A stretch of 43,856 nt of DNA, from the IMG/VR virus record IMGVR_UViG_3300010375_000006, positions 1-43,856 of that record; one strand, 5' to 3'. This document shows, one piece after another, positions 1 through 43,856 of the stretch. The notes beneath the pieces are model-generated. The model made no database searches, was not told where the DNA came from, and saw nothing but the letters and a program-made list of their open reading frames with translations. How positions within the stretch are numbered: the stretch's first letter is position 1; each line of letters opens with the position of its first letter. The position numbers were made by a program, and so were the translations under genes. Source of the DNA: a virus.

Positions 1-123
1 GGTAGATGAAAGACTGTCCGGCCCAATACATGGGGTTGACCCACATTTGAGCGCCCTTGAAGTTGACCTCGCGCCCTCCGTAGCCGCTCCGCCGGACGCT
101 ATCGTCGTGACATATCCCGGTTA
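1..123. repeat. Terminal direct repeat, copy 1 (identical to 43734..43856)
   Basis: Base-by-base reading: ggtagatgaaagactgtccggcccaatacatgggg...catatcccggtta occurs at both window ends. Confidence 0.95.
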
Positions 124-562
124 GCAGCATCACTTTATCACTGCGCTTCGTCTTACGCTGGCGGACGATCAGTTCAACCGGGCGCTCTTTCAACCGCGCG
201 TACATGATCTGATGACCGGCCGGGCCTGGGAAGCCATGTTCGGAAACGATCGCGTCATAATCCTGCCCGCAATCTTCCTTTGCCCTGATCTCGGTCAGCT
301 GCCATCCTTCACGGGCGCATGTTTCACGGACGAAGAAGCGCGTCCTTTCGACGCCGATTCCGGTATTGATGTGCAGGACTTCGCAGCCCGGCACGTTCTT
401 CATGCACCAAGCAGTGGCGCCGAGGCTGCCATCTCCGCCGGACAGCATCGCGAACACAGCCACCGGTTTATGCTCAAGTGCCCGCGCTACGATCTCGGCC
501 GGAGACGGTCTCTCGACCGCAAACATCTCGAATTGGACGCCGCAGAACTCTCGACTATCCAT
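1..562 (-). CDS. PP-loop ATPase / PAPS-reductase family protein, 5' part of a gene split by the window ends (full length about 281 aa with 43450..43733)
   Basis: Absent from the ORF track because it runs off the window. My translation: MDSREFCGVQFEMFAVERPSPAEIVARALEHKPVAVFAMLSGGDGSLGATAW...KGAQMWVNPMYWAGQSFIY. It carries the PP-loop motif SGGxxS. ATG 562..560 overlaps the upstream stop (TAATG). Confidence 0.8.
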   Translation of the reverse strand, partial: MDSREFCGVQFEMFAVERPSPAEIVARALEHKPVAVFAMLSGGDGSLGATAWCMKNVPGCEVLHINTGIGVERTRFFVRETCAREGWQLTEIRAKEDCGQDYDAIVSEHGFPGPAGHQIMYARLKERPVELIVRQRKTKRSDKVMLLTGICHDDSVRRSGYGGREVNFKGAQMWVNPMYWAGQSFIY

Positions 563-1191
563 TACCCTTCTTCCTGCGGCAGGAGGGAGAGGATTGCTCT
601 GGCTTTGGTGAGGGACGGCTCGACTTTTGCGTCTGCCATCGCCTGATAGTGGCGCGACATTGCCCGCCTAGTCCCTTCGGTTTTGTCCATGGCGTCGGCC
701 CAATCCAAAGACAGTTTCCAATAAAATTCCGCGCCTTTCCAAGCCTCCGGATCAATGATCCGCGCTATCGCCTCTTCCGCACCCTCAGATAGAGGGGTGG
801 GGGATTGCTTGGCGGTGAAGGTGGCCACGTCCACAATCCAGGCGTTGCCGAGACAACGTGGACATTGCATCGAACAAGCCGCCTCATCCAAGCCGTCCGC
901 CACTTCGCCTTCGCCCTCACAGACGGGGCACGGCATTACACAATGTTCCAGCTTCCCCTCCCCATCGCTAGCGGCGGGATGGCTGGCGAGAGCGGCGCGG
1001 GTGTTCCAGGCGACGATTGCTTTATTGGGCGCGTCACCATCCCGCCATTCGGCATCGGCAACAGGTTGAACCGGGCACTCATTTTCGTCCGGGCAAAAAA
1101 CCATCGCCGCACCGTAGCTGTTATCCTCGCATACCAGCGGCTGCTTTCCGCAAAATGGGCAAGGCAGCAGCGCCTCCTCTGCCCCGGTCAC
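562..1191 (-). CDS. Lar-like (restriction alleviation family) zinc-finger protein fused to a second CxxC..CxxC finger and a C-terminal domain
   Basis: LLPCPFCGKQP...FCPDENECPV...AIVAWNTRA resembles the Lar-family pattern. A second finger is CPVCEGEGE...CPRC. The GTG start at 1191 overlaps the upstream stop (GTGA). The longest ORF extends to 1296. Confidence 0.6.
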   Translation of the reverse strand: MTGAEEALLPCPFCGKQPLVCEDNSYGAAMVFCPDENECPVQPVADAEWRDGDAPNKAIVAWNTRAALASHPAASDGEGKLEHCVMPCPVCEGEGEVADGLDEAACSMQCPRCLGNAWIVDVATFTAKQSPTPLSEGAEEAIARIIDPEAWKGAEFYWKLSLDWADAMDKTEGTRRAMSRHYQAMADAKVEPSLTKARAILSLLPQEEG

Positions 1192-1700
1192 TGTCCCTGC
1201 TCCTGATTGTTCTCGGGCGTCTCCCCTTCGGGGCCGGGCTCTTGCCCTTCGGGTCGAACCTCCTGCGGAGTTTCGCCGCTTCGCGCGGCGATCCATGACG
1301 CGTGGTCAGCTCGCATTCTCGCATCGAAGGCGTTCCATTTGCGCTCCTCGACATCGCTTAAGTACGCTAAGCCGGCCTTGGTGATCGTGTATCCGGCGCC
1401 CATCTTGCCGTCTTCGGAGCAAAGAGACTGAGCGTATTCAAGCAAGCCCTTGCGAGCGAGAGCGCGGACAGAGCGACGGATTGCCGGTTTCGGCGTCTTG
1501 CAATTCTCGGCGACTAGGCGGAAGCCAAAGCCATACCCCTCCTCGCATTCATCCCAGGCGGTCAACGTTTCTTCTTCGGTGGCCGATAGCGTCACTGCGC
1601 TAGGGATGCTCACCGAACGGCCAAGACCCGTAGGGGCTTGGGGCGAAGCCTGAGCAGCCCGGTCGGCTTCAGCCGAAGCGCCCTGAATATCCCCGGTCAC
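1188..1700 (-). CDS. Hypothetical protein, possible winged-helix domain, acidic C-terminus
   Basis: 170-aa ORF. IRRSVRALARKGLLEY...GYTITKAGLAYL looks like a wHTH. Coupled to neighbours on both sides. Confidence 0.55.
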   Translation of the reverse strand: MTGDIQGASAEADRAAQASPQAPTGLGRSVSIPSAVTLSATEEETLTAWDECEEGYGFGFRLVAENCKTPKPAIRRSVRALARKGLLEYAQSLCSEDGKMGAGYTITKAGLAYLSDVEERKWNAFDARMRADHASWIAARSGETPQEVRPEGQEPGPEGETPENNQEQGQ

Positions 1701-1843
1701 AAGTGTGTCTCATCACCCGGAAGACCCGTACAGGTGCATCCAGGATCATCACAGGTGGGGGTGGAAGGGTCTTCTGAACCAACGAAGACGAACAGCGCCA
1801 TGAGGCCGCCAATGGCCGCCACGCCGATGAGGATGGGGATCAT
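1697..1843 (-). CDS. Small membrane protein (48 aa)
   Basis: MIPILIGVAAIGGLMALFVFVG forms a TM segment. ATG 1843 overlaps the upstream stop (ATGA). Confidence 0.5.
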   Translation of the reverse strand: MIPILIGVAAIGGLMALFVFVGSEDPSTPTCDDPGCTCTGLPGDETHL

Positions 1844-2283
1844 GCTGCTTCTCCGTTGCGTCGCCGGGATTCGTTGATCAGGTCCGCGATCGGCACCTGA
1901 AGCCAATGTGAGAGGATGTTGGCGCAGCGGTCTGTCCACCGCGCCCGCTCTGGTTCGGTCATCGCGCGATTGCTCGTTGACTGAGGCTTGAACACCTTGT
2001 GGCCGGACGGCGTGATGAACGTGTCGCCAAGTTCAAGGCGGCGCTTCAACTCGTTGTGCAGCGTCTCCTGATCCCATGCGAAGCCGGTCTGATCGGTCAA
2101 GGCCTCGGCAGCCACGTCGAGCATAATCCAGTAGAAGCCGCGCCGCCGCTCGTTCGCGCCAGATCTCTTGATCTCGATCCGGCATTCACCGGAGAGCGTC
2201 TTGATGGCTTCCCGGGCCGCGCTGTTTACCGGATGCAGGGCGCCGAAGCGCTGCACGCAGATCAGGGGTGGCTTGTCAGCCAT
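1840..2283 (-). CDS. Phage protein, DUF1367-like (tentative)
   Basis: 147 aa. KRSGANERRRGFYWIMLDVAAE...STSNRAMTEPERARW resembles the DUF1367 pattern as I remember it. Confidence 0.5.
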   Translation of the reverse strand: MADKPPLICVQRFGALHPVNSAAREAIKTLSGECRIEIKRSGANERRRGFYWIMLDVAAEALTDQTGFAWDQETLHNELKRRLELGDTFITPSGHKVFKPQSTSNRAMTEPERARWTDRCANILSHWLQVPIADLINESRRRNGEAA

Positions 2284-2629
2284 TTGCTCGCTCCCTCATT
2301 TCCTGTTCGATCTGGGCTCGGCGGGGGCTGGCGGCGATGAACTCGCGGATCAGCTTTTCCGGGTCGAGTTTGGCTTCATCACGCCAGAATGTTTCTTCTC
2401 CGACCTGATGCTGGTAGCCGTGATGGAATTGGCACAGGCTTACCGCCCGCCAATCGTCTGGCTTCTGGCCGATGCCTGCGCCGCTCCCGAGCCGCACATG
2501 CGCGAACTGAATCGGCCGTCCGGTGCAGCCCGGGACGCAGCATTCGTGCGATCGAACGAACGCGGCATGCGCCTGCGACCGCCACCGGGTGGCGCGCTTC
2601 GCGGGTTTAGTGATGCGCCTCGGAAGCAT
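2276..2629 (-). CDS. DUF968-like zinc/HNH-type protein
   Basis: WRSQAHAAFVRSHECCVPGC...FAHVR...GQKPDDWRAVSLCQFHH. ATG 2629 overlaps the upstream micro-ORF stop (TGATG). Confidence 0.6.
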   Translation of the reverse strand: MLPRRITKPAKRATRWRSQAHAAFVRSHECCVPGCTGRPIQFAHVRLGSGAGIGQKPDDWRAVSLCQFHHGYQHQVGEETFWRDEAKLDPEKLIREFIAASPRRAQIEQEMRERANG

Positions 2630-2763
2630 CAGGCTTTCCTTGTCTGCAACTTGCGGCACTTAAGGCACCGCCGCGTCTGGAAGCTTGTTGCTTCATGAGC
2701 GCCAAGCGGGACAAACAGCGTCAGTCCGGCGGACCACGGGCTCCATTTGTGGAAAATGTGCAT
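2629..2763 (-). CDS. Micro-ORF, 44 aa, CxxC protein (not in track)
   Basis: My translation: MHIFHKWSPWSAGLTLFVPLGAHEATSFQTRRCLKCRKLQTRKA. Its start overlaps the upstream stop (ATGA) and its stop overlaps the next start. Confidence 0.45.
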   Translation of the reverse strand: MHIFHKWSPWSAGLTLFVPLGAHEATSFQTRRCLKCRKLQTRKA

Positions 2764-2972
2764 CACCGGCAGTCCCGGTTCGCAGCATGCCGCTGCCGTG
2801 CGCGCTCAAGGCACTTCTGCCGGTACGCCTCATCATGACGGTAACGCTCGCGCTGGCGGGCGCTCTGTTCGAGCCTGCGCGCCTTCTGCTGGCTTAGTAC
2901 GCGCTCCCTATATTCCGGGTCAGAGCGATAACGCTCGCGGCGATACCTGTTGCTGAGGGCTTCGTCGGTCAT
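2763..2972 (-). CDS. Small basic Arg/Tyr-repeat protein
   Basis: 69 aa with repeated RYR/ERYR motifs. ATGA overlap with the exonuclease stop. Confidence 0.5.
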   Translation of the reverse strand: MTDEALSNRYRRERYRSDPEYRERVLSQQKARRLEQSARQRERYRHDEAYRQKCLERARQRHAANRDCR

Positions 2973-3631
2973 CAGCCGGCCCGCACCAAATCCACCAGCG
3001 CTTCGGCGGCATCATTCGCGGGATCGTAGCGGCGGCGAAGCATGGTGACCTTGCGCACAACGTCCGCAAGAAAGGTCATCACCTCATATTCGAGCTTCGT
3101 GATGGCCTCCACGTCACGCTCTATGCGCTGGACGAACAGGCGCATCGACGCAGGCATTCGCGGATCGTACGAGACGTAATCGCACCACTGACGGCCAGTG
3201 CATGCCATTTGCCAGAGCATTTGGGTCCGATACTTCTCGGGGACAGCGCCGGTTTGCAGGGTGGCGATGTGCGTGGCCAGCGTCGGGCATTTTATCTCGA
3301 CCAATCCATCGTCGCTGACCAGCCCATCTGGCGAAGCCCCGGCTTCTGGAATGCCCGGATGAAACACGAATGCGCATTCCTCCACGTCCACATCATGCCG
3401 GAAGGCGTAGGCGGCGCGCGCCGCGGCCTCGTGCTCAGTGCCCCACTGCATCGCGGCGTTGGTGAAGCCCTGCTCAACGGTTCCGGTCAGCCTTTCGGCG
3501 ATCAACTGCGCTTCGTATTGAGCGCGCGATGCCGAAGGGCCGCTCTTGGTGCGCGCGATGATATCGGCGACACGCGATGCAGTGACTTTGCCGCAGCGCA
3601 CCGCAAACCATTCTGGCGATCCCTGGATCAC
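2972..3631 (-). CDS. YqaJ / lambda-exonuclease family recombination exonuclease
   Basis: MIQGSPEWFAVRCGKVTASR...GASPDGLV...VEIKCP are hallmark YqaJ motifs. It sits downstream of the annealase. Confidence 0.9.
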   Translation of the reverse strand: MIQGSPEWFAVRCGKVTASRVADIIARTKSGPSASRAQYEAQLIAERLTGTVEQGFTNAAMQWGTEHEAAARAAYAFRHDVDVEECAFVFHPGIPEAGASPDGLVSDDGLVEIKCPTLATHIATLQTGAVPEKYRTQMLWQMACTGRQWCDYVSYDPRMPASMRLFVQRIERDVEAITKLEYEVMTFLADVVRKVTMLRRRYDPANDAAEALVDLVRAG

Positions 3632-4410
3632 TTGGCACCGCCTTGTGCCGCAGCCGCCTTGGCTTGGCGTTCCGCTATCGTCGCATTGATGGATTCGATT
3701 GCGGTGCGATAATCCTTAGCGAGCAAAGCCGGGACATTGGGCACCCCCATGTAAGCGCAGAACTTGGCGGTATTAAGATTGTTCTCGCCCATCATGTCGT
3801 TGATGGTCTGGATCTGACGCTCTGTGATGTACTCGGCATTGTCGTTGCCGTCGCTGTCGTCATCGCCGACCGCGACGTTGAAAATGCCCTTGAGCAGGTA
3901 GCGCGACCCATAAGAGCCAGCCGCTCCGGCAGCGTGCGTCTTGGTCATCACGTCGCCGCCCTTGGCGCCCTTGCCATCGGCCGGCATGTCGCGATGGTAG
4001 GTGCGCGTGAAACCGCCGACATGCGAGACGTAGCAGAGCACTCGGATATGCTCCGGCTTCGGGCTCTCGCCTTCATCAAAGCTTAGCGCGAAGCCGTTCT
4101 TGGTGTATATCGGGCGAAGGGCGCGATCCAGTTGGGCATAGCTCGCGTAGTTGCTCTTGGTCTGGGGGTTGCTCGCATCCGCCGACACAGGGCGCATTTC
4201 CGCCTGTGCAGCCGTCATGGCGGAGTTGAACGCCTCTTCAGCGTTGCGCTGATAGACGCGCTCCTGCATCGCCAAGAGGCGTTCCATCTTGTCTATATCG
4301 ACAGACGGGTCACGCGCCGCACGCTCGATTACGGCAAGCAATCCAGCGGAATAATCCTGCACCTCGGCGAGCGGCGTTTCGACCCGCTGCGCTATGGCTT
4401 TGTCACTCAC
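3628..4410 (-). CDS. erf: ERF-family single-strand annealing protein
   Basis: NYASYAQLDRALRPIYTKNGFAL...AAGAAGSYGSRYLLKGIFNVAVGDDDSDGN parallels P22 Erf (YKYRSCEDIL..., GATSSYARKYCLNGLFGIDD). GTG 4410 has AAGGA 7 nt upstream. The longest ORF extends to 4497. Confidence 0.85.
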   Translation of the reverse strand: MSDKAIAQRVETPLAEVQDYSAGLLAVIERAARDPSVDIDKMERLLAMQERVYQRNAEEAFNSAMTAAQAEMRPVSADASNPQTKSNYASYAQLDRALRPIYTKNGFALSFDEGESPKPEHIRVLCYVSHVGGFTRTYHRDMPADGKGAKGGDVMTKTHAAGAAGSYGSRYLLKGIFNVAVGDDDSDGNDNAEYITERQIQTINDMMGENNLNTAKFCAYMGVPNVPALLAKDYRTAIESINATIAERQAKAAAAQGGAK

Positions 4411-4990
4411 GATCAGATCCTTTCTGCCCGCGAAATTCCGGTCTTTTCGCGGGCATTGGCCGGGCCGAAGGGCTTGTGTGCGGCGGGGCTGCTGCACTCA
4501 CGGCGGCGATCCTTTTTGCCTTACAGCGATGAAAGGCGTCTCGGCGGCAGGCTCGACAGTCGCGGCCACGGTACCCCCTATCGGTACGCCAATGAGTGTT
4601 AGCCTCGTCGTATGGGTGGCCATGCTTGCAGACCTGAATAGATTGCCGCGTTCCTCGTCCCCGCAGGGCCATATCGCGCATATTTTCAGCAGTCGTTCCG
4701 GGTCTCAGGTGGGCCGGATTGACGCACGGCGGGTTGTCGCACGAATGTAGGATAAACTTAGAACCGATTGATTCGTCTGGATTGGAAATTACCCAAGCTA
4801 GACGATGTGCTAGCGCGTATGTCGCAGAGCCATCTGCTGCACGATGCGAGAACACTCCGTACCCACGGAAGTTTTTTGTGCCAGTGAAGACCCAGCATTC
4901 ATCTTCTGATCGGCAATCTACCAGACTCCAAAATCGTACTTTGCTGGTGTCCGTGATGGCGAGATTAGCCAAGTTGATACGGCGCGCCAT
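4403..4990 (-). CDS. HNH homing-type endonuclease (HNH_3-like)
   Basis: GYGVFS...ALAHRLAWVI...ILHSCDNPPCVNPAHLRPGTTAENMRD. ATG 4990 is preceded by GAGGTGG. The 5' half (about 4740..4990) is visibly AT-richer than its surroundings. Confidence 0.85.
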   Translation of the reverse strand: MARRINLANLAITDTSKVRFWSLVDCRSEDECWVFTGTKNFRGYGVFSHRAADGSATYALAHRLAWVISNPDESIGSKFILHSCDNPPCVNPAHLRPGTTAENMRDMALRGRGTRQSIQVCKHGHPYDEANTHWRTDRGYRGRDCRACRRDAFHRCKAKRIAAVSAAAPPHTSPSARPMPAKRPEFRGQKGSDRE

Positions 4991-5118
4991 TACAGCCACC
5001 TCATCCAAACAGCTACGCTCACCGGGAGCAGCCCAAGGACGATCGCGATCGATAACCGCCTAGCCGTCCTATCCAGGAAAGGGACGATGGGGAGGACATC
5101 CATCGGTATGATGGGCAT
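4990..5118 (-). CDS. Possible 42-aa hydrophobic micro-ORF (weak)
   Basis: My translation: MPIIPMDVLPIVPFLDRTARRLSIAIVLGLLPVSVAVWMRWL. Its stop overlaps the HNH start (TAATG), but there is no clear RBS. Confidence 0.25.
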   Translation of the reverse strand: MPIIPMDVLPIVPFLDRTARRLSIAIVLGLLPVSVAVWMRWL

Positions 5119-5162
5119 AGGAGAGCGGGGCTTGGCGTCCTGCCAATCGTATCCGGGGCGGG

Positions 5163-5717
5163 TCATGCCAGTTCCTTCCGAAGTTGAGCGCGCAACTCGA
5201 TCTTCGCGACCAAGGGCTTATCGCCGGCGAGGTTGTTGCAAACCCGGTGAGCAAGGGCGTAATTGTCCAGTCGATTGCCGCCGCCTCTCGACTTCGGAAC
5301 AAGGTGTTCCAAGGTCGCATCGTCACCCATCGACTTCCCGCAAAACCAGCACTCGTCTCCATCGCGGGCGAGGAGCTTCCGGCGCACCTTGTCGCCGTGG
5401 CTTTCGGCTTTCGGGTCCTTGCCCGGCCGAGGGTTCACGGGCTCTGTCGCGCTCGCCGCCTGGGGCGACATTACATCACCACGCAGGAACGCCGCGTAAT
5501 GCTCGGCACTGCCGCTTGTGAACGTCAGCAGGCCATTTTCCTTGGCGTAGACAACATGGGTTGCAGCCCGCTTGCTGCCGCACCAAAAGGCGCGATAGCG
5601 GATCACCTCATAGGGGTTCGTCGGGGTCCCGATCTCCGCGCCGTTCCTCGCCAGCCATGCAGCGAAATTGCCGACCATGAATTGCGCGCGGCGGATTGGC
5701 ATTGGATGCTTAGCCAT
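5163..5717 (-). CDS. HNH endonuclease (C-terminal HNH motif)
   Basis: CWFCGKSMGDDATLEHLVPKSRGGGNRLDNYALAHRVCN. ATG 5717 has GGAG 8 nt upstream. The longest ORF extends to 5846. Confidence 0.85.
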   Translation of the reverse strand: MAKHPMPIRRAQFMVGNFAAWLARNGAEIGTPTNPYEVIRYRAFWCGSKRAATHVVYAKENGLLTFTSGSAEHYAAFLRGDVMSPQAASATEPVNPRPGKDPKAESHGDKVRRKLLARDGDECWFCGKSMGDDATLEHLVPKSRGGGNRLDNYALAHRVCNNLAGDKPLVAKIELRAQLRKELA

Positions 5718-5880
5718 TACCGCTCTCCAGCCGCGCATCACGCACGGCCCTGTTGGCTTCCCAGCGCTGTTCAAGTTGCCGGTCTGTGGTGTCCTCACGC
5801 ATCTGGCGGAGGGTTTCGGCTGCGACCGAAAGGTCCTGCGCGGCATCCAGCGCGGACATGGGGATTGGGTGCGGGGTCAT
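5710..5880 (-). CDS. Micro-ORF, 56 aa (not in track)
   Basis: My translation: MTPHPIPMSALDAAQDLSVAAETLRQMREDTTDRQLEQRWEANRAVRDARLESGNG. ATGA overlap upstream and an 8-nt overlap downstream. Confidence 0.5.
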   Translation of the reverse strand: MTPHPIPMSALDAAQDLSVAAETLRQMREDTTDRQLEQRWEANRAVRDARLESGNG

Positions 5881-6053
5881 GAATTGGCCTCGACAGCTTT
5901 TAAGGAGCCGCCGATCAGTTCTATTTCGAAGCCACTGTTGATCGGAAAAATGTCCTCTGCGGCTTCAAAAGCCTGATCGGCAAGGTTATACTTGCCGTCG
6001 TCTTCGAACTCGACGGTTGCAGTGATTTTGAAGTCAGCCGTATACCGGGTCAT
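5877..6053 (-). CDS. Hypothetical 58-aa protein
   Basis: MTRYTADFKITATVEFEDDGKYNLADQ... The ATG overlaps the upstream stop (TGATG). Confidence 0.55.
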   Translation of the reverse strand: MTRYTADFKITATVEFEDDGKYNLADQAFEAAEDIFPINSGFEIELIGGSLKAVEANS

Positions 6054-6181
6054 CAAATCTGCTCCTCGGCCCAACAGTCGTCACACATGCGCTTGCCCTT
6101 GTCCTTCGCGCGGACGCACTCAGGACATGGGGTGATCCAGCGGGACCATGCGCGGCGGATGGCGGAGAGAAGGCGGCTCAT
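6053..6181 (-). CDS. Micro-ORF, 42 aa, zinc-ribbon-like (not in track)
   Basis: My translation: MSRLLSAIRRAWSRWITPCPECVRAKDKGKRMCDDCWAEEQI (CPEC...CDDC). ATGA overlap with the upstream stop. Confidence 0.5.
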   Translation of the reverse strand: MSRLLSAIRRAWSRWITPCPECVRAKDKGKRMCDDCWAEEQI

Positions 6182-6441
6182 GCCCCGAACCTCCGCGCAT
6201 CAGGCATCATCCGCCCATGTGCGTTCCAATATTCCCCGAATGCGTGCGCCCGCTCCTCGCTGACGTGCAGGCTCTCCATACCTTCAGCAAAGGTCCAGTC
6301 GTTGCCCTCGCCATAGCGACGGACGGACCAATCCAGACCCCGCCGTGCCGACCAATCGGGCTGCGGCTGGTAGGTTACTCTGTAGGAGCGCTGCGCTACC
6401 TGGGTGGGGGTAGCTGGCTTGAGGACTGGTTGGTGGAGCAT
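6178..6441 (-). CDS. Hypothetical 87-aa protein
   Basis: ORF coupled to the pentapeptide gene stop. No recognisable motif. Confidence 0.55.
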   Translation of the reverse strand: MLHQPVLKPATPTQVAQRSYRVTYQPQPDWSARRGLDWSVRRYGEGNDWTFAEGMESLHVSEERAHAFGEYWNAHGRMMPDARRFGA

Positions 6442-7136
6442 TATGCCTGCACCTTGCTGGCTTCGAGTTCGGCCAGCCGCTTCATGTCGGCCAGAGCCTC
6501 CTCGTTCGAGCAGTAGAAGCTTGGGAAGCGGTCAAGTGTGGGATCGCTGGCGAGGTAGATCAGGCTCGCCGCCGCAGCGGTGCCCATCCTCTCCTCAAGC
6601 TTCTTGCCCTCTTCGCCCGCGAGGGTCGTTACCCATCCGGCGCGGCAGTGCGTGGTATCGCATGTGTGCCAGTCGCCCATATTGAGCGCGTTGGGCGTGG
6701 CGGTCGCGGCGGCGTAGACCTTCTGGTGGATGTTTTCGATGACTGGGGCATCGCTCAGGACGGCATCGCTCAGGACGGCACCGCGCAGGACGGCACCGCG
6801 CAGGACGGCACCGCTCAGGACGGCATCGCTCAGGACGGCATCGCTCAGGTCGGCATCGCTCAGGACGGCATCGCTCAGGACGGCACCGCGCAGGACGGCA
6901 TCGCTCAGGACGGCACCGCTCAGGTCGGCACCGCGCAGGTCGGCATCGCGCAGGTCGGCACCGCTCAGGACGGCACCGCGCAGGACGGCATCGTTTCGCC
7001 TCGCCCACCGCACCGCCAAGCCGAGCTTCATGCCGATAGAGGCATCCGGGGCGCAGGTGATCTCGGCCGTGAACTGGACGCGGTTGGTCCAGCGGTTACG
7101 GATCTCAAACTTCTCTGTGGTGGGCGCAGTCGCCAT
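6441..7136 (-). CDS. Pentapeptide-repeat protein (16 perfect A-[VD]-L-[SR]-[GD] units) with a Cys/His-containing C-terminal domain
   Basis: [20 protein letters not shown]... GGAGGG RBS upstream of ATG 7136. It is the first gene downstream of the predicted leftward early promoter. Confidence 0.9.
6746..6985. repeat. Tandem repeat, 16 x 15 bp (cggcaYcgcKcaggW)
   Basis: Read unit by unit. Only three biallelic positions vary per unit. All six frames stay open across it. Confidence 0.95.
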
Positions 7137-7169
7137 CGTAGAACCCTCCGCCGTGATTGGCTTGGGAGG

Positions 7170-7198
7170 GTTATGTGTGAGATTTCACACGGCGTCAA
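7170..7198 (-). promoter_or_regulatory. Predicted leftward early promoter (PL analogue) with the operator in its spacer
   Basis: Minus strand reads TTGACG-17 nt-CATAAC. The spacer contains GTGTGAAATCTCACAC (7175..7190), the same 16-mer as at 8263..8278. Confidence 0.55.
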
Positions 7199-7204
7199 TA
7201 GCCA

Positions 7205-7221
7205 GTGTGGGATTTTTCACA
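7205..7221. promoter_or_regulatory. Degenerate auxiliary operator-like inverted repeat
   Basis: GTGTGGGATTTTTCACA, followed by an A/T-rich tract upstream of the PL -35. Confidence 0.3.
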
Positions 7222-7294
7222 TTTTATTTTTTAGGCATGCGTTGTGGCCGCCAAGAACGGCTTATCTGAGCTCCAATATTTGCTAAGATGTCAC

Positions 7295-7310
7295 GCCCCA
7301 TCCCTGGGGC
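7295..7310 (-). terminator. Candidate hairpin terminator after the repressor operon
   Basis: GCCCCA-tccc-TGGGGC, 8 nt past the stop at 7318. The downstream U-tract is weak. Confidence 0.3.
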
Positions 7311-7317
7311 TATAGGG

Positions 7318-7584
7318 TCAACCTGGTATACAGAAAGCGTAAGGCCGGTTGGGGCCTTGGAGGAGTGGCGGCACTGGCGATGGCTTCCCGTTGAGGCTGA
7401 CGATAGGGTCGCCTTCCGATAAAATTTGGGCTGCGGCCATTTCGCACCGCTTCGCCGTTTCGTACCGGATAACGACAGGGGGGCCATTGCCCCATCGCGC
7501 CACCAAATAGAACGGGCCTGGCCCATATTTCCAGTATGGGTTGCCCGCGTCGATCTGGGCAAACATCAGAGCGAGTGCAACCAC
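7318..7584 (-). CDS. 88-aa protein co-transcribed with the repressor (unknown function)
   Basis: GTG start is preceded by a perfect AGGAGG, 15 nt after the repressor stop. No motif recognised. Confidence 0.7.
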   Translation of the reverse strand: MVALALMFAQIDAGNPYWKYGPGPFYLVARWGNGPPVVIRYETAKRCEMAAAQILSEGDPIVSLNGKPSPVPPLLQGPNRPYAFCIPG

Positions 7585-7599
7585 CCTATCCTCCTAGAA

Positions 7600-8202
7600 T
7601 CACCGCCGTGGCATAACAAACAATACGGGTGCGGCCCATATAACCTCCACATTTTCCATGTCGGCGGCGTTGAGCGATCGTAGGGTATAGCGATCGGTCT
7701 GAGAACCGCTGGCCAGGATCTTGAGGTAGGTTCCGCCATCGGCCAGATGCACCGCGCAATATCGATTAAGGTAGGCAGGCAGCGCACCGTCATGGTCGCG
7801 GCGGACATAGATGATGTCGCCGGGCTCATACTTCGGGAGCATTGAGTCGCCGACCACTTCGAGCGCCATCATCGGGCCGGGGGCTAGGGGTGGGCGGGGC
7901 ACGAATTGCGGCTCGGCATCCTCGTTGATGTAGGCGACCAAGCCGCCAGCTCCGATACGTCCGAGCAACGGGACCTGTTCCGCTCCGCTGATGCTTTCAA
8001 ATGGCAATTCCAGGGCTTCCGCTATTTTGAACAGCGTGCCTATGCCGGGATTGTCCGTGCGTTCGAGAAGGTCGCGAACGGATGTCTGGCCGACGCCAGC
8101 TTTCTTGGACAGAGATCGGCGGCTGAAACCCTTTGCCGCCATCTCTGCCTCTATTCGGCGTCGAATCTCGTCGATGTTCACGGCCGCTGGCATGGGCGAC
8201 AT
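7600..8202 (-). CDS. CI/LexA-like repressor (XRE HTH plus S24 peptidase domain)
   Basis: HTH: RRSLSKKAGVGQTSVRDLL. Ala-Gly cleavage site candidate: IGAGG. S24 motifs: VVGDSMLPKYEPGDIIYV and a downstream Lys. ATG 8202. The longest ORF extends to 8316, across the operator. Confidence 0.9.
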   Translation of the reverse strand: MSPMPAAVNIDEIRRRIEAEMAAKGFSRRSLSKKAGVGQTSVRDLLERTDNPGIGTLFKIAEALELPFESISGAEQVPLLGRIGAGGLVAYINEDAEPQFVPRPPLAPGPMMALEVVGDSMLPKYEPGDIIYVRRDHDGALPAYLNRYCAVHLADGGTYLKILASGSQTDRYTLRSLNAADMENVEVIWAAPVLFVMPRR

Positions 8203-8256
8203 ATCACACGCGAGAGCGGCGTAATGGGACTGGCGAAATATCAGACGCGACGACCC

Positions 8257-8285
8257 TTGACCGTGTGAGATTTCACACATACACT
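8257..8285 (+). promoter_or_regulatory. Predicted rightward early promoter (PR analogue) with the operator in its spacer
   Basis: TTGACC-17 nt-TACACT. The spacer is GTGTGAGATTTCACAC (8263..8278) plus one nt. The -10 ends 8 nt before ATG 8294. Confidence 0.55.
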
Positions 8286-8293
8286 GCGCAGCC

Positions 8294-8491
8294 ATGGAAA
8301 CGCTGCTCTCTGACATTGAAAGCTTTCTTAGCGATCATCCCGAATTGAGTGAATGGCAGTTCGGCGAATTGGCGCTCAATGACCGAAAGTTCATTGCCCA
8401 ATTGCGTGACAATCGTGAGCCGCGCCGAAAGACGGTCGCTCGCGTCCGAAGCTTCATGCAAGATTATGTCCCGACCGCAGAGGCAGCATGA
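8294..8491 (+). CDS. Cro-position small regulator candidate (65 aa)
   Basis: Divergent from the repressor and first gene after predicted PR. EWQFGELALNDRKFIAQLRDNREPRRKTVARVRSFM resembles small prophage DNA-binding proteins. Confidence 0.6.
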   Translation: METLLSDIESFLSDHPELSEWQFGELALNDRKFIAQLRDNREPRRKTVARVRSFMQDYVPTAEAA

Positions 8492-8730
8492 CCCTGCGCC
8501 CAACCGCTGCCCCTGCGCATTTCCCTTACGCGCATCGGACGCTCGAAGAGATCGCGCGCGCCGAACACATAACCGAGCAATGCCATTGCACGGTCTGTCG
8601 GCTGCACGCTCTGGATGCGCAGACCCACTATCACACCATCTCCCGGAGCGGTTTCGCCATCGCCGCCGAGAGGGCCGTCCCGTCTATCCCTGTGGGCGGG
8701 ACGGCCGTTTCTTCGCGGGGGCGGGCGTAA
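8488..8730 (+). CDS. Hypothetical protein (80 aa)
   Basis: ATGA overlap with the upstream gene. Composition is only moderately protein-like. Confidence 0.4.
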   Translation: MTLRPTAAPAHFPYAHRTLEEIARAEHITEQCHCTVCRLHALDAQTHYHTISRSGFAIAAERAVPSIPVGGTAVSSRGRA

Positions 8731-8936
8731 TGGGCAACTGGACAGACATGTGGGCAGCTTTCGACAAACTGTTCGACAACGAGCCGTCCTTTTGGGCCGA
8801 TGGCGATCGGCGCACCCGCCATGCGCGGGTTAAACGGCAGACTACGGCCGGTCACGGCTGCATCTGCCCACCAGGAGCCGAAGCCACCTGCAAAGGCGCG
8901 CTTTGCCCGCGCCGTCCGATCGGTCCTGCATCGTGA
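8730..8936 (+). CDS. Hypothetical Cys-rich protein (68 aa)
   Basis: TAATG coupling. MGNWTDMWAAFDKLFDNEPSFWADG...GCICPPGAEATCKGALCPR. Confidence 0.45.
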   Translation: MGNWTDMWAAFDKLFDNEPSFWADGDRRTRHARVKRQTTAGHGCICPPGAEATCKGALCPRRPIGPAS

Positions 8937-9142
8937 GCGCCCGCCCCACCAACGAGATCAGCGCCACCAACCGCGCATTCCTTCTCCTGATCTGTGCGCT
9001 GGTCTGGCTGGTTGTTGCTCCGGTCTTTTTCATTCGCGGCTTTTGCGCGGGAAACGACCCCAGCCGCAGCAAGTCCGATCGGGATGAAATTAATGTCCAT
9101 AGCGGTTCTTTTATAACGGGAGCGGAACGGGATCATGGCTGA
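8933..9142 (+). CDS. Small membrane protein (69 aa)
   Basis: GTGA coupling. TM segment AFLLLICALVWLVVAPVFFI. Confidence 0.45.
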   Translation: MSARPTNEISATNRAFLLLICALVWLVVAPVFFIRGFCAGNDPSRSKSDRDEINVHSGSFITGAERDHG

Positions 9143-9569
9143 TGGAACGCTTCCCGCACGGGATTCCATTGCAGCGCAGCGAGAGCTTTTCCGTAGAGCT
9201 GAGGCCGAAGAAGGCCTTTCAATTGCTGTGATTGCGAAGAGAGCGCCGCTTTCCCCCAATACCATGCGGGGCTGGCGTGACGGCTCTGCAATGCCAGCAT
9301 GGGCCATCGGCGCGCTCAAGCAGGCTGGGGTTCCCGATCACCTGCTTTCACTCATTCTGGAGCCGTTCGCCTGCTTCGTCGTGTCTGACGAAGACGGAGA
9401 GGGTGACCTGGATACCGCCGCGAACGACGCGTTGGAGTTCGCCACTGAAGTCAACAAGGCGCACCACCCGAACAGCCCTGGCGGCTTGGCGATCGTACCG
9501 CAAGAAAAGGCGGTGATCGAGCCAAAGCGGCAGCGAGCCTGCGCCTCAATACGGAGGGCCGCAGCATGA
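9135..9569 (+). CDS. Putative HTH regulatory protein (CII-position)
   Basis: EEGLSIAVIAKRAPLSPNTMRGW looks like an HTH. Acidic C-terminal half. The call rests on position and motif only. Confidence 0.5.
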   Translation: MADGTLPARDSIAAQRELFRRAEAEEGLSIAVIAKRAPLSPNTMRGWRDGSAMPAWAIGALKQAGVPDHLLSLILEPFACFVVSDEDGEGDLDTAANDALEFATEVNKAHHPNSPGGLAIVPQEKAVIEPKRQRACASIRRAAA

Positions 9570-9838
9570 TTGATCTGTTCCACGTAATTGAAGACGCCTT
9601 TGCGATCGTGCGCAAGCCGAAGGGCGTCTATGTTCAGGCCAAGTTATATCACCGCGCGGGCGTCGTTTATGTCGCTTACGGTAGCGGGTTCGTCCGCCTT
9701 GGCCAGAAGTTCGGCGAAAGCTGGGGCACCTCGCATCCGGACATCAAGGTTCTGGATTATGGCGGCCCCGGCGTAGAGCCACAGCATGACCCTGTTTACC
9801 TCTCTTCTCGCGCTCGTCGCATTCGCGCGGTGTCGTGA
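9566..9838 (+). CDS. Hypothetical protein (90 aa)
   Basis: Coupled ORF (ATGA). Confidence 0.55.
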   Translation: MIDLFHVIEDAFAIVRKPKGVYVQAKLYHRAGVVYVAYGSGFVRLGQKFGESWGTSHPDIKVLDYGGPGVEPQHDPVYLSSRARRIRAVS

Positions 9839-10152
9839 TGGACGCCTATTTCAAGGCTCTAATCGACAGCCCGATCGATACCGCCGCGCGCGCCAACAAA
9901 CTGCTCCTGCCCGAAGGGGTTAGGGCGTCTAAGCGCCTGCCAAAGCCGGAATATTATGATTCCGTCACCGCGCCGAAGATAGCTAGAAGCGAGCTGGAAA
10001 AGCGCAAGGCGGATGCGGCAAGCGCCAAGCTGGTAGCGGTTCTCGACTATTACGCGACCACACAAGTCCCGTTCGACCGCATAGCCGCTCATACCAAGTT
10101 GACCGAAGATCAGGTTCGGGAATCAATGCTTCGCCGGGGTCGTTCCGCATGA
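9835..10152 (+). CDS. Hypothetical protein (105 aa)
   Basis: Coupled ORF (GTGATG). Confidence 0.55.
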   Translation: MMDAYFKALIDSPIDTAARANKLLLPEGVRASKRLPKPEYYDSVTAPKIARSELEKRKADAASAKLVAVLDYYATTQVPFDRIAAHTKLTEDQVRESMLRRGRSA

Positions 10153-10451
10153 CCCTCCTATGGGAAGCCCTACCCCTGGCAACACTGACAGGGACATCGC
10201 TGTATGGCTTGGTGAAGTGGCGTGATGCGCAGCGGGAAGCAAACTGGCTAAGACGTCGCCTTCGTAGAACGTCTTCAGCCAGCAACGACTTCGCGGACCT
10301 TTATGGGGCCGCTCAACGCCGTCTCGACGCCATTCGCTTGCAGCGCTCCGAAACCACGCGCCGTGGAAATCTCACCCGCTCCGCCAACCGCAAGGCCGCT
10401 GAAGCAGCCAAGAGGGCAGAGACGACCTATCGTCTGGAGGTGGGACGGTGA
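10149..10451 (+). CDS. Hypothetical basic coiled protein (100 aa)
   Basis: Coupled ORF (ATGA). N-terminal hydrophobic segment. Confidence 0.5.
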   Translation: MTLLWEALPLATLTGTSLYGLVKWRDAQREANWLRRRLRRTSSASNDFADLYGAAQRRLDAIRLQRSETTRRGNLTRSANRKAAEAAKRAETTYRLEVGR

Positions 10452-11044
10452 GCCGCCGCGGTGATGTAAACTGGACCCCCGAGCTTAAGGCCAGGCTGAA
10501 AGCCATGGTCGATCAGGGGATCTCGGACAGCCGTATCGGCCACGACATGGGTGTGAGCAAGGGTTGCATATCCGGGGCTCGGACGCGCTTCGGGATCAAA
10601 TCCACGGTCGTCCTGCACAGCGTCAAGCGCCCGCCCGCCGACTTCCTTGAGGTTGGTCCGACCCTGACTCTTCAGGGCTGTGCAAGGCATTACGGCGCGT
10701 CACCATCCACCGCAAAGGCATGGTACGAGCTTCTCGACATCACACCCGCCGCACGGGTCTACGTCAAGCTGGAAAGGACCCCCAAGGCGCCAACGCCACC
10801 GCGCGCACCCCAGCGGGTCTATCAGCGCGGCTTCAGCACCATGCAGGCCATGCGCGCTCCAGAGCGGGCGTCAACCTTAGCCTCCTGTGCCCAGCTTCAC
10901 CTGCAACGCTATTTCCCCGTCTACAGGGCAAAGATTCAATTCCGCAACGCTCCGGATGACGCGTGGATCGTAGCCGGTCGGAGAATTTCCGAAGCCGAGA
11001 TGATCCAGATTGCCCAGCGCAAGGGCTTCGAGGTGGCGGCATGA
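10448..11044 (+). CDS. GcrA-like cell-cycle regulator homologue (N-terminal domain)
   Basis: VNWTPELKARLKAMVDQGISDSRIGHDMGVSKGCISGARTRFGIK parallels Caulobacter GcrA (SWTDERV..LKKLW..GLSASQIA..LG.VSRNAVIGKVHRLGL). Confidence 0.6.
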   Translation: MSRRGDVNWTPELKARLKAMVDQGISDSRIGHDMGVSKGCISGARTRFGIKSTVVLHSVKRPPADFLEVGPTLTLQGCARHYGASPSTAKAWYELLDITPAARVYVKLERTPKAPTPPRAPQRVYQRGFSTMQAMRAPERASTLASCAQLHLQRYFPVYRAKIQFRNAPDDAWIVAGRRISEAEMIQIAQRKGFEVAA

Positions 11045-11379
11045 TCGTGGAATTGCCATGGCCTCCGCGCGAGTTGTCGCCGAATGCCCGCCCGCATCAT
11101 ATGGCCAAGGCTCGCGCCACCAAGGCGTATCGCTCTACCGCCCATTGGGCCGCAAAATCAGCCAACGCGCGCGCTCCTATCGGACTTGAGGACATATCCC
11201 TAGAGGTCACGTTCTACCCGCCCAGCCGCCGCCCAGATCGGCAGAACATGCCTGGTTGGATCAAGGCCGGGATTGACGGGATCGCCGACGCCATCGGTGT
11301 GAACGATCGTCGGTTCAATCCGACCTACCATTACGCTGAGCCCATCAAAGGCGGCAAAGTTACGGTGGCGGTCGGATGA
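11041..11379 (+). CDS. rusA: RusA-family Holliday junction resolvase
   Basis: MIVELPWPPRELSPN...FYPPSRRPDRQNMPGWIKAGIDGIADA..VNDRRF matches the RusA pattern (LPWPPS.N, PDRRRRDLDN, DDxxV). Confidence 0.8.
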   Translation: MIVELPWPPRELSPNARPHHMAKARATKAYRSTAHWAAKSANARAPIGLEDISLEVTFYPPSRRPDRQNMPGWIKAGIDGIADAIGVNDRRFNPTYHYAEPIKGGKVTVAVG

Positions 11380-12167
11380 CCGATTGGTTCCGTTCATGGC
11401 ACGGCGCGCCGACCGACAATAAATGGCTCCTGATCGCCAAGCGCGCAGGCGTCAAACCGATCCACGTATCAGGTACGTGGTGGGCACTTCTCGACCATGC
11501 TTCCCAACACTCCGAACGTGGCTTCGTCGGCGATTTCGACGTTGAAACCTTCGCACTGTTCGCCGGCATGGAAGAAGAACACGTGTCACGCATTGTCACG
11601 ACGCTTCGTGACAAGGGCATGATCGTGGACGACCGCATAGGCCAGTGGTCTAAGCGGCAACCGAAACGCGAGGACGAAACCGCTGGTGACCGCCAGCGCC
11701 GTCATCGCGCAGAAAAGGGCGGAAAACCGCCAAATAACGGTGGTGACAACACCCCTGATCGCCCCCTTAATGGCGCCGGTCACGCAGTGTCACGCAATGT
11801 CACGCTAGATAAGAGTAGAGGAGAGAAGAGTAGTTCCGTTGCTAACGCAACGGGCACGGTCGTGCCGCACCCGGCAGCAGATTTCGCCAAAGTCGTTTTC
11901 GACAGTGGCCTCGCCCTGCTCACCGCCTCCGGCCACACCGAGCGCCAAGCACGATCGATCATCGGACGATGGCGCAAGGCCGTCAGCGATCCCGAGATGA
12001 TCGTCATCCTTCGCCAAGCAGAAACCGAACAACATAGCGCGCCGGTCGAATGGATCACCGCCGCAGTGGAGGCCCGCAATGGAAGCCGGAAAAAACCTCG
12101 CAACAACGAATATCGCGACCCAATCCTTGGTGACGCGTTTGACGAGCTTGCTGCCCGCATGGGTTAG
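11376..12167 (+). CDS. Putative replication initiator / replisome organiser (winged-helix N-terminus)
   Basis: 263 aa at the replication position. N-terminal wHTH-like EEHVSRIVTTLRDKGMIVDD. Function is inferred from position only. Confidence 0.4.
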   Translation: MTDWFRSWHGAPTDNKWLLIAKRAGVKPIHVSGTWWALLDHASQHSERGFVGDFDVETFALFAGMEEEHVSRIVTTLRDKGMIVDDRIGQWSKRQPKREDETAGDRQRRHRAEKGGKPPNNGGDNTPDRPLNGAGHAVSRNVTLDKSRGEKSSSVANATGTVVPHPAADFAKVVFDSGLALLTASGHTERQARSIIGRWRKAVSDPEMIVILRQAETEQHSAPVEWITAAVEARNGSRKKPRNNEYRDPILGDAFDELAARMG

Positions 12168-12762
12168 CCCGAGCGATCTCGATGCGGAGCGGTTTTACCT
12201 GCCCCAGGTTCCACGCGGCCAAGGGGATCGGCTACGGTCGATCGCAGCCGACTACCGCGAGGCAATGCGGCCATCGACACACGACCAACGCAAGGCCGCG
12301 CTCCTCGAACTGCGGCTGGCGACGGTTCCGAGGAACGAGAGCGAGCTTGAGGCCCGCGCGTCCTTCGCCAAGCTGATCGACGATCTGTCGGACGTCCCGG
12401 CCGACATCGTTCATTCCGCCTGCCGAGCCTATGCCAACGAGCCTGGCACGCGCTTCTTCCCCCGTGGAGCCGGAGAGCTTCGGACATTCGCCAACCCGAT
12501 GATGGCCCAGAGGGCAATTCGCGCCCACAGGCTGGAAGAAATGGCGCGGGCATCGGATGAAGTATTCGACGAAAGTACGCGCTGCACACCGGAAGAAGCT
12601 GCCGCAATCAAGGCAGAGTTCGGCCTGGTAACAAATCCCTACCCCGAACAGCCAAAGCCGGTTGGGACAAAGCCCCGCATGCCGACGCGAGACGATTACC
12701 TCGCCCTTGGCGTGGATCCATCGGTCCTCAACATGCTCCCCGCCAAAGGACAAGCAGCATGA
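12130..12762 (+). CDS. Hypothetical protein (about 210 aa, start uncertain)
   Basis: The frame is open from 12079. In-frame candidate starts are ATG 12079, TTG 12127, GTG 12130 and TTG 12148, all overlapping the upstream gene. Confidence 0.55.
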   Translation: MTRLTSLLPAWVSPSDLDAERFYLPQVPRGQGDRLRSIAADYREAMRPSTHDQRKAALLELRLATVPRNESELEARASFAKLIDDLSDVPADIVHSACRAYANEPGTRFFPRGAGELRTFANPMMAQRAIRAHRLEEMARASDEVFDESTRCTPEEAAAIKAEFGLVTNPYPEQPKPVGTKPRMPTRDDYLALGVDPSVLNMLPAKGQAA

Positions 12763-13049
12763 TCCTCGTCGTTCAAGGCCGGGCGCGTCGCAGACCAATG
12801 GAATACCGGACACGCAGCGCCCAAGAGAGGCCAAAGGGAACCCGCGTTTCCCCTGGTCACAAAATCAGAACGGCGATTAGCCTTTCTCCTGAATTATTTG
12901 AAGCGTGCGCGGCGATTGCGCAGGGTGCAAACAAATCTCTTGCGGGCTTTCTCTCTGAAATCGTTGCCGAATGGATCGAGCGGGAAGCTGGAATTTGCGT
13001 CCATACGAACCCCATCAACCAGACGCAAAGCGCCGACCAAGCAGCATGA
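12759..13049 (+). CDS. Ribbon-helix-helix (CopG/Arc-like) protein
   Basis: KIRTAISLSPELFEACAAIAQGANKSLAGFLSEIVAEWIERE has the RHH layout. ATGA coupling. Confidence 0.6.
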   Translation: MILVVQGRARRRPMEYRTRSAQERPKGTRVSPGHKIRTAISLSPELFEACAAIAQGANKSLAGFLSEIVAEWIEREAGICVHTNPINQTQSADQAA

Positions 13050-13288
13050 CCAAGCGCGAGGAAGCCATATCCGCGATAGCGCACGCCATAGCGGACGGCC
13101 CCAACCCCAGCTCGGCCACATGGCAGAGCGCCACCGCCGCCTTCGATGCGGCAATCAAGGTCCTCATGGAGCCTGATGAGTCGATGTTCCTCGCATACGA
13201 CAATGCGCCGGACAGAAGGGATGGGGAATCGTGGCGCGTGACTGCGCGCAACGAGCTTCAAGCCATGCTCAAGGCCGCTTCAGCATGA
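13046..13288 (+). CDS. Hypothetical protein (80 aa)
   Basis: ATGA coupling. MTKREEAISAIAHAIADG... Confidence 0.55.
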   Translation: MTKREEAISAIAHAIADGPNPSSATWQSATAAFDAAIKVLMEPDESMFLAYDNAPDRRDGESWRVTARNELQAMLKAASA

Positions 13289-13479
13289 CCGGCCAAGCGG
13301 CAAAACAGAACGCGGACTTCCTGTTGAACCGCTCGCAGGCGATCAGCTTGGTTTGTGTTGCAGCCCTGATCAAAGAGGGGGTGATCACCTTCGCCGGGGA
13401 GTATTCCGAACTCGCCACGATAGCCTTGGCCGAGGCCGGTGAGGAATTGGCGCTCCAAATCGGGGGCATGCCGCAATGA
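13285..13479 (+). CDS. Hypothetical protein (64 aa)
   Basis: ATGA coupling. MTGQAAKQNADFLLNRSQ... Confidence 0.5.
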   Translation: MTGQAAKQNADFLLNRSQAISLVCVAALIKEGVITFAGEYSELATIALAEAGEELALQIGGMPQ

Positions 13480-13528
13480 CCCACCCCAACAAACCACTCG
13501 GTAAATATCTCATAAGGAGGATTGGGCT

Positions 13529-13900
13529 TTGATCGTCGCGTTACTCATTGCTTGCACGGCAGTGGACGGGGACACGATACGCTGCGGGGCAGAGCGCATC
13601 CGCATTACCGCGATCGATGCGCCTGAGATGCCTGGGCACTGCCGCAAAGGCCGTGACTGCGCACCGGGCGATCCTTTCGCCAGCAAGCAGGCGATGGCCG
13701 GCTATCTCGCATCGGGCCCACTCACGGTCGAACGTTTGGGCATGGATCGGTACGGCCGCACTGTCGCGGATGTCTATTCCAATGGGACGTCTCTGTCCTG
13801 CCTCCAACTCGCCAGCGGTCATGCGCGCTACTGGCCTCGATACGACAATGGCGGTCGGATCAAGCTGGAGTGCGGATTCATTCAGGAAGGGAATCGATAA
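13529..13900 (+). CDS. Thermonuclease (staphylococcal nuclease, SNase-like) family protein
   Basis: DGDTIRCGAERIRITAIDAPE...DRYGRTVADVY...LASGHA. TTG start with AGGAGG 8 nt upstream. The N-terminus MIVALLIAC is lipobox-like. Confidence 0.85.
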   Translation: MIVALLIACTAVDGDTIRCGAERIRITAIDAPEMPGHCRKGRDCAPGDPFASKQAMAGYLASGPLTVERLGMDRYGRTVADVYSNGTSLSCLQLASGHARYWPRYDNGGRIKLECGFIQEGNR

Positions 13901-14059
13901 ATGCGCGGACGACCAGCAAGCCAGGCCAAGCGGATTCAGCAGCGCGTAACCGAAATGCGCCACGCTGGCGATCAGGTGAACAAATCCCGGATAGCGCGCG
14001 AGCTGCATGTTCCAATCAGGACGGTGTTTCGGGTGATGGCAGAAAGTCGCTGCGCCTGA
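13901..14059 (+). CDS. Small HTH protein, 52 aa (not in track)
   Basis: My translation: MRGRPASQAKRIQQRVTEMRHAGDQVNKSRIARELHVPIRTVFRVMAESRCA. It starts 1 nt after the nuclease stop. Confidence 0.5.
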   Translation: MRGRPASQAKRIQQRVTEMRHAGDQVNKSRIARELHVPIRTVFRVMAESRCA

Positions 14060-14129
14060 ATTATGTCATATGCACAGGACAGAAAATCCCGTGTAACTGG
14101 TCTGCCGAGCATAGCCATGGAGGCTCGGC

Positions 14130-14291
14130 ATGACCATCCTGGGTTTGATATTGGTATTGATCCTGCTGGCGGTCCTGCTGCCCGTGGCAGGCGTCTCGCT
14201 CGATCCGCAAATCATGCGCATCATCCTGGTGCTTCTCGTCATCGCTGCGGTCGTGTGGCTCTTCACTGGCTCCGGCCTGTTGCGCGCGTAA
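14130..14291 (+). CDS. Very hydrophobic 53-aa two-TM peptide (not in track)
   Basis: My translation: MTILGLILVLILLAVLLPVAGVSLDPQIMRIILVLLVIAAVVWLFTGSGLLRA. GGAGG lies 6 nt upstream of the ATG. Confidence 0.55.
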   Translation: MTILGLILVLILLAVLLPVAGVSLDPQIMRIILVLLVIAAVVWLFTGSGLLRA

Positions 14292-14295
14292 AACT

Positions 14296-14775
14296 GTGGG
14301 ATCACGTAAATCAGACTTGGTTGTGGTCGCGCCACAGGCGGAGAATGGTCGCCCGAGCAAATATCAGCCGGACTTTGCCGACCAAGCCCGCAAGCTGTGC
14401 TTGCTCGGCGCGACTGATGGTGAACTGGCGGACTTTTTCGAAGTCTGTGAGGCAACCATCAATAATTGGAAAAGGGATCACCCGGGCTTTTTAGAGTCCA
14501 TTCGTGCAGGCAAGGTGAAGGCGGACGCTGAGGTGGCCGACAGCCTCTATCGCCGCGCCACTGGTGAGACAGTAGAACTCGAAAAGGTCATGAAGAAGGA
14601 CGATGGCTCTTACGAGGCCGTCCGGTATAAATCCTACATTCCAAGCGATCCGGCCGCCGCTTACCGCTGGCTGCAAAACCGTCGTTCGCAGAACTGGACG
14701 GATAAACAACTCGTAGAGCACACGGGGTCTGTGTCGGTGGTGGAGAGGCGAATTGTCTCGAACCCTGCGAATTGA
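14296..14775 (+). CDS. terS: Terminase small subunit
   Basis: GRPSKYQPDFADQARKLCLLGATDGELADFFEVCEATINNWKRDHPGFLESI is the typical TerS HTH pattern. It sits immediately upstream of and overlaps TerL. Confidence 0.8.
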   Translation: MGSRKSDLVVVAPQAENGRPSKYQPDFADQARKLCLLGATDGELADFFEVCEATINNWKRDHPGFLESIRAGKVKADAEVADSLYRRATGETVELEKVMKKDDGSYEAVRYKSYIPSDPAAAYRWLQNRRSQNWTDKQLVEHTGSVSVVERRIVSNPAN

Positions 14776-16066
14776 GACCGCTGCGGTGTTTGAGCCGCTT
14801 CTGCAGTCCGCGCGCGACAAAGCGGCCCACGGTGGGCGCGGCTCGGGCAAGTCTCACTTCTTCGCCGGTCTACTTGTGGAAGATGCGATAGCTGAGCCTG
14901 GCAACAGTGGCGGCGAAGGACTGCGATCGGTCTGCATCCGCGAGGTGCAGAAGGATCTCGCGCAATCGTCCAAGGCGCTGATCGAAGACAAAATCCGCGA
15001 ATACGGGTTGGGTGAAGCTGACGGCTTCAAGATATTCCGCGACGTGATCCAGACGCCGGGTGACGGGATTATCATTTTCAAGGGCATGCAGGATTACACC
15101 GCCGACAGCATCAAGTCGCTGGAGGGGTTCAAGCGGGCCTGGTGGGAAGAGGCGCAAGGCGCAACGCAGCACAGCATCAACCTGCTCCGTCCGACTATCC
15201 GAGCGTCGGGCTCTGAGCGCTGGTGGAGTTGGAACCCGCGCCGCAAGGTCGATCCGGTCGATGTGATGTTCCGTGGTCCTGAGCGGCCAAGCGGATCGGT
15301 CGTTGTCGAAGCGAACTGGCGCGACAATCCATGGTTCACGGCCGAACTGGAGCAAGAGCGAAACGACACGATGCGGCTCAACCCCGACCAATATGATCAT
15401 ATCTGGGAGGGCGGTTACATCTCGGTTGCGAGCGGCGCATATTTTGCGCGTGACCTCGCCCAAGCCAAAGCCGAAAACCGGATCGGGAATGTCGCCTTCG
15501 ATCCGCTGATGACGGTGCGGCTGTTCTGCGACATTGGCGGTACGGGGGCGCGGGCGGATGCCTTTGCCTGCTGGCCGGCGCAGTTCGTTGGGCGCGAGAT
15601 ACGCGTGCGGGATTATTATGAGGCGGTGGGGCAGCCGCTGGCGGCGCATCTCAACTGGCTGCGCGGCAAAGGCTATGGGCCGGAGCGCGCGCAATTCTGG
15701 CTGCCGCATGACGGGGCGACGCAGGACCGGGTGTTCGATGTGTCGTATGAGAGCGCGCTGCGAGCGGCCGGCTATCACGTCACTGTGGTTCCCAATCAAG
15801 GCAAAGGCGCCGCGGCTGCGCGCGTCGAGGCCGCACGTCGGCTGTTCCCTTCTATCTGGTTCGACAAGCCCACCACTGAAGGCGGTCGGGAGGCATTGGG
15901 CTGGTATCACGAGAAGAAGGACGAGCGCCGCGGCATCGGCCTTGGTCCTGAACACGATTGGGCGAGCCATGCCGCTGACAGCTTCGGCTTGATGTGCGTG
16001 GCTTACGAGATTCCACGGCAGCGCGCCCAGATCAATTACACTCAACGCCTCGGGAAGGTAGCTTAA
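14753..16066 (+). CDS. terL: Terminase large subunit
   Basis: Walker A motif GGRGSGKSHFFA. 437 aa. TTG start with a GGAGAGG RBS. Followed by the portal gene. Confidence 0.9.
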   Translation: MSRTLRIETAAVFEPLLQSARDKAAHGGRGSGKSHFFAGLLVEDAIAEPGNSGGEGLRSVCIREVQKDLAQSSKALIEDKIREYGLGEADGFKIFRDVIQTPGDGIIIFKGMQDYTADSIKSLEGFKRAWWEEAQGATQHSINLLRPTIRASGSERWWSWNPRRKVDPVDVMFRGPERPSGSVVVEANWRDNPWFTAELEQERNDTMRLNPDQYDHIWEGGYISVASGAYFARDLAQAKAENRIGNVAFDPLMTVRLFCDIGGTGARADAFACWPAQFVGREIRVRDYYEAVGQPLAAHLNWLRGKGYGPERAQFWLPHDGATQDRVFDVSYESALRAAGYHVTVVPNQGKGAAAARVEAARRLFPSIWFDKPTTEGGREALGWYHEKKDERRGIGLGPEHDWASHAADSFGLMCVAYEIPRQRAQINYTQRLGKVA

Positions 16067-16067
16067 G

Positions 16068-18209
16068 ATGGCCCTCGCTGATCCACAGCCGGACTATACC
16101 GAGCTTCTCAACTTCCTGACGACGGAAGAGCAGAGCGCGAACGATTCCACACTCAACGAGCAACGGGCAACTGCGCTCGATTTCTACACCGGCCAGCCTT
16201 ATGGCGATGAGCAGGAGGGGCGTTCTCAGCTCGTCACGCGCGAAGTGGCGCAGACCGTCGATTATGACGTGATCTCCATCCTGCGCACCATCGTCAGCAG
16301 CGATCGCATCGTTCAGTTCGAGGCGCGCAATGAGGAGCAGGCCGGGGCGGCTGACGACGCAAGCGAGCTGATCCATTTCAGCTTCATGCGCGAGCAGGAC
16401 GGTTACCGGATCCTGCACGACGCGATCAAGCTGGGCGAACTGGAGAAGACCGGCGTTATCAAGTCATGGGTCGAGCATCGCCAAAAACCCATGACGGTCG
16501 AGGTTCCAGCGGAGGCATTCCAACCCGACGATGACGGAAACGCCCACATAGACGGCATGCGGGTCATATCCGCCGAGCATATCAATCCTGACGAGGTGGC
16601 GGATGACGGGTTCGGCAATGTCGTCCCCGCGCCTGAAATCCACCGCGCGACCGTTATCCAGAAGCTTCCGCCGCGCTTCCGTGACGCTGCGGTGCCGAAC
16701 GAAGAGTTCGGGGCTTCGGCCGACACATTCGAACTGGATGAATCGCCCTATCTGTTCCACGCGCAGCGCAAGTCTCTGTCCGATCTCCAGAAGATGGGAT
16801 TCCAGTTCGACCCGGATACGCTTTGGGCCAACGAGATACAGGCCCGCGTCATCGCCGATGCCCGCGACCGCGACCAATCACGCAAGGCGATCGACACGAC
16901 CCGTCGCGGGGCAATGCGCCAAGTCTGGTATCGCGAGGAGTTTGTGCTGTTCGACTTGAACGGGGACGGGATTGCTGAACGTCTGATCGTCCAGCGGGTT
17001 GGTCGCACGGTCCTGAACGTTGAGGAGGTTGACGAGCAACCCTTTACCGAATGGTGCCCCTATCCCATGCCGGGGCGTCGGGTTGGGCAATCGCTGTTCG
17101 ACAAGTGCGGCGATGTCCAGCGCGTCAACAGCGTGCTGCTCCGCCAGGCGATGGACTCGCTCTACCAGTCCACCAACCCCCGCACGCTGCTGCACGAGGA
17201 CAGCGTCAGCGAGAACACGATCGACGACCTTCTGACGGTTCGTTCGGGCGCCTTGATCCGCTGGCAGGGGGCGCAAGCGCCTACCCCATGGGCGACGATC
17301 CCGGTTCATGATCAGGCATTCCAGGGCATCGAGATGATGACCAACATGCTGGAGAGCAGGACCGGCGTGACGCGGCTCAACCAGGGGCTTGACGTCGATA
17401 CGTTCGATCGCACCGCCTCTGGAACCGCCGCGATCATGGCGGCCGGGGAATCCATGCAGGAATATCGCGCGCGCAACTTCGTCGAGATGCTGCGCCGCCT
17501 GTTCGCCAAGAAATACCGCATGATGCGGCAATATGGACAGCCGGTCACGATTCAGGTGGATGGCGAGTTCCGCGAGATCGACCCGAGGAAATGGCCTGAG
17601 GAAATCGACATCCGCGTCCGCGTTGGCCTCGGCACGGGCAATCAGGATAAGCGTATCGCCTATCTGTCGCAGACCCTGGAATCGCAGATCGAGGGCCTGC
17701 AGCAAAGTTCTCCCCTGGTGACGTGGAAGAACGCCTTCAACACGTCGCGCGCGCTGATTTCGTCCATGAACATCGGGAACCCCAGCGATTATGTGACCGA
17801 CCCGGACAAGAACCAGCAGCAACAGGGCGACAAGCCGGACCCTGAGACAATCAAGGCCCAAGGCGAGGCGCAGGCGGCGTCTCTCAAGGTTCAGAGCGAG
17901 CATGAGCAGGCCATGGCGCGGCTCAGTCTCCAGCAACAGGAAAGCCAGGCTGCAGCCGCACTCAAGGCGCAGGCCAACGAACAGGATCTCGCCGCCAAAC
18001 GTGAGAAGACCGCGCTTGATATCGAATTGGCCCGTGAGAGAGCGGCGTTTGAAGCGGACCTGGCCAATCGGCAGCAGGGCTTTGAAATGGACCTCGCGGA
18101 GCGGCGTTTTCAGTTCGATCAAGAGATCGCCCGCAAGAAGGCCGAGCAGGCCAGCCAGAGCGACGACAACATAACGAACTACAGGCCTGGCGGAGCGCTG
18201 GACCAATGA
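16068..18209 (+). CDS. Portal protein with a long C-terminal coiled-coil extension
   Basis: 713 aa, directly after TerL. The C-terminus is Q/E/A-rich and helical (KAQGEAQAASLKVQSEHEQAMARLSLQQQES...). Confidence 0.8.
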   Translation: MALADPQPDYTELLNFLTTEEQSANDSTLNEQRATALDFYTGQPYGDEQEGRSQLVTREVAQTVDYDVISILRTIVSSDRIVQFEARNEEQAGAADDASELIHFSFMREQDGYRILHDAIKLGELEKTGVIKSWVEHRQKPMTVEVPAEAFQPDDDGNAHIDGMRVISAEHINPDEVADDGFGNVVPAPEIHRATVIQKLPPRFRDAAVPNEEFGASADTFELDESPYLFHAQRKSLSDLQKMGFQFDPDTLWANEIQARVIADARDRDQSRKAIDTTRRGAMRQVWYREEFVLFDLNGDGIAERLIVQRVGRTVLNVEEVDEQPFTEWCPYPMPGRRVGQSLFDKCGDVQRVNSVLLRQAMDSLYQSTNPRTLLHEDSVSENTIDDLLTVRSGALIRWQGAQAPTPWATIPVHDQAFQGIEMMTNMLESRTGVTRLNQGLDVDTFDRTASGTAAIMAAGESMQEYRARNFVEMLRRLFAKKYRMMRQYGQPVTIQVDGEFREIDPRKWPEEIDIRVRVGLGTGNQDKRIAYLSQTLESQIEGLQQSSPLVTWKNAFNTSRALISSMNIGNPSDYVTDPDKNQQQQGDKPDPETIKAQGEAQAASLKVQSEHEQAMARLSLQQQESQAAAALKAQANEQDLAAKREKTALDIELARERAAFEADLANRQQGFEMDLAERRFQFDQEIARKKAEQASQSDDNITNYRPGGALDQ

Positions 18210-18400
18210 GCCGCTATTGTCGCCAGCAGCCCTCCTCGCGGTTGTTCGTAGAGGACGCCATCTTTGACGGAGAGCGGCCCGGTTTGCCGGACATTCAGGT
18301 AGCGAGCCATGCAGCTTGCGACACGGGCCTTCTATGGCCTGACGGCTCCATTATTTGGCGCGCTCCCAACCCGATCGGCTTCGGCGGAGAGTTGGAATGA
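18206..18400 (+). CDS. Hypothetical protein (64 aa)
   Basis: ATGA coupling to the portal stop. Confidence 0.45.
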   Translation: MSRYCRQQPSSRLFVEDAIFDGERPGLPDIQVASHAACDTGLLWPDGSIIWRAPNPIGFGGELE

Positions 18401-18552
18401 GCGCCGAAAACGACCTTCGCGATGCGATTATCGCTCAGATGGATCACGTCCGTACCACGGCAACACCGCTGGGCCGCGTGGTTACATTCGGAGATTACGC
18501 AGACGCCATTGTCGCGCTCATTAAACGCTGGACCGCCGAGGAGCCCGCATGA
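18397..18552 (+). CDS. Hypothetical protein (51 aa)
   Basis: ATGA coupling. MSAENDLRDAIIAQMDHV... Confidence 0.45.
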   Translation: MSAENDLRDAIIAQMDHVRTTATPLGRVVTFGDYADAIVALIKRWTAEEPA

Positions 18553-18857
18553 ACGATAACTATCTTGAGCGCCTCGCCGACGCGGAAGCGGCCGAGAATG
18601 CCATGAAAAGGTGGCTCGGGCCCGCCTTCGATGCCGTCAACGAGGTCTATCGCGAGCGCCTACAAAGCATTGCGGCCAAGGAGCCGTGGGAGACGGCCAA
18701 AATCTCCAAGGTGGCCGTGGCCATCACGATTGCCGCGGAAGTTCGCAAGCAAATCGAAGCCGTCGTCGCAGATGGGAAGGTGGCGCTTAGCGAGAAGCGT
18801 CACCGCCAGCAGATCGAAAATATCCCGCACGAGAAGCGCAAATGGCTGGGGATCTAA
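18549..18857 (+). CDS. Hypothetical head-module protein (102 aa)
   Basis: ATGA coupling. Helical composition. Confidence 0.55.
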   Translation: MNDNYLERLADAEAAENAMKRWLGPAFDAVNEVYRERLQSIAAKEPWETAKISKVAVAITIAAEVRKQIEAVVADGKVALSEKRHRQQIENIPHEKRKWLGI

Positions 18858-19003
18858 CGCCGCAATGGGCGATGGACGCCTATAACCGCCTTCTGGACGC
18901 GCGCCGGCACCTTTCCGACAAGGAGCTGGAAGAGATGGAGCGCGATAACAAGCGCCAGTTCGAGCGCGCCAGGATCATGCGGCGTCTGGAGAAGGTGGCA
19001 TGA
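18842..19003 (+). CDS. Micro-ORF, 53 aa (not in track)
   Basis: My translation: MAGDLTPQWAMDAYNRLLDARRHLSDKELEEMERDNKRQFERARIMRRLEKVA. Its stop overlaps the next ATG (ATGA). Confidence 0.4.
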   Translation: MAGDLTPQWAMDAYNRLLDARRHLSDKELEEMERDNKRQFERARIMRRLEKVA

Positions 19004-19218
19004 CCTTCGCCGATCTCAACCTTCCGTACAGCTACGGGCATGGCGTCTGGACGCGCTCGCAAGCGGTCACCGGGGAAGACTGGGCCACCGCCGAAGATGC
19101 CCTGACGCAAGAGGCCCTGACGTGGATCGGGGACAATCCAGGCAAAGCCAACGGCTACCACATCTTCCGCAACGAGCCCGGGAAGATGCTCACACTCGAT
19201 TTGATGCGCGGCGCCTGA
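19000..19218 (+). CDS. Hypothetical protein (72 aa)
   Basis: Coupled ORF. Confidence 0.5.
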   Translation: MTFADLNLPYSYGHGVWTRSQAVTGEDWATAEDALTQEALTWIGDNPGKANGYHIFRNEPGKMLTLDLMRGA

Positions 19219-19240
19219 AGCGCCAGGGAAAGGACTGAAA

Positions 19241-20152
19241 ATGGCTACGCAGCCGGTTGAAACAGAATTGCAGACCCCGACCGTTGAGGGCGCCACCAAC
19301 GAGAATGACGCCGCGTCTTTCTATGCTGACGATCAGCAGCAGGGCGAAGGGCAGGAGGGGGGAGACCAGTCCTCCGAAGCTGAGCAGCAGGAGGCGGCGC
19401 CAGCAGTTGAGGCGCCCAATTCTTGGCCGGCCGAAGACCGGGAAGTGTTCAAGACCCTGACGCCTGAAGCACAGGCCGTGGTCGCCCGCCGCGAAGCTGA
19501 ACGGGACAAGCAGGTCTACGCCAAAGGGCAAGAGGTTCGCCAGGTCGAAGCGACCGCGCGTGAAGCTGTGATGAAAATCCAGCACAACTATGCAACCCAA
19601 ATCAGCTCTTTGCTTGGCGGCTCACAAGCGCCGGAAAGACCTGATCCTCGGCTATTGGCCACTGGACAGGAGCAGCATCGCGCGTTATTCTACCAGCAGG
19701 AAGCAGAATACCGGTCTTGGGAATCCCAGCAGCAAACGCTGCAGACACACCTAGGCCAGATTCAGCAACAAGCGGCGGCGTTGGAAGCGCAGCATTTTGA
19801 GGCCCAAAAGGCCCATGATGAATCTCTTCTGGCGCAAGAGCTTGGCGATATATGGTCTGAGCCATCAAAGCGGCAGAAGTTCCTGAGCGATCTGGAACCC
19901 ATCGGCGGAGAACTCGGCTACTCCAGGGAACTGATGGCGCAAGCTAACGCCACGGACATCCTTGCTCTCAAGAAAGCACTCGACTGGAAGGCGAAAGCCG
20001 CCCGTTGGGATGATCTCCAGAAGCGCAAGATGACCGACGTTCGCGCGGGCAAACAGCCTCCCAAAGTGATGCAGCCGGGAGTGTCTGGCAGCGCGGGGCA
20101 GCAAAATCTCAGCGTGGCAGAAACTCTCTATCCGAATGATGTGAGGCGATGA
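19241..20152 (+). CDS. Scaffolding protein (putative)
   Basis: 303 aa, acidic and Q/E-rich helical, between the portal and the major capsid gene. GGAAAGGA RBS. Confidence 0.65.
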   Translation: MATQPVETELQTPTVEGATNENDAASFYADDQQQGEGQEGGDQSSEAEQQEAAPAVEAPNSWPAEDREVFKTLTPEAQAVVARREAERDKQVYAKGQEVRQVEATAREAVMKIQHNYATQISSLLGGSQAPERPDPRLLATGQEQHRALFYQQEAEYRSWESQQQTLQTHLGQIQQQAAALEAQHFEAQKAHDESLLAQELGDIWSEPSKRQKFLSDLEPIGGELGYSRELMAQANATDILALKKALDWKAKAARWDDLQKRKMTDVRAGKQPPKVMQPGVSGSAGQQNLSVAETLYPNDVRR

Positions 20153-20198
20153 CGCGGGCTGACGCTCCCTTCGCCTCCGCGAGATGGGAGCGGCCTTC

Positions 20199-21227
20199 AT
20201 GGCTACCGTTGGGAACACCTTCATCGGCATTGCCGATTACTACAAGTCCACGAACAGCAACCGGGACATCATCCCCGTTATCGAGGCCCTGAACATCGTC
20301 AATCCTCTCATGGAGGATGCGTATGTGATCGAGGCCAACCAGGGCACCAAGCACCTGTCGGCGATCCGCACGGGTCTGCCTTCGGTGACGTGGGGCAAAC
20401 TCTACCAGGGCATTCCGCAAAGCAAGTCCGTCAAGCAGCAGGTCGAGGATACGACCGGCTTCGTCGAGGGGCTGTCCACGGTCGATAAGCGGCTGCTGGA
20501 TATTTCCAAGGATCCGGCCGCGTTGCGGATGAGCGAGGCGGAGAGCTTCCTTGAGGCGATGAGCCAGGAAGTCACGTCCAACTTCTTCTACAGCGACACG
20601 CGCACCACGCCGGAGCGCTTCAAGGGCCTCGCGGCCCGCTACAATGCCCTTGGTGGCGACGGAGCGGGTAACCAGATCGTCAACGCTGCCGGGTCGGGAT
20701 CGGACAACACCTCGGTCTATTTCGTGACCTGGGGCGCGAACCAGACTTCGCTGATCTACCCCGAAGGCACCGCTGCCGGCATTCAGCGCGAGGACAAGGG
20801 CGAGGTCCGCGTCTATGATGACCTGAACAACGCCTATTACGCCAAGGAAGAGCTGTTCCGGCAGCATGTCGGCGTGCGTGTCGGCGATTGGCGCTTCAAC
20901 GCCCGCATTGCCAACATCGACGTGTCCGACCTGATCGCCGGCACCGTCGATCTCTACAAGTTCATGCGCTCTGCATACTACAAGCTGCAGGTTCGCCGGA
21001 ACAACAAGATCGGCAACGGCGGCATGGTTTCGATGGGCAAGACGGTGATCTACGCCAATCGCACCATCCTTGAGGCGCTGGAAGCCCTCTCGGTCAACAA
21101 AGGATCGTCTGACAATTTCGTGCGCCTCACCCCGGATGAGATCCAGGGCCGCGAGGTCATGACTTACAAGGGCATTCCCATCCGAGAGACGGATTCCATC
21201 ATCAACGCCGAATCCGTCGTTTCGTAA
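20199..21227 (+). CDS. Major capsid protein
   Basis: About 342 aa after the scaffold gene. GGGAG lies 8 nt upstream of ATG 20199 (an alternative ATG is at 20184). Followed by a cement-like gene and a terminator. Confidence 0.8.
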   Translation: MATVGNTFIGIADYYKSTNSNRDIIPVIEALNIVNPLMEDAYVIEANQGTKHLSAIRTGLPSVTWGKLYQGIPQSKSVKQQVEDTTGFVEGLSTVDKRLLDISKDPAALRMSEAESFLEAMSQEVTSNFFYSDTRTTPERFKGLAARYNALGGDGAGNQIVNAAGSGSDNTSVYFVTWGANQTSLIYPEGTAAGIQREDKGEVRVYDDLNNAYYAKEELFRQHVGVRVGDWRFNARIANIDVSDLIAGTVDLYKFMRSAYYKLQVRRNNKIGNGGMVSMGKTVIYANRTILEALEALSVNKGSSDNFVRLTPDEIQGREVMTYKGIPIRETDSIINAESVVS

Positions 21228-21253
21228 CGGCTGCGCGAACAGGAGTATTTGAT

Positions 21254-21703
21254 ATGATCTTCGACCGTGCTGAACTTTTCAGCAGCGCGCAGGCCATTAC
21301 GGCGACTGCCGCATCGACCAATGTTCTGGATACCGGAGCGACCGGCACCGTCTTCGGCGCCGCTGCCGCGCTGGGTCGCGATCTCGGCAAGGGGACCCCG
21401 ATTCCCCTGGCTATCCGCATCGTCCAGAACTTCAACAATCTGACCTCTATGACGATCGCCTATCAGGTGTCGGACGACGCGGCGTTTACCACGCCTGTAA
21501 CGGTCGTGACCTCGCCAGCCTACACGCTGGCGCAACTCAACGCGACCGGCAGCAGCGCCGTCCATATCCTGCCTGACCAAGTGCCGGCTGGCGCGAACAA
21601 GCGCTACCACCGCTTGCTCTACACCGTCGCTGGAACCGCGCCGACGCTGGGCCAGGTCACGGCGGGCCTCGTCATGTCGAACCAGACCAACTCTCAGTAC
21701 TGA
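21254..21703 (+). CDS. Capsid cement/decoration protein candidate (Bbp16-like, tentative)
   Basis: 149 aa directly after the capsid gene. FSSAQAITATAASTNVLDTG...YQVSDDAAF...KRYHRLLYTV resembles my memory of the BPP-1 Bbp16 family. Confidence 0.45.
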   Translation: MIFDRAELFSSAQAITATAASTNVLDTGATGTVFGAAAALGRDLGKGTPIPLAIRIVQNFNNLTSMTIAYQVSDDAAFTTPVTVVTSPAYTLAQLNATGSSAVHILPDQVPAGANKRYHRLLYTVAGTAPTLGQVTAGLVMSNQTNSQY

Positions 21704-21713
21704 GGAGGCATAG

Positions 21714-22022
21714 ATGACCAAGAAGTCAGACCCCAAGGCGTATACCGCCCCGCACGACGTCTTCACTGCCGATCAGTACACCAAGGCCGGCGAGGTGTTC
21801 GTCACCGATGCCCCCAAGGGCGAGAAGTGGGAGGAGAAAACCACCGCGGAGGTGCACGCGATCGACGCTTCGACCGACAAGGTTCCGGGCGATCCTCCGC
21901 TCGAAAGCCTGTCCGTCGATGCTCTCAAAGCGGTCGCGGTGACCAAGCACGTCAACCCCGAAGGCATGAACAAGAAAGAGCTGATCACGGCCATCAAGGC
22001 CGCGAGCGAGCCCCGTCTTTGA
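21714..22022 (+). CDS. Virion-associated protein with a C-terminal HeH/Rho-N-like motif
   Basis: LSVDALKAVAVTKHVNPEGMNKKELITAIKAA. Confidence 0.5.
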   Translation: MTKKSDPKAYTAPHDVFTADQYTKAGEVFVTDAPKGEKWEEKTTAEVHAIDASTDKVPGDPPLESLSVDALKAVAVTKHVNPEGMNKKELITAIKAASEPRL

Positions 22023-22029
22023 TCATGAG

Positions 22030-22056
22030 GGCCGGCTAACCCCCGGCCCTTTCCTG
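22030..22056 (+). terminator. Rho-independent terminator candidate after the capsid module
   Basis: GGGCCGG-ctaaccc-CCGGCCC followed by tttcctgctt. Confidence 0.5.
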
Positions 22057-22072
22057 CTTAGCGGAGGTTAAT

Positions 22073-22522
22073 ATGGCCGTTCCCACCGGGACGAAGAATG
22101 CCCAGACACTTGGCGCGGCCGGCGCCCCCATCACGCTTGCGGATGGAACGGTTGCCTATGCGCTGATGACGATCCCGGTCGATTCAACCGGAACGCCCAG
22201 TTCAGGGACCAGCCCGAGCAACACCTACACTCTTGCGAACAACATTACGCTTGCCGGCAACACCAGCACGACGCCGGTTGCGATCCCAGCAAATTCATCG
22301 GCGAGCTACGGCTTCAGCTACATTCTGGGCGGCACGTCGCCGAACATGAAGCTACAGGCCTTGGGCGCGGACGCGACGACATGGCAGGATGTCGTCACCG
22401 GAATCACGGCGTCTGGCCAGCAGGGCGTGGTTGTGTTCACGGGCGCGGCCGGAGCCTCGTTGCGGCTCACCAATACCACGGCCAATTCTATCACCGGCCT
22501 GACGGCCACGTTGTCGAGCTGA
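22073..22522 (+). CDS. Hypothetical structural protein (149 aa, T/S/G/A-rich)
   Basis: GGAGG RBS. Beta-rich composition. Confidence 0.6.
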   Translation: MAVPTGTKNAQTLGAAGAPITLADGTVAYALMTIPVDSTGTPSSGTSPSNTYTLANNITLAGNTSTTPVAIPANSSASYGFSYILGGTSPNMKLQALGADATTWQDVVTGITASGQQGVVVFTGAAGASLRLTNTTANSITGLTATLSS

Positions 22523-22935
22523 TGCCCGTATCCACCTCATACGGGCTGGCGAAAGGCTGGCCGGTTGCGGCGGGGCAAGCAATATTTGCGCTGGCCATTT
22601 CCGGCACGCCCGGAGCCGCGACAGTCGGGTCCAGCTACAGCTTTACGCCGACCGCGACAGGCGGAGTGGGGACGAAGGTTTTCAGCTTCGATAATTCGGC
22701 CGGCCTGACTGCGAACGGTCTGTCTTTCAGCGCCTCCACCGGGGCAATCACGGGCACCGCCACCGGATCGGCAGGAACGATCACGGGCACAATCACTGTG
22801 ACGGATAGCAGCGGCTCCGCAACCCTGCCGATCAGCATCACCGTGTCTTCCACCCTTCCGGACACCTTCGACCGCATGACTGCAACCTTCACCTTCGACA
22901 GCATGACAACGCCAACTTTCGACCGGAGCATTTGA
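22522..22935 (+). CDS. Ig-like domain structural protein
   Basis: LAISGTPGAATVGSSYSFTPTATGG...GLSFSASTGAITGTATGSAGTITGTITVTDSSG is a putative-Ig-domain pattern. TGATG coupling. Confidence 0.6.
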   Translation: MPVSTSYGLAKGWPVAAGQAIFALAISGTPGAATVGSSYSFTPTATGGVGTKVFSFDNSAGLTANGLSFSASTGAITGTATGSAGTITGTITVTDSSGSATLPISITVSSTLPDTFDRMTATFTFDSMTTPTFDRSI

Positions 22936-22936
22936 C

Positions 22937-24412
22937 ATGGGCTTGATCAACATCGGCACCGCCGCGGATGACGGTACCGGCTCGAAGCCGCGCGAGGCCG
23001 CGCTTCTCATCAATCGCAGCATGAACGCGCCGCTTCGCAAAGCGGTCAGCGTCATGTTCGACGGCGACAGCAAGGGCGTCGAGGGCTTCAACGTCTACGT
23101 CTATGTCGCAGCCGTTACGGGCATCAGCTTCGTCCGCCGCGACACCGGCAATGCGGGCGGTTATGGCATCGGAGGCTCTGACAGCAGCTCCACCACGAAC
23201 AACCTCACCAATACGACGCGCATGGCGAATTGCCTTGCCGCGCTGCAGGCTTTGACGAATGCCGGCGAGACCGTGGACGTGTCGCTGCGCATGTTCACCA
23301 ACGACGTTGCGACCGACCCGGCGACGGTCATTTCGCGCCTAACGACCTACCATAACACCGTCGTGCGCGCCGGCGGTGCGCGGTTCCTGATCCTGTTCGC
23401 GTGCGAGCCCGGCAATGGCAGTTCGACGTCGGGTCTCAATGCCCAGCGTATTGCCCTCAACCGCCGCCTCTCGGCTTATGCGAACACCAACTCGCATGAC
23501 ACGATCTATATAGATTATACCAATCAGATCATCGACCCCAACGCCTCGAACACTCTTGGCAAATGCTATCCATATACCGCGACCGGCACCGGCGCCCCGA
23601 TCGGCTCGGTTTTGCGGGATGGTACCCACCACAGCAACAACGGTGATTTCCTCGCCAGCAAGGGCGCCATCGAGGCGCTGAAGGCGATCTATCCGAAGAA
23701 GCAGACCCGCAGTCTTTCGCAAGTGGCCACTGGCCAGGATACCAATGGCGCGTCTGGCTATGGCGACAGCCACGACGGTAATTTGTATACAGTGGGCCGC
23801 ACCGTCGCGATCGGGGGCGTGATCGGTGGCTTCACCGGAACCACGCCAGTCGGGACGCCACCGGCCAGCATGAGCCTGTCCGGCACGCTTGATGGTACGG
23901 GCGCGATAACCTTCACTGCTGCAACCGCATCTGTGACCGCCGATGGCCTGCCTATTCCTCCGGGGGATTGGCCGGCGGTGAATGTCGCGCTTACCGGCAC
24001 GCCCACCACCACGGCGACGTTCACCATAACCTATAACGGGGCGGGTGTTTCGCTGGCGACCAACAACCAGATTGCGATCGGCGATCCGTTGCGTATGTTC
24101 GTCGTTCTCAAGGCTAATAACCTCGTGGGCGTGGCACAGTTCAAAGTGACCATGAACGGCGAGGCCGTGTCTGGCCAGTCGCTGCCGACACTCGGCGGCA
24201 CGTCCGGCGCCAACTCGCCGCTGGCCGATGGGTGGATCAACCGCAACGGATCTGGTGGCCTTGACGGTCCTATCATCATCGAAGGCGATGTCTTCACCGC
24301 TGCCGCCGCTCACTCGACCGTCAAGATTGCCCTGATCACGCAGGTTATGGCGAACGTGCCTCTTTCGGGCAGCTTCGACATCCTGCTGATTGGCGTCGAG
24401 CGGGCTTATTGA
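22937..24412 (+). CDS. Tail spike/fibre with an SGNH (GDSL-like) esterase domain
   Basis: N-terminus IGTAADDGTGSKPREAALLIN is a fibre-type motif. SGNH block I is FDGDSKG and block V is DGTHHSNNG. Confidence 0.65.
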   Translation: MGLINIGTAADDGTGSKPREAALLINRSMNAPLRKAVSVMFDGDSKGVEGFNVYVYVAAVTGISFVRRDTGNAGGYGIGGSDSSSTTNNLTNTTRMANCLAALQALTNAGETVDVSLRMFTNDVATDPATVISRLTTYHNTVVRAGGARFLILFACEPGNGSSTSGLNAQRIALNRRLSAYANTNSHDTIYIDYTNQIIDPNASNTLGKCYPYTATGTGAPIGSVLRDGTHHSNNGDFLASKGAIEALKAIYPKKQTRSLSQVATGQDTNGASGYGDSHDGNLYTVGRTVAIGGVIGGFTGTTPVGTPPASMSLSGTLDGTGAITFTAATASVTADGLPIPPGDWPAVNVALTGTPTTTATFTITYNGAGVSLATNNQIAIGDPLRMFVVLKANNLVGVAQFKVTMNGEAVSGQSLPTLGGTSGANSPLADGWINRNGSGGLDGPIIIEGDVFTAAAAHSTVKIALITQVMANVPLSGSFDILLIGVERAY

Positions 24413-25059
24413 TGGCCGCCGATCCGCAAACCTATGACGAGCTGCAATCGGCCATTGAGAGATGGACCGACGATAGCACGCTGACGGCCACGATCCCTGA
24501 GCTTATAGCCCTCTCCGAACGGCGGCTATCGCGCCGCCTCAATTCGCCTGAAATGGAGGCGTCCACCACGCTCGCCATCACGGACGGCACAGCGACCTTG
24601 CCTACGGATGCATTGCAGATCCGCGCCATTTTCATCGACTATGATGGTCGCAGGGTTCCGCTCCAGGTGATTTCTCAAGCGGATTACGACAGGAGCTATA
24701 ACAGCGACGTAACCGGCCGGCCGATTTACTACATGGTGAGCGGGGCGTCGATAAACGTCCTCCCTCTGCCCGATCTCACCTATACGCTGGGCCTGCGATA
24801 CAAGCAGAGCATTCCCGCCTTGAGCGAGACGGTAACGACCAATTGGCTTCTGACTAAATGGCCTGATCTTTATCTTTCCCACTGTCTGCTGACGGCGGCC
24901 GACTATGGGTTCGAAGATGCGCGTCTGGACTGGAATACCGCGAAAACGGAACAACTGATCAAGGAAATCAACCAGGCCGGCTCGAAGCTGCGCTATGGCG
25001 ATGGCCCGCTTGTCCCCACCGCTCCGGTTGGGGATTTCATGCCGCGAGCGCGTAGCTGA
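24412..25059 (+). CDS. Tail/adaptor structural protein (about 215 aa)
   Basis: TGATG coupling. Its position and size fit a head-tail adaptor or tubular protein A. No motif recognised. Confidence 0.5.
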   Translation: MAADPQTYDELQSAIERWTDDSTLTATIPELIALSERRLSRRLNSPEMEASTTLAITDGTATLPTDALQIRAIFIDYDGRRVPLQVISQADYDRSYNSDVTGRPIYYMVSGASINVLPLPDLTYTLGLRYKQSIPALSETVTTNWLLTKWPDLYLSHCLLTAADYGFEDARLDWNTAKTEQLIKEINQAGSKLRYGDGPLVPTAPVGDFMPRARS

Positions 25060-26486
25060 TGCGCGCGATTTTCGGAGAGTTGATACAGGACCAGCCGGCC
25101 CATATGAATGAAGGCCTGCTGATCGCAGACGGCTGTTTTGCCATCAAGAACGGCTACAACCCGCTCAATGGCTTCTCTCCGGCGCCCAACGGCACTCTGG
25201 CGGGGCCCGCGCTTGGTTCCGGGGCCTATCGGGTCGGTCTAAGTACTTACGTCTTCGCCGCCACCGCGGGCAATATCTACCGCTATCAGTCGGGAGGCTT
25301 CACGAGCCTGATCGGCAGCCTGTCGTCCAGTCAGAGCATCGGCGTCCGGTTTCAGCCCTACAATAATCTGATGCTGGCCACCAACGGCACGGACCCGATC
25401 AAGGTGTTCGATCCCGCTTCGCCCACGACGATGACCAGCCTTGGCGGAACGCCGCCCACGGCTCGTTTCATGGCGATCGTGCGCGGGTTCGTGGTGCTGG
25501 GCTATGCGGCGGGGGATTCGCTCCGGCTGGCGTGGTGCGACAATGGCGCCCCAACGACGTGGACGGCTGGCACCGGAGAGGCGGGATTCTATGAGATGCC
25601 GTCCGGTGGCGATATAACGGGCGTAATCGGCGGCGAATATGGGCTGATATTCCAGGAAAGCCGTATCCTGCGGATGACCTATACCGCCGACGACACGATC
25701 TGGCAGTTCGACGAGATCGCCAACGATATTGGGTGCGTCGCGCCGAACAGCATCGCGGTGTATGGCAAGAGCGTATTCTTCCTGTCCAACCGGGGGCTGA
25801 TGGTCTGCGATGGGACGAGTGTACGGCCGGTTGGAGCGGAAAAGGTGGATCGGACCTTTCTGGCGCAGGCAAATCGCTCCAATTACAGCGCCATGTCGGC
25901 GGTGGTTGATCCGCGCAACTCGCTCTATATCGTGGCGCTGCCGTCAGCTAACCCGCCAGCGTCGGTCTATATCTACAACTTCCTGCTGGAGCGATGGACG
26001 ACGGCGACGGTCACGGTCCAGCTATTGTTCAATTCCATGGCCCAGAGCGTCACGCTGGAGGATCTGGACGCGCTCTATGGCACGCTTGAAGGGGTTCCCG
26101 TCTCTCTCGACGACCCGGCCTTTCGTGGTGGAACGCCGCTCCTGATGCTGTTTGACGGTTCGAACAGGCTCGGTTCATTATCCGGTTCCACTTTGCGCGC
26201 CACCTTCCTTGATGCGGTCCGAGAGCCGTTTACGGATCAACGGGCGCGAGTGAAATCCGTCCGCCTGCTAAGCGATGCCCCAAGCGCCACGGTGACCTTG
26301 CGCGGCGCAAATGTGCTTAGCGAGACGCAGACGCCAACCTCCTACACCGTGCGCGATCGGCAGGGGCGGTATCGCATGCGCGAGAATTGGACCTTCGTGC
26401 AGACCAATGTGGAAATCCCATCGGGCACGTCGTGGAATTATATGCAGGGCATCGACATGGACGCCCAGCAAGGCGGTCGCGCATGA
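25059..26486 (+). CDS. Tail structural protein (475 aa, beta-rich)
   Basis: TGATG coupling. Function inferred from position only. Confidence 0.55.
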   Translation: MRAIFGELIQDQPAHMNEGLLIADGCFAIKNGYNPLNGFSPAPNGTLAGPALGSGAYRVGLSTYVFAATAGNIYRYQSGGFTSLIGSLSSSQSIGVRFQPYNNLMLATNGTDPIKVFDPASPTTMTSLGGTPPTARFMAIVRGFVVLGYAAGDSLRLAWCDNGAPTTWTAGTGEAGFYEMPSGGDITGVIGGEYGLIFQESRILRMTYTADDTIWQFDEIANDIGCVAPNSIAVYGKSVFFLSNRGLMVCDGTSVRPVGAEKVDRTFLAQANRSNYSAMSAVVDPRNSLYIVALPSANPPASVYIYNFLLERWTTATVTVQLLFNSMAQSVTLEDLDALYGTLEGVPVSLDDPAFRGGTPLLMLFDGSNRLGSLSGSTLRATFLDAVREPFTDQRARVKSVRLLSDAPSATVTLRGANVLSETQTPTSYTVRDRQGRYRMRENWTFVQTNVEIPSGTSWNYMQGIDMDAQQGGRA

Positions 26487-26710
26487 GCCTTCCCCCGCTG
26501 ATCAAGGAAAACGAGGGAAGCGATTCCGAATGGAAGCGGCGGGTCCGTGACTTGCTCAACCTCACAGTCAGACGAACCAGCGGCGCGGGAACGACGGCGG
26601 AGCGCCCGCGTAATCCGGCTTTAGGGCAGGCTTTCTATGACGAGACGCTGAATCGGCCGATCTGGTACGGAACCGGGGGTTGGATCAAAGCTGACGGCAC
26701 GGCGGTATGA
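26483..26710 (+). CDS. Small tail-associated protein (75 aa)
   Basis: GTTAERPRNPALGQAFYDETLNRPIWYGTGGWIKADG is a motif common in tail-fibre N-termini. ATGA coupling. Confidence 0.55.
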   Translation: MSLPPLIKENEGSDSEWKRRVRDLLNLTVRRTSGAGTTAERPRNPALGQAFYDETLNRPIWYGTGGWIKADGTAV

Positions 26711-27078
26711 CCCCGCAGGAGTGGACATCCTATCTTGATTGGCGGCCAGCCTTTGCGGAGGTGATCGACGCCAAATATTATACGCTTGAATGGCTGGACA
26801 GACAGCTACTCGATGGAGAAGCGTTTTTCATTTGCACGCCAAATGCGGCCATAATCTATGAGTTGAAGACCTATCCAACCGGGGCTCAAGATATCCATGG
26901 GCTCATTGCGGCTGGCGAGCTTTCTGATATAAGAGATGTTCTGATCCCAGTCGCGGAAGACCGCGGCAGATCGCTGAACTGCGTTGGAGCGCTGATTTCC
27001 TCCCGAGAGGGATGGGCCAAGGCGCTCCGGTCTAGCGGATACGAACCCTACCAGGTGACAATCCGCAAGTCGCTTTAG
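26707..27078 (+). CDS. Hypothetical protein (123 aa), AT-richer than neighbours
   Basis: ATGA coupling. No motif recognised. Confidence 0.55.
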   Translation: MTPQEWTSYLDWRPAFAEVIDAKYYTLEWLDRQLLDGEAFFICTPNAAIIYELKTYPTGAQDIHGLIAAGELSDIRDVLIPVAEDRGRSLNCVGALISSREGWAKALRSSGYEPYQVTIRKSL

Positions 27079-27093
27079 CGGATAGGGATCGAA

Positions 27094-28581
27094 ATGGGTT
27101 TGTCTTCCAGTAAAACCAAGACCACCAACGACCCTTGGGCGCCCGCACAGCCGTTTATCCTCAAGGGCATGCAGCAGACCAACCAGGTCTTTGATCAGAA
27201 CCAGCCCACGCTGGAGAAGATGAGCGGACTGGCGCAGGACGCTTTTCAGAAGCTCGCCCCGACAGCATTCAGCCCAAGCCCCTATGTGACGGGGGCGCAG
27301 AACGCCGCCTCAAACATCGCGGGCGGGGCCTATATGGGCAACAATCCCGGCGCAGCTACTTACGATGCGATCCAGAATGGCGCAAACCCGGCGCTCGCCC
27401 CGCTTTCCGGCCTCGCCAATGGTGGCGGCGTCAATCCCGCCTTCGCCCGCCTCTCGGATCTGGCCTCAGGCACGGCGGTCAATCCGGCAACTGGTCATCT
27501 CAACGCGATTGCTGGAGGCGATTATTCCAACCCTGCGGATACCTATGCCCAGTCCGTGGTAGGCGGAAAATATCTCAACGCCCAGCCTTCCGCGGGCGTC
27601 TACGGCAACATCATGAGCGCGGACTATCTCAAGGGTAATCCGTACATCGACCAGATCGTCGCACAGACCGGCGCTGACGTGCAGAAGCAGGCCAATCAGC
27701 GTTTCGGCGCTGCTGGAATGGGCTCTGGCCTGTCGAGCGCTTTTGCGGATTTGCTATCGAAAAACCTCGCCAAGAACGAGACCGGGCTTCGTTACCAGAA
27801 CTACAACGATAGCGCGAACCGCCAGCTTACGGCGGCCGGACAGTCGGACGCTGCTTTCAGTGCCGAACGCAACCGGCAGATGGACGCAAATGGCCTGATC
27901 TCGGGGAACTACAATACAGGCCAGCAGAACAGGCTGACGGCTGCGAATGCTCTCGGGTCCCAATTCCTGACGGGCCAGCAGAACCAATTGTCCGCCGCTG
28001 GCGCCCTGGGCTCACAATTCTTGCAGGGGCAGCAAAACCAGACGAGTGCCGCGAATGCTCTCGGGTCCCAATTCAGTCAGCAGCAGCAGAACCAGCTGGC
28101 GGCAGCGGGTGCTTCGGACGCCTCGCGGAATGCCGGTATCGCCCAGATGCTTGAAGCGGCGGGCCTTGCTCCCTCTCTTTCCGCTGCGCAATATAACGGC
28201 GTTACGCCCGCCCTCTCACTGCTCAATACGGCGGCCGATATTCCGTATGTCGGCACGGCGGCCCTCAACGGACAGATCCGGCAAGCTTCCAACGGCTATG
28301 GCACGAGCACTACCAAGAGCAACCAGAGTATCATGAGTGGCCTCGGACAGCTTGGTCAGGCGGCGGGCACGGCGGCGATGGTGTTCTCCGATATTCGCCT
28401 CAAGCGTGACATTGAACCGGCTGGCCAGTTTGACGACGGGCTTGGGATCTACCGCTACCGCTACCTATGGGATGACGAACCGCGCGTCGGCGTGATGGCG
28501 CATGAAGTCGCCGTGCATCGTCCGTGGGCTCTTGGCCCTGAGATCGGCGGATATGCCACTGTGAATTACGGAGCGCTCTAA
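27094..28581 (+). CDS. Tail fibre/needle with a C-terminal S74 intramolecular-chaperone (auto-cleaving) domain
   Basis: SDIRLKRDIEPAGQFDDGLGIYRYRYLWDDEPRVGVMAHEV is the S74 signature. Q/N-rich 18-aa repeats lie upstream of it. Confidence 0.8.
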   Translation: MGLSSSKTKTTNDPWAPAQPFILKGMQQTNQVFDQNQPTLEKMSGLAQDAFQKLAPTAFSPSPYVTGAQNAASNIAGGAYMGNNPGAATYDAIQNGANPALAPLSGLANGGGVNPAFARLSDLASGTAVNPATGHLNAIAGGDYSNPADTYAQSVVGGKYLNAQPSAGVYGNIMSADYLKGNPYIDQIVAQTGADVQKQANQRFGAAGMGSGLSSAFADLLSKNLAKNETGLRYQNYNDSANRQLTAAGQSDAAFSAERNRQMDANGLISGNYNTGQQNRLTAANALGSQFLTGQQNQLSAAGALGSQFLQGQQNQTSAANALGSQFSQQQQNQLAAAGASDASRNAGIAQMLEAAGLAPSLSAAQYNGVTPALSLLNTAADIPYVGTAALNGQIRQASNGYGTSTTKSNQSIMSGLGQLGQAAGTAAMVFSDIRLKRDIEPAGQFDDGLGIYRYRYLWDDEPRVGVMAHEVAVHRPWALGPEIGGYATVNYGAL

Positions 28582-29198
28582 TGGGTATGGCATTTAACGG
28601 CTTTTCCATGCGGCGGCCGACGATCAATCCGGATCAGCGCTTCGGCGACGGCTTCGATCCTGTCACGGGCACAATGAGTTTGTCTGGCGGTTCTGGCCCA
28701 AGCGGACCGCTCCCGGCGATCGATGCGCTTCCGCCTGTTCAGCCAACGGCATGGCAGAGGGGCGGCAAGGGGTGGAACACCGTGGGCGGGATTGGCGACA
28801 TTCTAGCGGCACTGGGCGGAAAAGAAACGCCCTATGTCAACCACATGATGGAAGAGGAAAGGCAGCAGCAGTTGCTTCAGCGCCAGATGATGCTTGCAGC
28901 CTACAAGAATCAGCACCCCGACCCAACTGGCACCATGCAGAATGTCCAGGCAGCCGGCCTACAGCCCGGCACGCCTGAATATCAGGCATTCATGCAGAAG
29001 GTGTTGATGCAGCCCCGCTACATGGTGCTTGGCAACCCCGAGAGCGGGCAACAGGTCATCGACGCCAATAATCCACCTGTATCAGCGGGACCGCCAGCGG
29101 ATGCGATCGCGCATCTGAAGTCCGATCCTAGCCTCGCTGCGCAGTTTGACGAAGTGTTCGGCCCAGGCTCCGCAGCCCGCGCGTTGGGGAGCCAGTAA
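28581..29198 (+). CDS. Hypothetical virion protein (205 aa)
   Basis: TAATG coupling. Function inferred from position. Confidence 0.55.
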   Translation: MGMAFNGFSMRRPTINPDQRFGDGFDPVTGTMSLSGGSGPSGPLPAIDALPPVQPTAWQRGGKGWNTVGGIGDILAALGGKETPYVNHMMEEERQQQLLQRQMMLAAYKNQHPDPTGTMQNVQAAGLQPGTPEYQAFMQKVLMQPRYMVLGNPESGQQVIDANNPPVSAGPPADAIAHLKSDPSLAAQFDEVFGPGSAARALGSQ

Positions 29199-32051
29199 AT
29201 GCCGGAAAACCCCTTCGCCAAATATAAGAAGGCGAACCCGTTTGCAGTCTACACGACGCCCGGGACTGGACCCAAGCCGCCCACTGGCTATGCGAAGCCC
29301 GGAGAGGCAGCGCCGCTTGTGGCAATCCCCGGAGGCCCCGATAGCCCGGAGCATGCCGCCGCAGTCGAGCGCGCTCGCTCTATGGCCGGTGTTGCGGCTG
29401 CGATTGCCGAAGCCCGCGCAAAAGCCGCGATCGAACTGGAGACGGCGCGACGTAAGCAGGACATGGCGGCCGGCGGCGTGCAGATCAATCCTGCGCTCGA
29501 CAAGTTGACTGGCGCGGACTTTCTGAAAGCGCTGCCTCCACAAACGGCGTCCACGGTCCAGGCTCTTGTCGATGGACGCATGGCCTTCCCGGCCGGGGCC
29601 GCGATGAAATCACCTTATTGGCAGCAGATGCTTGCCAACGTGGCGCATGCGGACCCGAACTTTGATGCGGTGAACTATAACGCTCGCTCTCATACGCGCG
29701 TCGATTTCACCTCGGGGCAGTCGGCGCGCAACATCAAGGCGCTGAACACCGCGATTGGCCACCTGGGGCATCTGAACGAGCAACTGGCCGGCACAGCCTC
29801 GCATGGTGGGTTCCCGTTCGCCACGACCGTCAATCAGGTTGAGAACGCCTTTGCGCGCGGCTCTGGCAAGAGCGGGCCGACGCTGTTCGATCAGACGTCG
29901 GGCGCGCTCGCCTCAGAATTGACGCAGGTGTTCCGCGGCTCTGGCGGAGCCGAAGCCGACGTGAAGCGCTATCTTGAGGAGCTTTCCCCCAACGCCTCGA
30001 TGGAACAGAAGCAAGCGGCGGTGAAGAATATCGCTGGTTTACTCCAGTCACGTCTGGAGGCTGTCGGCGACCAGTATAAGCAGGGCATGGGCAAGACCAT
30101 CGACCCGCTGCAACTGCTGAACCCGCACGCACAGAAGGCGTTCTCGGCGATCCTCGGGGCTGACGGCTCTGGAGGTGACGGCGGGCCGCCCGCTACCGGC
30201 ACTGGCGGCGGCAATCCTCCCGGCCCGTTTGATGGCCCATCCTCAACCCCGGTTGGCGTCGCGACTGGCGCGCAGCGCACGGAAAGCTACCCTGCCGCTT
30301 CGGCTATTCTGGACAAGATGATCCGGCAGGGCGCTAGCGCAGCCGACATCAACGCGGCGCTGCCTAAGGACGTGTCTGGCCCCGTGACACAGGATCAGGT
30401 TTCGGCCGCGCAATCGTGGCTCCGGAACAACCCTCATTATGCCGGCAGCATCGGGCAGGCGTTCCGCATCGCGCAAAACAGCCCACTCACCCGTCTTTCC
30501 GCCACGCCTGGGGCCACAGGTATCACGCAGGCCGCAAACGCGCTGACTGCCGGCTACCTCGACGAAGGCGCCGGGCTGGTGAACCATTTGGCAACCGGCC
30601 AGCCGCTTAACGAGGCTATCGCGGCGGCCGATATGGCCAAACAGGCGCAGGCGAACCAGAACCCGAAAGCCGCCCTCGCGGGTAATGTCGTGGGCGGAGG
30701 CTTGGCGATGTATGGCGGCGGCGCCCTGCTCGACGGTTTGGGTATGGCCGGAACAGCGAGCCGCTATCTCGGGAAACTCGCTCCGGCCGTGGGCGATGCG
30801 GCTTATGGCGCGCTCTACGGTTCGGGCGAGAATAACGATAATCGGCTTGCCGGCGCTGGCGCGGGAGCGGCCGGCTCCGTCATCGGTGGCTATGTCGGAA
30901 ACAAGGCTGCCGGCATGTTTGGACGTGGCCTGCGCGGGGTGAAGAACGCAGCAGTCGATTATCTCGACGCTAATGGGGTCCCGCTCACTTCTGGCCAGAT
31001 CCTCGGCGGCAATTGGAAGGCGCTCGAAGACAAGGCGACGAGCCTGCCCCTCGTTGGCGATATGATCAAGAACCGCCGCTCTGAAGGCTATAACGCTTTC
31101 AATCAGGCAGCCTTCAACCAGGGCGGCGCTCCGATCGGCGCTACACCCAACACGGTTGGTCAAAGCGGCCTCGATCTGCTCGATCAGGCAACGAGCGATG
31201 CCTATAAGAAGACGCTCAGCGGCGTTCAGGTGAACGGGAATGACCCGCAATTCCTGAATGACATGTCCGGCATCGTCTCCCAAGGGAAGGCGCTGCCAGA
31301 TCCTATGGCCGGGAACGCTGATTATACGCTGCGTACGCGCGTTGGGCAGAGCTTCGACAATGCCGGCAACCTCTCCGGCAACGATTTTCAGCAGTCGATC
31401 AGGGGGCTGCGTCGCGACACGCGGGCGGTGGAACACCTGCCTTATGGCTACGATTTCGGCCAAGTCACTGGCGGCGCTGAAAATGCCATGAAGGGGCTGC
31501 TTGATCGACAGGCGCCCGGTGTCGTCCCCGACTATTTGAAGGCGAACGCGGCCTACCGCAACCAGATGATCCTTGAAGACGCGCTGAAGGCCGGGAAAAA
31601 CCAAATCGACGAGGCGGGAAACCCGATTTTCACACCGTCCCAATTGAACACGGCATCGGTGCGTAACGGCGGGATGGCATTCAGCCGCCCCTTCCGCCAG
31701 CTCGCCGAGGCTGGCCAGCAAGTTTTACCGTCCAAAATTCCAGACAGTGGCACGGCTGGCAGGGCTGCGATTGGCTTGTTGGCGGCGACGGCGGGCGGCG
31801 GCGGGACTGGCGCCGTTGCTGGCACCCCCTTCGGCGAGAGTGGAACTGGGGGCCTCGGCGGGGCCGGAATCGGTCTTGCTACTGGACTTCTCTACACCAA
31901 GGCTGGCCAGCGCGCTCTAACGGCTGCTCTCCTCCGTCGTCCCGCGATATTCAAGCAAGGGGGTAACTACATCGCCGACAATTCCGATCGGCTGTCCCAG
32001 CTTCTTGGTGGCCCCGCTCTTGGCGCTCAATTCGCTCTTTCTGGCCAGTGA
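29199..32051 (+). CDS. Large (950 aa) Gly/Ala-rich internal virion / DNA-ejection protein candidate
   Basis: Largest ORF in the window. It has glycine-zipper-like hydrophobic stretches (GGGLAMYGGGALLDGLG, AIGLLAATAGGGGTGAVAG). I recognised no tail-tube or tape-measure chaperone genes nearby. Confidence 0.6.
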   Translation: MPENPFAKYKKANPFAVYTTPGTGPKPPTGYAKPGEAAPLVAIPGGPDSPEHAAAVERARSMAGVAAAIAEARAKAAIELETARRKQDMAAGGVQINPALDKLTGADFLKALPPQTASTVQALVDGRMAFPAGAAMKSPYWQQMLANVAHADPNFDAVNYNARSHTRVDFTSGQSARNIKALNTAIGHLGHLNEQLAGTASHGGFPFATTVNQVENAFARGSGKSGPTLFDQTSGALASELTQVFRGSGGAEADVKRYLEELSPNASMEQKQAAVKNIAGLLQSRLEAVGDQYKQGMGKTIDPLQLLNPHAQKAFSAILGADGSGGDGGPPATGTGGGNPPGPFDGPSSTPVGVATGAQRTESYPAASAILDKMIRQGASAADINAALPKDVSGPVTQDQVSAAQSWLRNNPHYAGSIGQAFRIAQNSPLTRLSATPGATGITQAANALTAGYLDEGAGLVNHLATGQPLNEAIAAADMAKQAQANQNPKAALAGNVVGGGLAMYGGGALLDGLGMAGTASRYLGKLAPAVGDAAYGALYGSGENNDNRLAGAGAGAAGSVIGGYVGNKAAGMFGRGLRGVKNAAVDYLDANGVPLTSGQILGGNWKALEDKATSLPLVGDMIKNRRSEGYNAFNQAAFNQGGAPIGATPNTVGQSGLDLLDQATSDAYKKTLSGVQVNGNDPQFLNDMSGIVSQGKALPDPMAGNADYTLRTRVGQSFDNAGNLSGNDFQQSIRGLRRDTRAVEHLPYGYDFGQVTGGAENAMKGLLDRQAPGVVPDYLKANAAYRNQMILEDALKAGKNQIDEAGNPIFTPSQLNTASVRNGGMAFSRPFRQLAEAGQQVLPSKIPDSGTAGRAAIGLLAATAGGGGTGAVAGTPFGESGTGGLGGAGIGLATGLLYTKAGQRALTAALLRRPAIFKQGGNYIADNSDRLSQLLGGPALGAQFALSGQ

Positions 32052-32137
32052 GCGTCTTTTCCTGGAATCCATCCAAAAACGCACGGCCCCCATACCGAAG
32101 CCCGCGCCCATCATGTTGAGGAATTGTAGGCCGGTCA

Positions 32138-32488
32138 TCAGTCAACCGTAAGAGGGCAAAGATCCGCCACGCCTAAAGTTATAATGTAAGGGCTCCCGAG
32201 CTTGTCATAAACGCATATTTTCGACATGCCTTGTGTATAGCTGCGCTTTAGAAACCCAGCCCCGGCTGGCCCGCGTGCCGCACTAGGCGGAGGCGGACTG
32301 TCTCGCATAGCGGCGCTGGCAGCGGCAAAAGCGGCGGCGCGACGCGCGTTCACTGCTCTCACCTGAGCTGCGCACTCATCGTAATAGGCCGCCGAGTATT
32401 GGGAGCATGTTTTCGACACGCTCATACAGCCGGAAAGCGTGAGAGATAGGCTGGCAATAGCCGCGCCGCGGAAGAAATGAGCCCCCAT
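32138..32488 (-). CDS. Reverse-strand lipoprotein moron (116 aa)
   Basis: Signal peptide plus lipobox: MGAHFFRGAAIASLSLTLSGC. It opposes the whole late operon. Its 3' part is AT-richer. The longest ORF extends to 32560. Confidence 0.65.
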   Translation of the reverse strand: MGAHFFRGAAIASLSLTLSGCMSVSKTCSQYSAAYYDECAAQVRAVNARRAAAFAAASAAMRDSPPPPSAARGPAGAGFLKRSYTQGMSKICVYDKLGSPYIITLGVADLCPLTVD

Positions 32489-32581
32489 AGGGGGCACGTC
32501 AATACACCCCTTCACATGGGGCGGGCAAGCGAAACTGGCCGCCCTCCAAAAGTGGAACATCGTCAGGGCTTTCTTTCGCAG

Positions 32582-32612
32582 GTGTGGCTACGATAGCCAC
32601 ACCCTTTGTTTG
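32582..32612 (+). terminator. Hairpin terminator candidate
   Basis: GTGTGGCTA-cga-TAGCCACAC (perfect 9-bp stem) followed by cctttgtttg. Confidence 0.45.
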
Positions 32613-32637
32613 CACCCTGCGCCGCACATGCTATAAG
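32610..32637 (+). promoter_or_regulatory. Sigma70-like promoter candidate ahead of the distal tail-fibre and lysis genes
   Basis: TTGCAC-16 nt-TATAAG, about 65 nt upstream of ATG 32702. Confidence 0.4.
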
Positions 32638-32701
32638 GCCGCATTGATCCCAGTCGCTCGGGCGACAGATCGCTCTGCTAACCAGCGATGCGGGATCAAT
32701 C

Positions 32702-33340
32702 ATGGCGAAAAATGCCGTTACGGACTGGAGCGCCACCCCAGCCAACAACACAGACATAGCGGGCACCTCGATAGCGGTAGGCTGCCCGCCTTCCGACGTC
32801 GGCATTTTCATGCGCACCAATATGGCGCAGATCGCCGCATGGATTGCCGATCCAGCCGGTCCGCTCCTGAAGTCTGGGGGCACGATCGCGGGCAATCTGG
32901 CTGTTACAGGCACGTTCGGTGTGACCGGGAATGCAACGTTCGCAGGCAGCTTGACAGTTACCGGCAACACGCATGTCTCTTACGGTTCAACGGTCACGGA
33001 CGGCGCTTCAACTGATCGACTGATCGGTTATCGGAACCTGCCTTTCACGGCAGCCACTTCCGGCCGAACACTCGCCTTGACCGATGTCGGGATGGCCATT
33101 CCCGCGACGGGCGCGATCAACATCCCGACCAATGCGGCGTCGGCTTTCGCGATCGGCGATATCGTCGCGGTCTATAACAATTCCGGGTCCAGCATCTCTA
33201 TCACCGCATCCGGTGGCGTGACCTTGCGCCTGGGTGGCTCGGCCACAACCGGAACCCGCACCCTCGCCCAGCGTGGGCTGGTGACCCTCCTGAAAGTCGC
33301 AACCGATGAATGGGTTGCGCTGAACGGCGGTATCTCATGA
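32702..33340 (+). CDS. Tail fibre protein
   Basis: NTDIAGTSIAVGCPPSD...GGTIAGNLAVTGTFGVTGNATFAGSLTVTGNT is a typical fibre N-terminal pattern. Confidence 0.7.
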   Translation: MAKNAVTDWSATPANNTDIAGTSIAVGCPPSDVGIFMRTNMAQIAAWIADPAGPLLKSGGTIAGNLAVTGTFGVTGNATFAGSLTVTGNTHVSYGSTVTDGASTDRLIGYRNLPFTAATSGRTLALTDVGMAIPATGAINIPTNAASAFAIGDIVAVYNNSGSSISITASGGVTLRLGGSATTGTRTLAQRGLVTLLKVATDEWVALNGGIS

Positions 33341-33735
33341 CCGGAATGGCGATGGCAGCTGCGGGGGGCAAAACCGCCTATCCCCCGCTGGTCAACGGCT
33401 TCTCGTGGGTCAGCGGAACGACGAGTTTCAACATCAGCGCGGCGAACGTGCGTCTGTCTGATTTGAACAGCCTGAACGTCATCGGCGGCTCCGCAAGCGG
33501 CGGCTCCGGTTCGTACAGCATCAACACTTATATCACCGTTGATTCAAGTTCCGGCGATCCAACGGCCATCATGTTCCTTGCCTCTGACGGCGGCACGCAC
33601 ACCACGATCTCGGTCAATAACTTTACGACTATCGGGACCCTCATCAACGCGCACCTGCACGTGGACGTGACCGACACCGTTACTGGGCTGACCGCCAATT
33701 ACAGCACCCCCATCAATGTGGCCAGGACCAGCTGA
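33337..33735 (+). CDS. Hypothetical tail-fibre-associated protein (132 aa)
   Basis: ATGA coupling. Beta-rich. Confidence 0.55.
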   Translation: MTGMAMAAAGGKTAYPPLVNGFSWVSGTTSFNISAANVRLSDLNSLNVIGGSASGGSGSYSINTYITVDSSSGDPTAIMFLASDGGTHTTISVNNFTTIGTLINAHLHVDVTDTVTGLTANYSTPINVARTS

Positions 33736-33926
33736 TGTCGCACACCAAACCCGAATCCTTCTGCGAGATGATAAAACTCGCGCTTGACCACGCGCCCGAC
33801 GCGGCGGCCACAGCCATGCTGCGCTCCCTCGAAATCAATTATTGCAGCGGTATAACCGCGCAAGGCGATTCAGGGCGCCATCCCCATACCGACAGCGGCG
33901 GAACCACTCCGCCTCCGGGCAAATGA
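33735..33926 (+). CDS. Hypothetical protein (63 aa)
   Basis: TGATG coupling. Confidence 0.45.
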   Translation: MSHTKPESFCEMIKLALDHAPDAAATAMLRSLEINYCSGITAQGDSGRHPHTDSGGTTPPPGK

Positions 33927-33938
33927 GCAAGCCGGGCG

Positions 33939-34445
33939 ATGTATGATGGGGTCTCGCTCTCACTGGATGCCGTCAAGGGCTGGGGCGGCTGGTCCCTGTT
34001 CTTCCTTGCCATCATCTGGTGGATACGGGGAGCCCCTGATCGCAGGCGCGCGGCAACGGAGGATGCCGTCCAGCGCAAAAAGGTCGAGATCGAGGCGGAA
34101 GCTGCGCTTCAGGCCCGTAATGGCGAACTTATCGGCGCCCTCTCCAGGCGTATCGATCAAGTGGTGCGTGAGCATGAGGCGGACCGCAATAGCTGGAGCA
34201 ACGAGCGCGCCGCGATGCGGGCGGAACATGAGGCCGATCGCCGCCGTCACGATGAGGAACGCGAGCAATGGCGCCGGGAACGATCGCAGCTCCTCGAACA
34301 GGTCGACGGGCTTGAGCGCAAGCTGCAGTCCTATGGCTCGTCCGCGCTGCATCTGCAGGAGGGGCCGGTCAACGCGCCGACTACGATTGCGCGCCTTGTG
34401 CCGGATGCAGGCCCGGTGAAGCGCAACAGGGGCCCGAGACGATGA
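33939..34445 (+). CDS. Membrane-anchored coiled-coil protein (168 aa)
   Basis: TM segment WGGWSLFFLAIIWWI followed by a long charged helix (R/E-rich). Confidence 0.6.
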   Translation: MYDGVSLSLDAVKGWGGWSLFFLAIIWWIRGAPDRRRAATEDAVQRKKVEIEAEAALQARNGELIGALSRRIDQVVREHEADRNSWSNERAAMRAEHEADRRRHDEEREQWRRERSQLLEQVDGLERKLQSYGSSALHLQEGPVNAPTTIARLVPDAGPVKRNRGPRR

Positions 34446-34933
34446 CGAGCTACTTCGTCTCCCTTGGCGCCTGCTGGCTGGTCTGCATGTCGTGCGGCGG
34501 GTCGTACGAGCGCACCGCGGCAAGCGTCGTGCTTCTGAATGGGGTCGCGAACGAAGTCTGCGTGCGGATCAGCGGCGATTACACGCCGTGGATCTGGTTT
34601 CTGATGACCGACACGGTTGCCTGCCTGATCCTGACGGCGCCCCACAATGGGCGGTTGCGCATACCCCAATCGGGCACCGTGGGGGCGGTGCTGGCGGCGA
34701 CCTATGCCACGCAGATCATCATGCACCTGAGTTACGGAATGAGTTCAAACGGGCGGGCGTACACATACTGGCAGAGCCTTACAGCGATGGCCTGGCTGCA
34801 ACTCCTGATCCTTTTCATGGGGGGGATGTCGCATGGCTGTGGTCGTCTTGGTCGTCGGATACGTCGCCATATTCCCGTGGCTTCTCAGACGCATCTGGGC
34901 CGCGTGGGAACGGCGAACGAGGGAGAAGGCTGA
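34442..34933 (+). CDS. Multi-pass membrane protein (163 aa), holin/antiholin candidate
   Basis: About four hydrophobic segments, directly upstream of the endolysin. ATGA coupling. Confidence 0.55.
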   Translation: MTSYFVSLGACWLVCMSCGGSYERTAASVVLLNGVANEVCVRISGDYTPWIWFLMTDTVACLILTAPHNGRLRIPQSGTVGAVLAATYATQIIMHLSYGMSSNGRAYTYWQSLTAMAWLQLLILFMGGMSHGCGRLGRRIRRHIPVASQTHLGRVGTANEGEG

Positions 34934-35605
34934 ATGAGCGGAGGCCCCATAGACTGGCCAGCAACCCAGCGCCTGTTGGGCGTGACCCCCGATGGCATTC
35001 CGGGGCGGCAAACCTATCTTGCGATCGTCGATCTCGTCGGCCAGCCATGCCAGCCCGTCGCCAATTGCCTGGCTAAATTCGCCCCCAGTTACGGCATGAC
35101 GACGCCGCCACGACTGGCTGAGTTCGTGGCGCAGATCGCGAACGAAACAGGCGGCTTCACTGTCTGGGAAGAAAACCTGCATTACAGCGCGGCCGGGCTT
35201 CTGCGCACATGGCCATCGCATTTCAATGCGGACATAGCCGAACGGTGCGCCGGCCAGCCGCTTCTGATCGCGGAACGGGCCTATGGCGGGCGCATGGGGA
35301 ACGGCCCAGAGGGCTGCGGCGAAGGCTGGAAATACCGCGGTCGCGGCGCGCTGCAGCTGACCGGCAAGGACGCCTATAGCAAGTTCGGCAAGACGCTGGG
35401 GATAGACCTGACTGCCCACCCCGAGGTGGCTGCAGATCCCTATAACAGCACGTTGATAGCGCTCGAATTCTTCAAGGAATTGCACGTCAACGATGCGGTC
35501 GATGCCGGTGATTTCGTCAAGGCGCGGCGGCTGACGAACGGCGGATCGATCGGGCTTGAGCATGTCGCAGAGTTGCGCGCCAAGCTGCTGGCGAAGCTGA
35601 TATGA
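34934..35605 (+). CDS. Endolysin: PG-binding domain plus glycoside hydrolase family 19 catalytic domain
   Basis: LGVTPDGIPGRQTYLAIV is the PG-binding motif. GH19 motifs: FVAQIANETGGF..WEENLHYS...YGGRMGNGPEGCGEGWKYRGRGALQLTGKDAY. Confidence 0.9.
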   Translation: MSGGPIDWPATQRLLGVTPDGIPGRQTYLAIVDLVGQPCQPVANCLAKFAPSYGMTTPPRLAEFVAQIANETGGFTVWEENLHYSAAGLLRTWPSHFNADIAERCAGQPLLIAERAYGGRMGNGPEGCGEGWKYRGRGALQLTGKDAYSKFGKTLGIDLTAHPEVAADPYNSTLIALEFFKELHVNDAVDAGDFVKARRLTNGGSIGLEHVAELRAKLLAKLI

Positions 35606-35889
35606 GCCTGACCAACATCCTCAAGAATATCAATGGCGAGTTCGAGATCGGCCGCGTCTGGCTGTCGATCGGCACCGGATCAATGGTCGTCGCCCCTGTC
35701 GTGTTTCAAGGGATCGACACGTTCAAGAACGGGCATTGGGACCCGGCCGCATTCTGTGGCGGCTACGGCCTGGGCCTAGGCGGCCTGATCACCTCCGGCG
35801 TCCTCGCGATCGGCAACAAGGACAAGAATGTCGCCGTCGCGCGCCAGACGCAGGCGATGCCGCCGCTCAGCGATACGGAGACCAAGTGA
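35602..35889 (+). CDS. Holin candidate (95 aa, two TM segments)
   Basis: VWLSIGTGSMVVAPVVF and GGYGLGLGGLITSGVLAI. ATGA coupling to the endolysin. Confidence 0.6.
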   Translation: MSLTNILKNINGEFEIGRVWLSIGTGSMVVAPVVFQGIDTFKNGHWDPAAFCGGYGLGLGGLITSGVLAIGNKDKNVAVARQTQAMPPLSDTETK

Positions 35890-36131
35890 TGTTCAGCCTG
35901 ATCGCCCTCGCTCTCGCCAGCCAATCGGTATCGAAAGCCACTTGGGTCGATGTTTGTTCGGAGCGGGATAGCCCGCGCGCCTGCGCCCGAGCCATGCGGC
36001 GCTGGGACCGGATCGCCTACAAGGTCTGCGGCCCCGACGGCATGGTGGACTGGGATGGCTATCCCGGAAAACCGGCCTGCAACCGAAGCGGGTGGGACGG
36101 CCAGCGCTATCACCAAAAGGGGGCCGAGTGA
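35889..36131 (+). CDS. Secreted small Cys-containing protein (80 aa)
   Basis: Signal-like N-terminus MFSLIALALASQSVSKA. TGATG coupling. Confidence 0.5.
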   Translation: MFSLIALALASQSVSKATWVDVCSERDSPRACARAMRRWDRIAYKVCGPDGMVDWDGYPGKPACNRSGWDGQRYHQKGAE

Positions 36132-36544
36132 TGCCCATCTGGCTCCTCGGCGCCTGGCGCTTCATCCGCCCTCTTATGCCGTACATCGCCGCTGCGCTCG
36201 TCGTGCTGGGGCTGCTCTCCGCATACGGTCATCGGGAATATGGCCGGGGCAAGCATAGCCGGGACGCAGAGGTCGCGCGCATCACGCAGGACCGCGACAC
36301 GCACGCGGCGAACGAACGGATCCTGCAGGCCGCCCTGGACCGCCAGAACGCCGCTGTGGTGGCGTTGAAGACGGAAGCGGACCAACGGGTCGCGGCCGGT
36401 CAAAAGGCCGTCGCGGAGGTCCGTAAAGCGAACCAGAGCCTGCAAACACAAGCAGAGATGCTGCGCCGATCCGGCAACAAGGCGGTCCCGAAGGATCGGC
36501 CATGCGTGCCGAGCCCCGCACTCGTGATGGTGGGAAAGATATGA
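36131..36544 (+). CDS. i-spanin (Rz-like)
   Basis: N-terminal TM segment (IAAALVVLGLLSAY) plus a coiled-coil periplasmic domain. Followed by a lipoprotein gene. Confidence 0.7.
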   Translation: MPIWLLGAWRFIRPLMPYIAAALVVLGLLSAYGHREYGRGKHSRDAEVARITQDRDTHAANERILQAALDRQNAAVVALKTEADQRVAAGQKAVAEVRKANQSLQTQAEMLRRSGNKAVPKDRPCVPSPALVMVGKI

Positions 36545-36804
36545 AACGCGCCCTTGTCCTCGCGCTGGCCCTCTCGTCCTGCGCCACGCCACCAGCACCC
36601 CAGATCGTCACCAAAGAGGTGAAGGTCCCCGTGCCTGTTGCTTGTGTCAACAAAGCCGCGGTTCCGATCGAACCAGATGCCGTTGTGATCCCGCTGACGG
36701 ATGCCCGCCTCGCCGCCGACATCGCTGCATCTCAGGCGCTCAAATACAAGGCCTGGGGGCGCGAGCTTTACGCGCTGATCGTGCCAGCCTGTACAAAGGA
36801 ATAG
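36541..36804 (+). CDS. o-spanin (Rz1-like lipoprotein)
   Basis: Lipobox in MKRALVLALALSSC. Pro-rich mature N-terminus. 4-nt overlap with the i-spanin (separated architecture). Confidence 0.75.
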   Translation: MKRALVLALALSSCATPPAPQIVTKEVKVPVPVACVNKAAVPIEPDAVVIPLTDARLAADIAASQALKYKAWGRELYALIVPACTKE

Positions 36805-36808
36805 CGTC

Positions 36809-38107
36809 ATGCAAATCGGCGTCAACCTATCTCCGCCCCGTCCATTCGGAGAACAGATGTTCATGAACCTGATGCTCCAATCGGGGGCATTGCAGGGCGG
36901 CGGGGTCCAGGTTGTCGCCCCGGATAGGCGAGGGCTGGACTATGCCGTATCGATCCCGCCAGAGTTCGCAGGCATGGTCAAGCAGCAGCCATGGGGCCTC
37001 TCGATCGACCCCAGCGTAACAGCCGTCCCGAACATGATCTATGCCCGTAAAAGCGATATCGGGCTGATCAAGGCCGGGCAGGTATTCCGAACCCAACAGC
37101 TCAACATCCTTCGCCCCATGGCCTGCATCCGGTTCATGGATTGTATGGCCACCAACGCCAACCAGACGCCGTTCTACACCGCCTCGATCGGCGATACGTC
37201 CTACGTCCACGGCATGCCGGTTCCGGTGATGGCGATGCTGTGCAACACGGTCGGGGCGGATGCGTGGATCAACATCCCGGTCCGTATGTCGGATGCGGAT
37301 GCGAAAACATTGGTCGTGTTGTTCCGCGAGTTGCTGGACCCCGGCCTGAACCTCTACGTCGAGTTCTCGAACGAGGTGTGGAACGCGACCTATTGGGCGA
37401 TGCACTACGCCAATGAGCAGGGCAACGCGAAATGGCCCGCCGATCCTACAGCCAGGAAACAGCCCCCCAATGCCGGCCAGCGTTGGTACGGCATGCGCTG
37501 CGCCCAGCTTTCCGCCGCCGTAGCAGGCCCCGGCATCCGGTTCGTCATGGGTACGCAGACCATGAACCCCGGCCTCGCAAAGGCTGTCCTGCTGGGCTTT
37601 GACGAAGCTGGCGGGGTCAACGCCAACGTCTATGGCTGGTCGTTCGCGGCGTATGTGGATGGGGGAATCAAAGGCGACAAGCTGGTTGCCCTGTCGGAAG
37701 CCGGGGATATTCCTGGGGCGATCGATGCCCTGATGAACGATCCGGTCCGCGGCATGCCAAAGATGCGGACGATCTACACGCAGCAGGCCGCGATCGGGGC
37801 GTCCAGAGGATGGGAACCGGTTGTTTACGAAGGGAACACCAGCCTGATCGCGCGTGGTATTGCAGATCCGGCAGCGAAGGCAAAAGCCATTGCGTTCGTG
37901 AAGGCGGTGACCGAGGACGAACGCGTTGCCCCGGTGCATGAAGCCAACCTTGCCGCGCTGAAAGCCGCTGGCGTCGTCCTGTGCAACCTGTTCAATACGA
38001 GCGGTGGGCCGGGAGAATATGGTTATTGGGGGCTCGTCCCGTCATTGGATCATCCGGAGGGAAATCCAGCCTGGCAGGTGGCGCGGAAGTGGGCGCTTGC
38101 GGCTTAG
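36809..38107 (+). CDS. Putative (beta/alpha)8 clan GH-A-like glycoside hydrolase, no signal peptide
   Basis: YVEFSNEVWN is a candidate acid/base NE motif. WEPVVYEGNTS is a candidate nucleophile Glu. It is the last gene of the late operon, after the spanins. AAGGAA RBS. Confidence 0.5.
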   Translation: MQIGVNLSPPRPFGEQMFMNLMLQSGALQGGGVQVVAPDRRGLDYAVSIPPEFAGMVKQQPWGLSIDPSVTAVPNMIYARKSDIGLIKAGQVFRTQQLNILRPMACIRFMDCMATNANQTPFYTASIGDTSYVHGMPVPVMAMLCNTVGADAWINIPVRMSDADAKTLVVLFRELLDPGLNLYVEFSNEVWNATYWAMHYANEQGNAKWPADPTARKQPPNAGQRWYGMRCAQLSAAVAGPGIRFVMGTQTMNPGLAKAVLLGFDEAGGVNANVYGWSFAAYVDGGIKGDKLVALSEAGDIPGAIDALMNDPVRGMPKMRTIYTQQAAIGASRGWEPVVYEGNTSLIARGIADPAAKAKAIAFVKAVTEDERVAPVHEANLAALKAAGVVLCNLFNTSGGPGEYGYWGLVPSLDHPEGNPAWQVARKWALAA

Positions 38108-38283
38108 CCCTTAAGCACCTCATCAGTTCCATCCGGGTGTCTGTAAACAGGAATGCCGGGGTCGGAGGGGCGCTTGAACCACTCAAGCAACTTATCTGCC
38201 GCGTCCAAATCGTTTTGGGTTGTGTGTCCCGCAATAAACCCAAGCTCCCGTAGTTTGGCGACCAACGCCTCTCGCTCGCTCAC
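38104..38283 (-). CDS. Micro-ORF, 59 aa (not in track), last gene of the accessory operon
   Basis: My translation: VSEREALVAKLRELGFIAGHTTQNDLDAADKLLEWFKRPSDPGIPVYRHPDGTDEVLKG. AGGAG lies 8 nt upstream of the GTG. Its stop overlaps the stop of the convergent GH gene. Confidence 0.55.
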   Translation of the reverse strand: MSEREALVAKLRELGFIAGHTTQNDLDAADKLLEWFKRPSDPGIPVYRHPDGTDEVLKG

Positions 38284-38462
38284 GGCTTACTCTCCTGTTC
38301 AAGGGTGGATAGCAGTTCATTGGCAAGCACTGCCAACGCTGCACCCTGCATCTTCCGCGTGCCGTCCTTCTCTGCGTCTGCCTGCCTGTCGTATGCAAGG
38401 GCGCGATGGACGATGTCGAGGTGTAGCCTCTTTAGGATGGCGTCAAGGGCGGCGGTGGCCAG
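38280..38462 (-). CDS. Coding-like frame without a canonical start (CTG start or TGA read-through product)
   Basis: The frame is open from the in-frame TGA at 38475..38477: NRRELATAALDAILKRLHLDIVHRALAYDRQADAEKDGTRKMQGAALAVLANELLSTLEQESKP. It ends in a GTGA overlap with the next gene. Confidence 0.35.
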   Translation of the reverse strand: MATAALDAILKRLHLDIVHRALAYDRQADAEKDGTRKMQGAALAVLANELLSTLEQESKP

Positions 38463-38474
38463 CTCGCGGCGGTT

Positions 38475-38708
38475 TCACTTGGTCGCCTCTCGGATGCGGT
38501 AGTAGATAACATCTCCCGTCCCGAAACGGTGTTGCCATTGCCACGTATCAGCGCGTCGCGGACCGGACTGAACATGCAGACCATTGCGCATCATCCTGAA
38601 CCTCACTTCTACAAGCGTATCAGGCGGGACCGGACACTCTCCACCGCCCCACAGCTTCCAGCCGCGCCAATAGCCAGGAGGCACTTTTTCTTTCGGGTCA
38701 GCCATCAT
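38475..38708 (-). CDS. Hypothetical Trp-rich protein (about 77 aa)
   Basis: MMADPKEKVPPGYWRGWKLWGGGECPVPPD...TWQWQHRFGTGDVIYYRI. GGAGG lies just upstream of the tandem ATGs. The longest ORF extends to 38750 (TTG). Confidence 0.6.
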   Translation of the reverse strand: MMADPKEKVPPGYWRGWKLWGGGECPVPPDTLVEVRFRMMRNGLHVQSGPRRADTWQWQHRFGTGDVIYYRIREATK

Positions 38709-38774
38709 CTCCTCCCCGCACGGCTTCGGCGGTACCCAGCCTTTCCGCAAGCGATAGCAGATCCTGAGGGGTCG

Positions 38775-39023
38775 TCATGCGGGCAGACATTCGAACAGTT
38801 GACCATCATACGACAGGCTTGCGCGCATCGCGGAAACGCGCCTTTCCGCCTCCGCCTGATCATACGCCCAAACCTCGGTGGAATATGTTTTGCCGTCCAT
38901 CTCATAGCTGAGCAGGAAACAATAAAGCGGCCGGCCATATTCATCCTTGCGGACAAATTCAGAGGATGGCTGTGCCGCCGCATTTCTACGCGCCGTTAAG
39001 TCTATGATTTTGTCGTCGTCCAT
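38775..39023 (-). CDS. Hypothetical protein (82 aa)
   Basis: AGGAG lies 9 nt upstream of the ATG. No motif recognised. Confidence 0.6.
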   Translation of the reverse strand: MDDDKIIDLTARRNAAAQPSSEFVRKDEYGRPLYCFLLSYEMDGKTYSTEVWAYDQAEAERRVSAMRASLSYDGQLFECLPA

Positions 39024-39056
39024 CTCATCATCTCCTATACGGACGGGGGGAGGGGT

Positions 39057-39374
39057 TTACCCGATTGCCAGGATTGCAGCACGCCATTGCTCGATCATCT
39101 CGGCTGTTCTGGCCTTCATGTCGAACCGCCCGCAAATCGGAGCCTTCATGGAGGGCCCGCGCGATCGGCCCCTATCATGGTATTCCTTCGGGCAAGCTCG
39201 CGTCATCCAAAGACGGCACGAACCACACTGCCGTTGAGCATCCCGAATACGCGCCTCAAGCTCTCGGCGCTTCTGCTGGTTCTGAGACCATTGGCTGAGC
39301 GACGTCGCCCAATCCCAAAGCTCTGTCCCGCTCGGCGAAACTTCGCGTGGCGGTTCCGGTACATGCGCGCTCAC
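39057..39374 (-). CDS. Hypothetical Cys-containing protein (105 aa)
   Basis: CGSCRLWMTRACP...APICG. GTG start with a GGGAGGGGG stretch upstream. Confidence 0.55.
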   Translation of the reverse strand: MSAHVPEPPREVSPSGTELWDWATSLSQWSQNQQKRRELEARIRDAQRQCGSCRLWMTRACPKEYHDRGRSRGPSMKAPICGRFDMKARTAEMIEQWRAAILAIG

Positions 39375-39420
39375 ATCCCCCTCCCATCATATAATACAGG
39401 GGTGGGGGAGGGGTGGCGGG

Positions 39421-39615
39421 TCATAGAGGCACCTTTTCGAAAGAGGGGGCGCATCGCCCAACAAGCGGGAGCCACTGGTAGCCGGTAACCCGCATCCATG
39501 CGTGATGCGTGATGCGTTCCTGCACTGCCCCACAATTGGCGCAGCGGCGCTTGATGGGCCCCAAGATGCCATTTTCTTCGGAGGCATCGGCCCACCTGTG
39601 CTTCACGACCTTCAT
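39421..39615 (-). CDS. Hypothetical zinc-ribbon-like protein (64 aa)
   Basis: MKVVKHRWADASEENGILGPIKRRCANCGAVQERITHHAW. ATGA coupling. Confidence 0.5.
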   Translation of the reverse strand: MKVVKHRWADASEENGILGPIKRRCANCGAVQERITHHAWMRVTGYQWLPLVGRCAPSFEKVPL

Positions 39616-39716
39616 ACCAAAAACCCGATAGCCAGCCCGATGACTAGCCACGTCAAGCCGGACAGCACTTGAACCGGATCACGCCAATAGGCCCGCTCAA
39701 TGATAGTGTTGCTCAT
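39612..39716 (-). CDS. Micro-ORF, 34-aa membrane peptide (not in track)
   Basis: My translation: MSNTIIERAYWRDPVQVLSGLTWLVIGLAIGFLV. ATGA overlaps at both ends. Confidence 0.45.
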   Translation of the reverse strand: MSNTIIERAYWRDPVQVLSGLTWLVIGLAIGFLV

Positions 39717-40009
39717 GACAGGGTCTCCGCGTGCTCGGCTGCTCGGGCCTGATGCGAGAAAGTATGCACTTTCCCATCACGGCCGAATCCGCCGTTGCGC
39801 TTCAAATACATCCCGCACTCGTTAACGATGACGTAGCGGCGATACCGCCCCTGATAATGGGTTGCGACCGTGTACCGAAGCGCCTCGCAACCCCATGACC
39901 AGATCGCGCCAGTTTCAGGATCGCCGTCGTCACTAAACCACTCGTTCCGCAGCTCAAATGGCGTCTCCATCGGCGTGACCTGAATGCGGCGGTTGCGGGG
40001 CTGAAACAT
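39713..40009 (-). CDS. Hypothetical protein (98 aa), first gene of the accessory operon
   Basis: ATG 40009 has GGAG upstream. No motif recognised. The longest ORF extends to 40072, across the promoter region. Confidence 0.6.
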   Translation of the reverse strand: MFQPRNRRIQVTPMETPFELRNEWFSDDGDPETGAIWSWGCEALRYTVATHYQGRYRRYVIVNECGMYLKRNGGFGRDGKVHTFSHQARAAEHAETLS

Positions 40010-40025
40010 TGCCTTGTCTCCGTAA

Positions 40026-40083
40026 AGCATATGCTCTAAATACAGCATATGGCTTTGGACGCAATAGCGCATATGCTAAATAA
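40026..40083. promoter_or_regulatory. Three GCATATGC-type palindromic operator candidates within overlapping divergent promoters
   Basis: AGCATATGCT (40026..40035), AGCATATG (40044..40051) and CGCATATGCT (40068..40077). Plus strand: TTGGAC(40055)-16-TAAATA(40082). Minus strand: TTGCGT(40064)-16-TATTTA(40037). Confidence 0.5.
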
Positions 40084-40138
40084 TTCCACCTTGGATGAAA
40101 AAGGCACATGCGATACGCCCCGCCGCGTGGGCAGGCGC

Positions 40139-40282
40139 ATGGAATATCCTGAGAAGCGGGAGGCGGCGTTTAAGCCGGGGACGCTAGATCGCATCCAAGG
40201 GGCTTTGCGCGACGATGAAACACAGGTCGGCTTCATCCGCGAAGCCGTGGAGCGAGAGCTGGAACGGCGGGCGAAAGGCTGA
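40139..40282 (+). CDS. Ribbon-helix-helix regulator candidate (47 aa from ATG 40139)
   Basis: FKPGTLDRIQGALRDDETQVGFIREAVERELERR has the RHH layout. The longest ORF starts at 40049, which lies upstream of the predicted plus-strand -10. Confidence 0.5.
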   Translation: MEYPEKREAAFKPGTLDRIQGALRDDETQVGFIREAVERELERRAKG

Positions 40283-40296
40283 TCAATCCGCCCCAA

Positions 40297-40315
40297 GTGG
40301 GTAAAATAGTGGGCA
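40297..40315 (+). promoter_or_regulatory. Arm-type repeat pair (GTGGGTA / GTGGGCA), left of the attP core
   Basis: Direct heptamers at 40297 and 40309. Confidence 0.45.
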
Positions 40316-40337
40316 GGCTCTCTAGCTATACAGCCTC

Positions 40338-40361
40338 GTTCGAATCCCACCCTCTCCGCCA
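40338..40361 (+). other. attP core: 3' end of a tRNA (T-loop, T-stem 3' strand, acceptor 3' strand, discriminator G, CCA); Ser-like, tentative
   Basis: GTTCGAATCCCACCCTCTCCGCCA. The sequence 5' of it cannot form the T-stem or the rest of a tRNA. Confidence 0.7.
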
Positions 40362-40449
40362 GTAATCTTTCGCCGGGGTTCGCTGGCGACCGCATTCCCC
40401 TCCTGTAGCGCGACTTTTGTTCCACTGACGTTCGCTTGCGTTCGCCGCC

Positions 40450-41664
40450 GTGCGCGGTCCATACGTGGGCAAACGGTGGGCAGAGAATCGGACTGTGGGC
40501 AGATTGACCGCTCGGAAGGTGGAGACGCTCAACGAACCGGGGCGTTATTCCGATGGGGACGGCACTGGTTTTCATCTGCGAGTCACGAAGGAAGGCGGCA
40601 AATATTACGTCCTGCGCACTACGGTGCAGGGTGAGCGGAAGGACTTCACGCTTGGTTCGGCCAAGCGAATCACCCTTGCAGCGGCGCGAGCGAAGGCGGC
40701 TCTTATTCAAGAAAGCCTCGATGCTCATGGCAAGGTGCTGCCCACCGAAATGCCCACTTTCGCCGATGCGTCCCGTTCTGCCCACAAGGCGCTCACGGCC
40801 GGGCTCCGGAACATCAAGCATAAAGCGCAATGGCTCTCCACGCTGGAAACATATGCTTTCCCCGTGGTGGGCGATAGGCCGATCAACGAGGTTGAACGCG
40901 CGCACGTCGTTCAGATCCTGTCCCCAATCTGGCTGGAAAAGCGCGAAACGGCCGACAGGACGTTGCAACGCATTGACCGGGTGATGAGCTGGGCTGTCGG
41001 GCATGGATTCCGCAACAGCAGGGTAGACATGGCCTTGGTCCGCGATGCCCTCCCGCGCCGTGGCAGGCGCAAGCGCTCCGAGATACGCCGTATGCCAGCG
41101 GTGCCCTGGGCCGAAGCGCCGGCTTTCTTCGCAGCGATACCAATGAGCCGTAGTGTAATCGAGGTCCGCCTGGCGATGACCTTTTACCTGCTCACCATAC
41201 CAAGGCCGGGCAATATCTATCTCGCCAAGCGCGACCAGATCGACTTGGCTGCCGCTGTGTGGAGCATACCAGACGAGGAAATGAAGGCTGGGGAGCCGCA
41301 TCGCATTCCGCTTTCGCCGGCCGCGGTGGAGGTCGCTCGTTCCATAATGGACATGCACGAACACGAATTGCTGTTCACAGTCTCGGGCAAGCCAATGTCG
41401 CCAGATACGCTTAGGATGATGATGCGTCGGATGGGGCGAACTGAGACACCGCACGGGTTTCGCTCCACCTTCAAGGACTGGGCCAGAGCCTCCGGATACC
41501 CTGACGACCTTAGCGAAATGGCGCTCGCCCATGCCGATCCTAACGAGGTGCGCGCCGCCTACGCGAGAGATGATCTACTCGAAGAACGGCGCCCTATGAT
41601 GCTTGCTTGGTCGGCATATTTGGCAGGGTTTCCGCATACGCGAGCAGGGACTTCACAGGGATGA
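40450..41664 (+). CDS. int: Tyrosine integrase (P4-type, with an N-terminal arm-binding domain)
   Basis: GRLTARKVETL..PGRYSDGDGTGFHLRVTKEGGKYYVLR is the arm-binding N-terminal domain. The C-terminus carries HGFRSTFKDWA...ALAH......AYAR catalytic motifs. The true start may be GTG 40495. Confidence 0.92.
   Translation: MRGPYVGKRWAENRTVGRLTARKVETLNEPGRYSDGDGTGFHLRVTKEGGKYYVLRTTVQGERKDFTLGSAKRITLAAARAKAALIQESLDAHGKVLPTEMPTFADASRSAHKALTAGLRNIKHKAQWLSTLETYAFPVVGDRPINEVERAHVVQILSPIWLEKRETADRTLQRIDRVMSWAVGHGFRNSRVDMALVRDALPRRGRRKRSEIRRMPAVPWAEAPAFFAAIPMSRSVIEVRLAMTFYLLTIPRPGNIYLAKRDQIDLAAAVWSIPDEEMKAGEPHRIPLSPAAVEVARSIMDMHEHELLFTVSGKPMSPDTLRMMMRRMGRTETPHGFRSTFKDWARASGYPDDLSEMALAHADPNEVRAAYARDDLLEERRPMMLAWSAYLAGFPHTRAGTSQG
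40465..40501 (+). promoter_or_regulatory. Arm-type repeat triplet (GTGGGCA x3), right of the attP core
   Basis: Heptamers at 40465, 40476 and 40495. The last one contains the alternative int start GTG 40495. Confidence 0.45.
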
Positions 41665-41800
41665 CCGTGGAGCGGCCCTGTTTCTTGGCCTCGATCTTGC
41701 CGGCGTTGATCAGCTCGTAGAGGTATGTCTTGCCGCACGCGAGCATGGCCGCGCCACGGTCTGGACTGACGAGAATGGGATATTCGTTGTCGTTCATCAC
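41594..41800 (-). CDS. xis: Excisionase / AlpA-family HTH protein
   Basis: LVSPDRGAAMLACGKTYLYELINAGKIEAKKQGRSTVIPVKSLLAY has the MerR-type excisionase layout. It is the last gene of the leftward operon and overlaps the int 3' end. Confidence 0.7.
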   Translation of the reverse strand: MMNDNEYPILVSPDRGAAMLACGKTYLYELINAGKIEAKKQGRSTVIPVKSLLAYAETLPNMPTKQAS

Positions 41801-42321
41801 ATCCCCCTCTTTGAAAGCAGGGCACGGGCTTTGCGGAATTCCTCCGGGTGAGGGGCGGCGCGAACATTCTCGATCCCGCCATAATGGACCCCGCTCGTGA
41901 ACTTGACTGCCGCTTCCGCGAACGGTCTCAGCCCCTCTTCAAGCTCTGAGATGCGGGCGATGAGGCGCGCCCTCTCAGTGGAGGAACTGAAATCCGTGGT
42001 CGGCGGAGAATTGCGAAGAATCGCCCTACAGTGAGAGCATAGCCCGCCCGAAGTCGGGCCGTCGCAGCTTACGCAGACAAATGCCTTACCCTCCTGTGCG
42101 CGGAGATGGTCGCGGAGGGCGAGGCCGAGGGGCGTGAAGCGGAACATGGGATTCCCTATCCCGTCTTGACTCTCCGCGAGCGCCCCAATGGTCACGAGCG
42201 CTCGACACGCACGATGGCGAGCGCCAGCATAGAAGCGATGCGTGGAGATACCCATGGGCTGCGATAGGATCGCCTTCTGCGCCTCCGACAGCCCGGCAGC
42301 CATCCTCTCTACAGCGGTCAT
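41797..42321 (-). CDS. Hypothetical protein with a CxxC..CxxC zinc ribbon (174 aa)
   Basis: FVCVSCDGPTSGGLCSHC. ATGA coupling on both sides. Confidence 0.6.
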   Translation of the reverse strand: MTAVERMAAGLSEAQKAILSQPMGISTHRFYAGARHRACRALVTIGALAESQDGIGNPMFRFTPLGLALRDHLRAQEGKAFVCVSCDGPTSGGLCSHCRAILRNSPPTTDFSSSTERARLIARISELEEGLRPFAEAAVKFTSGVHYGGIENVRAAPHPEEFRKARALLSKRGM

Positions 42322-42557
42322 GACGGCTGCCTCGCTGCGTTGATACAGGCGTGGAAGAACAGGACCGCGGCGTCGGCTTGCTTGCGGAAATTGTCGGCCA
42401 ATCCAGGGTTAAGCTGATCGGCATCCGCCAGAGCCTGAGCCGCGTTCATGCCAGCAGGTGGCTTTGCGCCGATAGCGGCTTTCAGCATGGCCAAGGCGAG
42501 TTCGTCGCGCGGGATTTCGATCCCGAGGAGCGTCCGCTTTGCCTTAGCGGCGCTCAT
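42318..42557 (-). CDS. Hypothetical protein (79 aa)
   Basis: ATG 42557 overlaps the upstream stop (ATGA). Confidence 0.55.
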   Translation of the reverse strand: MSAAKAKRTLLGIEIPRDELALAMLKAAIGAKPPAGMNAAQALADADQLNPGLADNFRKQADAAVLFFHACINAARQPS

Positions 42558-43453
42558 GACGTGGGGTCCGTGCTGAGTGCTGCGAGGTATTCTTTCCAAG
42601 CATCGTCGATGGTCGAAATGCAGGGCCTGCTTGTTTCCTCTGCGATCTGGAAGCCTCGCGCGAAGGCGAATGTGAACGCCTCCCGCGCGCTATCCGGCTG
42701 TGCAGGGCGGAACGGTTTGCCGATCTCAGACTGATCGGGAACGGCAGCGATGGGTAGGCGGCGGAAGAATTCGTCTCGATAGGCGCCCCATGCTTCACCG
42801 ATCGCGATGTCCTCAATCTCGCGCATGGCTTCATCTGCATCAGTCGCATCGTACCCTTCGGGGAATTTTGCGTAGAGGAAGCCCTCGCGGAAGCCGTTAT
42901 AGAACGTGTCACGCCCTGCTTCGTCGGCCGGATCATAGAGTTCATTGTAAGCCTCGACGGTTAGCGGCGCCTCCCGCGTCATGGCGGGCGCTGCTTGCTT
43001 GAGGGATGCTTCGAAGCGGGCAGGTAGAGAAGCGACAAACTGATCAATCGTGTCGTAATGTTCAACATGGGGCAGATGGTGAAACACTGTCTCACGCGGT
43101 CCTATAATAGTCAGCCTGTGCCCAAGAGCCAGTGCGAGACCAAATTCGATATGTCGCCCACCACGTGTATTGCTGCGGGGCTCTTCCATCAGACTGATCG
43201 TCCAATTTGCCGCCCGAACATCGTCCACGTCTTCCAGCGCAAACCTTTGGCGTTCATGATCCTCGGCTTGACGAGATAAGCCAGTCGGTAAAACATGGTC
43301 GCAGTCCGGCTTTACCCAGCGGCTTGTGATCACCGCCCCCCTATCTTTGAGTGCGTGCGCCAGCTGGTTGCATTCCGGACGGCGGCTAAACCGTGCGGCG
43401 ATGTAAATGCATTGGCTCGGCATCAAAGGCTCGCTTGTAGATGCGTTTGTCAT
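42554..43453 (-). CDS. Nucleoside 2-deoxyribosyltransferase-like (Rossmann-like) N-terminal domain fused to an unknown C-terminal domain (299 aa)
   Basis: CIYIAARFSRRPE...ITSRWV...LEDVDDVRAANWTISLMEEPRSNTRGGRHIEFGLALALGHRLTIIG follows the NDT/DUF4406-type pattern as I remember it. ATG 43453 overlaps the PP-loop gene stop (ATGA). Confidence 0.5.
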   Translation of the reverse strand: MTNASTSEPLMPSQCIYIAARFSRRPECNQLAHALKDRGAVITSRWVKPDCDHVLPTGLSRQAEDHERQRFALEDVDDVRAANWTISLMEEPRSNTRGGRHIEFGLALALGHRLTIIGPRETVFHHLPHVEHYDTIDQFVASLPARFEASLKQAAPAMTREAPLTVEAYNELYDPADEAGRDTFYNGFREGFLYAKFPEGYDATDADEAMREIEDIAIGEAWGAYRDEFFRRLPIAAVPDQSEIGKPFRPAQPDSAREAFTFAFARGFQIAEETSRPCISTIDDAWKEYLAALSTDPTS

Positions 43454-43856
43454 GGTGCGATCCTTTCCGACTTCAGGCAATTGACGCACATCGGAGAGAA
43501 CATCTCCGCCGTAAGCGTGTCCCGATCCTTCGGAGGCCTGTCTTCCCAGCCCCACGGATGCCTGTTGCTGATGCGATGTTGCAGCGCCTCGATCCGAGCG
43601 GCCGTGGCGGGGCAAACGCGGCGCACCATCGCCAGCTCACCTTTGTCGGCGAACGCGCCACATAAGCACTCCCCAGACATGCCCAGTTCGATCGCAACAG
43701 GATTGCGTGGCAAGCCGGTGGCCTTAAGATGATGGTAGATGAAAGACTGTCCGGCCCAATACATGGGGTTGACCCACATTTGAGCGCCCTTGAAGTTGAC
43801 CTCGCGCCCTCCGTAGCCGCTCCGCCGGACGCTATCGTCGTGACATATCCCGGTTA
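43450..43856 (-). CDS. PP-loop / PAPS-reductase family protein, 3' part (continues from 124..562 across the circular junction)
   Basis: ...MWVNPMYWAGQSFIYHHLKATGLPRNPVAIELGMSGECLCGAF...RVCPATA...PMCVNCLK. The C-terminus is Cys-rich. Confidence 0.8.
   Translation of the reverse strand, partial: TGICHDDSVRRSGYGGREVNFKGAQMWVNPMYWAGQSFIYHHLKATGLPRNPVAIELGMSGECLCGAFADKGELAMVRRVCPATAARIEALQHRISNRHPWGWEDRPPKDRDTLTAEMFSPMCVNCLKSERIAP
43734..43856. repeat. Terminal direct repeat, copy 2 (identical to 1..123)
   Basis: Same 123-nt string as 1..123. It lies inside the ORF 43450..43779, which continues in frame at window position 124 onward on the minus strand. Confidence 0.95.

Follow-up and report, generated by a model that had tools for sequence, protein, structure and literature searches.

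The window analysed here, the whole 43,856-nt stretch of IMG/VR virus record IMGVR_UViG_3300010375_000006, comes from a temperate, P22-like podovirus and carries, as the first gene of a predicted leftward early operon, a gene for a pentapeptide-repeat protein in which sixteen near-identical 15-bp units stand between an N-terminal cap and an orphan C-terminal domain. This protein is read, at about even confidence, as an early host-interaction factor that evolves fast and carries a conserved effector domain. The family-level dynamics of the array and the three-module architecture are new here.

Gene organisation and predicted fold

The gene lies at 6441..7136 on the minus strand (ATG at 7136, TAA at 6443..6441), encodes 231 aa with a GC3 of 0.81, and comprises the three modules of the protein family, namely an N-cap, a repeat array and a C-domain of about 100 aa; an identical protein is encoded on a JGI contig of 43,856 bp. 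The N-terminal cap (aa 1–49; 6990..7136, minus strand) consists of a beta-hairpin at residues 6–28 and a helix at 34–47, is modelled by AF2 with a pLDDT of 82–94, and its motif ends in ...KLGLAVRWA; residues N14, R15, W16, F22, T23, A24, K37, G39, L40, A41 and W44 are near-invariant in the family alignment. The 15-bp tandem array (6747..6993, minus strand) contains 16 units in exact register (6986..6747) and a partial leading unit, and the C-terminal orphan domain (aa 131–231; 6444..6746, minus strand), with five predicted helices, is kept across phages of many phyla. Immediately downstream, the ATG of an 87-aa ORF (6178..6441, minus strand) overlaps the TAA of the repeat gene (TAATG), which suggests translational coupling; this ORF had no match in PHROG or PADLOC and no tblastn match in 80 related loci, and it is not kept beside homologues of the repeat gene.

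The protein matches PF00805 with 95.9 bits against a cut-off of 20.2 (E 9.3e-28) and PF13576 with 36 bits against 27, and its 16 uninterrupted units at aa 50–129 compare with the at least eight contiguous five-residue A(D/N)LXX-type units expected of PF00805. The full AF2 model (pLDDT 85) displays a regular strand ladder with one short strand per unit, and pLDDT is mostly 89–94 within the array, dropping to 84 and 78 in the last units. Foldseek matched the model to Np275, synthetic solenoids, HetL, MfpA and QnrB1, with a probability of 1.00 to 2j8i, 4yei, 3du1 and 6zt4. On these profile and model matches, which agree with what an earlier note on this DNA had proposed, the protein is a pentapeptide-repeat protein with a predicted right-handed quadrilateral beta-helix. 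Residues 42–229 also match phrog_31265 (E 1.6e-63), a group annotated as 'unknown function' and matched by all 54 members of alignment A2, and a full-text literature search found no functional study of the phage repeat-protein family.

The 15-bp array of the window

Tandem Repeats Finder reported 6747..6993 with a period of 15, 16.5 copies, 91% matches and a score of 368; the array is obviously beyond chance, and no second copy of its unit occurs elsewhere in the window. In the coding register the unit is G[T/A]C CTG [A/C]GC G[A/G]T GCC, giving [V/D]-L-[S/R]-[D/G]-A, so that the 16 units encode A-[V/D]-L-[S/R]-[G/D] sixteen times over aa 50–129, or about four coils of beta-helix. Twelve positions of each unit are invariant and three are biallelic, all three nonsynonymous, with minor alleles in 4, 6 and 7 of the 16 units; synonymous differences among the units are zero, and the inward-facing Ala and Leu are unchanged in all of them. 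This read-out confirms the near-identical units, the three nonsynonymous biallelic sites and the lack of synonymous change described in the earlier note, as well as the 'ggg' with which the first plus-strand unit begins; the tract that it placed at 6746..6985 is real and lies one base further, at 6747..6986. Zero synonymous difference alone is weak evidence, since only three sites vary and about 4 in 10 random placements of three variable sites would be all nonsynonymous, and it gains meaning because the pattern repeats across the family.

The window is a metagenome contig, the contigs of many relatives end inside the array, and some short variants resemble collapsed longer ones, as would be seen if the array or its length had been made or distorted by metagenome assembly. 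However, the longest exact internal repeat in the window array is 49 bp, so the array is resolvable with k of at least 51 or with 100–150-nt reads, the frame stays open between conserved flanking domains, and thousands of independent sequences as well as genomes of isolate phages share the architecture, which makes an assembly artefact extremely improbable. No near-identical contig was found in the collections searched, an exact-flank scan of the metagenome collection gave 0 matches, and the closest relative has 76% identity.

Array evolution across the family

Copy number in the family ranges from 3 to 33 units and varies even between genes with identical flanks, a spread that stems in part from short-read metagenome assemblies, which often break inside arrays. 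In the best 120 homologues the arrays have 6–33 units of the form A-[D/V/N/Y]-L-[R/S]-[G/D], and 30 protein pairs have flanks that are 100% identical and arrays that differ, mostly by nested block indels. Between the isolate phages DLDT_So2 and BHDT_So9 a single 45-bp block is the sole difference, the flanks having 0 mismatches, and in the analogous P22-like gene one 15-bp unit separates phage L from ST64T (PMC8022706). Within genes, third-position diversity is absent in 51 of 64 arrays; between genes, consensus units differ at 20% of third positions. Polymorphism at the same three surface codons is retained in 58–60 of the 64 arrays (58/64 for the codon-4 site and 60/64 for the codon-5 site), and the inward-facing Ala and Leu positions hardly vary at all across the family. 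As shown by these array comparisons, the array gains or loses whole units or blocks in frame, by slippage or unequal recombination, and conversion erases within-gene synonymous differences, so that the expansion by slippage or recombination and the surface-position variation suggested for the single gene now extend to the family. Selection would appear to maintain a heterogeneous array surface.

Unit types follow one another along the arrays in statistically random order, neither a lag-4 periodicity nor a patterned face of the beta-helix was seen, the three variable sites are near independence of one another, copy number has no preference modulo 4 (multiples of four tested), and the charge of the arrays follows neither a periodic nor a face-specific pattern. 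Such random unit order agrees equally well with a spacer under loose constraint and with a binding surface under selection. A heterogeneous surface could also be kept for no more than folding, solubility or charge balance.

An inert spacer or neutral minisatellite would be an unstable but tolerated rod, of little consequence in its length and surface, between an N-cap and a C-domain that alone are functional, and its polymorphism would be a biophysical avoidance of a homopolymeric, aggregation-prone or over-charged solenoid. The random order, the missing periodicity, the near independence of the sites and the indifference of copy number to multiples of four agree with this explanation, as do the tolerated range of unit numbers and the existence of stand-alone C-domains, but neutral conversion should have purged the three persisting polymorphisms as well. 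In addition, the same C-domain has repeatedly acquired arrays, of four unrelated repeat types in all, which points to selection for having an array at all, and a spacer without further role is rated unlikely.

The C-terminal domain

The C-domain is represented by 1586 cluster representatives (50% identity) at E<=1e-3 across many phyla, and its AF2 model is confident (pLDDT 87.5, pTM 0.81). No Pfam family was found for it with the protein itself or 54 family members as queries, Foldseek with the confident domain model gave no significant fold match in the PDB (best E 1.4), and nothing significant was returned from NCBIfam, PADLOC or the PDB by sequence and by profile; the searches thus uphold the earlier view of a C-terminal domain with no assigned function. 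Residues H137, W156, H157, C159, H163, C164, R165, G167 and W168 are invariant, most of them within the motif W156-H157-x-C159-x3-H163-C164-R165-A166-G167-W168 (6633..6671, minus strand), whose invariant columns appear in alignments A1 and A2, and C164 immediately precedes the helix 165–172 of the predicted structure. The His/Cys motif together with the invariant H137 may form a metal or thiol centre. Mitochondrial RbfA recurred as a weak match (E 0.0045–0.0066) and was rejected as a relative, the match being local and short (CRAxW.TTL) and the matched KH-type alpha/beta fold being at odds with the all-helical model. Similarly, the AvrPtoB E3 domain was reached repeatedly, but below threshold only (PF09046, E 0.002 in 4 of 54 members; 2fd4, E 0.22), and these matches are taken as chance because Foldseek did not support them.

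In other phages the C-domain is fused to hexapeptide arrays (Pfam Hexapep E 1e-9), to LRR-like arrays or to (Cys-Ser-X)n arrays, the last with the same variation pattern as the pentapeptide arrays, or it stands alone. The conserved element is therefore the C-domain and not a DNA-shaped rod.

Early operon and genomic context

The repeat gene is preceded by a PL-like sigma-70 promoter (7170..7198, minus strand) with TTGACG at 7198..7193, a 17-nt spacer and CATAAC at 7175..7170, which mirrors the PR promoter and was read directly from the sequence; a simple promoter scanner passed over it on account of the C at the end of the -10 hexamer. The palindrome GTGTGAGATTTCACAC (7175..7190), a putative operator OL1, fills the PL spacer and recurs identically as a 16-mer at 8263..8278 (OR), within inverted 21-nt arms (7172–7192 and 8261–8281) that are 90% complementary, and a second putative operator, OL2 (TGTGGGATTTTTCACA; 7205..7221), is centred 31 bp from OL1 with 81% identity to it. 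A ribosome-binding site, GGAGGG (7144..7149, minus strand), is located 7 nt before the ATG of the repeat gene. The CI/LexA-type repressor gene (7600..8316, minus strand) matches phrog_4 transcriptional repressor (E 3.2e-24); its HTH region starts near aa 43 and its true start is probably M39 at 8202. The PR promoter TTGACC-17-TACACT (8257..8285, plus strand), with OR in its spacer, drives a predicted cro-like 65-aa ORF (8294..8491, plus strand), and cro-like homologues diverge from the repeat gene in the related loci L009 and L041. Downstream of the repressor gene, a terminator-like hairpin with a T-run (7512..7526, minus strand), which is a 25-nt direct repeat of a second hairpin at 7617–7641, separates the repressor transcript from PL as judged from the sequence. 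An ORF at 7318..7584 was tried as a rex-like gene and rejected; it overlaps the terminator-like hairpin and has no homologues, and is therefore probably not a gene.

With operators shared with the cI/cro switch and a gene strand leading away from it, this arrangement is that of a lambdoid early-left (PL) operon, and the repeat gene is the first gene of this predicted operator-controlled leftward operon. The promoter, operators and repressor gene identified here bear out its placement directly after a repressor-controlled PL-like promoter. Since the gene also lies directly downstream of the repressor gene on the same strand, it might instead be expressed in the lysogen, like rexAB downstream of cI, as a prophage defence or superinfection-exclusion factor, and pentapeptide repeats do occur as sensor modules in some defence proteins (bioRxiv 10.1101/2022.07.19.500537; PMC13586616). 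Between cI and the gene, however, stand the terminator-like hairpin and two promoter-covering operators, homologues occupy early regions of strictly lytic Autographiviridae, and PADLOC returned no defence-family match beyond a low-complexity hit of 16.9 bits, which makes lysogenic expression of this kind very unlikely.

Family genes belong to the early-left region, with the immunity switch on one side and Erf/YqaJ recombination genes or the integrase on the other, and in lytic Ralstonia podoviruses the gene also sits in the early region. Genes near family members include Lar, Tad2-like and NADAR genes, and the neighbours in other prophages include the restriction-alleviation genes Lar and Ral. 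No conserved partner gene was detected when 15 window neighbours were searched by tblastn against 80 loci, only recombination and HNH genes recurring; as no gene is consistently linked, guilt by association is weak.

Comparison with known systems

Like the window protein, the PF00805 proteins Np275/Np276, HetL and Rfr32 consist of tandem A(D/N)LXX-type units with inward Ala and Leu. Unlike PF00805 proteins in general, the window protein has units of almost the same DNA sequence, homogenised inside the gene, and valine often occupies their exposed i-1 position; its array is hypervariable in copy number and is bracketed by a dedicated N-cap and an orphan C-domain.

The earlier note had proposed a DNA mimic resembling Ocr or Qnr. 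As weighed here, the acidic beta-helix would imitate B-DNA and block a DNA-handling host enzyme: a restriction complex of type I/III or BREX, gyrase, or RecBCD/AddAB, the last as lambda Gam or P22 Abc2 do, and the C-domain would serve dimerisation or docking. The diameter of a pentapeptide-repeat helix is roughly that of DNA, MfpA, QnrB1 and AlbG are among the fold matches, the early-operon position upstream of Erf/exonuclease genes is joined by the lack of any recognisable Gam or Abc gene in the window, and the Lar/Ral neighbours in other prophages point the same way. The 16 units of the window array sum to a net charge of -6, or roughly -0.31 e/Å beside -0.59 e/Å for B-DNA of standard geometry, which is compatible with mimicry but not specific support for it, and 87% of the family arrays are net negative (median -0.24 e/Å; range -0.76 to +0.36). 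The remaining 13% are neutral or net positive, however, and this charge spread, together with arrays of 3–33 units between identical flanks, is hard to square with a fixed DNA geometry. Further against mimicry, 12 of the 16 exposed i-1 residues in the window array are valine, no face-specific charge pattern was found, and the same C-domain is borne by Cys-rich, LRR-like or hexapeptide arrays or by none.

Qnr, MfpA and AlbG are topoisomerase-protecting pentapeptide-repeat proteins that act as mimics of the DNA T-segment (PMC7980463, PMC7897471), and T7 Ocr and ArdA are DNA-mimic anti-restriction proteins (PMC7261183, PMC2731889). The window protein resembles the former in fold (as predicted here), negative net charge and similar size, but it is phage-borne in an early operon with a variable family length, and it has a 100-aa helical domain in place of their C-terminal dimerisation helix. 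The NCBIfam models for Qnr, MfpA and QnrB gave 20.9 against 240, 26.3 against 360 and 17.7 against 460 bits, missing their cut-offs more than ten-fold. The loops A and B of Qnr interrupt the helix and are needed for activity; they are absent from the window protein, where the 16 units run with no insertion and leave no room for them. With Ocr and ArdA it shares the character of an early, acidic accessory protein of a mobile element and, in the window, the place of the first early-operon gene, yet it belongs to a different fold class, its length is not conserved, and it has about half the charge density of DNA, with differences between family members. Searches of Pfam, PHROG, NCBIfam and PDB sequences and Foldseek gave no match to Ocr or ArdA, and the T7 Ocr-like first-gene position holds for the window and Ralstonia phage RpY1 but not across the family. 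By sequence the protein is outside both the Qnr/MfpA/AlbG family and the Ocr/ArdA families; the proposal in its Ocr-like or Qnr-like form is not backed by these results, and DNA mimicry in general is considered rather unlikely.

Other pentapeptide-repeat genes of early regions are represented by P22-like orf232, ST104 orf19 and RapA gp021. This group has the same DNA unit (GCC xAC CTG xxC GxT), with variation in the same surface codons, and the same early-left position (ral-orf19-orf18-17), and gp021 of Caulobacter phage RapA has the same N-cap as the window protein. The C-terminal domain of the P22-like and RapA proteins differs, with the motif GCQxH...MDGR.A.KFW, and the N-terminus of ST104 orf19 is also unlike that of the window protein. 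The type III effectors NleL, SopA and PipB2, which appear in the Foldseek list, likewise place a pentapeptide beta-helix before a separate C-terminal functional domain, but the C-domain of the window protein is about 100 aa and not HECT-like, and the family models for PipB2 (48.9 against 354 bits) and PipB (33.8 against 274) fell below their cut-offs.

In-frame contingency minisatellites and diversity-generating retroelements (DGRs), the latter being the other route by which phages are known to diversify surfaces, are similar in the rapid combinatorial change of a surface on a constant scaffold. The variable unit positions 4, 5, 10 and 14 are the adenines of the unit GCCAACCTGAGCGAT, an agreement expected by chance about once in 15 when variation is limited to surface codons; the variable codons are of the NNC type, and each site has only 2–3 alleles. 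A DGR mechanism was rejected, as the window contains neither a template copy of the array nor a reverse transcriptase; the ten unannotated ORFs that remained (174–491 aa) showed no RT domain, and the single YADD-containing ORF in the window had no Pfam match. Diversity here differs from that of DGRs in arising from unit gain, loss and conversion among few alleles, and the target is an intracellular early protein and not a receptor-binding tail protein.

Discussion

Taking the protein as an early host-interaction factor, transcription would start from the CI-repressed PL-like promoter once repression is absent. The C-domain would be the constant working part, an effector or anchor that is probably metal- or thiol-dependent, and the beta-helix an exchangeable, quickly retunable and mostly acidic rod, which may supply reach, bulk, or a variable binding or decoy surface. 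The genomic neighbours suggest a role in phage–host conflict at the start of infection, in counter-defence or host takeover.

A broader reading, put forward tentatively, is that phages infecting many bacterial phyla have in common an undescribed diversification device in which an orphan 'HCRAGW' effector domain is combined with solenoid arrays made from short DNA units in an arms race. The units of such a device would be 15-bp pentapeptide, 18-bp hexapeptide, 9-bp Cys-Ser-X and LRR-like ones, and slippage and conversion would keep each array uniform outside a small number of surface codons (NNC/GNT, for D, G, R, S, Y, N and V). The outcome would be a combinatorial, length-adjustable surface on an early intracellular protein, a template-free counterpart of DGRs directed against host defences.

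Phage genome annotations list pentapeptide-repeat genes as a matter of routine, after which these receive no further attention, and one widespread group of them is built on an undescribed conserved domain with about 1,600 representatives (50% identity), which offers a clear target for structural and functional work. The arrays evolve unusually: most have homogenised silent sites and yet keep polymorphism at the same exposed residues, and copy number turns over more quickly than the flanks collect point mutations. In practice, short-read assemblies break at these arrays, and metagenomic catalogues show an inflated protein diversity because of them. If the array surface meets the host, it would represent a second, reverse-transcriptase-independent route of phages to protein diversification, one that would act on an early intracellular factor and not on a tail fibre.

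Immunity Switch and Early-Left Operon

The window spans an entire metagenome contig (43.9 kb), which belongs to a P22-like temperate podovirus and encodes a terminase, a portal, a major head protein, an ejection protein and an integrase. The virion structural ORF 27094-28581 contains a degenerate tandem repeat of 54 bp (27922-28095, 3.2 copies, 66% matches), and a weak, sub-threshold GcrA-like match at 10448-11044 on the plus strand (E 9e-4; 20 bits, cut-off 26.9) would, if real, indicate an alphaproteobacterial host. A CI/LexA-type repressor gene occupies 7600..8316 on the minus strand, and a 16-bp palindrome, GTGTGAGATTTCACAC, is present in identical copies at 7175-7190 and 8263-8278, with weaker operator copies at 7205-7221 and 8194-8209. 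The two strong copies each take up the 17-nt spacer of their own sigma-70-type promoter; the rightward promoter (TTGACC/TACACT, plus strand, palindrome 8263-8278) faces a cro-like ORF, and the leftward one (TTGACG/CATAAC, minus strand, palindrome 7175-7190), read from the sequence, faces the repeat gene (6441..7136, minus strand, ATG to TAA, 231 aa). The switch at 7172-7221 and 8194-8285 is a mirror image, its 21-nt inverted arms being 90% complementary. The shared palindromes, together with a ribosome-binding site (GGAGGG) 7 nt ahead of the repeat-gene ATG and a terminator-like hairpin after the repressor gene (7526-7512, minus strand), support the claim of the earlier note that the repeat gene is the first of a leftward operon, which the repressor would control. 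Beyond it the operon contains small ORFs and three separate HNH endonuclease ORFs (2276-2659, 4403-5008 and 5163-5846, all minus strand), interleaved with Erf (3628-4497) and a RecE-like exonuclease (2972-3631). A 25-nt direct repeat (7504-7528 and 7617-7641, 76% identity) was also observed, both copies being terminator-like GC hairpins on the minus strand, one inside the repressor gene at its 3' end, the other about 75 nt beyond the stop codon of that gene. Downstream of the cro-like ORF, a very strong hairpin (8673-8706, plus strand; 15-bp stem, 10 GC pairs, then a T-run) may be an early-right terminator, and hence a possible antitermination target.

Prophage homologues are located in the stretch from the immunity switch to the integrase, usually a few small genes away from ERF, YqaJ or SSB recombination genes, with accessory genes nearby such as Lar, Tad2-like, NADAR and methyltransferases. 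In Ralstonia phage RpY1 the homologue comes first among the genes that diverge from a cI-like regulator, in lytic Autographiviridae it is an early-region gene preceding the primase, and no single conserved partner gene of the homologues was found. Given these varied contexts, what marks the family is an early, accessory placement and not the first position in the operon. A defence role expressed from the lysogen is very improbable, since operators and a terminator stand ahead of the repeat gene and homologues are present in lytic phages.

Domain Organization and Predicted Structure

The repeat protein belongs to the pentapeptide-repeat superfamily (Pfam PF00805, 95.9 bits against a cut-off of 20.2) and to phrog_31265, annotated as 'unknown function' (E 1.6e-63). 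Its AlphaFold2 model (mean pLDDT 85) comprises three modules, which are an N-terminal cap (N-cap) of a beta-hairpin and a helix (aa 1-49), a regular beta-helix (aa 50-130) and a C-terminal domain (C-domain) of five helices (aa 131-231). Foldseek matches among solved pentapeptide-repeat structures included Np275, designed solenoids, HetL, MfpA, QnrB1, AlbG and the NleL/SopA helices, in support of the predicted beta-helix, as proposed earlier. Membership of the Qnr/MfpA/AlbG group was rejected, the scores falling below the Qnr (20.9 bits against 240) and MfpA (26.3 bits against 360) thresholds, and Ocr/ArdA and NleL/SopA/PipB2 membership was likewise rejected. The C-domain, modelled confidently by itself (pLDDT 87.5, pTM 0.81), has no Pfam family, no fold match in the PDB (best E 1.4) and no significant sequence match there, in keeping with the earlier remark that it has no assigned function. 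Its invariant residues (H137, W156, H157, C159, H163, C164, R165, G167 and W168), with C164 immediately preceding a helix, suggest a candidate metal- or thiol-based site.

Evolution of the Repeat Array

Tandem Repeats Finder placed the 15-bp array at 6747..6993 on the minus strand (16.5 copies, score 368), and in coding register 16 consecutive units run from 6986 to 6747 as assembled, with the consensus G[T/A]C CTG [A/C]GC G[A/G]T GCC. Twelve positions are invariant and three biallelic, all three nonsynonymous (V/D, S/R and G/D); the earlier description was thus accurate, its coordinates being offset by one base. Within this one gene the lack of synonymous change is unremarkable because only three sites vary. 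As the longest exact repeat internal to the array is 49 bp, it is not inherently impossible to assemble, and an assembly artefact is an extremely unlikely origin for the array itself; no near-identical contig for checking its length was present in the collections searched. The variable unit positions 4, 5, 10 and 14 coincide with the adenines of GCCAACCTGAGCGAT, for which a diversity-generating retroelement (DGR) was considered; this mechanism was rejected, as neither a reverse transcriptase nor a template copy of the array was found in the window.

Full-length relatives numbered 6347, and the best 120 of these all share the three modules (169-311 aa), with arrays of 6-33 units of A-[D/V/N/Y]-L-[R/S]-[G/D]. 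At the DNA level, 64 arrays from 80 viral-contig loci plus the window were analyzed. Third-codon-position diversity was zero in 51 of the 64, and between genes the consensus units differed at 20% of third positions (GCC/GCT/GCG/GCA; GGT/GGC/GGG). Of the 64 arrays, 58 were polymorphic at the first base of codon 4 and 60 at the second base of codon 5, with a mean heterozygosity of 0.36-0.40, and the inward-facing Ala and Leu were fixed. These sequences show concerted evolution of the arrays, with polymorphism kept at precisely the three solvent-exposed residues. Unit order was statistically random, the three variable sites were nearly independent, and neither periodicity at lag 4 (one face of the beta-helix) nor a copy-number preference modulo four was detected among the arrays. 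A loosely constrained spacer would account for the random order and fails to account for the retained polymorphism, which makes it a rather improbable explanation.

Copy number outpaces mutation of the flanks: across 30 protein pairs the flanks agree at 100% identity (135 aa compared) and the arrays differ, mostly by nested block indels, and one clade has 27, 15, 12, 11, 11 and 3 units. Part of this spread may reflect assembly collapse. The array interior is a contig start or end in at least 10 of 80 metagenome loci, and likewise among viral contigs, so caution is due with copy numbers from metagenomes and with truncated 'C-domain only' proteins; short-read contigs broken inside the array include loci L179, L184, L187, L190 and L192-L195, and IMG/VR loci L046, L058, L060, L064, L070 and L075. 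Isolate genomes confirm copy-number change as a real process, and the comparison among related phages that the earlier note proposed does reveal variation: Ralstonia phages DLDT_So2 and BHDT_So9, whose genome lengths are 45 bp apart, differ solely by one 45-bp, three-unit block, with 0 mismatches over 900 nt upstream and 1980 nt downstream. Similarly, the analogous P22-like gene orf232 differs by one 15-bp unit between phages L and ST64T (PMC8022706). In addition, Xanthomonas sp. NCPPB 1128 has two identical family members 37 kb apart on one contig (L095 and L096; arrays A-D-L-[S/R]-[G/C]), presumably from a pair of related prophages or from a segment of prophage that was duplicated.

Conservation of the C-Domain and Exchange of Modules

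The conserved part of the family is the C-domain. An exhaustive search with it alone returned 1586 cluster representatives, with hosts among Proteobacteria, Bacteroidota, Acidobacteriota, Planctomycetota, Cyanobacteria, Patescibacteria and others. The C-domain occurs behind several kinds of pentapeptide array, hexapeptide (AAQIGD) arrays (Pfam Hexapep, E 1e-9), LRR-like repeats or long (Cys-Ser-X)n arrays, or without any N-terminal partner. The (Cys-Ser-X)n arrays, found with the C-domain at loci L105, L106, L116, L131 and L139 (Dyadobacter, Kaistia, Rhizorhapis and others), follow conserved N-termini such as W[IL]TD.NGNRCS[IV]EYFGS and extend to as many as 54 perfect 9-bp units. Their variation is confined to bases 1 and 2 of the third codon (GAC, GGC, CGC, TAC; X = D, G, R, Y, H), a pattern that they share with the pentapeptide arrays. 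Conversely, Caulobacter phage RapA gp021 (L167, 2489-3322) has the same N-cap and a pentapeptide array with a different C-domain (GCQxH...EI..MDGR.A.KFW), also present in Salmonella phage ST104 orf19 (L081, 2743-3387), and the two represent another family of early pentapeptide-repeat proteins in phages, similar in array style. The ST104 array has the same GC-rich unit, at 68% GC in a gene otherwise of 39% GC, which suggests array transfer between phages or strong codon convergence.

The earlier hypothesis of a DNA mimic is compatible with the rod shape and with the net charge of about -0.31 e/Å on the window array, compared with a median of -0.24 e/Å across the family and -0.59 e/Å for B-DNA. 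It is nevertheless unlikely, given the missed Qnr and MfpA thresholds, the lack of Qnr-type loops, valine at 12 of the 16 exposed i-1 residues, the wide variation of array length, neutral or positive arrays in 13% of the family, and the tolerance of the C-domain for quite different arrays. In the most specific version of this hypothesis the protein, encoded upstream of Erf and the exonuclease, would counter RecBCD in the manner of Gam or Abc2; no Gam- or Abc2-like anti-RecBCD gene was recognized in the early-left operon of the window. The reading we prefer, with about an even chance of being right, joins a fast-changing rod to a constant C-domain. The C-domain would be the working part and the array an exchangeable, retunable rod or surface, which selection may keep heterogeneous, in a protein with a putative role in early phage-host conflict.

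A full-text literature search found no functional study of the family, the only related remark being that on phage L and its difference of one unit (PMC8022706). The repeat protein has a familiar fold. Apparently undescribed are the orphan C-domain, the way in which repeat types are swapped as modules, and the combination of a homogenized scaffold with a surface that is polymorphic and a length that is hypervariable; this family-level pattern is surprising and directly testable.

Follow-up and report, generated by a model that had tools for sequence, protein, structure and literature searches.

The eight small leftward reading frames that we call g1 to g8 are, judging by sequence, real but patchwork accessory genes, occupying a position that related phages refill with entirely different ones. 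They appear to be driven from a divergent promoter region and are probably controlled by a neighbouring small repressor. The window, by which we mean the whole 43,856-nt stretch analysed (IMGVR_UViG_3300010375_000006), is a complete temperate phage genome, and the likely hosts of phages bearing the regulatory cassette described here are Alphaproteobacteria. An earlier note, made from the letters of the window, had proposed that the block is regulated separately, and it does have its own divergent promoter/operator region together with what looks like a dedicated small repressor. The proposed attR-proximal location also fits: the tRNA 3' end at 40338-40361 (attP) is oriented so as to put the block on the attR side after integration. 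Features are collected in Table 1.

Table 1. Coordinates of the block, the cassette and the adjoining genes in the window.
Feature	Position	Strand	Remarks
Last late-strand gene, 432 aa	36809..38107	+	No family match; converges on g8, stop codons overlap at 38104-38107
g8, 59 aa, mosaic gene	38104..38283	-	GTG start overlaps g7 stop; own AGGAGAG ribosome-binding site
g7, start-less 3' fragment, 60 of 102 codons	38280..38474 (ORF first noted as 38280..38462)	-	Comparison with P0010/L089
g6, 77 aa, Trp-rich domain	38475..38708	-	phrog_9174/26870/16943; phrog_9174 E 1e-14
g5, 82 aa	38775..39023	-	phrog_2920 family, E 8e-8
g4, 105 aa, four conserved Cys (CGSCRLWMT..CP...C)	39057..39374	-	GTG start, GGAGG 5 nt before
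g3, 64 aa, CxxC + HH + C	39421..39615	-	ATGA overlap with g2 stop; own frame best
g2, 34-aa peptide, hydrophobic C-terminal helix (LSGLTWLVIGLAIGFLV)	39612..39716	-	ATGA overlap with g1 stop; own frame best
g1, 98 aa, first leftward gene	39713..40009	-	GGAG 8 nt before ATG at 40009; best codon score
Mobile module: operators, repressor gene, attP, integrase, excisionase-like protein	40018..41797	.	Shared with L002
Four operator-like sites, core (G)CATATG(C)	40023-40038, 40041-40056, 40065-40080, ~40100-40113	.	Same four-site layout, with other 6-bp cores, in relatives
Candidate block promoter, TTGCGT (40064-40059)-16 nt-TATTTA (40042-40037)	40037..40064	-	Read from sequence
Candidate repressor-gene promoter, TGGACG-17-AATAAT	40056..40084	+	Sole sigma-70-like match in 37500-41000
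Putative ribbon-helix-helix-like repressor, 51 aa (MGRRMEYPEKREAAFKPGTL...FIREAVERELERR)	40127..40282	+	True start GTG at 40127
Integrase	40450-41664	+	Integrase domain confirmed
Excisionase-like HTH_17 protein	41594-41800	-	HTH_17 domain confirmed

All eight minus-strand frames are present, each has the best codon-usage score of its six frames, and all have the phage-typical GC1/2/3 pattern. The coupling and good ribosome-binding sites described in the earlier note can all be found: ATGA overlaps join g1 to g2 (39713-39716) and g2 to g3 (39612-39615), a GTGA overlap joins g7 to g8 (38280-38283), and GGAG-type ribosome-binding sites precede g1, g4, g5, g6 and g8. Taking start codon, ribosome-binding site or coupling, and codon usage together, seven of the eight (g1-g6 and g8) make credible genes; the count of eight fails only at 38280..38462, a start-less remnant. 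Codon usage in the block is that of the phage as a whole, and its GC content is 0.587-0.595 against 0.58-0.65 for the rest of the window (genome about 0.61). Where g8 meets the late gene, no significant terminator-like hairpin was found.

None of the eight had been credited with a recognisable motif. This stands for g1 to g3 as far as families go, with no match for g1 or g2 in Pfam, PHROG, PADLOC or NCBIfam and no significant one for g3, possibly a zinc ribbon, in Pfam or PHROG. Among 5.8e9 proteins g1 matched only itself. In a full HMMER scan of 1.8e9 representatives it has four small homologues, all beginning MF.P.NRN and 33-41% identical to it in a MAFFT alignment (37-44% in the phmmer scan), and g1 belongs to a very rare, uncharacterised family; its single-sequence AF2 model is unusable (pLDDT 39). 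The statement does not stand for g5 and g6, which fall into the PHROG families of Table 1, and g4, g5 and g6 all have homologues in isolated phages, with invariant residues kept across distant phages. The presumably Zn-binding g4 has 42% identity, all four Cys included, with CcrSC_gp464, a protein of Caulobacter phage CcrSC, which is a virulent jumbo phage (Dolichocephalovirinae). Two proteins are 34-41% identical to g5: EVC05_076 of Rhizobium phage RHph_N2, encoded in a nin-like region, and STOPSMEL_17 of Sinorhizobium phage StopSmel, encoded in a Mu-like early region. The g6 domain is widespread in phages, occurring inside larger Jilinvirus proteins, in Klebsiella phages and in Schitoviridae replication modules; P0011 joins it to Pfam DUF3310, and in a Burkholderia Schitoviridae protein with a polynucleotide kinase annotation it is the C-terminus. 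By eye, the N-terminal half of that Burkholderia protein is DUF3310-like. Relatives of g1, g2, g3 and g8 are few or none.

The last two frames have a different history. The noted g7 ORF begins on CTG and has no ATG, GTG or TTG until 23 codons before its stop. From 'ATAALD' onward it is 97% identical to P0010, an intact 102-aa protein at metagenome locus L089, and DNA homology to that locus begins at window position 38460. Seen against P0010, g7 is a recombination remnant that has lost the start and first 42 codons of the gene. It also lies in the g6 frame, from which a single TGA (38475-38477) parts it, and its codon signal is stronger than that of any other frame in the block; g6 and g7 might be imagined as one gene whose TGA is passed by programmed readthrough or recoding. 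Jilinvirus homologues of g6 do extend beyond the corresponding point, into an 'ELETACID' stretch of weak similarity. We regard this as highly improbable. Intact P0010 starts at an ATG of its own with 42 unrelated amino acids, the homology to L089 that sets in 15 nt past the TGA marks a recombination junction, and no protein spanning both parts was found. As for g8, it is a patchwork gene: the only parts it shares with a 185-aa protein of L089 are the first 3 codons and a stretch of 19 aa (SDPGIPVYRHPDGTDEVL, 96% identical as DNA). The same 19-aa motif ends an ORF of locus L026, which by eye is DUF551-like.

To the right of g1 lies the cassette. The palindromes that had drawn attention to this region are real and their placement is non-random: exact GCATATGC occurs just twice in 43.9 kb, both copies within 40027-40076, and 1-mismatch copies lie at 40045 and 40104. 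The candidate block promoter has operator site 2 in its spacer and site 1 over its -10/+1, while the candidate repressor promoter has site 3 in its spacer and site 4 in the 5' UTR. The leftward promoter is putative, as a generic scan for sigma-70 promoters left it uncalled and it has an imperfect -10 hexamer; in relatives the leftward -35 is TTGAC(C/G), in the conserved GTCAATAG column. The repressor begins with M-G-R (from ATG or GTG) in about 60 homologues, and an AF2 model built from 61 sequences (pLDDT 86) shows two helices preceded by an extended arm. Pfam RHH_1 and NCBIfam YlcI/YnfO match the protein below threshold, a search of the PDB by sequence profile and by fold gave no match and no ribbon-helix-helix (RHH) protein, and hhalign put the probability of a match to Arc at 0.2%. 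The likeness to YlcI/YnfO (NF041551, from E. coli cryptic prophages) is weak and covers two helices, with E 1e-3 for the window protein and 2e-5 for that of L029. Both are small prophage proteins encoded after lysis genes, but the cassette proteins score below the curated cut-off of this uncharacterised family.

Across relatives, the 6-bp operator core co-varies with the N-terminal strand of the repressor. The arm MEYPEKREAAF pairs with GCATATGC (8 loci), INxEQTPARF with TGATATC (10 loci), QINEEQIPARF with GATATCATC (7 loci) and INDPDEKxTARF with TGGTGGCA (3 loci), and several further classes exist. Because of this co-variation we assign the repressor to the four operators, to which it is predicted to bind. 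The TGATATC core is also carried by Caulobacter phage DMCA, for which only the operator was compared.

Relatives of the repressor are encoded at 80 metagenome loci, and the same cassette layout is found at about 60 distinct metagenome loci and in DMCA. Its conserved scaffold reads CTCCGTA / site / TAxxTA / site / GTCAATAG / site / AAAAT / site / GTGGGxxG, and the leftward start falls 108-124 nt before the repressor start at 38 of the 61 loci with a callable start (118 nt in the window). Positions 40018-41797 have 80% DNA identity to 5568-7345 of L002, and of L002 only. The homology begins inside the GGAG ribosome-binding site of g1, 9 nt upstream of the start codon. L002 is likewise a complete phage; over the first 20 kb of the window, the two have only about 450 bp in common beyond the module. 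In DMCA (PQ480021.1) the same scaffold lies after lysis and tail genes, with three small leftward ORFs (DMCA_038c-040c), the RHH-like DMCA_041, a nearby integrase (DMCA_043c) and GATATC-type sites in three full copies, the fourth position being degenerate. It differs from the window in its GATATC core, its unrelated cargo and an IS transposase between the repressor gene and int. The cassette genes of DMCA are all annotated as hypothetical.

Whether relatives swap the block for other cargo was a check already suggested, and they do. The blocks of L002, L004 and L026 have no gene in common with that of the window, bar the 19-aa g8 motif; 136 of the 142 cargo ORFs of relatives (median length 92 aa) are singletons; and the first leftward genes of some 65 loci fall into 51 unrelated groups (43 of them singletons), even within one operator class. 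The genes of the g1-g8 set never co-occur elsewhere, and the repressor family adjoins many different phage backbones. Among the cargo of relatives are orphan methyltransferases, HNH endonucleases, a PAPS-reductase-like protein, T5orf172, DUF4326 and DUF5131, and the flanks of these relatives carry orphan methyltransferases and a Lar-like gene. Such near absence of sharing, with the truncated g7, the patchwork g8 and the scarcity of relatives for g1, g2, g3 and g8, is what one would expect of largely functionless filler, ORFs and fragments hitch-hiking at a recombination-prone junction and tolerated as the region is non-essential. We think this quite unlikely, given the phage-like codon usage of every frame, the intact ribosome-binding sites and coupling, the invariant residues of g4, g5 and g6 in distant phages, and a dedicated, strongly conserved regulatory cassette driving such blocks at about 60 loci.

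The attR-adjacent position is a classic place for lysogen-expressed cargo, and the earlier note had thought of morons, lysogenic conversion or an anti-phage system of small proteins. Such a cassette, transcribed in the lysogen from a promoter of its own, would be of benefit to the host, for instance through superinfection exclusion or small-protein defence. The block is indeed the final segment before attR, with its own host-type promoter region, a content that differs between phages and, in g2, a membrane peptide; an autoregulated repressor would permit low steady expression. The evidence as a whole tells against the proposal, which we judge unlikely. PADLOC-DB 2.0 (E<=0.01) gave 0 matches for the eight ORFs, the repressor and the 432-aa neighbour, and in the cargo of relatives PADLOC found only methyltransferase-type matches and two isolated candidate components. 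The genes are never together elsewhere and two of them are recombination debris; strictly virulent phage groups carry homologues of g4 and g6, and those of g5 sit in early or nin-like regions. The defining signature of morons, a flanking terminator and deviant base composition, is missing (GC 0.59 against about 0.61), and unlike morons the block is tied to a repressor/operator cassette that travels with the integration module. The operators, moreover, overlap the core of the block promoter, so that repression rather than expression is predicted in a lysogen making the repressor. A known anti-phage defence system was rejected, no PADLOC-DB 2.0 model having matched. So was a type II toxin-antitoxin pair with an RHH antitoxin, given the divergent arrangement and the lack of any toxin family in g1-g8 (Pfam, PADLOC, NCBIfam). 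The block does resemble the accessory regions of temperate phages, such as the lambda b and nin regions and the Mu semi-essential early region, in its short, mosaic, dispensable-looking genes that vary between otherwise related genomes, and g5 homologues sit in Mu-like early and nin-like regions.

In the immI region of P22, the RHH repressors Mnt and Arc control Pant/ant. An equivalent second immunity region, in which the RHH protein silences a leftward antirepressor (g1 or another gene) and operator diversity reflects hetero-immunity, would account for palindromic operators on back-to-back promoters, for an RHH-like repressor divergent from an operon near the end of the late region and not in the main immunity region, and for operator specificities split into many classes, like immunity determinants. 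We consider it very unlikely. A search of g1-g8 and of the 142 cargo ORFs for ANT, KilAC, Bro and P22_AR domains found none, returning from the cargo ORFs a single T5orf172/MUG113 protein; the leftward genes are hypervariable, the first of them differing nearly everywhere, even inside one operator class; there is one repressor gene and not two; and the repressor has no detectable sequence similarity to Arc or any solved RHH protein and adjoins many different backbones.

The explanation we prefer, to which we give about an even chance, is that the block holds early-type accessory genes that were acquired independently of one another. Entry or induction would probably set off a burst of their expression, which the repressor then ends, in the manner of Aca-controlled anti-defence loci. 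The block would be the variable cargo of a mobile regulatory cassette, itself conserved and made up of two back-to-back promoters, four operators and the rightward 51-aa repressor, which attP, int and xis follow here. Genes to the left would be read from its leftward promoter whatever their identity, the present cargo being seven unrelated small genes, separately acquired (g1-g6 and g8), plus the remnant g7, and no multi-protein system. When the genome enters without repressor, or repressor is diluted after induction, host RNA polymerase would fire both promoters, giving a burst of small proteins while repressor accumulates. Repressor on sites 1-2 (block promoter) and sites 3-4 (its own promoter) would then turn both down, and in the lysogen the autoregulated repressor would hold the block low. 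Negative autoregulation gives a steady state and not zero, and the layout would equally allow a lysogen to express the block to some extent. Promoter assignment, repression, timing and function are what we infer for the block, whereas the gene anatomy, the remnant and the mosaic, the conserved cassette, the co-variation of operator and repressor, the hypervariable cargo and the settings of the homologues can be read directly. As g1-g8 match no known anti-defence or host-takeover family, their functional class is judged from the contexts of their homologues, and each gene would likely act alone, in host takeover, as a helper in DNA transactions or in counter-defence.

The closest parallel is the RHH-type Aca14, which represses its own and neighbouring anti-defence operons via repeats overlapping the -10 element (PMC13551039; Nucleic Acids Res 2026). 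As in acr-aca loci, and with Aca14 especially, a small conserved repressor lies beside short hypervariable genes, mostly of unknown function. The repeats cover the promoter core, and the repressor, whose binding is deduced here from co-variation, would control its own and the neighbouring promoter with a burst-then-shut-off logic. Unlike those loci, the cassette has its repressor gene divergent from the cargo, not last in the same operon, four sites in place of one inverted repeat, and no known acr or anti-defence gene in the cargo of the window.

Taken alone, the eight ORFs are ordinary phage 'dark matter', and the useful result is the cassette they hang on. It is compact and widely spread, its DNA specificity has diversified in step with the recognition strand of its repressor, and its leftward slot is refilled in nearly every phage. 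A bolder reading, possible but doubtful, is that it is the alphaproteobacterial-phage counterpart of an Aca anchor, marking a large, unexplored pool of immediate-early counter-defence or host-takeover genes (more than 140 mostly unique small ORFs at about 45 loci, g1-g6 and g8 included), with the co-varying classes serving as orthogonal switches against cross-repression of incoming phages by resident prophages. If the burst-then-repress scheme is true, the cassette would offer a guilt-by-association handle on new early and counter-defence genes in phages of soil and rhizosphere Alphaproteobacteria, a ready-made family of matched repressor/operator pairs, and a clear case in which mosaic exchange falls exactly on a ribosome-binding-site boundary. 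Since DMCA, a cultured Caulobacter phage, carries the same cassette, it is amenable to work in culture.

The window is a complete phage genome with terminal repeats (IMG/VR), and its homologues point to a host among the Alphaproteobacteria, such as relatives of Caulobacter and Rhizobium. The features around the eight leftward ORFs under study, g1 to g8, are collected in the table. Since the tRNA fragment has plus-strand orientation, integration would restore the tRNA beside int (attL), leaving the block and the small gene at attR, where the earlier note had placed the block. Late operon and block collide in overlapping stop codons at 38104-38107, the late gene ending in TAG (38105-38107, plus strand) and g8 in TAA (38106-38104, minus strand). 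With neither intergenic space nor a detectable terminator between these convergent units, transcription of either would run into the other in antisense. An Rfam search of 37900-40600 gave no match, no similarity was found between the block and GenBank phages at the DNA level, and close relatives of the 432-aa neighbour, looked for in IMG/VR, were not found; relatives of the endolysin are too distant to inform.

Features of the phage genome around the block, and positions of the stretch shared by g8 and two other proteins
Feature	Position	Strand	Remark
GH19 endolysin	34934-35605	+	near end of long late operon
Spanins	36092-36804	+	late operon
432-aa protein without family match	36809-38107	+	last gene of late operon
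Block under study	40009 down to 38104	-	directly after late operon
g1	39713-40009	-	
g2	39612-39716	-	
g3	39421-39615	-	
g4	39057-39374	-	
g5	38775-39023	-	
g6	38475-38708	-	
g7	38280-38462	-	
g8	38104-38283	-	
Short intergenic region	40010-40126		between g1 and small plus-strand gene
tRNA 3' end	40338-40361	+	right of small gene
Tyrosine integrase	40450-41664	+	right of tRNA 3' end
HTH_17 excisionase-like gene	41594-41800	-	beyond integrase
SDPGIPVYRHPDGTDEVL stretch, window	38114-38169		
SDPGIPVYRHPDGTDEVL stretch, L089	837-892		
SDPGIPVYRHPDGTDEVL stretch, L026	330-386		

All eight frames are present, and each ranks top among its six frames under a codon model trained on long genes of the same phage. 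The ATGA and GTGA overlaps and GGAG-type ribosome-binding sites are there in the sequence, and the g1 start at 40009 is backed by four distant homologues, every one beginning MF.P.NRN. As a count of genes, eight does not survive: 38280-38462 has no ATG, GTG or TTG and is the g6 frame continued past a TGA. None of the hairpins between g3 and g4, g4 and g5, g5 and g6 or at the g8 end beats shuffled sequence. A C-rich run in 39375-39420 (minus strand) can pair with the g4 ribosome-binding site GGGAGGGGG in a hairpin of -22.5 kcal/mol, which may be chance (z -1.5, no better than shuffled sequence).

What g7 is became apparent from P0010, a 102-aa metagenome protein found by searching with the g6-g7 read-through product. 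Over its last 60 residues it is 97% identical to g7, and it starts from an ATG of its own with 42 N-terminal residues that are unrelated. The contig that encodes it, L089, is 97% identical to the window in DNA from window position 38460, 15 nt past the TGA; identity returns for 56 nt within g8 (38169-38114), the remainder of which is unlike the 185-aa L089 gene. From this pattern of homology, g7 is what remains of a gene that lost its 5' part, and g8 is a mosaic. We dropped a single gene g6-TGA-g7 since the gene of which g7 is a truncated copy has a start of its own, and readthrough of the TGA is highly improbable. That the block is mostly functionless mosaic filler would suit g7 and g8; set beside codon usage that favours every frame, we find it decidedly doubtful for the whole. 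The 19-aa stretch SDPGIPVYRHPDGTDEVL is common to three otherwise unrelated proteins, g8, the 185-aa L089 protein and an ORF of metagenome locus L026 that looks DUF551-like by eye; window and L089 are 96% identical there in DNA. It is either a recombination linker or a short functional motif.

The earlier note had the block as a separately regulated, swappable unit, and in this it was right. A metagenome scan with the small plus-strand protein yielded 80 loci, mostly from soil and rhizosphere; two scans of GTDB genomes gave no relatives of it. The loci have a common intergenic scaffold, whose left half runs leftward-gene start codon plus CTCC, site 1, TAxxTA and site 2, and whose right half runs GTCAATAG (TTGAC on the minus strand), site 3, AAAAT, a conserved CTTGGCAGAAAA, site 4 and (A/G)TGGGxCG. 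This last element is a conserved M-G-R start, so the window gene has its start at GTG 40127 and a product of 51 aa. It replaces ATG 40049 or 40073 (77 or 69 aa), the M-G-R start being conserved family-wide; 40073, first favoured from the related phage L002, lies upstream of the predicted -10. The leftward start sits 108-124 nt from the repressor start in 38 of 61 loci, and 118 nt away in the window.

The whole genome has just two exact copies of GCATATGC, at 40027 and 40069, and near-copies at 40045 and 40104. A candidate block promoter on the minus strand reads TTGCGT (40064-40059), a 16-nt spacer and TATTTA (40042-40037), its -35 being TTGAC in relatives; the spacer contains site 2, and site 1 covers -10/+1. 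On the plus strand, the candidate repressor promoter is TGGACG-17-AATAAT (40056-40084), whose spacer holds site 3; site 4 falls in the 5' UTR. Every one of the four sites is placed for repression, so the small protein should turn off its own promoter as well as that of the block.

The four sites of one locus have a common 6-bp core that varies between loci, tracking the residues just ahead of a conserved Phe in the repressor's N-terminal strand. MEYPEKREAAF goes with GCATATGC, INxEQTPARF with TGATATC, QINEEQIPARF with GATATCATC, INDPDEKxTARF with TGGTGGCA and INHEKTMARF with TGGTATC, and more classes exist beyond these five. Some 60 small repressors of this kind (window 40023-40282; L002, L004, L010-L088; L091) have the cores CATATG, GATATC, GGTGGC, GGTATC, GATATCATC and others. 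Of the evidence available for predicted binding of the small protein to these sites, this co-variation is the best. In an AF2 model from 61 sequences (pLDDT 86), an extended arm leads into two helices; helix B has the motif FIREAVEREL, which is reminiscent of CopG-type proteins. Family matches are sub-threshold, PDB searches gave no match and the YlcI/YnfO literature yielded no functional data; a ribbon-helix-helix-like fold is probable rather than proven.

Exchangeability shows in L002, a complete phage whose integrase is 84% identical to that of the window. The two are homologous, at 80% identity, over 40018-41797 (L002 5568-7345), which takes in operators, small gene, attP, int and xis. Besides this they have only about 450 bp in common (9124-9575; first 20 kb of the window compared), which makes the integration-plus-regulation module itself a mobile mosaic unit, exchanged whole between unrelated backbones. 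On the left it ends 9 nt ahead of the start codon of the first cargo gene, inside that gene's ribosome-binding site. The leftward block of L002 is seven small genes unrelated to those of the window, and L026 (integrase 82% identical) and L004 again have other small-gene blocks.

Across the family, the first leftward genes of about 65 loci make 51 unrelated groups, including 43 singletons; the exception is an integrase-like cluster in a distant subfamily. Taken from about 45 loci, the cargo ORFs have a median length of 92 aa, and 136/142 are singletons at E<=1e-3. The few family matches are to orphan DNA methyltransferases, HNH endonucleases, a PAPS-reductase-like protein, T5orf172/MUG113, DUF4326, DUF5131, DUF4031 and HTH proteins. 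To the right, 7 of 107 ORFs match Pfam integrases, and only some of the loci have an integrase there. Caulobacter phage DMCA, a cultured phage, also has this cassette: its sites are GATATC, three small ORFs run leftward and an integrase is close by; an IS-type transposase stands between its RHH-like gene and integrase (L091 4681-6000), a module contiguous in the window. Cargo ORFs L004 4601-5026 and L030 3135-3521 group together by blastp, and a partial ORF at L089 1-216 seems by eye to be of the same family; these would be cargo recurring in different orders, shuffled within a common pool.

In the window's own cargo, none of g1-g8 matches Pfam, PADLOC or NCBIfam; among PHROGs, g5 matches phrog_2920 and g6 phrog_9174/26870/16943, all of these being families of unknown function. 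A tblastn search of GenBank phages with the concatenated block proteins gave matches for three genes. Those of g4 are in jumbo virulent Caulobacter phages (42% identity to CcrSC_gp464, four Cys conserved), and those of g5 in a nin-like region of Rhizobium phage RHph_N2 and a Mu-like early region of Sinorhizobium phage StopSmel. Many phages have the g6 domain, among them Schitoviridae (within the replication module), Jilinvirus and Klebsiella phages. In the metagenome protein P0011 this Trp-rich domain (window 38475-38708) is fused C-terminally to Pfam DUF3310 (PF11753), and the fusions suggest that the two work together. The 'polynucleotide kinase' of Burkholderia phage HN01 (L005 2273-2755) has an N-terminal half that is DUF3310-like by eye which, if correctly called, would reverse the domain order of P0011. 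Nearly unique is g1, with itself alone recovered among 5.8e9 proteins and four singleton metagenome homologues among 1.8e9 cluster representatives; its matches to long proteins were spurious, the targets being RAP/Ig repeat proteins. Close relatives of g1 and g4 were looked for in IMG/VR and not found. The genes g2, g3 and g8 are without relatives, the g8 motif excepted. Nowhere else were any of the eight found together.

Lysogenic-conversion or defence 'system' was the earlier note's suggestion for the block, and here we part company. Lysogen-expressed moron or defence cargo would suit the attR-proximal position. In the cargo of relatives, PADLOC matches are of methyltransferase type except for one SspD (PAPS-reductase-like) and two isolated candidate components, and no complete defence system is present. 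The block itself has no defence matches, normal composition and no terminator; it includes debris genes, its members never co-occur, and their homologues sit in virulent phages and early regions. We regard such cargo as unlikely. No domains supporting antirepressor, toxin-antitoxin or defence readings were found. P22 immI is an analogue in layout, its antirepressor-type domain absent here, and an immI-like antirepressor module seems improbable. An Aca-controlled anti-defence locus comes nearest in concept: Aca14, an RHH-type Aca, represses its own and neighbouring operons via repeats over the -10 element (2026, PMC13551039).

To a repressor-gated cassette of independent early-type accessory genes, whose timing, binding and function we infer, we give roughly an even chance. 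Whatever the cargo does, a repressor/operator family co-varying on an otherwise fixed promoter scaffold would amount to a natural set of matched pairs.

Follow-up and report, generated by a model that had tools for sequence, protein, structure and literature searches.

A PP-loop gene and an overlapping deoxyribosyltransferase-fold mosaic gene at the distal end of a phage early operon appear to be independent accessory genes

Two adjacent early genes of a phage, one encoding a PP-loop protein and the other a protein resembling nucleoside 2-deoxyribosyltransferases (NDTs), raise the question of whether their products work together. A preliminary description of this DNA had put them forward as a translationally coupled candidate pair, for which it held a two-enzyme route to be plausible. 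We examined both proteins, the operon in which they lie and the neighbourhoods of their homologs elsewhere. In the window, by which we mean the whole stretch of 43,856 nucleotides analysed, bases 1-123 are identical to the final 123, so that it represents a circular contig of 43,733 bp. The 281-residue PP-loop protein had been seen as split by the window ends, and the 123-bp terminal overlap and circular join bear this out: its reading frame starts at the ATG at 562, runs down to 124, resumes at 43856 and ends at 43450.

The contig carries genes for a cI-like repressor, Erf, YqaJ, HNH proteins, Lar, an excisionase (xis) and an integrase (int), the integrase gene lying downstream beyond the excisionase-type gene. 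The phage is temperate and lambdoid, with a host probably in the family Sphingomonadaceae. The two genes were correctly placed in the distal early operon, between the Lar-like gene and xis (Table 1). The Lar-like protein has two zinc ribbons, one of the Lar type and one Anti-TRAP-like, and is extended at its C-terminus. At the DNA level the region matched none of 50,697 phage records, and a synteny check of the window’s accessory genes against the loci fetched for this work found scattered homologs of Erf, YqaJ, DUF968 and orf147 only. None of the fetched loci thus came from a phage closely related to this one as a whole.

Table 1. Features of the two genes and their operon, in window coordinates.
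Feature	Position	Strand	Remarks
PP-loop gene, N-terminal part (aa 1-146)	124..562	-	bases 1-123 are a copy of 43734-43856
PP-loop gene, C-terminal part (aa 147-281 and stop)	43450..43856	-	ORF reads across the circular join
SGGDGS PP-loop	425-442	-	S41, G43 and S46 invariant
Invariant ECxCG of PP-loop protein	about 43657-43671	-	C210, C212
Invariant CxxC of PP-loop protein	43477-43488	-	C270, C273
Protein 2, 299-aa mosaic	42554..43453	-	ATGA overlaps at both ends
Predicted NDT-superfamily domain of protein 2 (aa 14-148)	43010..43414	-	Foldseek, profile alignment, invariant residues
modB of protein 2 (aa about 160-242)	42728..42976	-	acidic helical module; also found without NDT
modC of protein 2 (aa about 250-292)	42578..42706	-	conserved C-terminal motif
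Lar-like gene, 244 aa, upstream of PP-loop gene	562..1296	-	PF14354 E=1.1e-10, PF15777 E=5e-6; phrog_599
Downstream chain, three genes	41594..42557	-	joined by 4-nt overlaps
orf79	42318-42557	-	no domain match
orf174	41797-42321	-	no domain match
Excisionase-type HTH gene (xis)	41594-41800	-	HTH_17 E=8.6e-9

On the minus strand the TGA of the PP-loop gene does overlap the ATG of the 299-residue protein (protein 2) as ATGA, as reported. This overlap is not special to the pair, because stop and start codons overlap by 1-4 nt at every junction across the six genes from Lar to xis. The PP-loop start shares one base with the Lar stop (TAATG), and the stop of protein 2 overlaps the next ATG, again as ATGA. 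Translational coupling is present, but as a property of the operon and not as the mark of a pair. The public gene call for protein 2 (P0001) is 289 aa, 97% of the query; by our reading it starts at Met11, and with that start the ATGA overlap would vanish. We favour the 299-residue start because an AGGA sits 7 nt upstream of the first ATG.

The PP-loop gene is a real gene. Its product belongs to a family of at least 2,632 stand-alone homologs of about 278 aa, with best E-values down to 1e-168. The sequence holds LSGGDGS, ECLCG, VCP and CVNC, and its clade is marked by the motifs GFPGP and LGMSGEC. In an alignment of 42 homologs, S41, G43 and S46 of the PP-loop motif and six cysteines, C60, C82, C210, C212, C270 and C273, are invariant. 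Of the cysteine set noticed at the outset, ECLCG and CVNC are thus kept throughout the alignment, while the VCP cysteine is variable. The AlphaFold2 model is good (pLDDT 85.5) except for a disordered tail at residues 263-281 (pLDDT about 40), which is unmodelled and contains the CxxC pair C270/C273. The top Foldseek matches of the model are PAPS/APS reductases and TtuA (E=7e-8 to 1e-6), and the matches include 7rge, 2oq2, 2goy and 1sur (E=7e-8 to 8e-6), with TM-scores, normalised to the target, of up to 0.66. The modelled fold is that of PAPS/APS reductases, and the best Foldseek E-value together with the conserved four-cysteine set supports the family assignment first made. The four cysteines (CxC...CxxC) probably ligate an Fe-S cluster or zinc.

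The protein sits at the edge of the established models. It matches phrog_424 (E=4.7e-19), and its PF01507 score of 14.4 bits (E=0.039) lies below the gathering cut-off of 22.5. As a precomputed PF01507 match is present in many close homologs, it appears to be a divergent branch of that family. Relatives in actinophages, Rhizobium phages, haloarchaeal viruses and Sulfolobus viruses are labelled ‘PAPS reductase-like’. With the PAPS_reductase equivalog TIGR02057 it reaches 14.8 bits, where the cut-off is 254.2. All NCBIfam matches are weak and come from PAPS-reductase-type and archaeal ‘hypothetical protein’ models only, with no DndC- or SspD-type model at E<=1, and PADLOC gives a single marginal match, to BrxP (E=0.053). 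CysH carries the C-terminal catalytic motif ECGLH; the protein described here ends in ...CVNCLKSERIAP, without ECGLH.

The gene for protein 2 is also real, with homologs of the NDT-like protein matching at E-values down to 5e-72. Searched as a single sequence, protein 2 had no meaningful match in Pfam, PHROGs, NCBIfam, PADLOC or the PDB sequences, and its assignment needed profiles and structure prediction. The AlphaFold2 model has a pLDDT of about 85-97 over residues 14-148, and this domain matches the CMP N-glycosidase BcmB, CtNDT, DNPH1 and viral NDTs in Foldseek at target-normalised TM-scores of about 0.55-0.67; there are also weak structural matches to TIR-type proteins. The model thus gives the N-terminal half an NDT-superfamily fold. 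Profile alignment places D75 on CtNDT D62, E103 on E88 and R97 on D82. Y17, D75, E103, R93, R97 and R100 are invariant in the family, and the three arginines lie in the loop P92-R93-S-N-T-R97-G-G-R100-H. From its position in the IYIAARF strand, Y17 may be the equivalent of the catalytic Tyr of NDTs.

The N-terminal half had been described as deoxyribosyltransferase/DUF4406-type. The first label stands, given the fold, the aligned Asp and Glu and the PF05014 matches in 23 of the 26 family members at E<=1 (best 2.6e-8). The second fits less well, as DUF4406 (PF14359) is matched by a single member (1/26, E=0.16). The domain in the window itself scores 17.4 bits against PF05014 (E=0.0049), below the gathering cut-off of 28.8, and is absent among the listed PF14359 matches. 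A Rhizobium phage protein annotated as DUF4406, with 31% identity to protein 2 by tblastn, is the only DUF4406 link. By its profile matches the domain is nearer PF05014. Literature searches on NinC and DUF4406 yielded nothing about function. Profile and structure searches of both proteins, proposed as checks in the preliminary description, thus upheld both family assignments.

Six residues before the nucleophile, NDTs have an Asp that binds the 5'-OH and DNPH1 has a Ser that binds phosphate. The invariant R97 at the site of CtNDT D82 favours a 5'-phosphorylated or otherwise anionic substrate over a nucleoside. As this arginine replaces both the 5'-OH-binding Asp of NDTs and the phosphate-binding Ser of DNPH1, the reaction predicted for the domain is cleavage of the N-glycosidic bond in a 5'-phosphorylated nucleotide, rather than base exchange between nucleosides.

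The last 130 residues of protein 2, left unassigned at first, resolve into two mobile modules that still have no family names. Protein 2 has three parts, the NDT-fold domain, an acidic module (modB) and a C-terminal module of ~40 aa (modC), each of which is also seen alone or in other fusions, some with Lar. modB has a net charge of -12 and a pI of 4.1 and is helical in the AlphaFold2 model at low pLDDT (about 50-67), within a C-terminal half modelled at low confidence. It occurs without NDT in P0036, P0038 and P0042 and is spread over about 50 representative clusters. modC, with the motif AFTFAFARGFQIAEETSR.CIS..DDAW.EY, is found in 18 clusters of proteins of 71-416 aa, usually at or near the C-terminus. 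Because modB and modC have F..GF and (D/E)AW..Y in common, we considered whether they are repeats of one unit, and rejected this at an hhalign probability of 1.7%. Five of 70 modB/modC proteins carry Lar, including the Lar and modB fusion P0042, while fusion of Lar to the NDT-like domain, as in P0041, was seen at one of 150 NDT-like loci. When the surroundings of NDT-like and PP-loop genes at 233 loci were scanned with a narrow one-seed Lar HMM, only the known fusion in L036 came up. The full 299-residue architecture is found only in this contig. Protein 2 is a recent mosaic, and its last ~130 aa are two separate mobile modules and no part of an enzyme.

Co-occurrence statistics for both families had been suggested in the preliminary description. 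We searched six-frame ORFs of the retrieved loci with HMMs (E<=1e-3), using the window as the positive control. Outside the window, no PP-loop gene was found at 150 NDT-like loci (114 with at least 900 nt upstream) and no NDT-like gene at 83 PP-loop loci; these loci came from pattern scans, with at most 80 per scan and 6-8 kb flanks, and some IMG/VR and JGI entries are one contig counted twice. Neither gene has a conserved neighbour: the commonest one of the PP-loop gene recurs at 6 of 84 loci, and that of the NDT-like gene, a DUF5131-type gene (a Pfam label from L003/L004), at 7 of 71. A prophage with an 85%-identical PP-loop gene has a different gene downstream, and both genes are found singly in many unrelated contexts. 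Together with the operon-wide coupling, these counts speak against the proposed functional pair, although a lack of co-occurrence elsewhere is no proof that the two products act separately here.

We consider it probable, though well short of certain, that the PP-loop gene and the gene for protein 2 are independent, individually mobile early accessory genes that share the variable distal end of a leftward early operon, and not a two-enzyme pathway. The first would encode a PP-loop ATP pyrophosphatase of the stand-alone viral ‘PAPS reductase-like’ type. Judged from DndC, TtuA and APS reductase, it would bind an adenine nucleotide and activate its substrate through adenylation or sulfonucleotide chemistry, and its cysteine site may act on a nucleic acid or nucleotide by sulfur or redox chemistry. 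The second encodes a mosaic in which the domain predicted above to cleave nucleotides is followed by elements shuffled through other phage proteins, Lar fusions included. A counter-defence or host-takeover role may be envisaged, and for each gene separately counter-defence is plausible by analogy, from genomic position, the few Lar fusions and one precedent with a different PAPS-domain protein. In that precedent, a Vibrio phage gene for a PAPS-domain/Dam fusion, swapped together with a neighbour of unknown function, gave Dnd resistance (bioRxiv 10.1101/2021.05.05.442762). PAPS reductases also occur within Aca-regulated anti-defence operons (PMC13551039).

The same precedent lends something to a more specific reading, that the PP-loop protein is DndC/SspD-like and either marks phage DNA via the host’s Dnd or IscS or disturbs phosphorothioate-sensing restriction, with protein 2 unrelated to it. 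A proposal at review level addresses phage PAPS reductases (PMC13551039), the intact PP-loop and conserved cysteines resemble those of DndC, and in several relatives the gene lies near apparent DNA methylase genes, judged from translations read by eye. The Vibrio protein, however, is a methylase fusion and not a stand-alone protein, and the NCBIfam and PADLOC searches described above gave no DndC-type match. There are also no DndA/D/E or SspB/C partners in the window: we found no Dnd or Ssp partner domains among the 10 early-operon ORFs and, as first described for ParB and Dnd partners, no ParB, Dnd, methylase, Tgt or QueC domains in the 29 other non-structural ORFs (Pfam, E<=0.001). We regard this reading as unlikely.

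A broader view of both genes is equally doubtful. It would make protein 2 a counter-defence factor built of several parts. An NDT-fold domain of a new clade, with three invariant arginines replacing the 5'-OH or phosphate ligand, would cut the glycosidic bond of an anionic nucleotide on which host immunity relies, for instance a cyclic nucleotide, a toxic analogue of a nucleotide or a signal derived from NAD or ADP-ribose. The acidic modB and the modC tail would be DNA-mimic or docking elements, of a type that Lar carries as well. The neighbouring PP-loop/Fe-S enzyme would act separately, as a widespread viral nucleic-acid-modifying or anti-phosphorothioation enzyme.

Two further explanations seem to us highly improbable. 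Both genes could be auxiliary metabolic genes, for CysH-type sulfate assimilation and for nucleoside salvage in phage DNA synthesis. Source annotations of the homologs as PAPS reductases and the CysH-type top structural matches fit this, and some phage NDTs tune nucleotide pools (bioRxiv 10.1101/2025.10.22.683976). The very low TIGR02057 score and the missing CysH motif speak against it, as do the canonical ATP-pyrophosphatase form of the PP-loop (SGGxxS), the Arg at the 5'-OH position, which argues against nucleoside substrates, and the location in an accessory slot by xis, away from the replication genes. Alternatively, protein 2 could be a toxin that a prophage uses for defence or exclusion, and not a counter-defence protein; as an NDT/TIR-like effector it would deplete nucleotides, as the effector of retron Ec86 does. 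Depletion of adenine nucleotides by NDT-like domains is a known immune effector function (bioRxiv 10.1101/2023.08.16.553469), and the weak TIR-type matches agree. But the gene sits without gaps in a lytic early operon between Lar and xis, leaving no space for its own promoter, no sensor or partner gene is evident, and its modules are in common with fusions of Lar, a phage-side anti-restriction function.

The least probable explanation is the dedicated two-step route, in which the PP-loop enzyme would adenylate or thiolate a base or nucleotide that the NDT-like enzyme installs or removes, modifying phage DNA or destroying a signal: the adjacency with its ATGA overlap, the nucleotide-handling folds of both proteins and the lack of any further recognisable partner of the PP-loop enzyme in the genome are outweighed by the zero co-occurrence, the same overlaps at all Lar-to-xis junctions, the many unrelated contexts in which each gene stands alone and the recent, contig-specific mosaic structure of protein 2.

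A conserved two-enzyme module would have suggested a new route of phage DNA or nucleotide modification; the pair is not conserved, which removes that prospect. The PP-loop protein is instead a clear example of a large viral family of stand-alone ‘PAPS reductase-like’ proteins, often mislabelled as sulfur metabolism, and the NDT-fold clade has an active-site loop that predicts a phosphorylated substrate. As modB and modC are shuffled in phage early proteins, some with Lar, they could mark accessory or anti-restriction regions in alphaproteobacterial phages.

How do these proteins compare with known systems? The PP-loop protein is like the stand-alone viral ‘PAPS reductase-like’ proteins (phrog_424; COG0175) in its size of ~280 aa, PP-loop, fold and stand-alone form, and in its accessory or early location in temperate phages. 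Lambda NinC is only marginally linked to it (hhalign probability 46%, E=2e-4 across 116 columns), and the clade described here differs from the phrog_424/NinC relatives in having its own CxC...CxxC set and the GFPGP and LGMSGEC motifs. With assimilatory APS reductase (PDB 2goy) and DndC it has in common the fold, and its four cysteines could bind a [4Fe-4S] cluster. The cysteine spacing, however, is CxC...CxxC here and CC...CxxC in APS reductase, and the protein lacks the ECGLH tail, the Dnd partners and a match to a DndC-type model.

Protein 2 has the same fold as NDT (PF05014), DNPH1/Rcl and BcmB/MilB, with E103 as the nucleophile and D75 as the sugar-binding Asp by alignment and Tyr17 in the N-terminal strand. 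It differs in the residue six before the nucleophile, an invariant Arg (R97) where NDT has Asp (D82 in CtNDT) and DNPH1 has Ser, and its likeness to DNPH1/Rcl is structural, at 10-16% identity. The PRSNxRGGRH loop with three invariant arginines, the sub-threshold Pfam score and the two unnamed modules fused to the domain also set it apart from the NDT superfamily. In their distal early operon position both genes resemble Lar/Ral-type restriction alleviation genes and ‘polyvalent’ phage early proteins. The resemblance to these extends to the shuffling of small domains (Lar with the NDT-like domain, Lar with modB, NDT-like with modB and modC), a likeness seen at the level of sequence in which Lar fusions are a minority.

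The first 123 bases of the window are identical to its last 123 (1-123 and 43734-43856), so the window is a circular assembly. It is a complete phage genome of 43,733 bp, circular or circularly permuted, and features near either end therefore need reading across the junction. Its genes are arranged as in a lambdoid temperate phage, with a pentapeptide-repeat gene following the cI-like repressor gene in the early leftward operon. A Pfam search of 29 further non-structural ORFs (8349-14775 and 32138-40072) matched only SNase, Glyco_hydro_19 (probably the lysin), HTH_Crp_2 and a GcrA-like regulator. An alphaproteobacterial host is indicated by GcrA and by the best matches in Novosphingobium and Sphingomonas.

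Features of the phage genome, with the leftward operon in order
Feature	Position	Strand	Details
cI-type repressor	7600-8316		first in operon
Pentapeptide-repeat protein	6441-7136	-	231 aa; PF00805 E=9e-28; phrog_31265 E=1.6e-63
Two HNH nucleases			after pentapeptide-repeat gene
Erf, YqaJ exonuclease			after HNH nucleases
DUF968/HNH protein, small ORFs			between YqaJ exonuclease and Lar-like gene
Lar-like protein	562-1296	-	244 aa; directly before PP-loop gene and protein 2
PP-loop gene	ATG 562 through 124, then 43856 to 43450	-	281 aa, read across junction
Protein 2	43453..42554	-	299-aa ORF
NDT-like domain	aa ~14-148 of protein 2		predicted fold and profile
modB	aa ~160-242 of protein 2; 42728-42976	-	acidic helical module, ~80 aa
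modC	aa ~250-292 of protein 2; 42578-42706	-	conserved motif, ~40 aa
orf79, then orf174			after protein 2
Excisionase-type gene	41594-41800	-	HTH_17; after orf174
Tyrosine integrase	40450-41664	+	opposite strand to operon

Whereas int and xis are co-directional in lambda, here the integrase and excisionase-type genes converge, their 3' ends sharing ~70 nt (41594-41664). A 498-aa ORF antisense to the integrase gene (40036-41532, minus strand) looks spurious, of a type common in high-GC DNA, and would mislead length-based gene calling. At 244 aa, the Lar-like (restriction-alleviation) protein far exceeds the 58 positions of the Lar Pfam model. Its Lar zinc ribbon (aa 42-101) is followed by a second, Anti-TRAP-like one (aa 121-155; PF15777 E=5e-6, below threshold) and by an unassigned C-terminal region of ~90 aa.

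The preliminary description had placed two translationally coupled genes, the first of them split by the window ends, between the Lar-like gene and xis in the early operon, and proposed them as a candidate functional pair. The circular join, the ORFs and the overlap of the PP-loop TGA with the ATG of the 299-aa ORF as ATGA bear out the arrangement, and the Lar-like and excisionase-type genes lie where expected. Six consecutive minus-strand genes from Lar-like to xis-like (41594-1296 across the junction) are linked by 1-4 nt stop/start overlaps: TAATG at Lar/PP-loop, ATGA at PP-loop/protein 2, protein 2/orf79 and orf79/orf174, and 4 nt, from the coordinates, at orf174/xis. Coupling is thus a property of the whole distal operon, and the ATGA between PP-loop gene and protein 2 is not distinctive.

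We sampled NDT-like loci (28 viral, 39 genomic, 80 metagenomic) and PP-loop loci (mutually overlapping viral sets of 13 and 80), and searched all their six-frame ORFs with HMMs of both families. No PP-loop gene turned up in the 150 NDT-like loci (upstream sequence of at least 900 nt in 114 and of at least 3 kb in 92), nor an NDT-like gene in any of the 83 PP-loop loci. Only the rotated window was positive for both HMMs. The co-occurrence check suggested earlier thus speaks against a functional pair: the pairing is a one-off. Flanking-ORF clustering gave no conserved neighbour for the PP-loop gene (best cluster 6/84 loci) or for the NDT-like gene (best a DUF5131-type gene by Pfam label, 7/71 loci). 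The PP-loop neighbours, judged from translations, seem to include methylases, primases, polymerases and SSB. Downstream of the 85%-identical PP-loop gene in a Novosphingobium prophage stands a gene other than the window's, and the gene following the PP-loop gene also differs throughout the eight closest viral relatives. A real two-step route through a PP-loop enzyme and an NDT-like enzyme, as the coupled genes had suggested, therefore carries lower weight. The best-supported reading is that the two are independent accessory genes, neighbours by chance. Both would have settled in a variable stretch, prone to recombination, that separates the recombination genes from xis/int and also holds Lar.

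The PP-loop protein carries the motifs LSGGDGS, ECLCG, VCP and CVNC. In a single-sequence search PF01507 stayed below threshold (E=0.039), and the TIGR02057 PAPS_reductase equivalog scored 14.8 bits against a cut-off of 254; PHROG 424 'PAPS reductase' matched at 4.7e-19. There are at least 2,632 homologs at E<=1e-3, the best 120 of them mostly 270-290 aa and many on ~40-50 kb contigs. Annotated relatives are 'PAPS reductase-like domain proteins' of actinophages, Rhizobium phages, haloarchaeal tailed viruses and Sulfolobus viruses. A 42-member alignment showed S41, G43 and S46 of the PP-loop, GFPGP and T148-G149 to be invariant, as are C60, C82, C210, C212, C270 and C273. The cysteine set noted earlier thus holds for ECLCG and CVNC, while the 'VCP' cysteine is not conserved.

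The AlphaFold2 model is confident (pLDDT 85.5) with a disordered CxxC tail, and its top structural matches are PAPS/APS reductases and the Fe-S thiolase TtuA (E=7e-8 to 1e-6). APS reductases, to which the cysteine set had been likened earlier, are thus among the fold matches; NCBIfam/PADLOC searches recognised no DndC. We rejected a CysH orthologue because the ECGLH tail is absent and the SGGxxS motif canonical. The relationship to lambda NinC, an annotated PAPS reductase, is no more than marginal (hhalign probability 46%). In three viral contigs (L120 6869-7684 and two others) the PP-loop gene is directly followed by a second ORF that resembles a divergent protein of the PAPS-reductase type, which hints at paralogue pairs in some phages.

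PAPS reductases have been flagged as 'deserving further investigation', and have been noted within Aca-regulated anti-defence operons (PMC13551039). The sole experimental lead in the literature searched is a Vibrio phage PAPS-domain/Dam fusion gene, which conferred Dnd resistance when swapped jointly with a neighbour gene of unknown function (bioRxiv 10.1101/2021.05.05.442762). That the PP-loop enzyme has a DndC-like part in phosphorothioation carries lower weight. Pfam searches of the rest of the genome turned up no ParB, Dnd, methylase or deazaguanine genes, in agreement with the reported absence of ParB/Dnd partners.

Where protein 2 begins is not quite certain. In the public database its gene call has 289 aa (97% of the query), by our reading starting at Met11; an AGGA placed 7 nt ahead of the first ATG speaks for 299 aa. 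Its 45 relatives each cover about one third to three fifths of the query, the window's own gene call excepted, and the alignment splits into three separable parts. Three modules make up the mosaic of protein 2, and among these relatives only this contig has the complete architecture.

The NDT-like (nucleoside 2-deoxyribosyltransferase) domain is modelled at pLDDT ~85-97 in most blocks. Foldseek matched it to the BcmB CMP N-glycosidase, Chroococcidiopsis NDT (CtNDT), the dNMP N-hydrolase DNPH1 and many viral NDTs, and a 26-sequence profile matched NDT structures (E=0.018), so the NDT-like assignment of the N-terminal half stands. Of the two patterns named earlier, DUF4406 is the more distant: in Pfam 1/26 members touched it, against 23/26 for PF05014 (window domain 17.4 bits, cut-off 28.8). 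Y17, D75, E103, R93, R97 and R100 are invariant; aligned to CtNDT, D75 corresponds to D62, E103 to the nucleophile E88 and R97 to D82. Six residues ahead of the nucleophile, nucleoside-specific NDTs have Asp and DNPH1 has Ser, whereas this family has an invariant Arg there, in a three-arginine loop. This Arg suggests that the substrate is anionic, with a 5'-phosphate, and that the reaction is a hydrolysis.

One NDT-like relative, from a prophage of Sphingomonas citricola, is fused to Lar and occupies the same slot; a 338-aa ORF a few genes downstream may be an integrase. In metagenomic contig L158 (4918-5343 and 5775-6176) an NDT-like gene is immediately preceded, in another reading frame, by a homolog of the window's orf147 (1840-2283; 39% identity), a further sign of accessory-gene reshuffling among related phages. 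Six Chloroflexota/Dormibacterota MAG loci (L055-L057, L060, L062, L069) share, around the NDT-like gene, a conserved, chromosomal-looking neighbourhood with adenylate-kinase-like and alcohol-dehydrogenase-like genes, judged by translations. The domain may thus have an additional cellular role in nucleotide metabolism.

The C-terminal part, previously unassigned, remains unnamed and resolves into two modules shared with other proteins, here called modB and modC, with no homology to each other detectable by hhalign. modB (net charge -12, pI 4.1; consensus N..FDPA.EA...F..GF.EG...EAW.AYR..F..LPLAA.P) occurs at variable positions in ~50 representative clusters of proteins of 86-451 aa (including P0036, P0038, P0042 and P0166-P0224), and all carriers checked have pI 4.1-4.9. 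It could be a DNA mimic or anti-restriction module. The strongly conserved modC motif, AFTFAFARGFQIAEETSR.CIS..DDAW.EY, is covered by no Pfam or PHROG family and usually lies at or near the C-terminus in 18 clusters of otherwise different proteins (71-416 aa). In P0180, P0190, P0194 and P0201-P0230 the motif (AFTFAFARGFQIAEETSRSCISAMDDAWEEY) matches the window at 50-74% identity. Among 70 modB/modC proteins, five have a Lar domain, one a DUF3850 fusion and one a DUF551 fusion.

Each gene separately plausibly has a predicted host-takeover or counter-defence function. That both are plain metabolic genes has lower weight, as has a prophage defence toxin. The findings would matter more should the NDT-like domain turn out to be an enzyme that destroys signals of immunity, or should nucleic-acid modification be demonstrated for the viral PP-loop/Fe-S family. 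Both proteins fall within known superfamilies already known to be common in phages; what is new here is an NDT-like clade with an arginine loop and unnamed fused modules, a variant and not a new kind.
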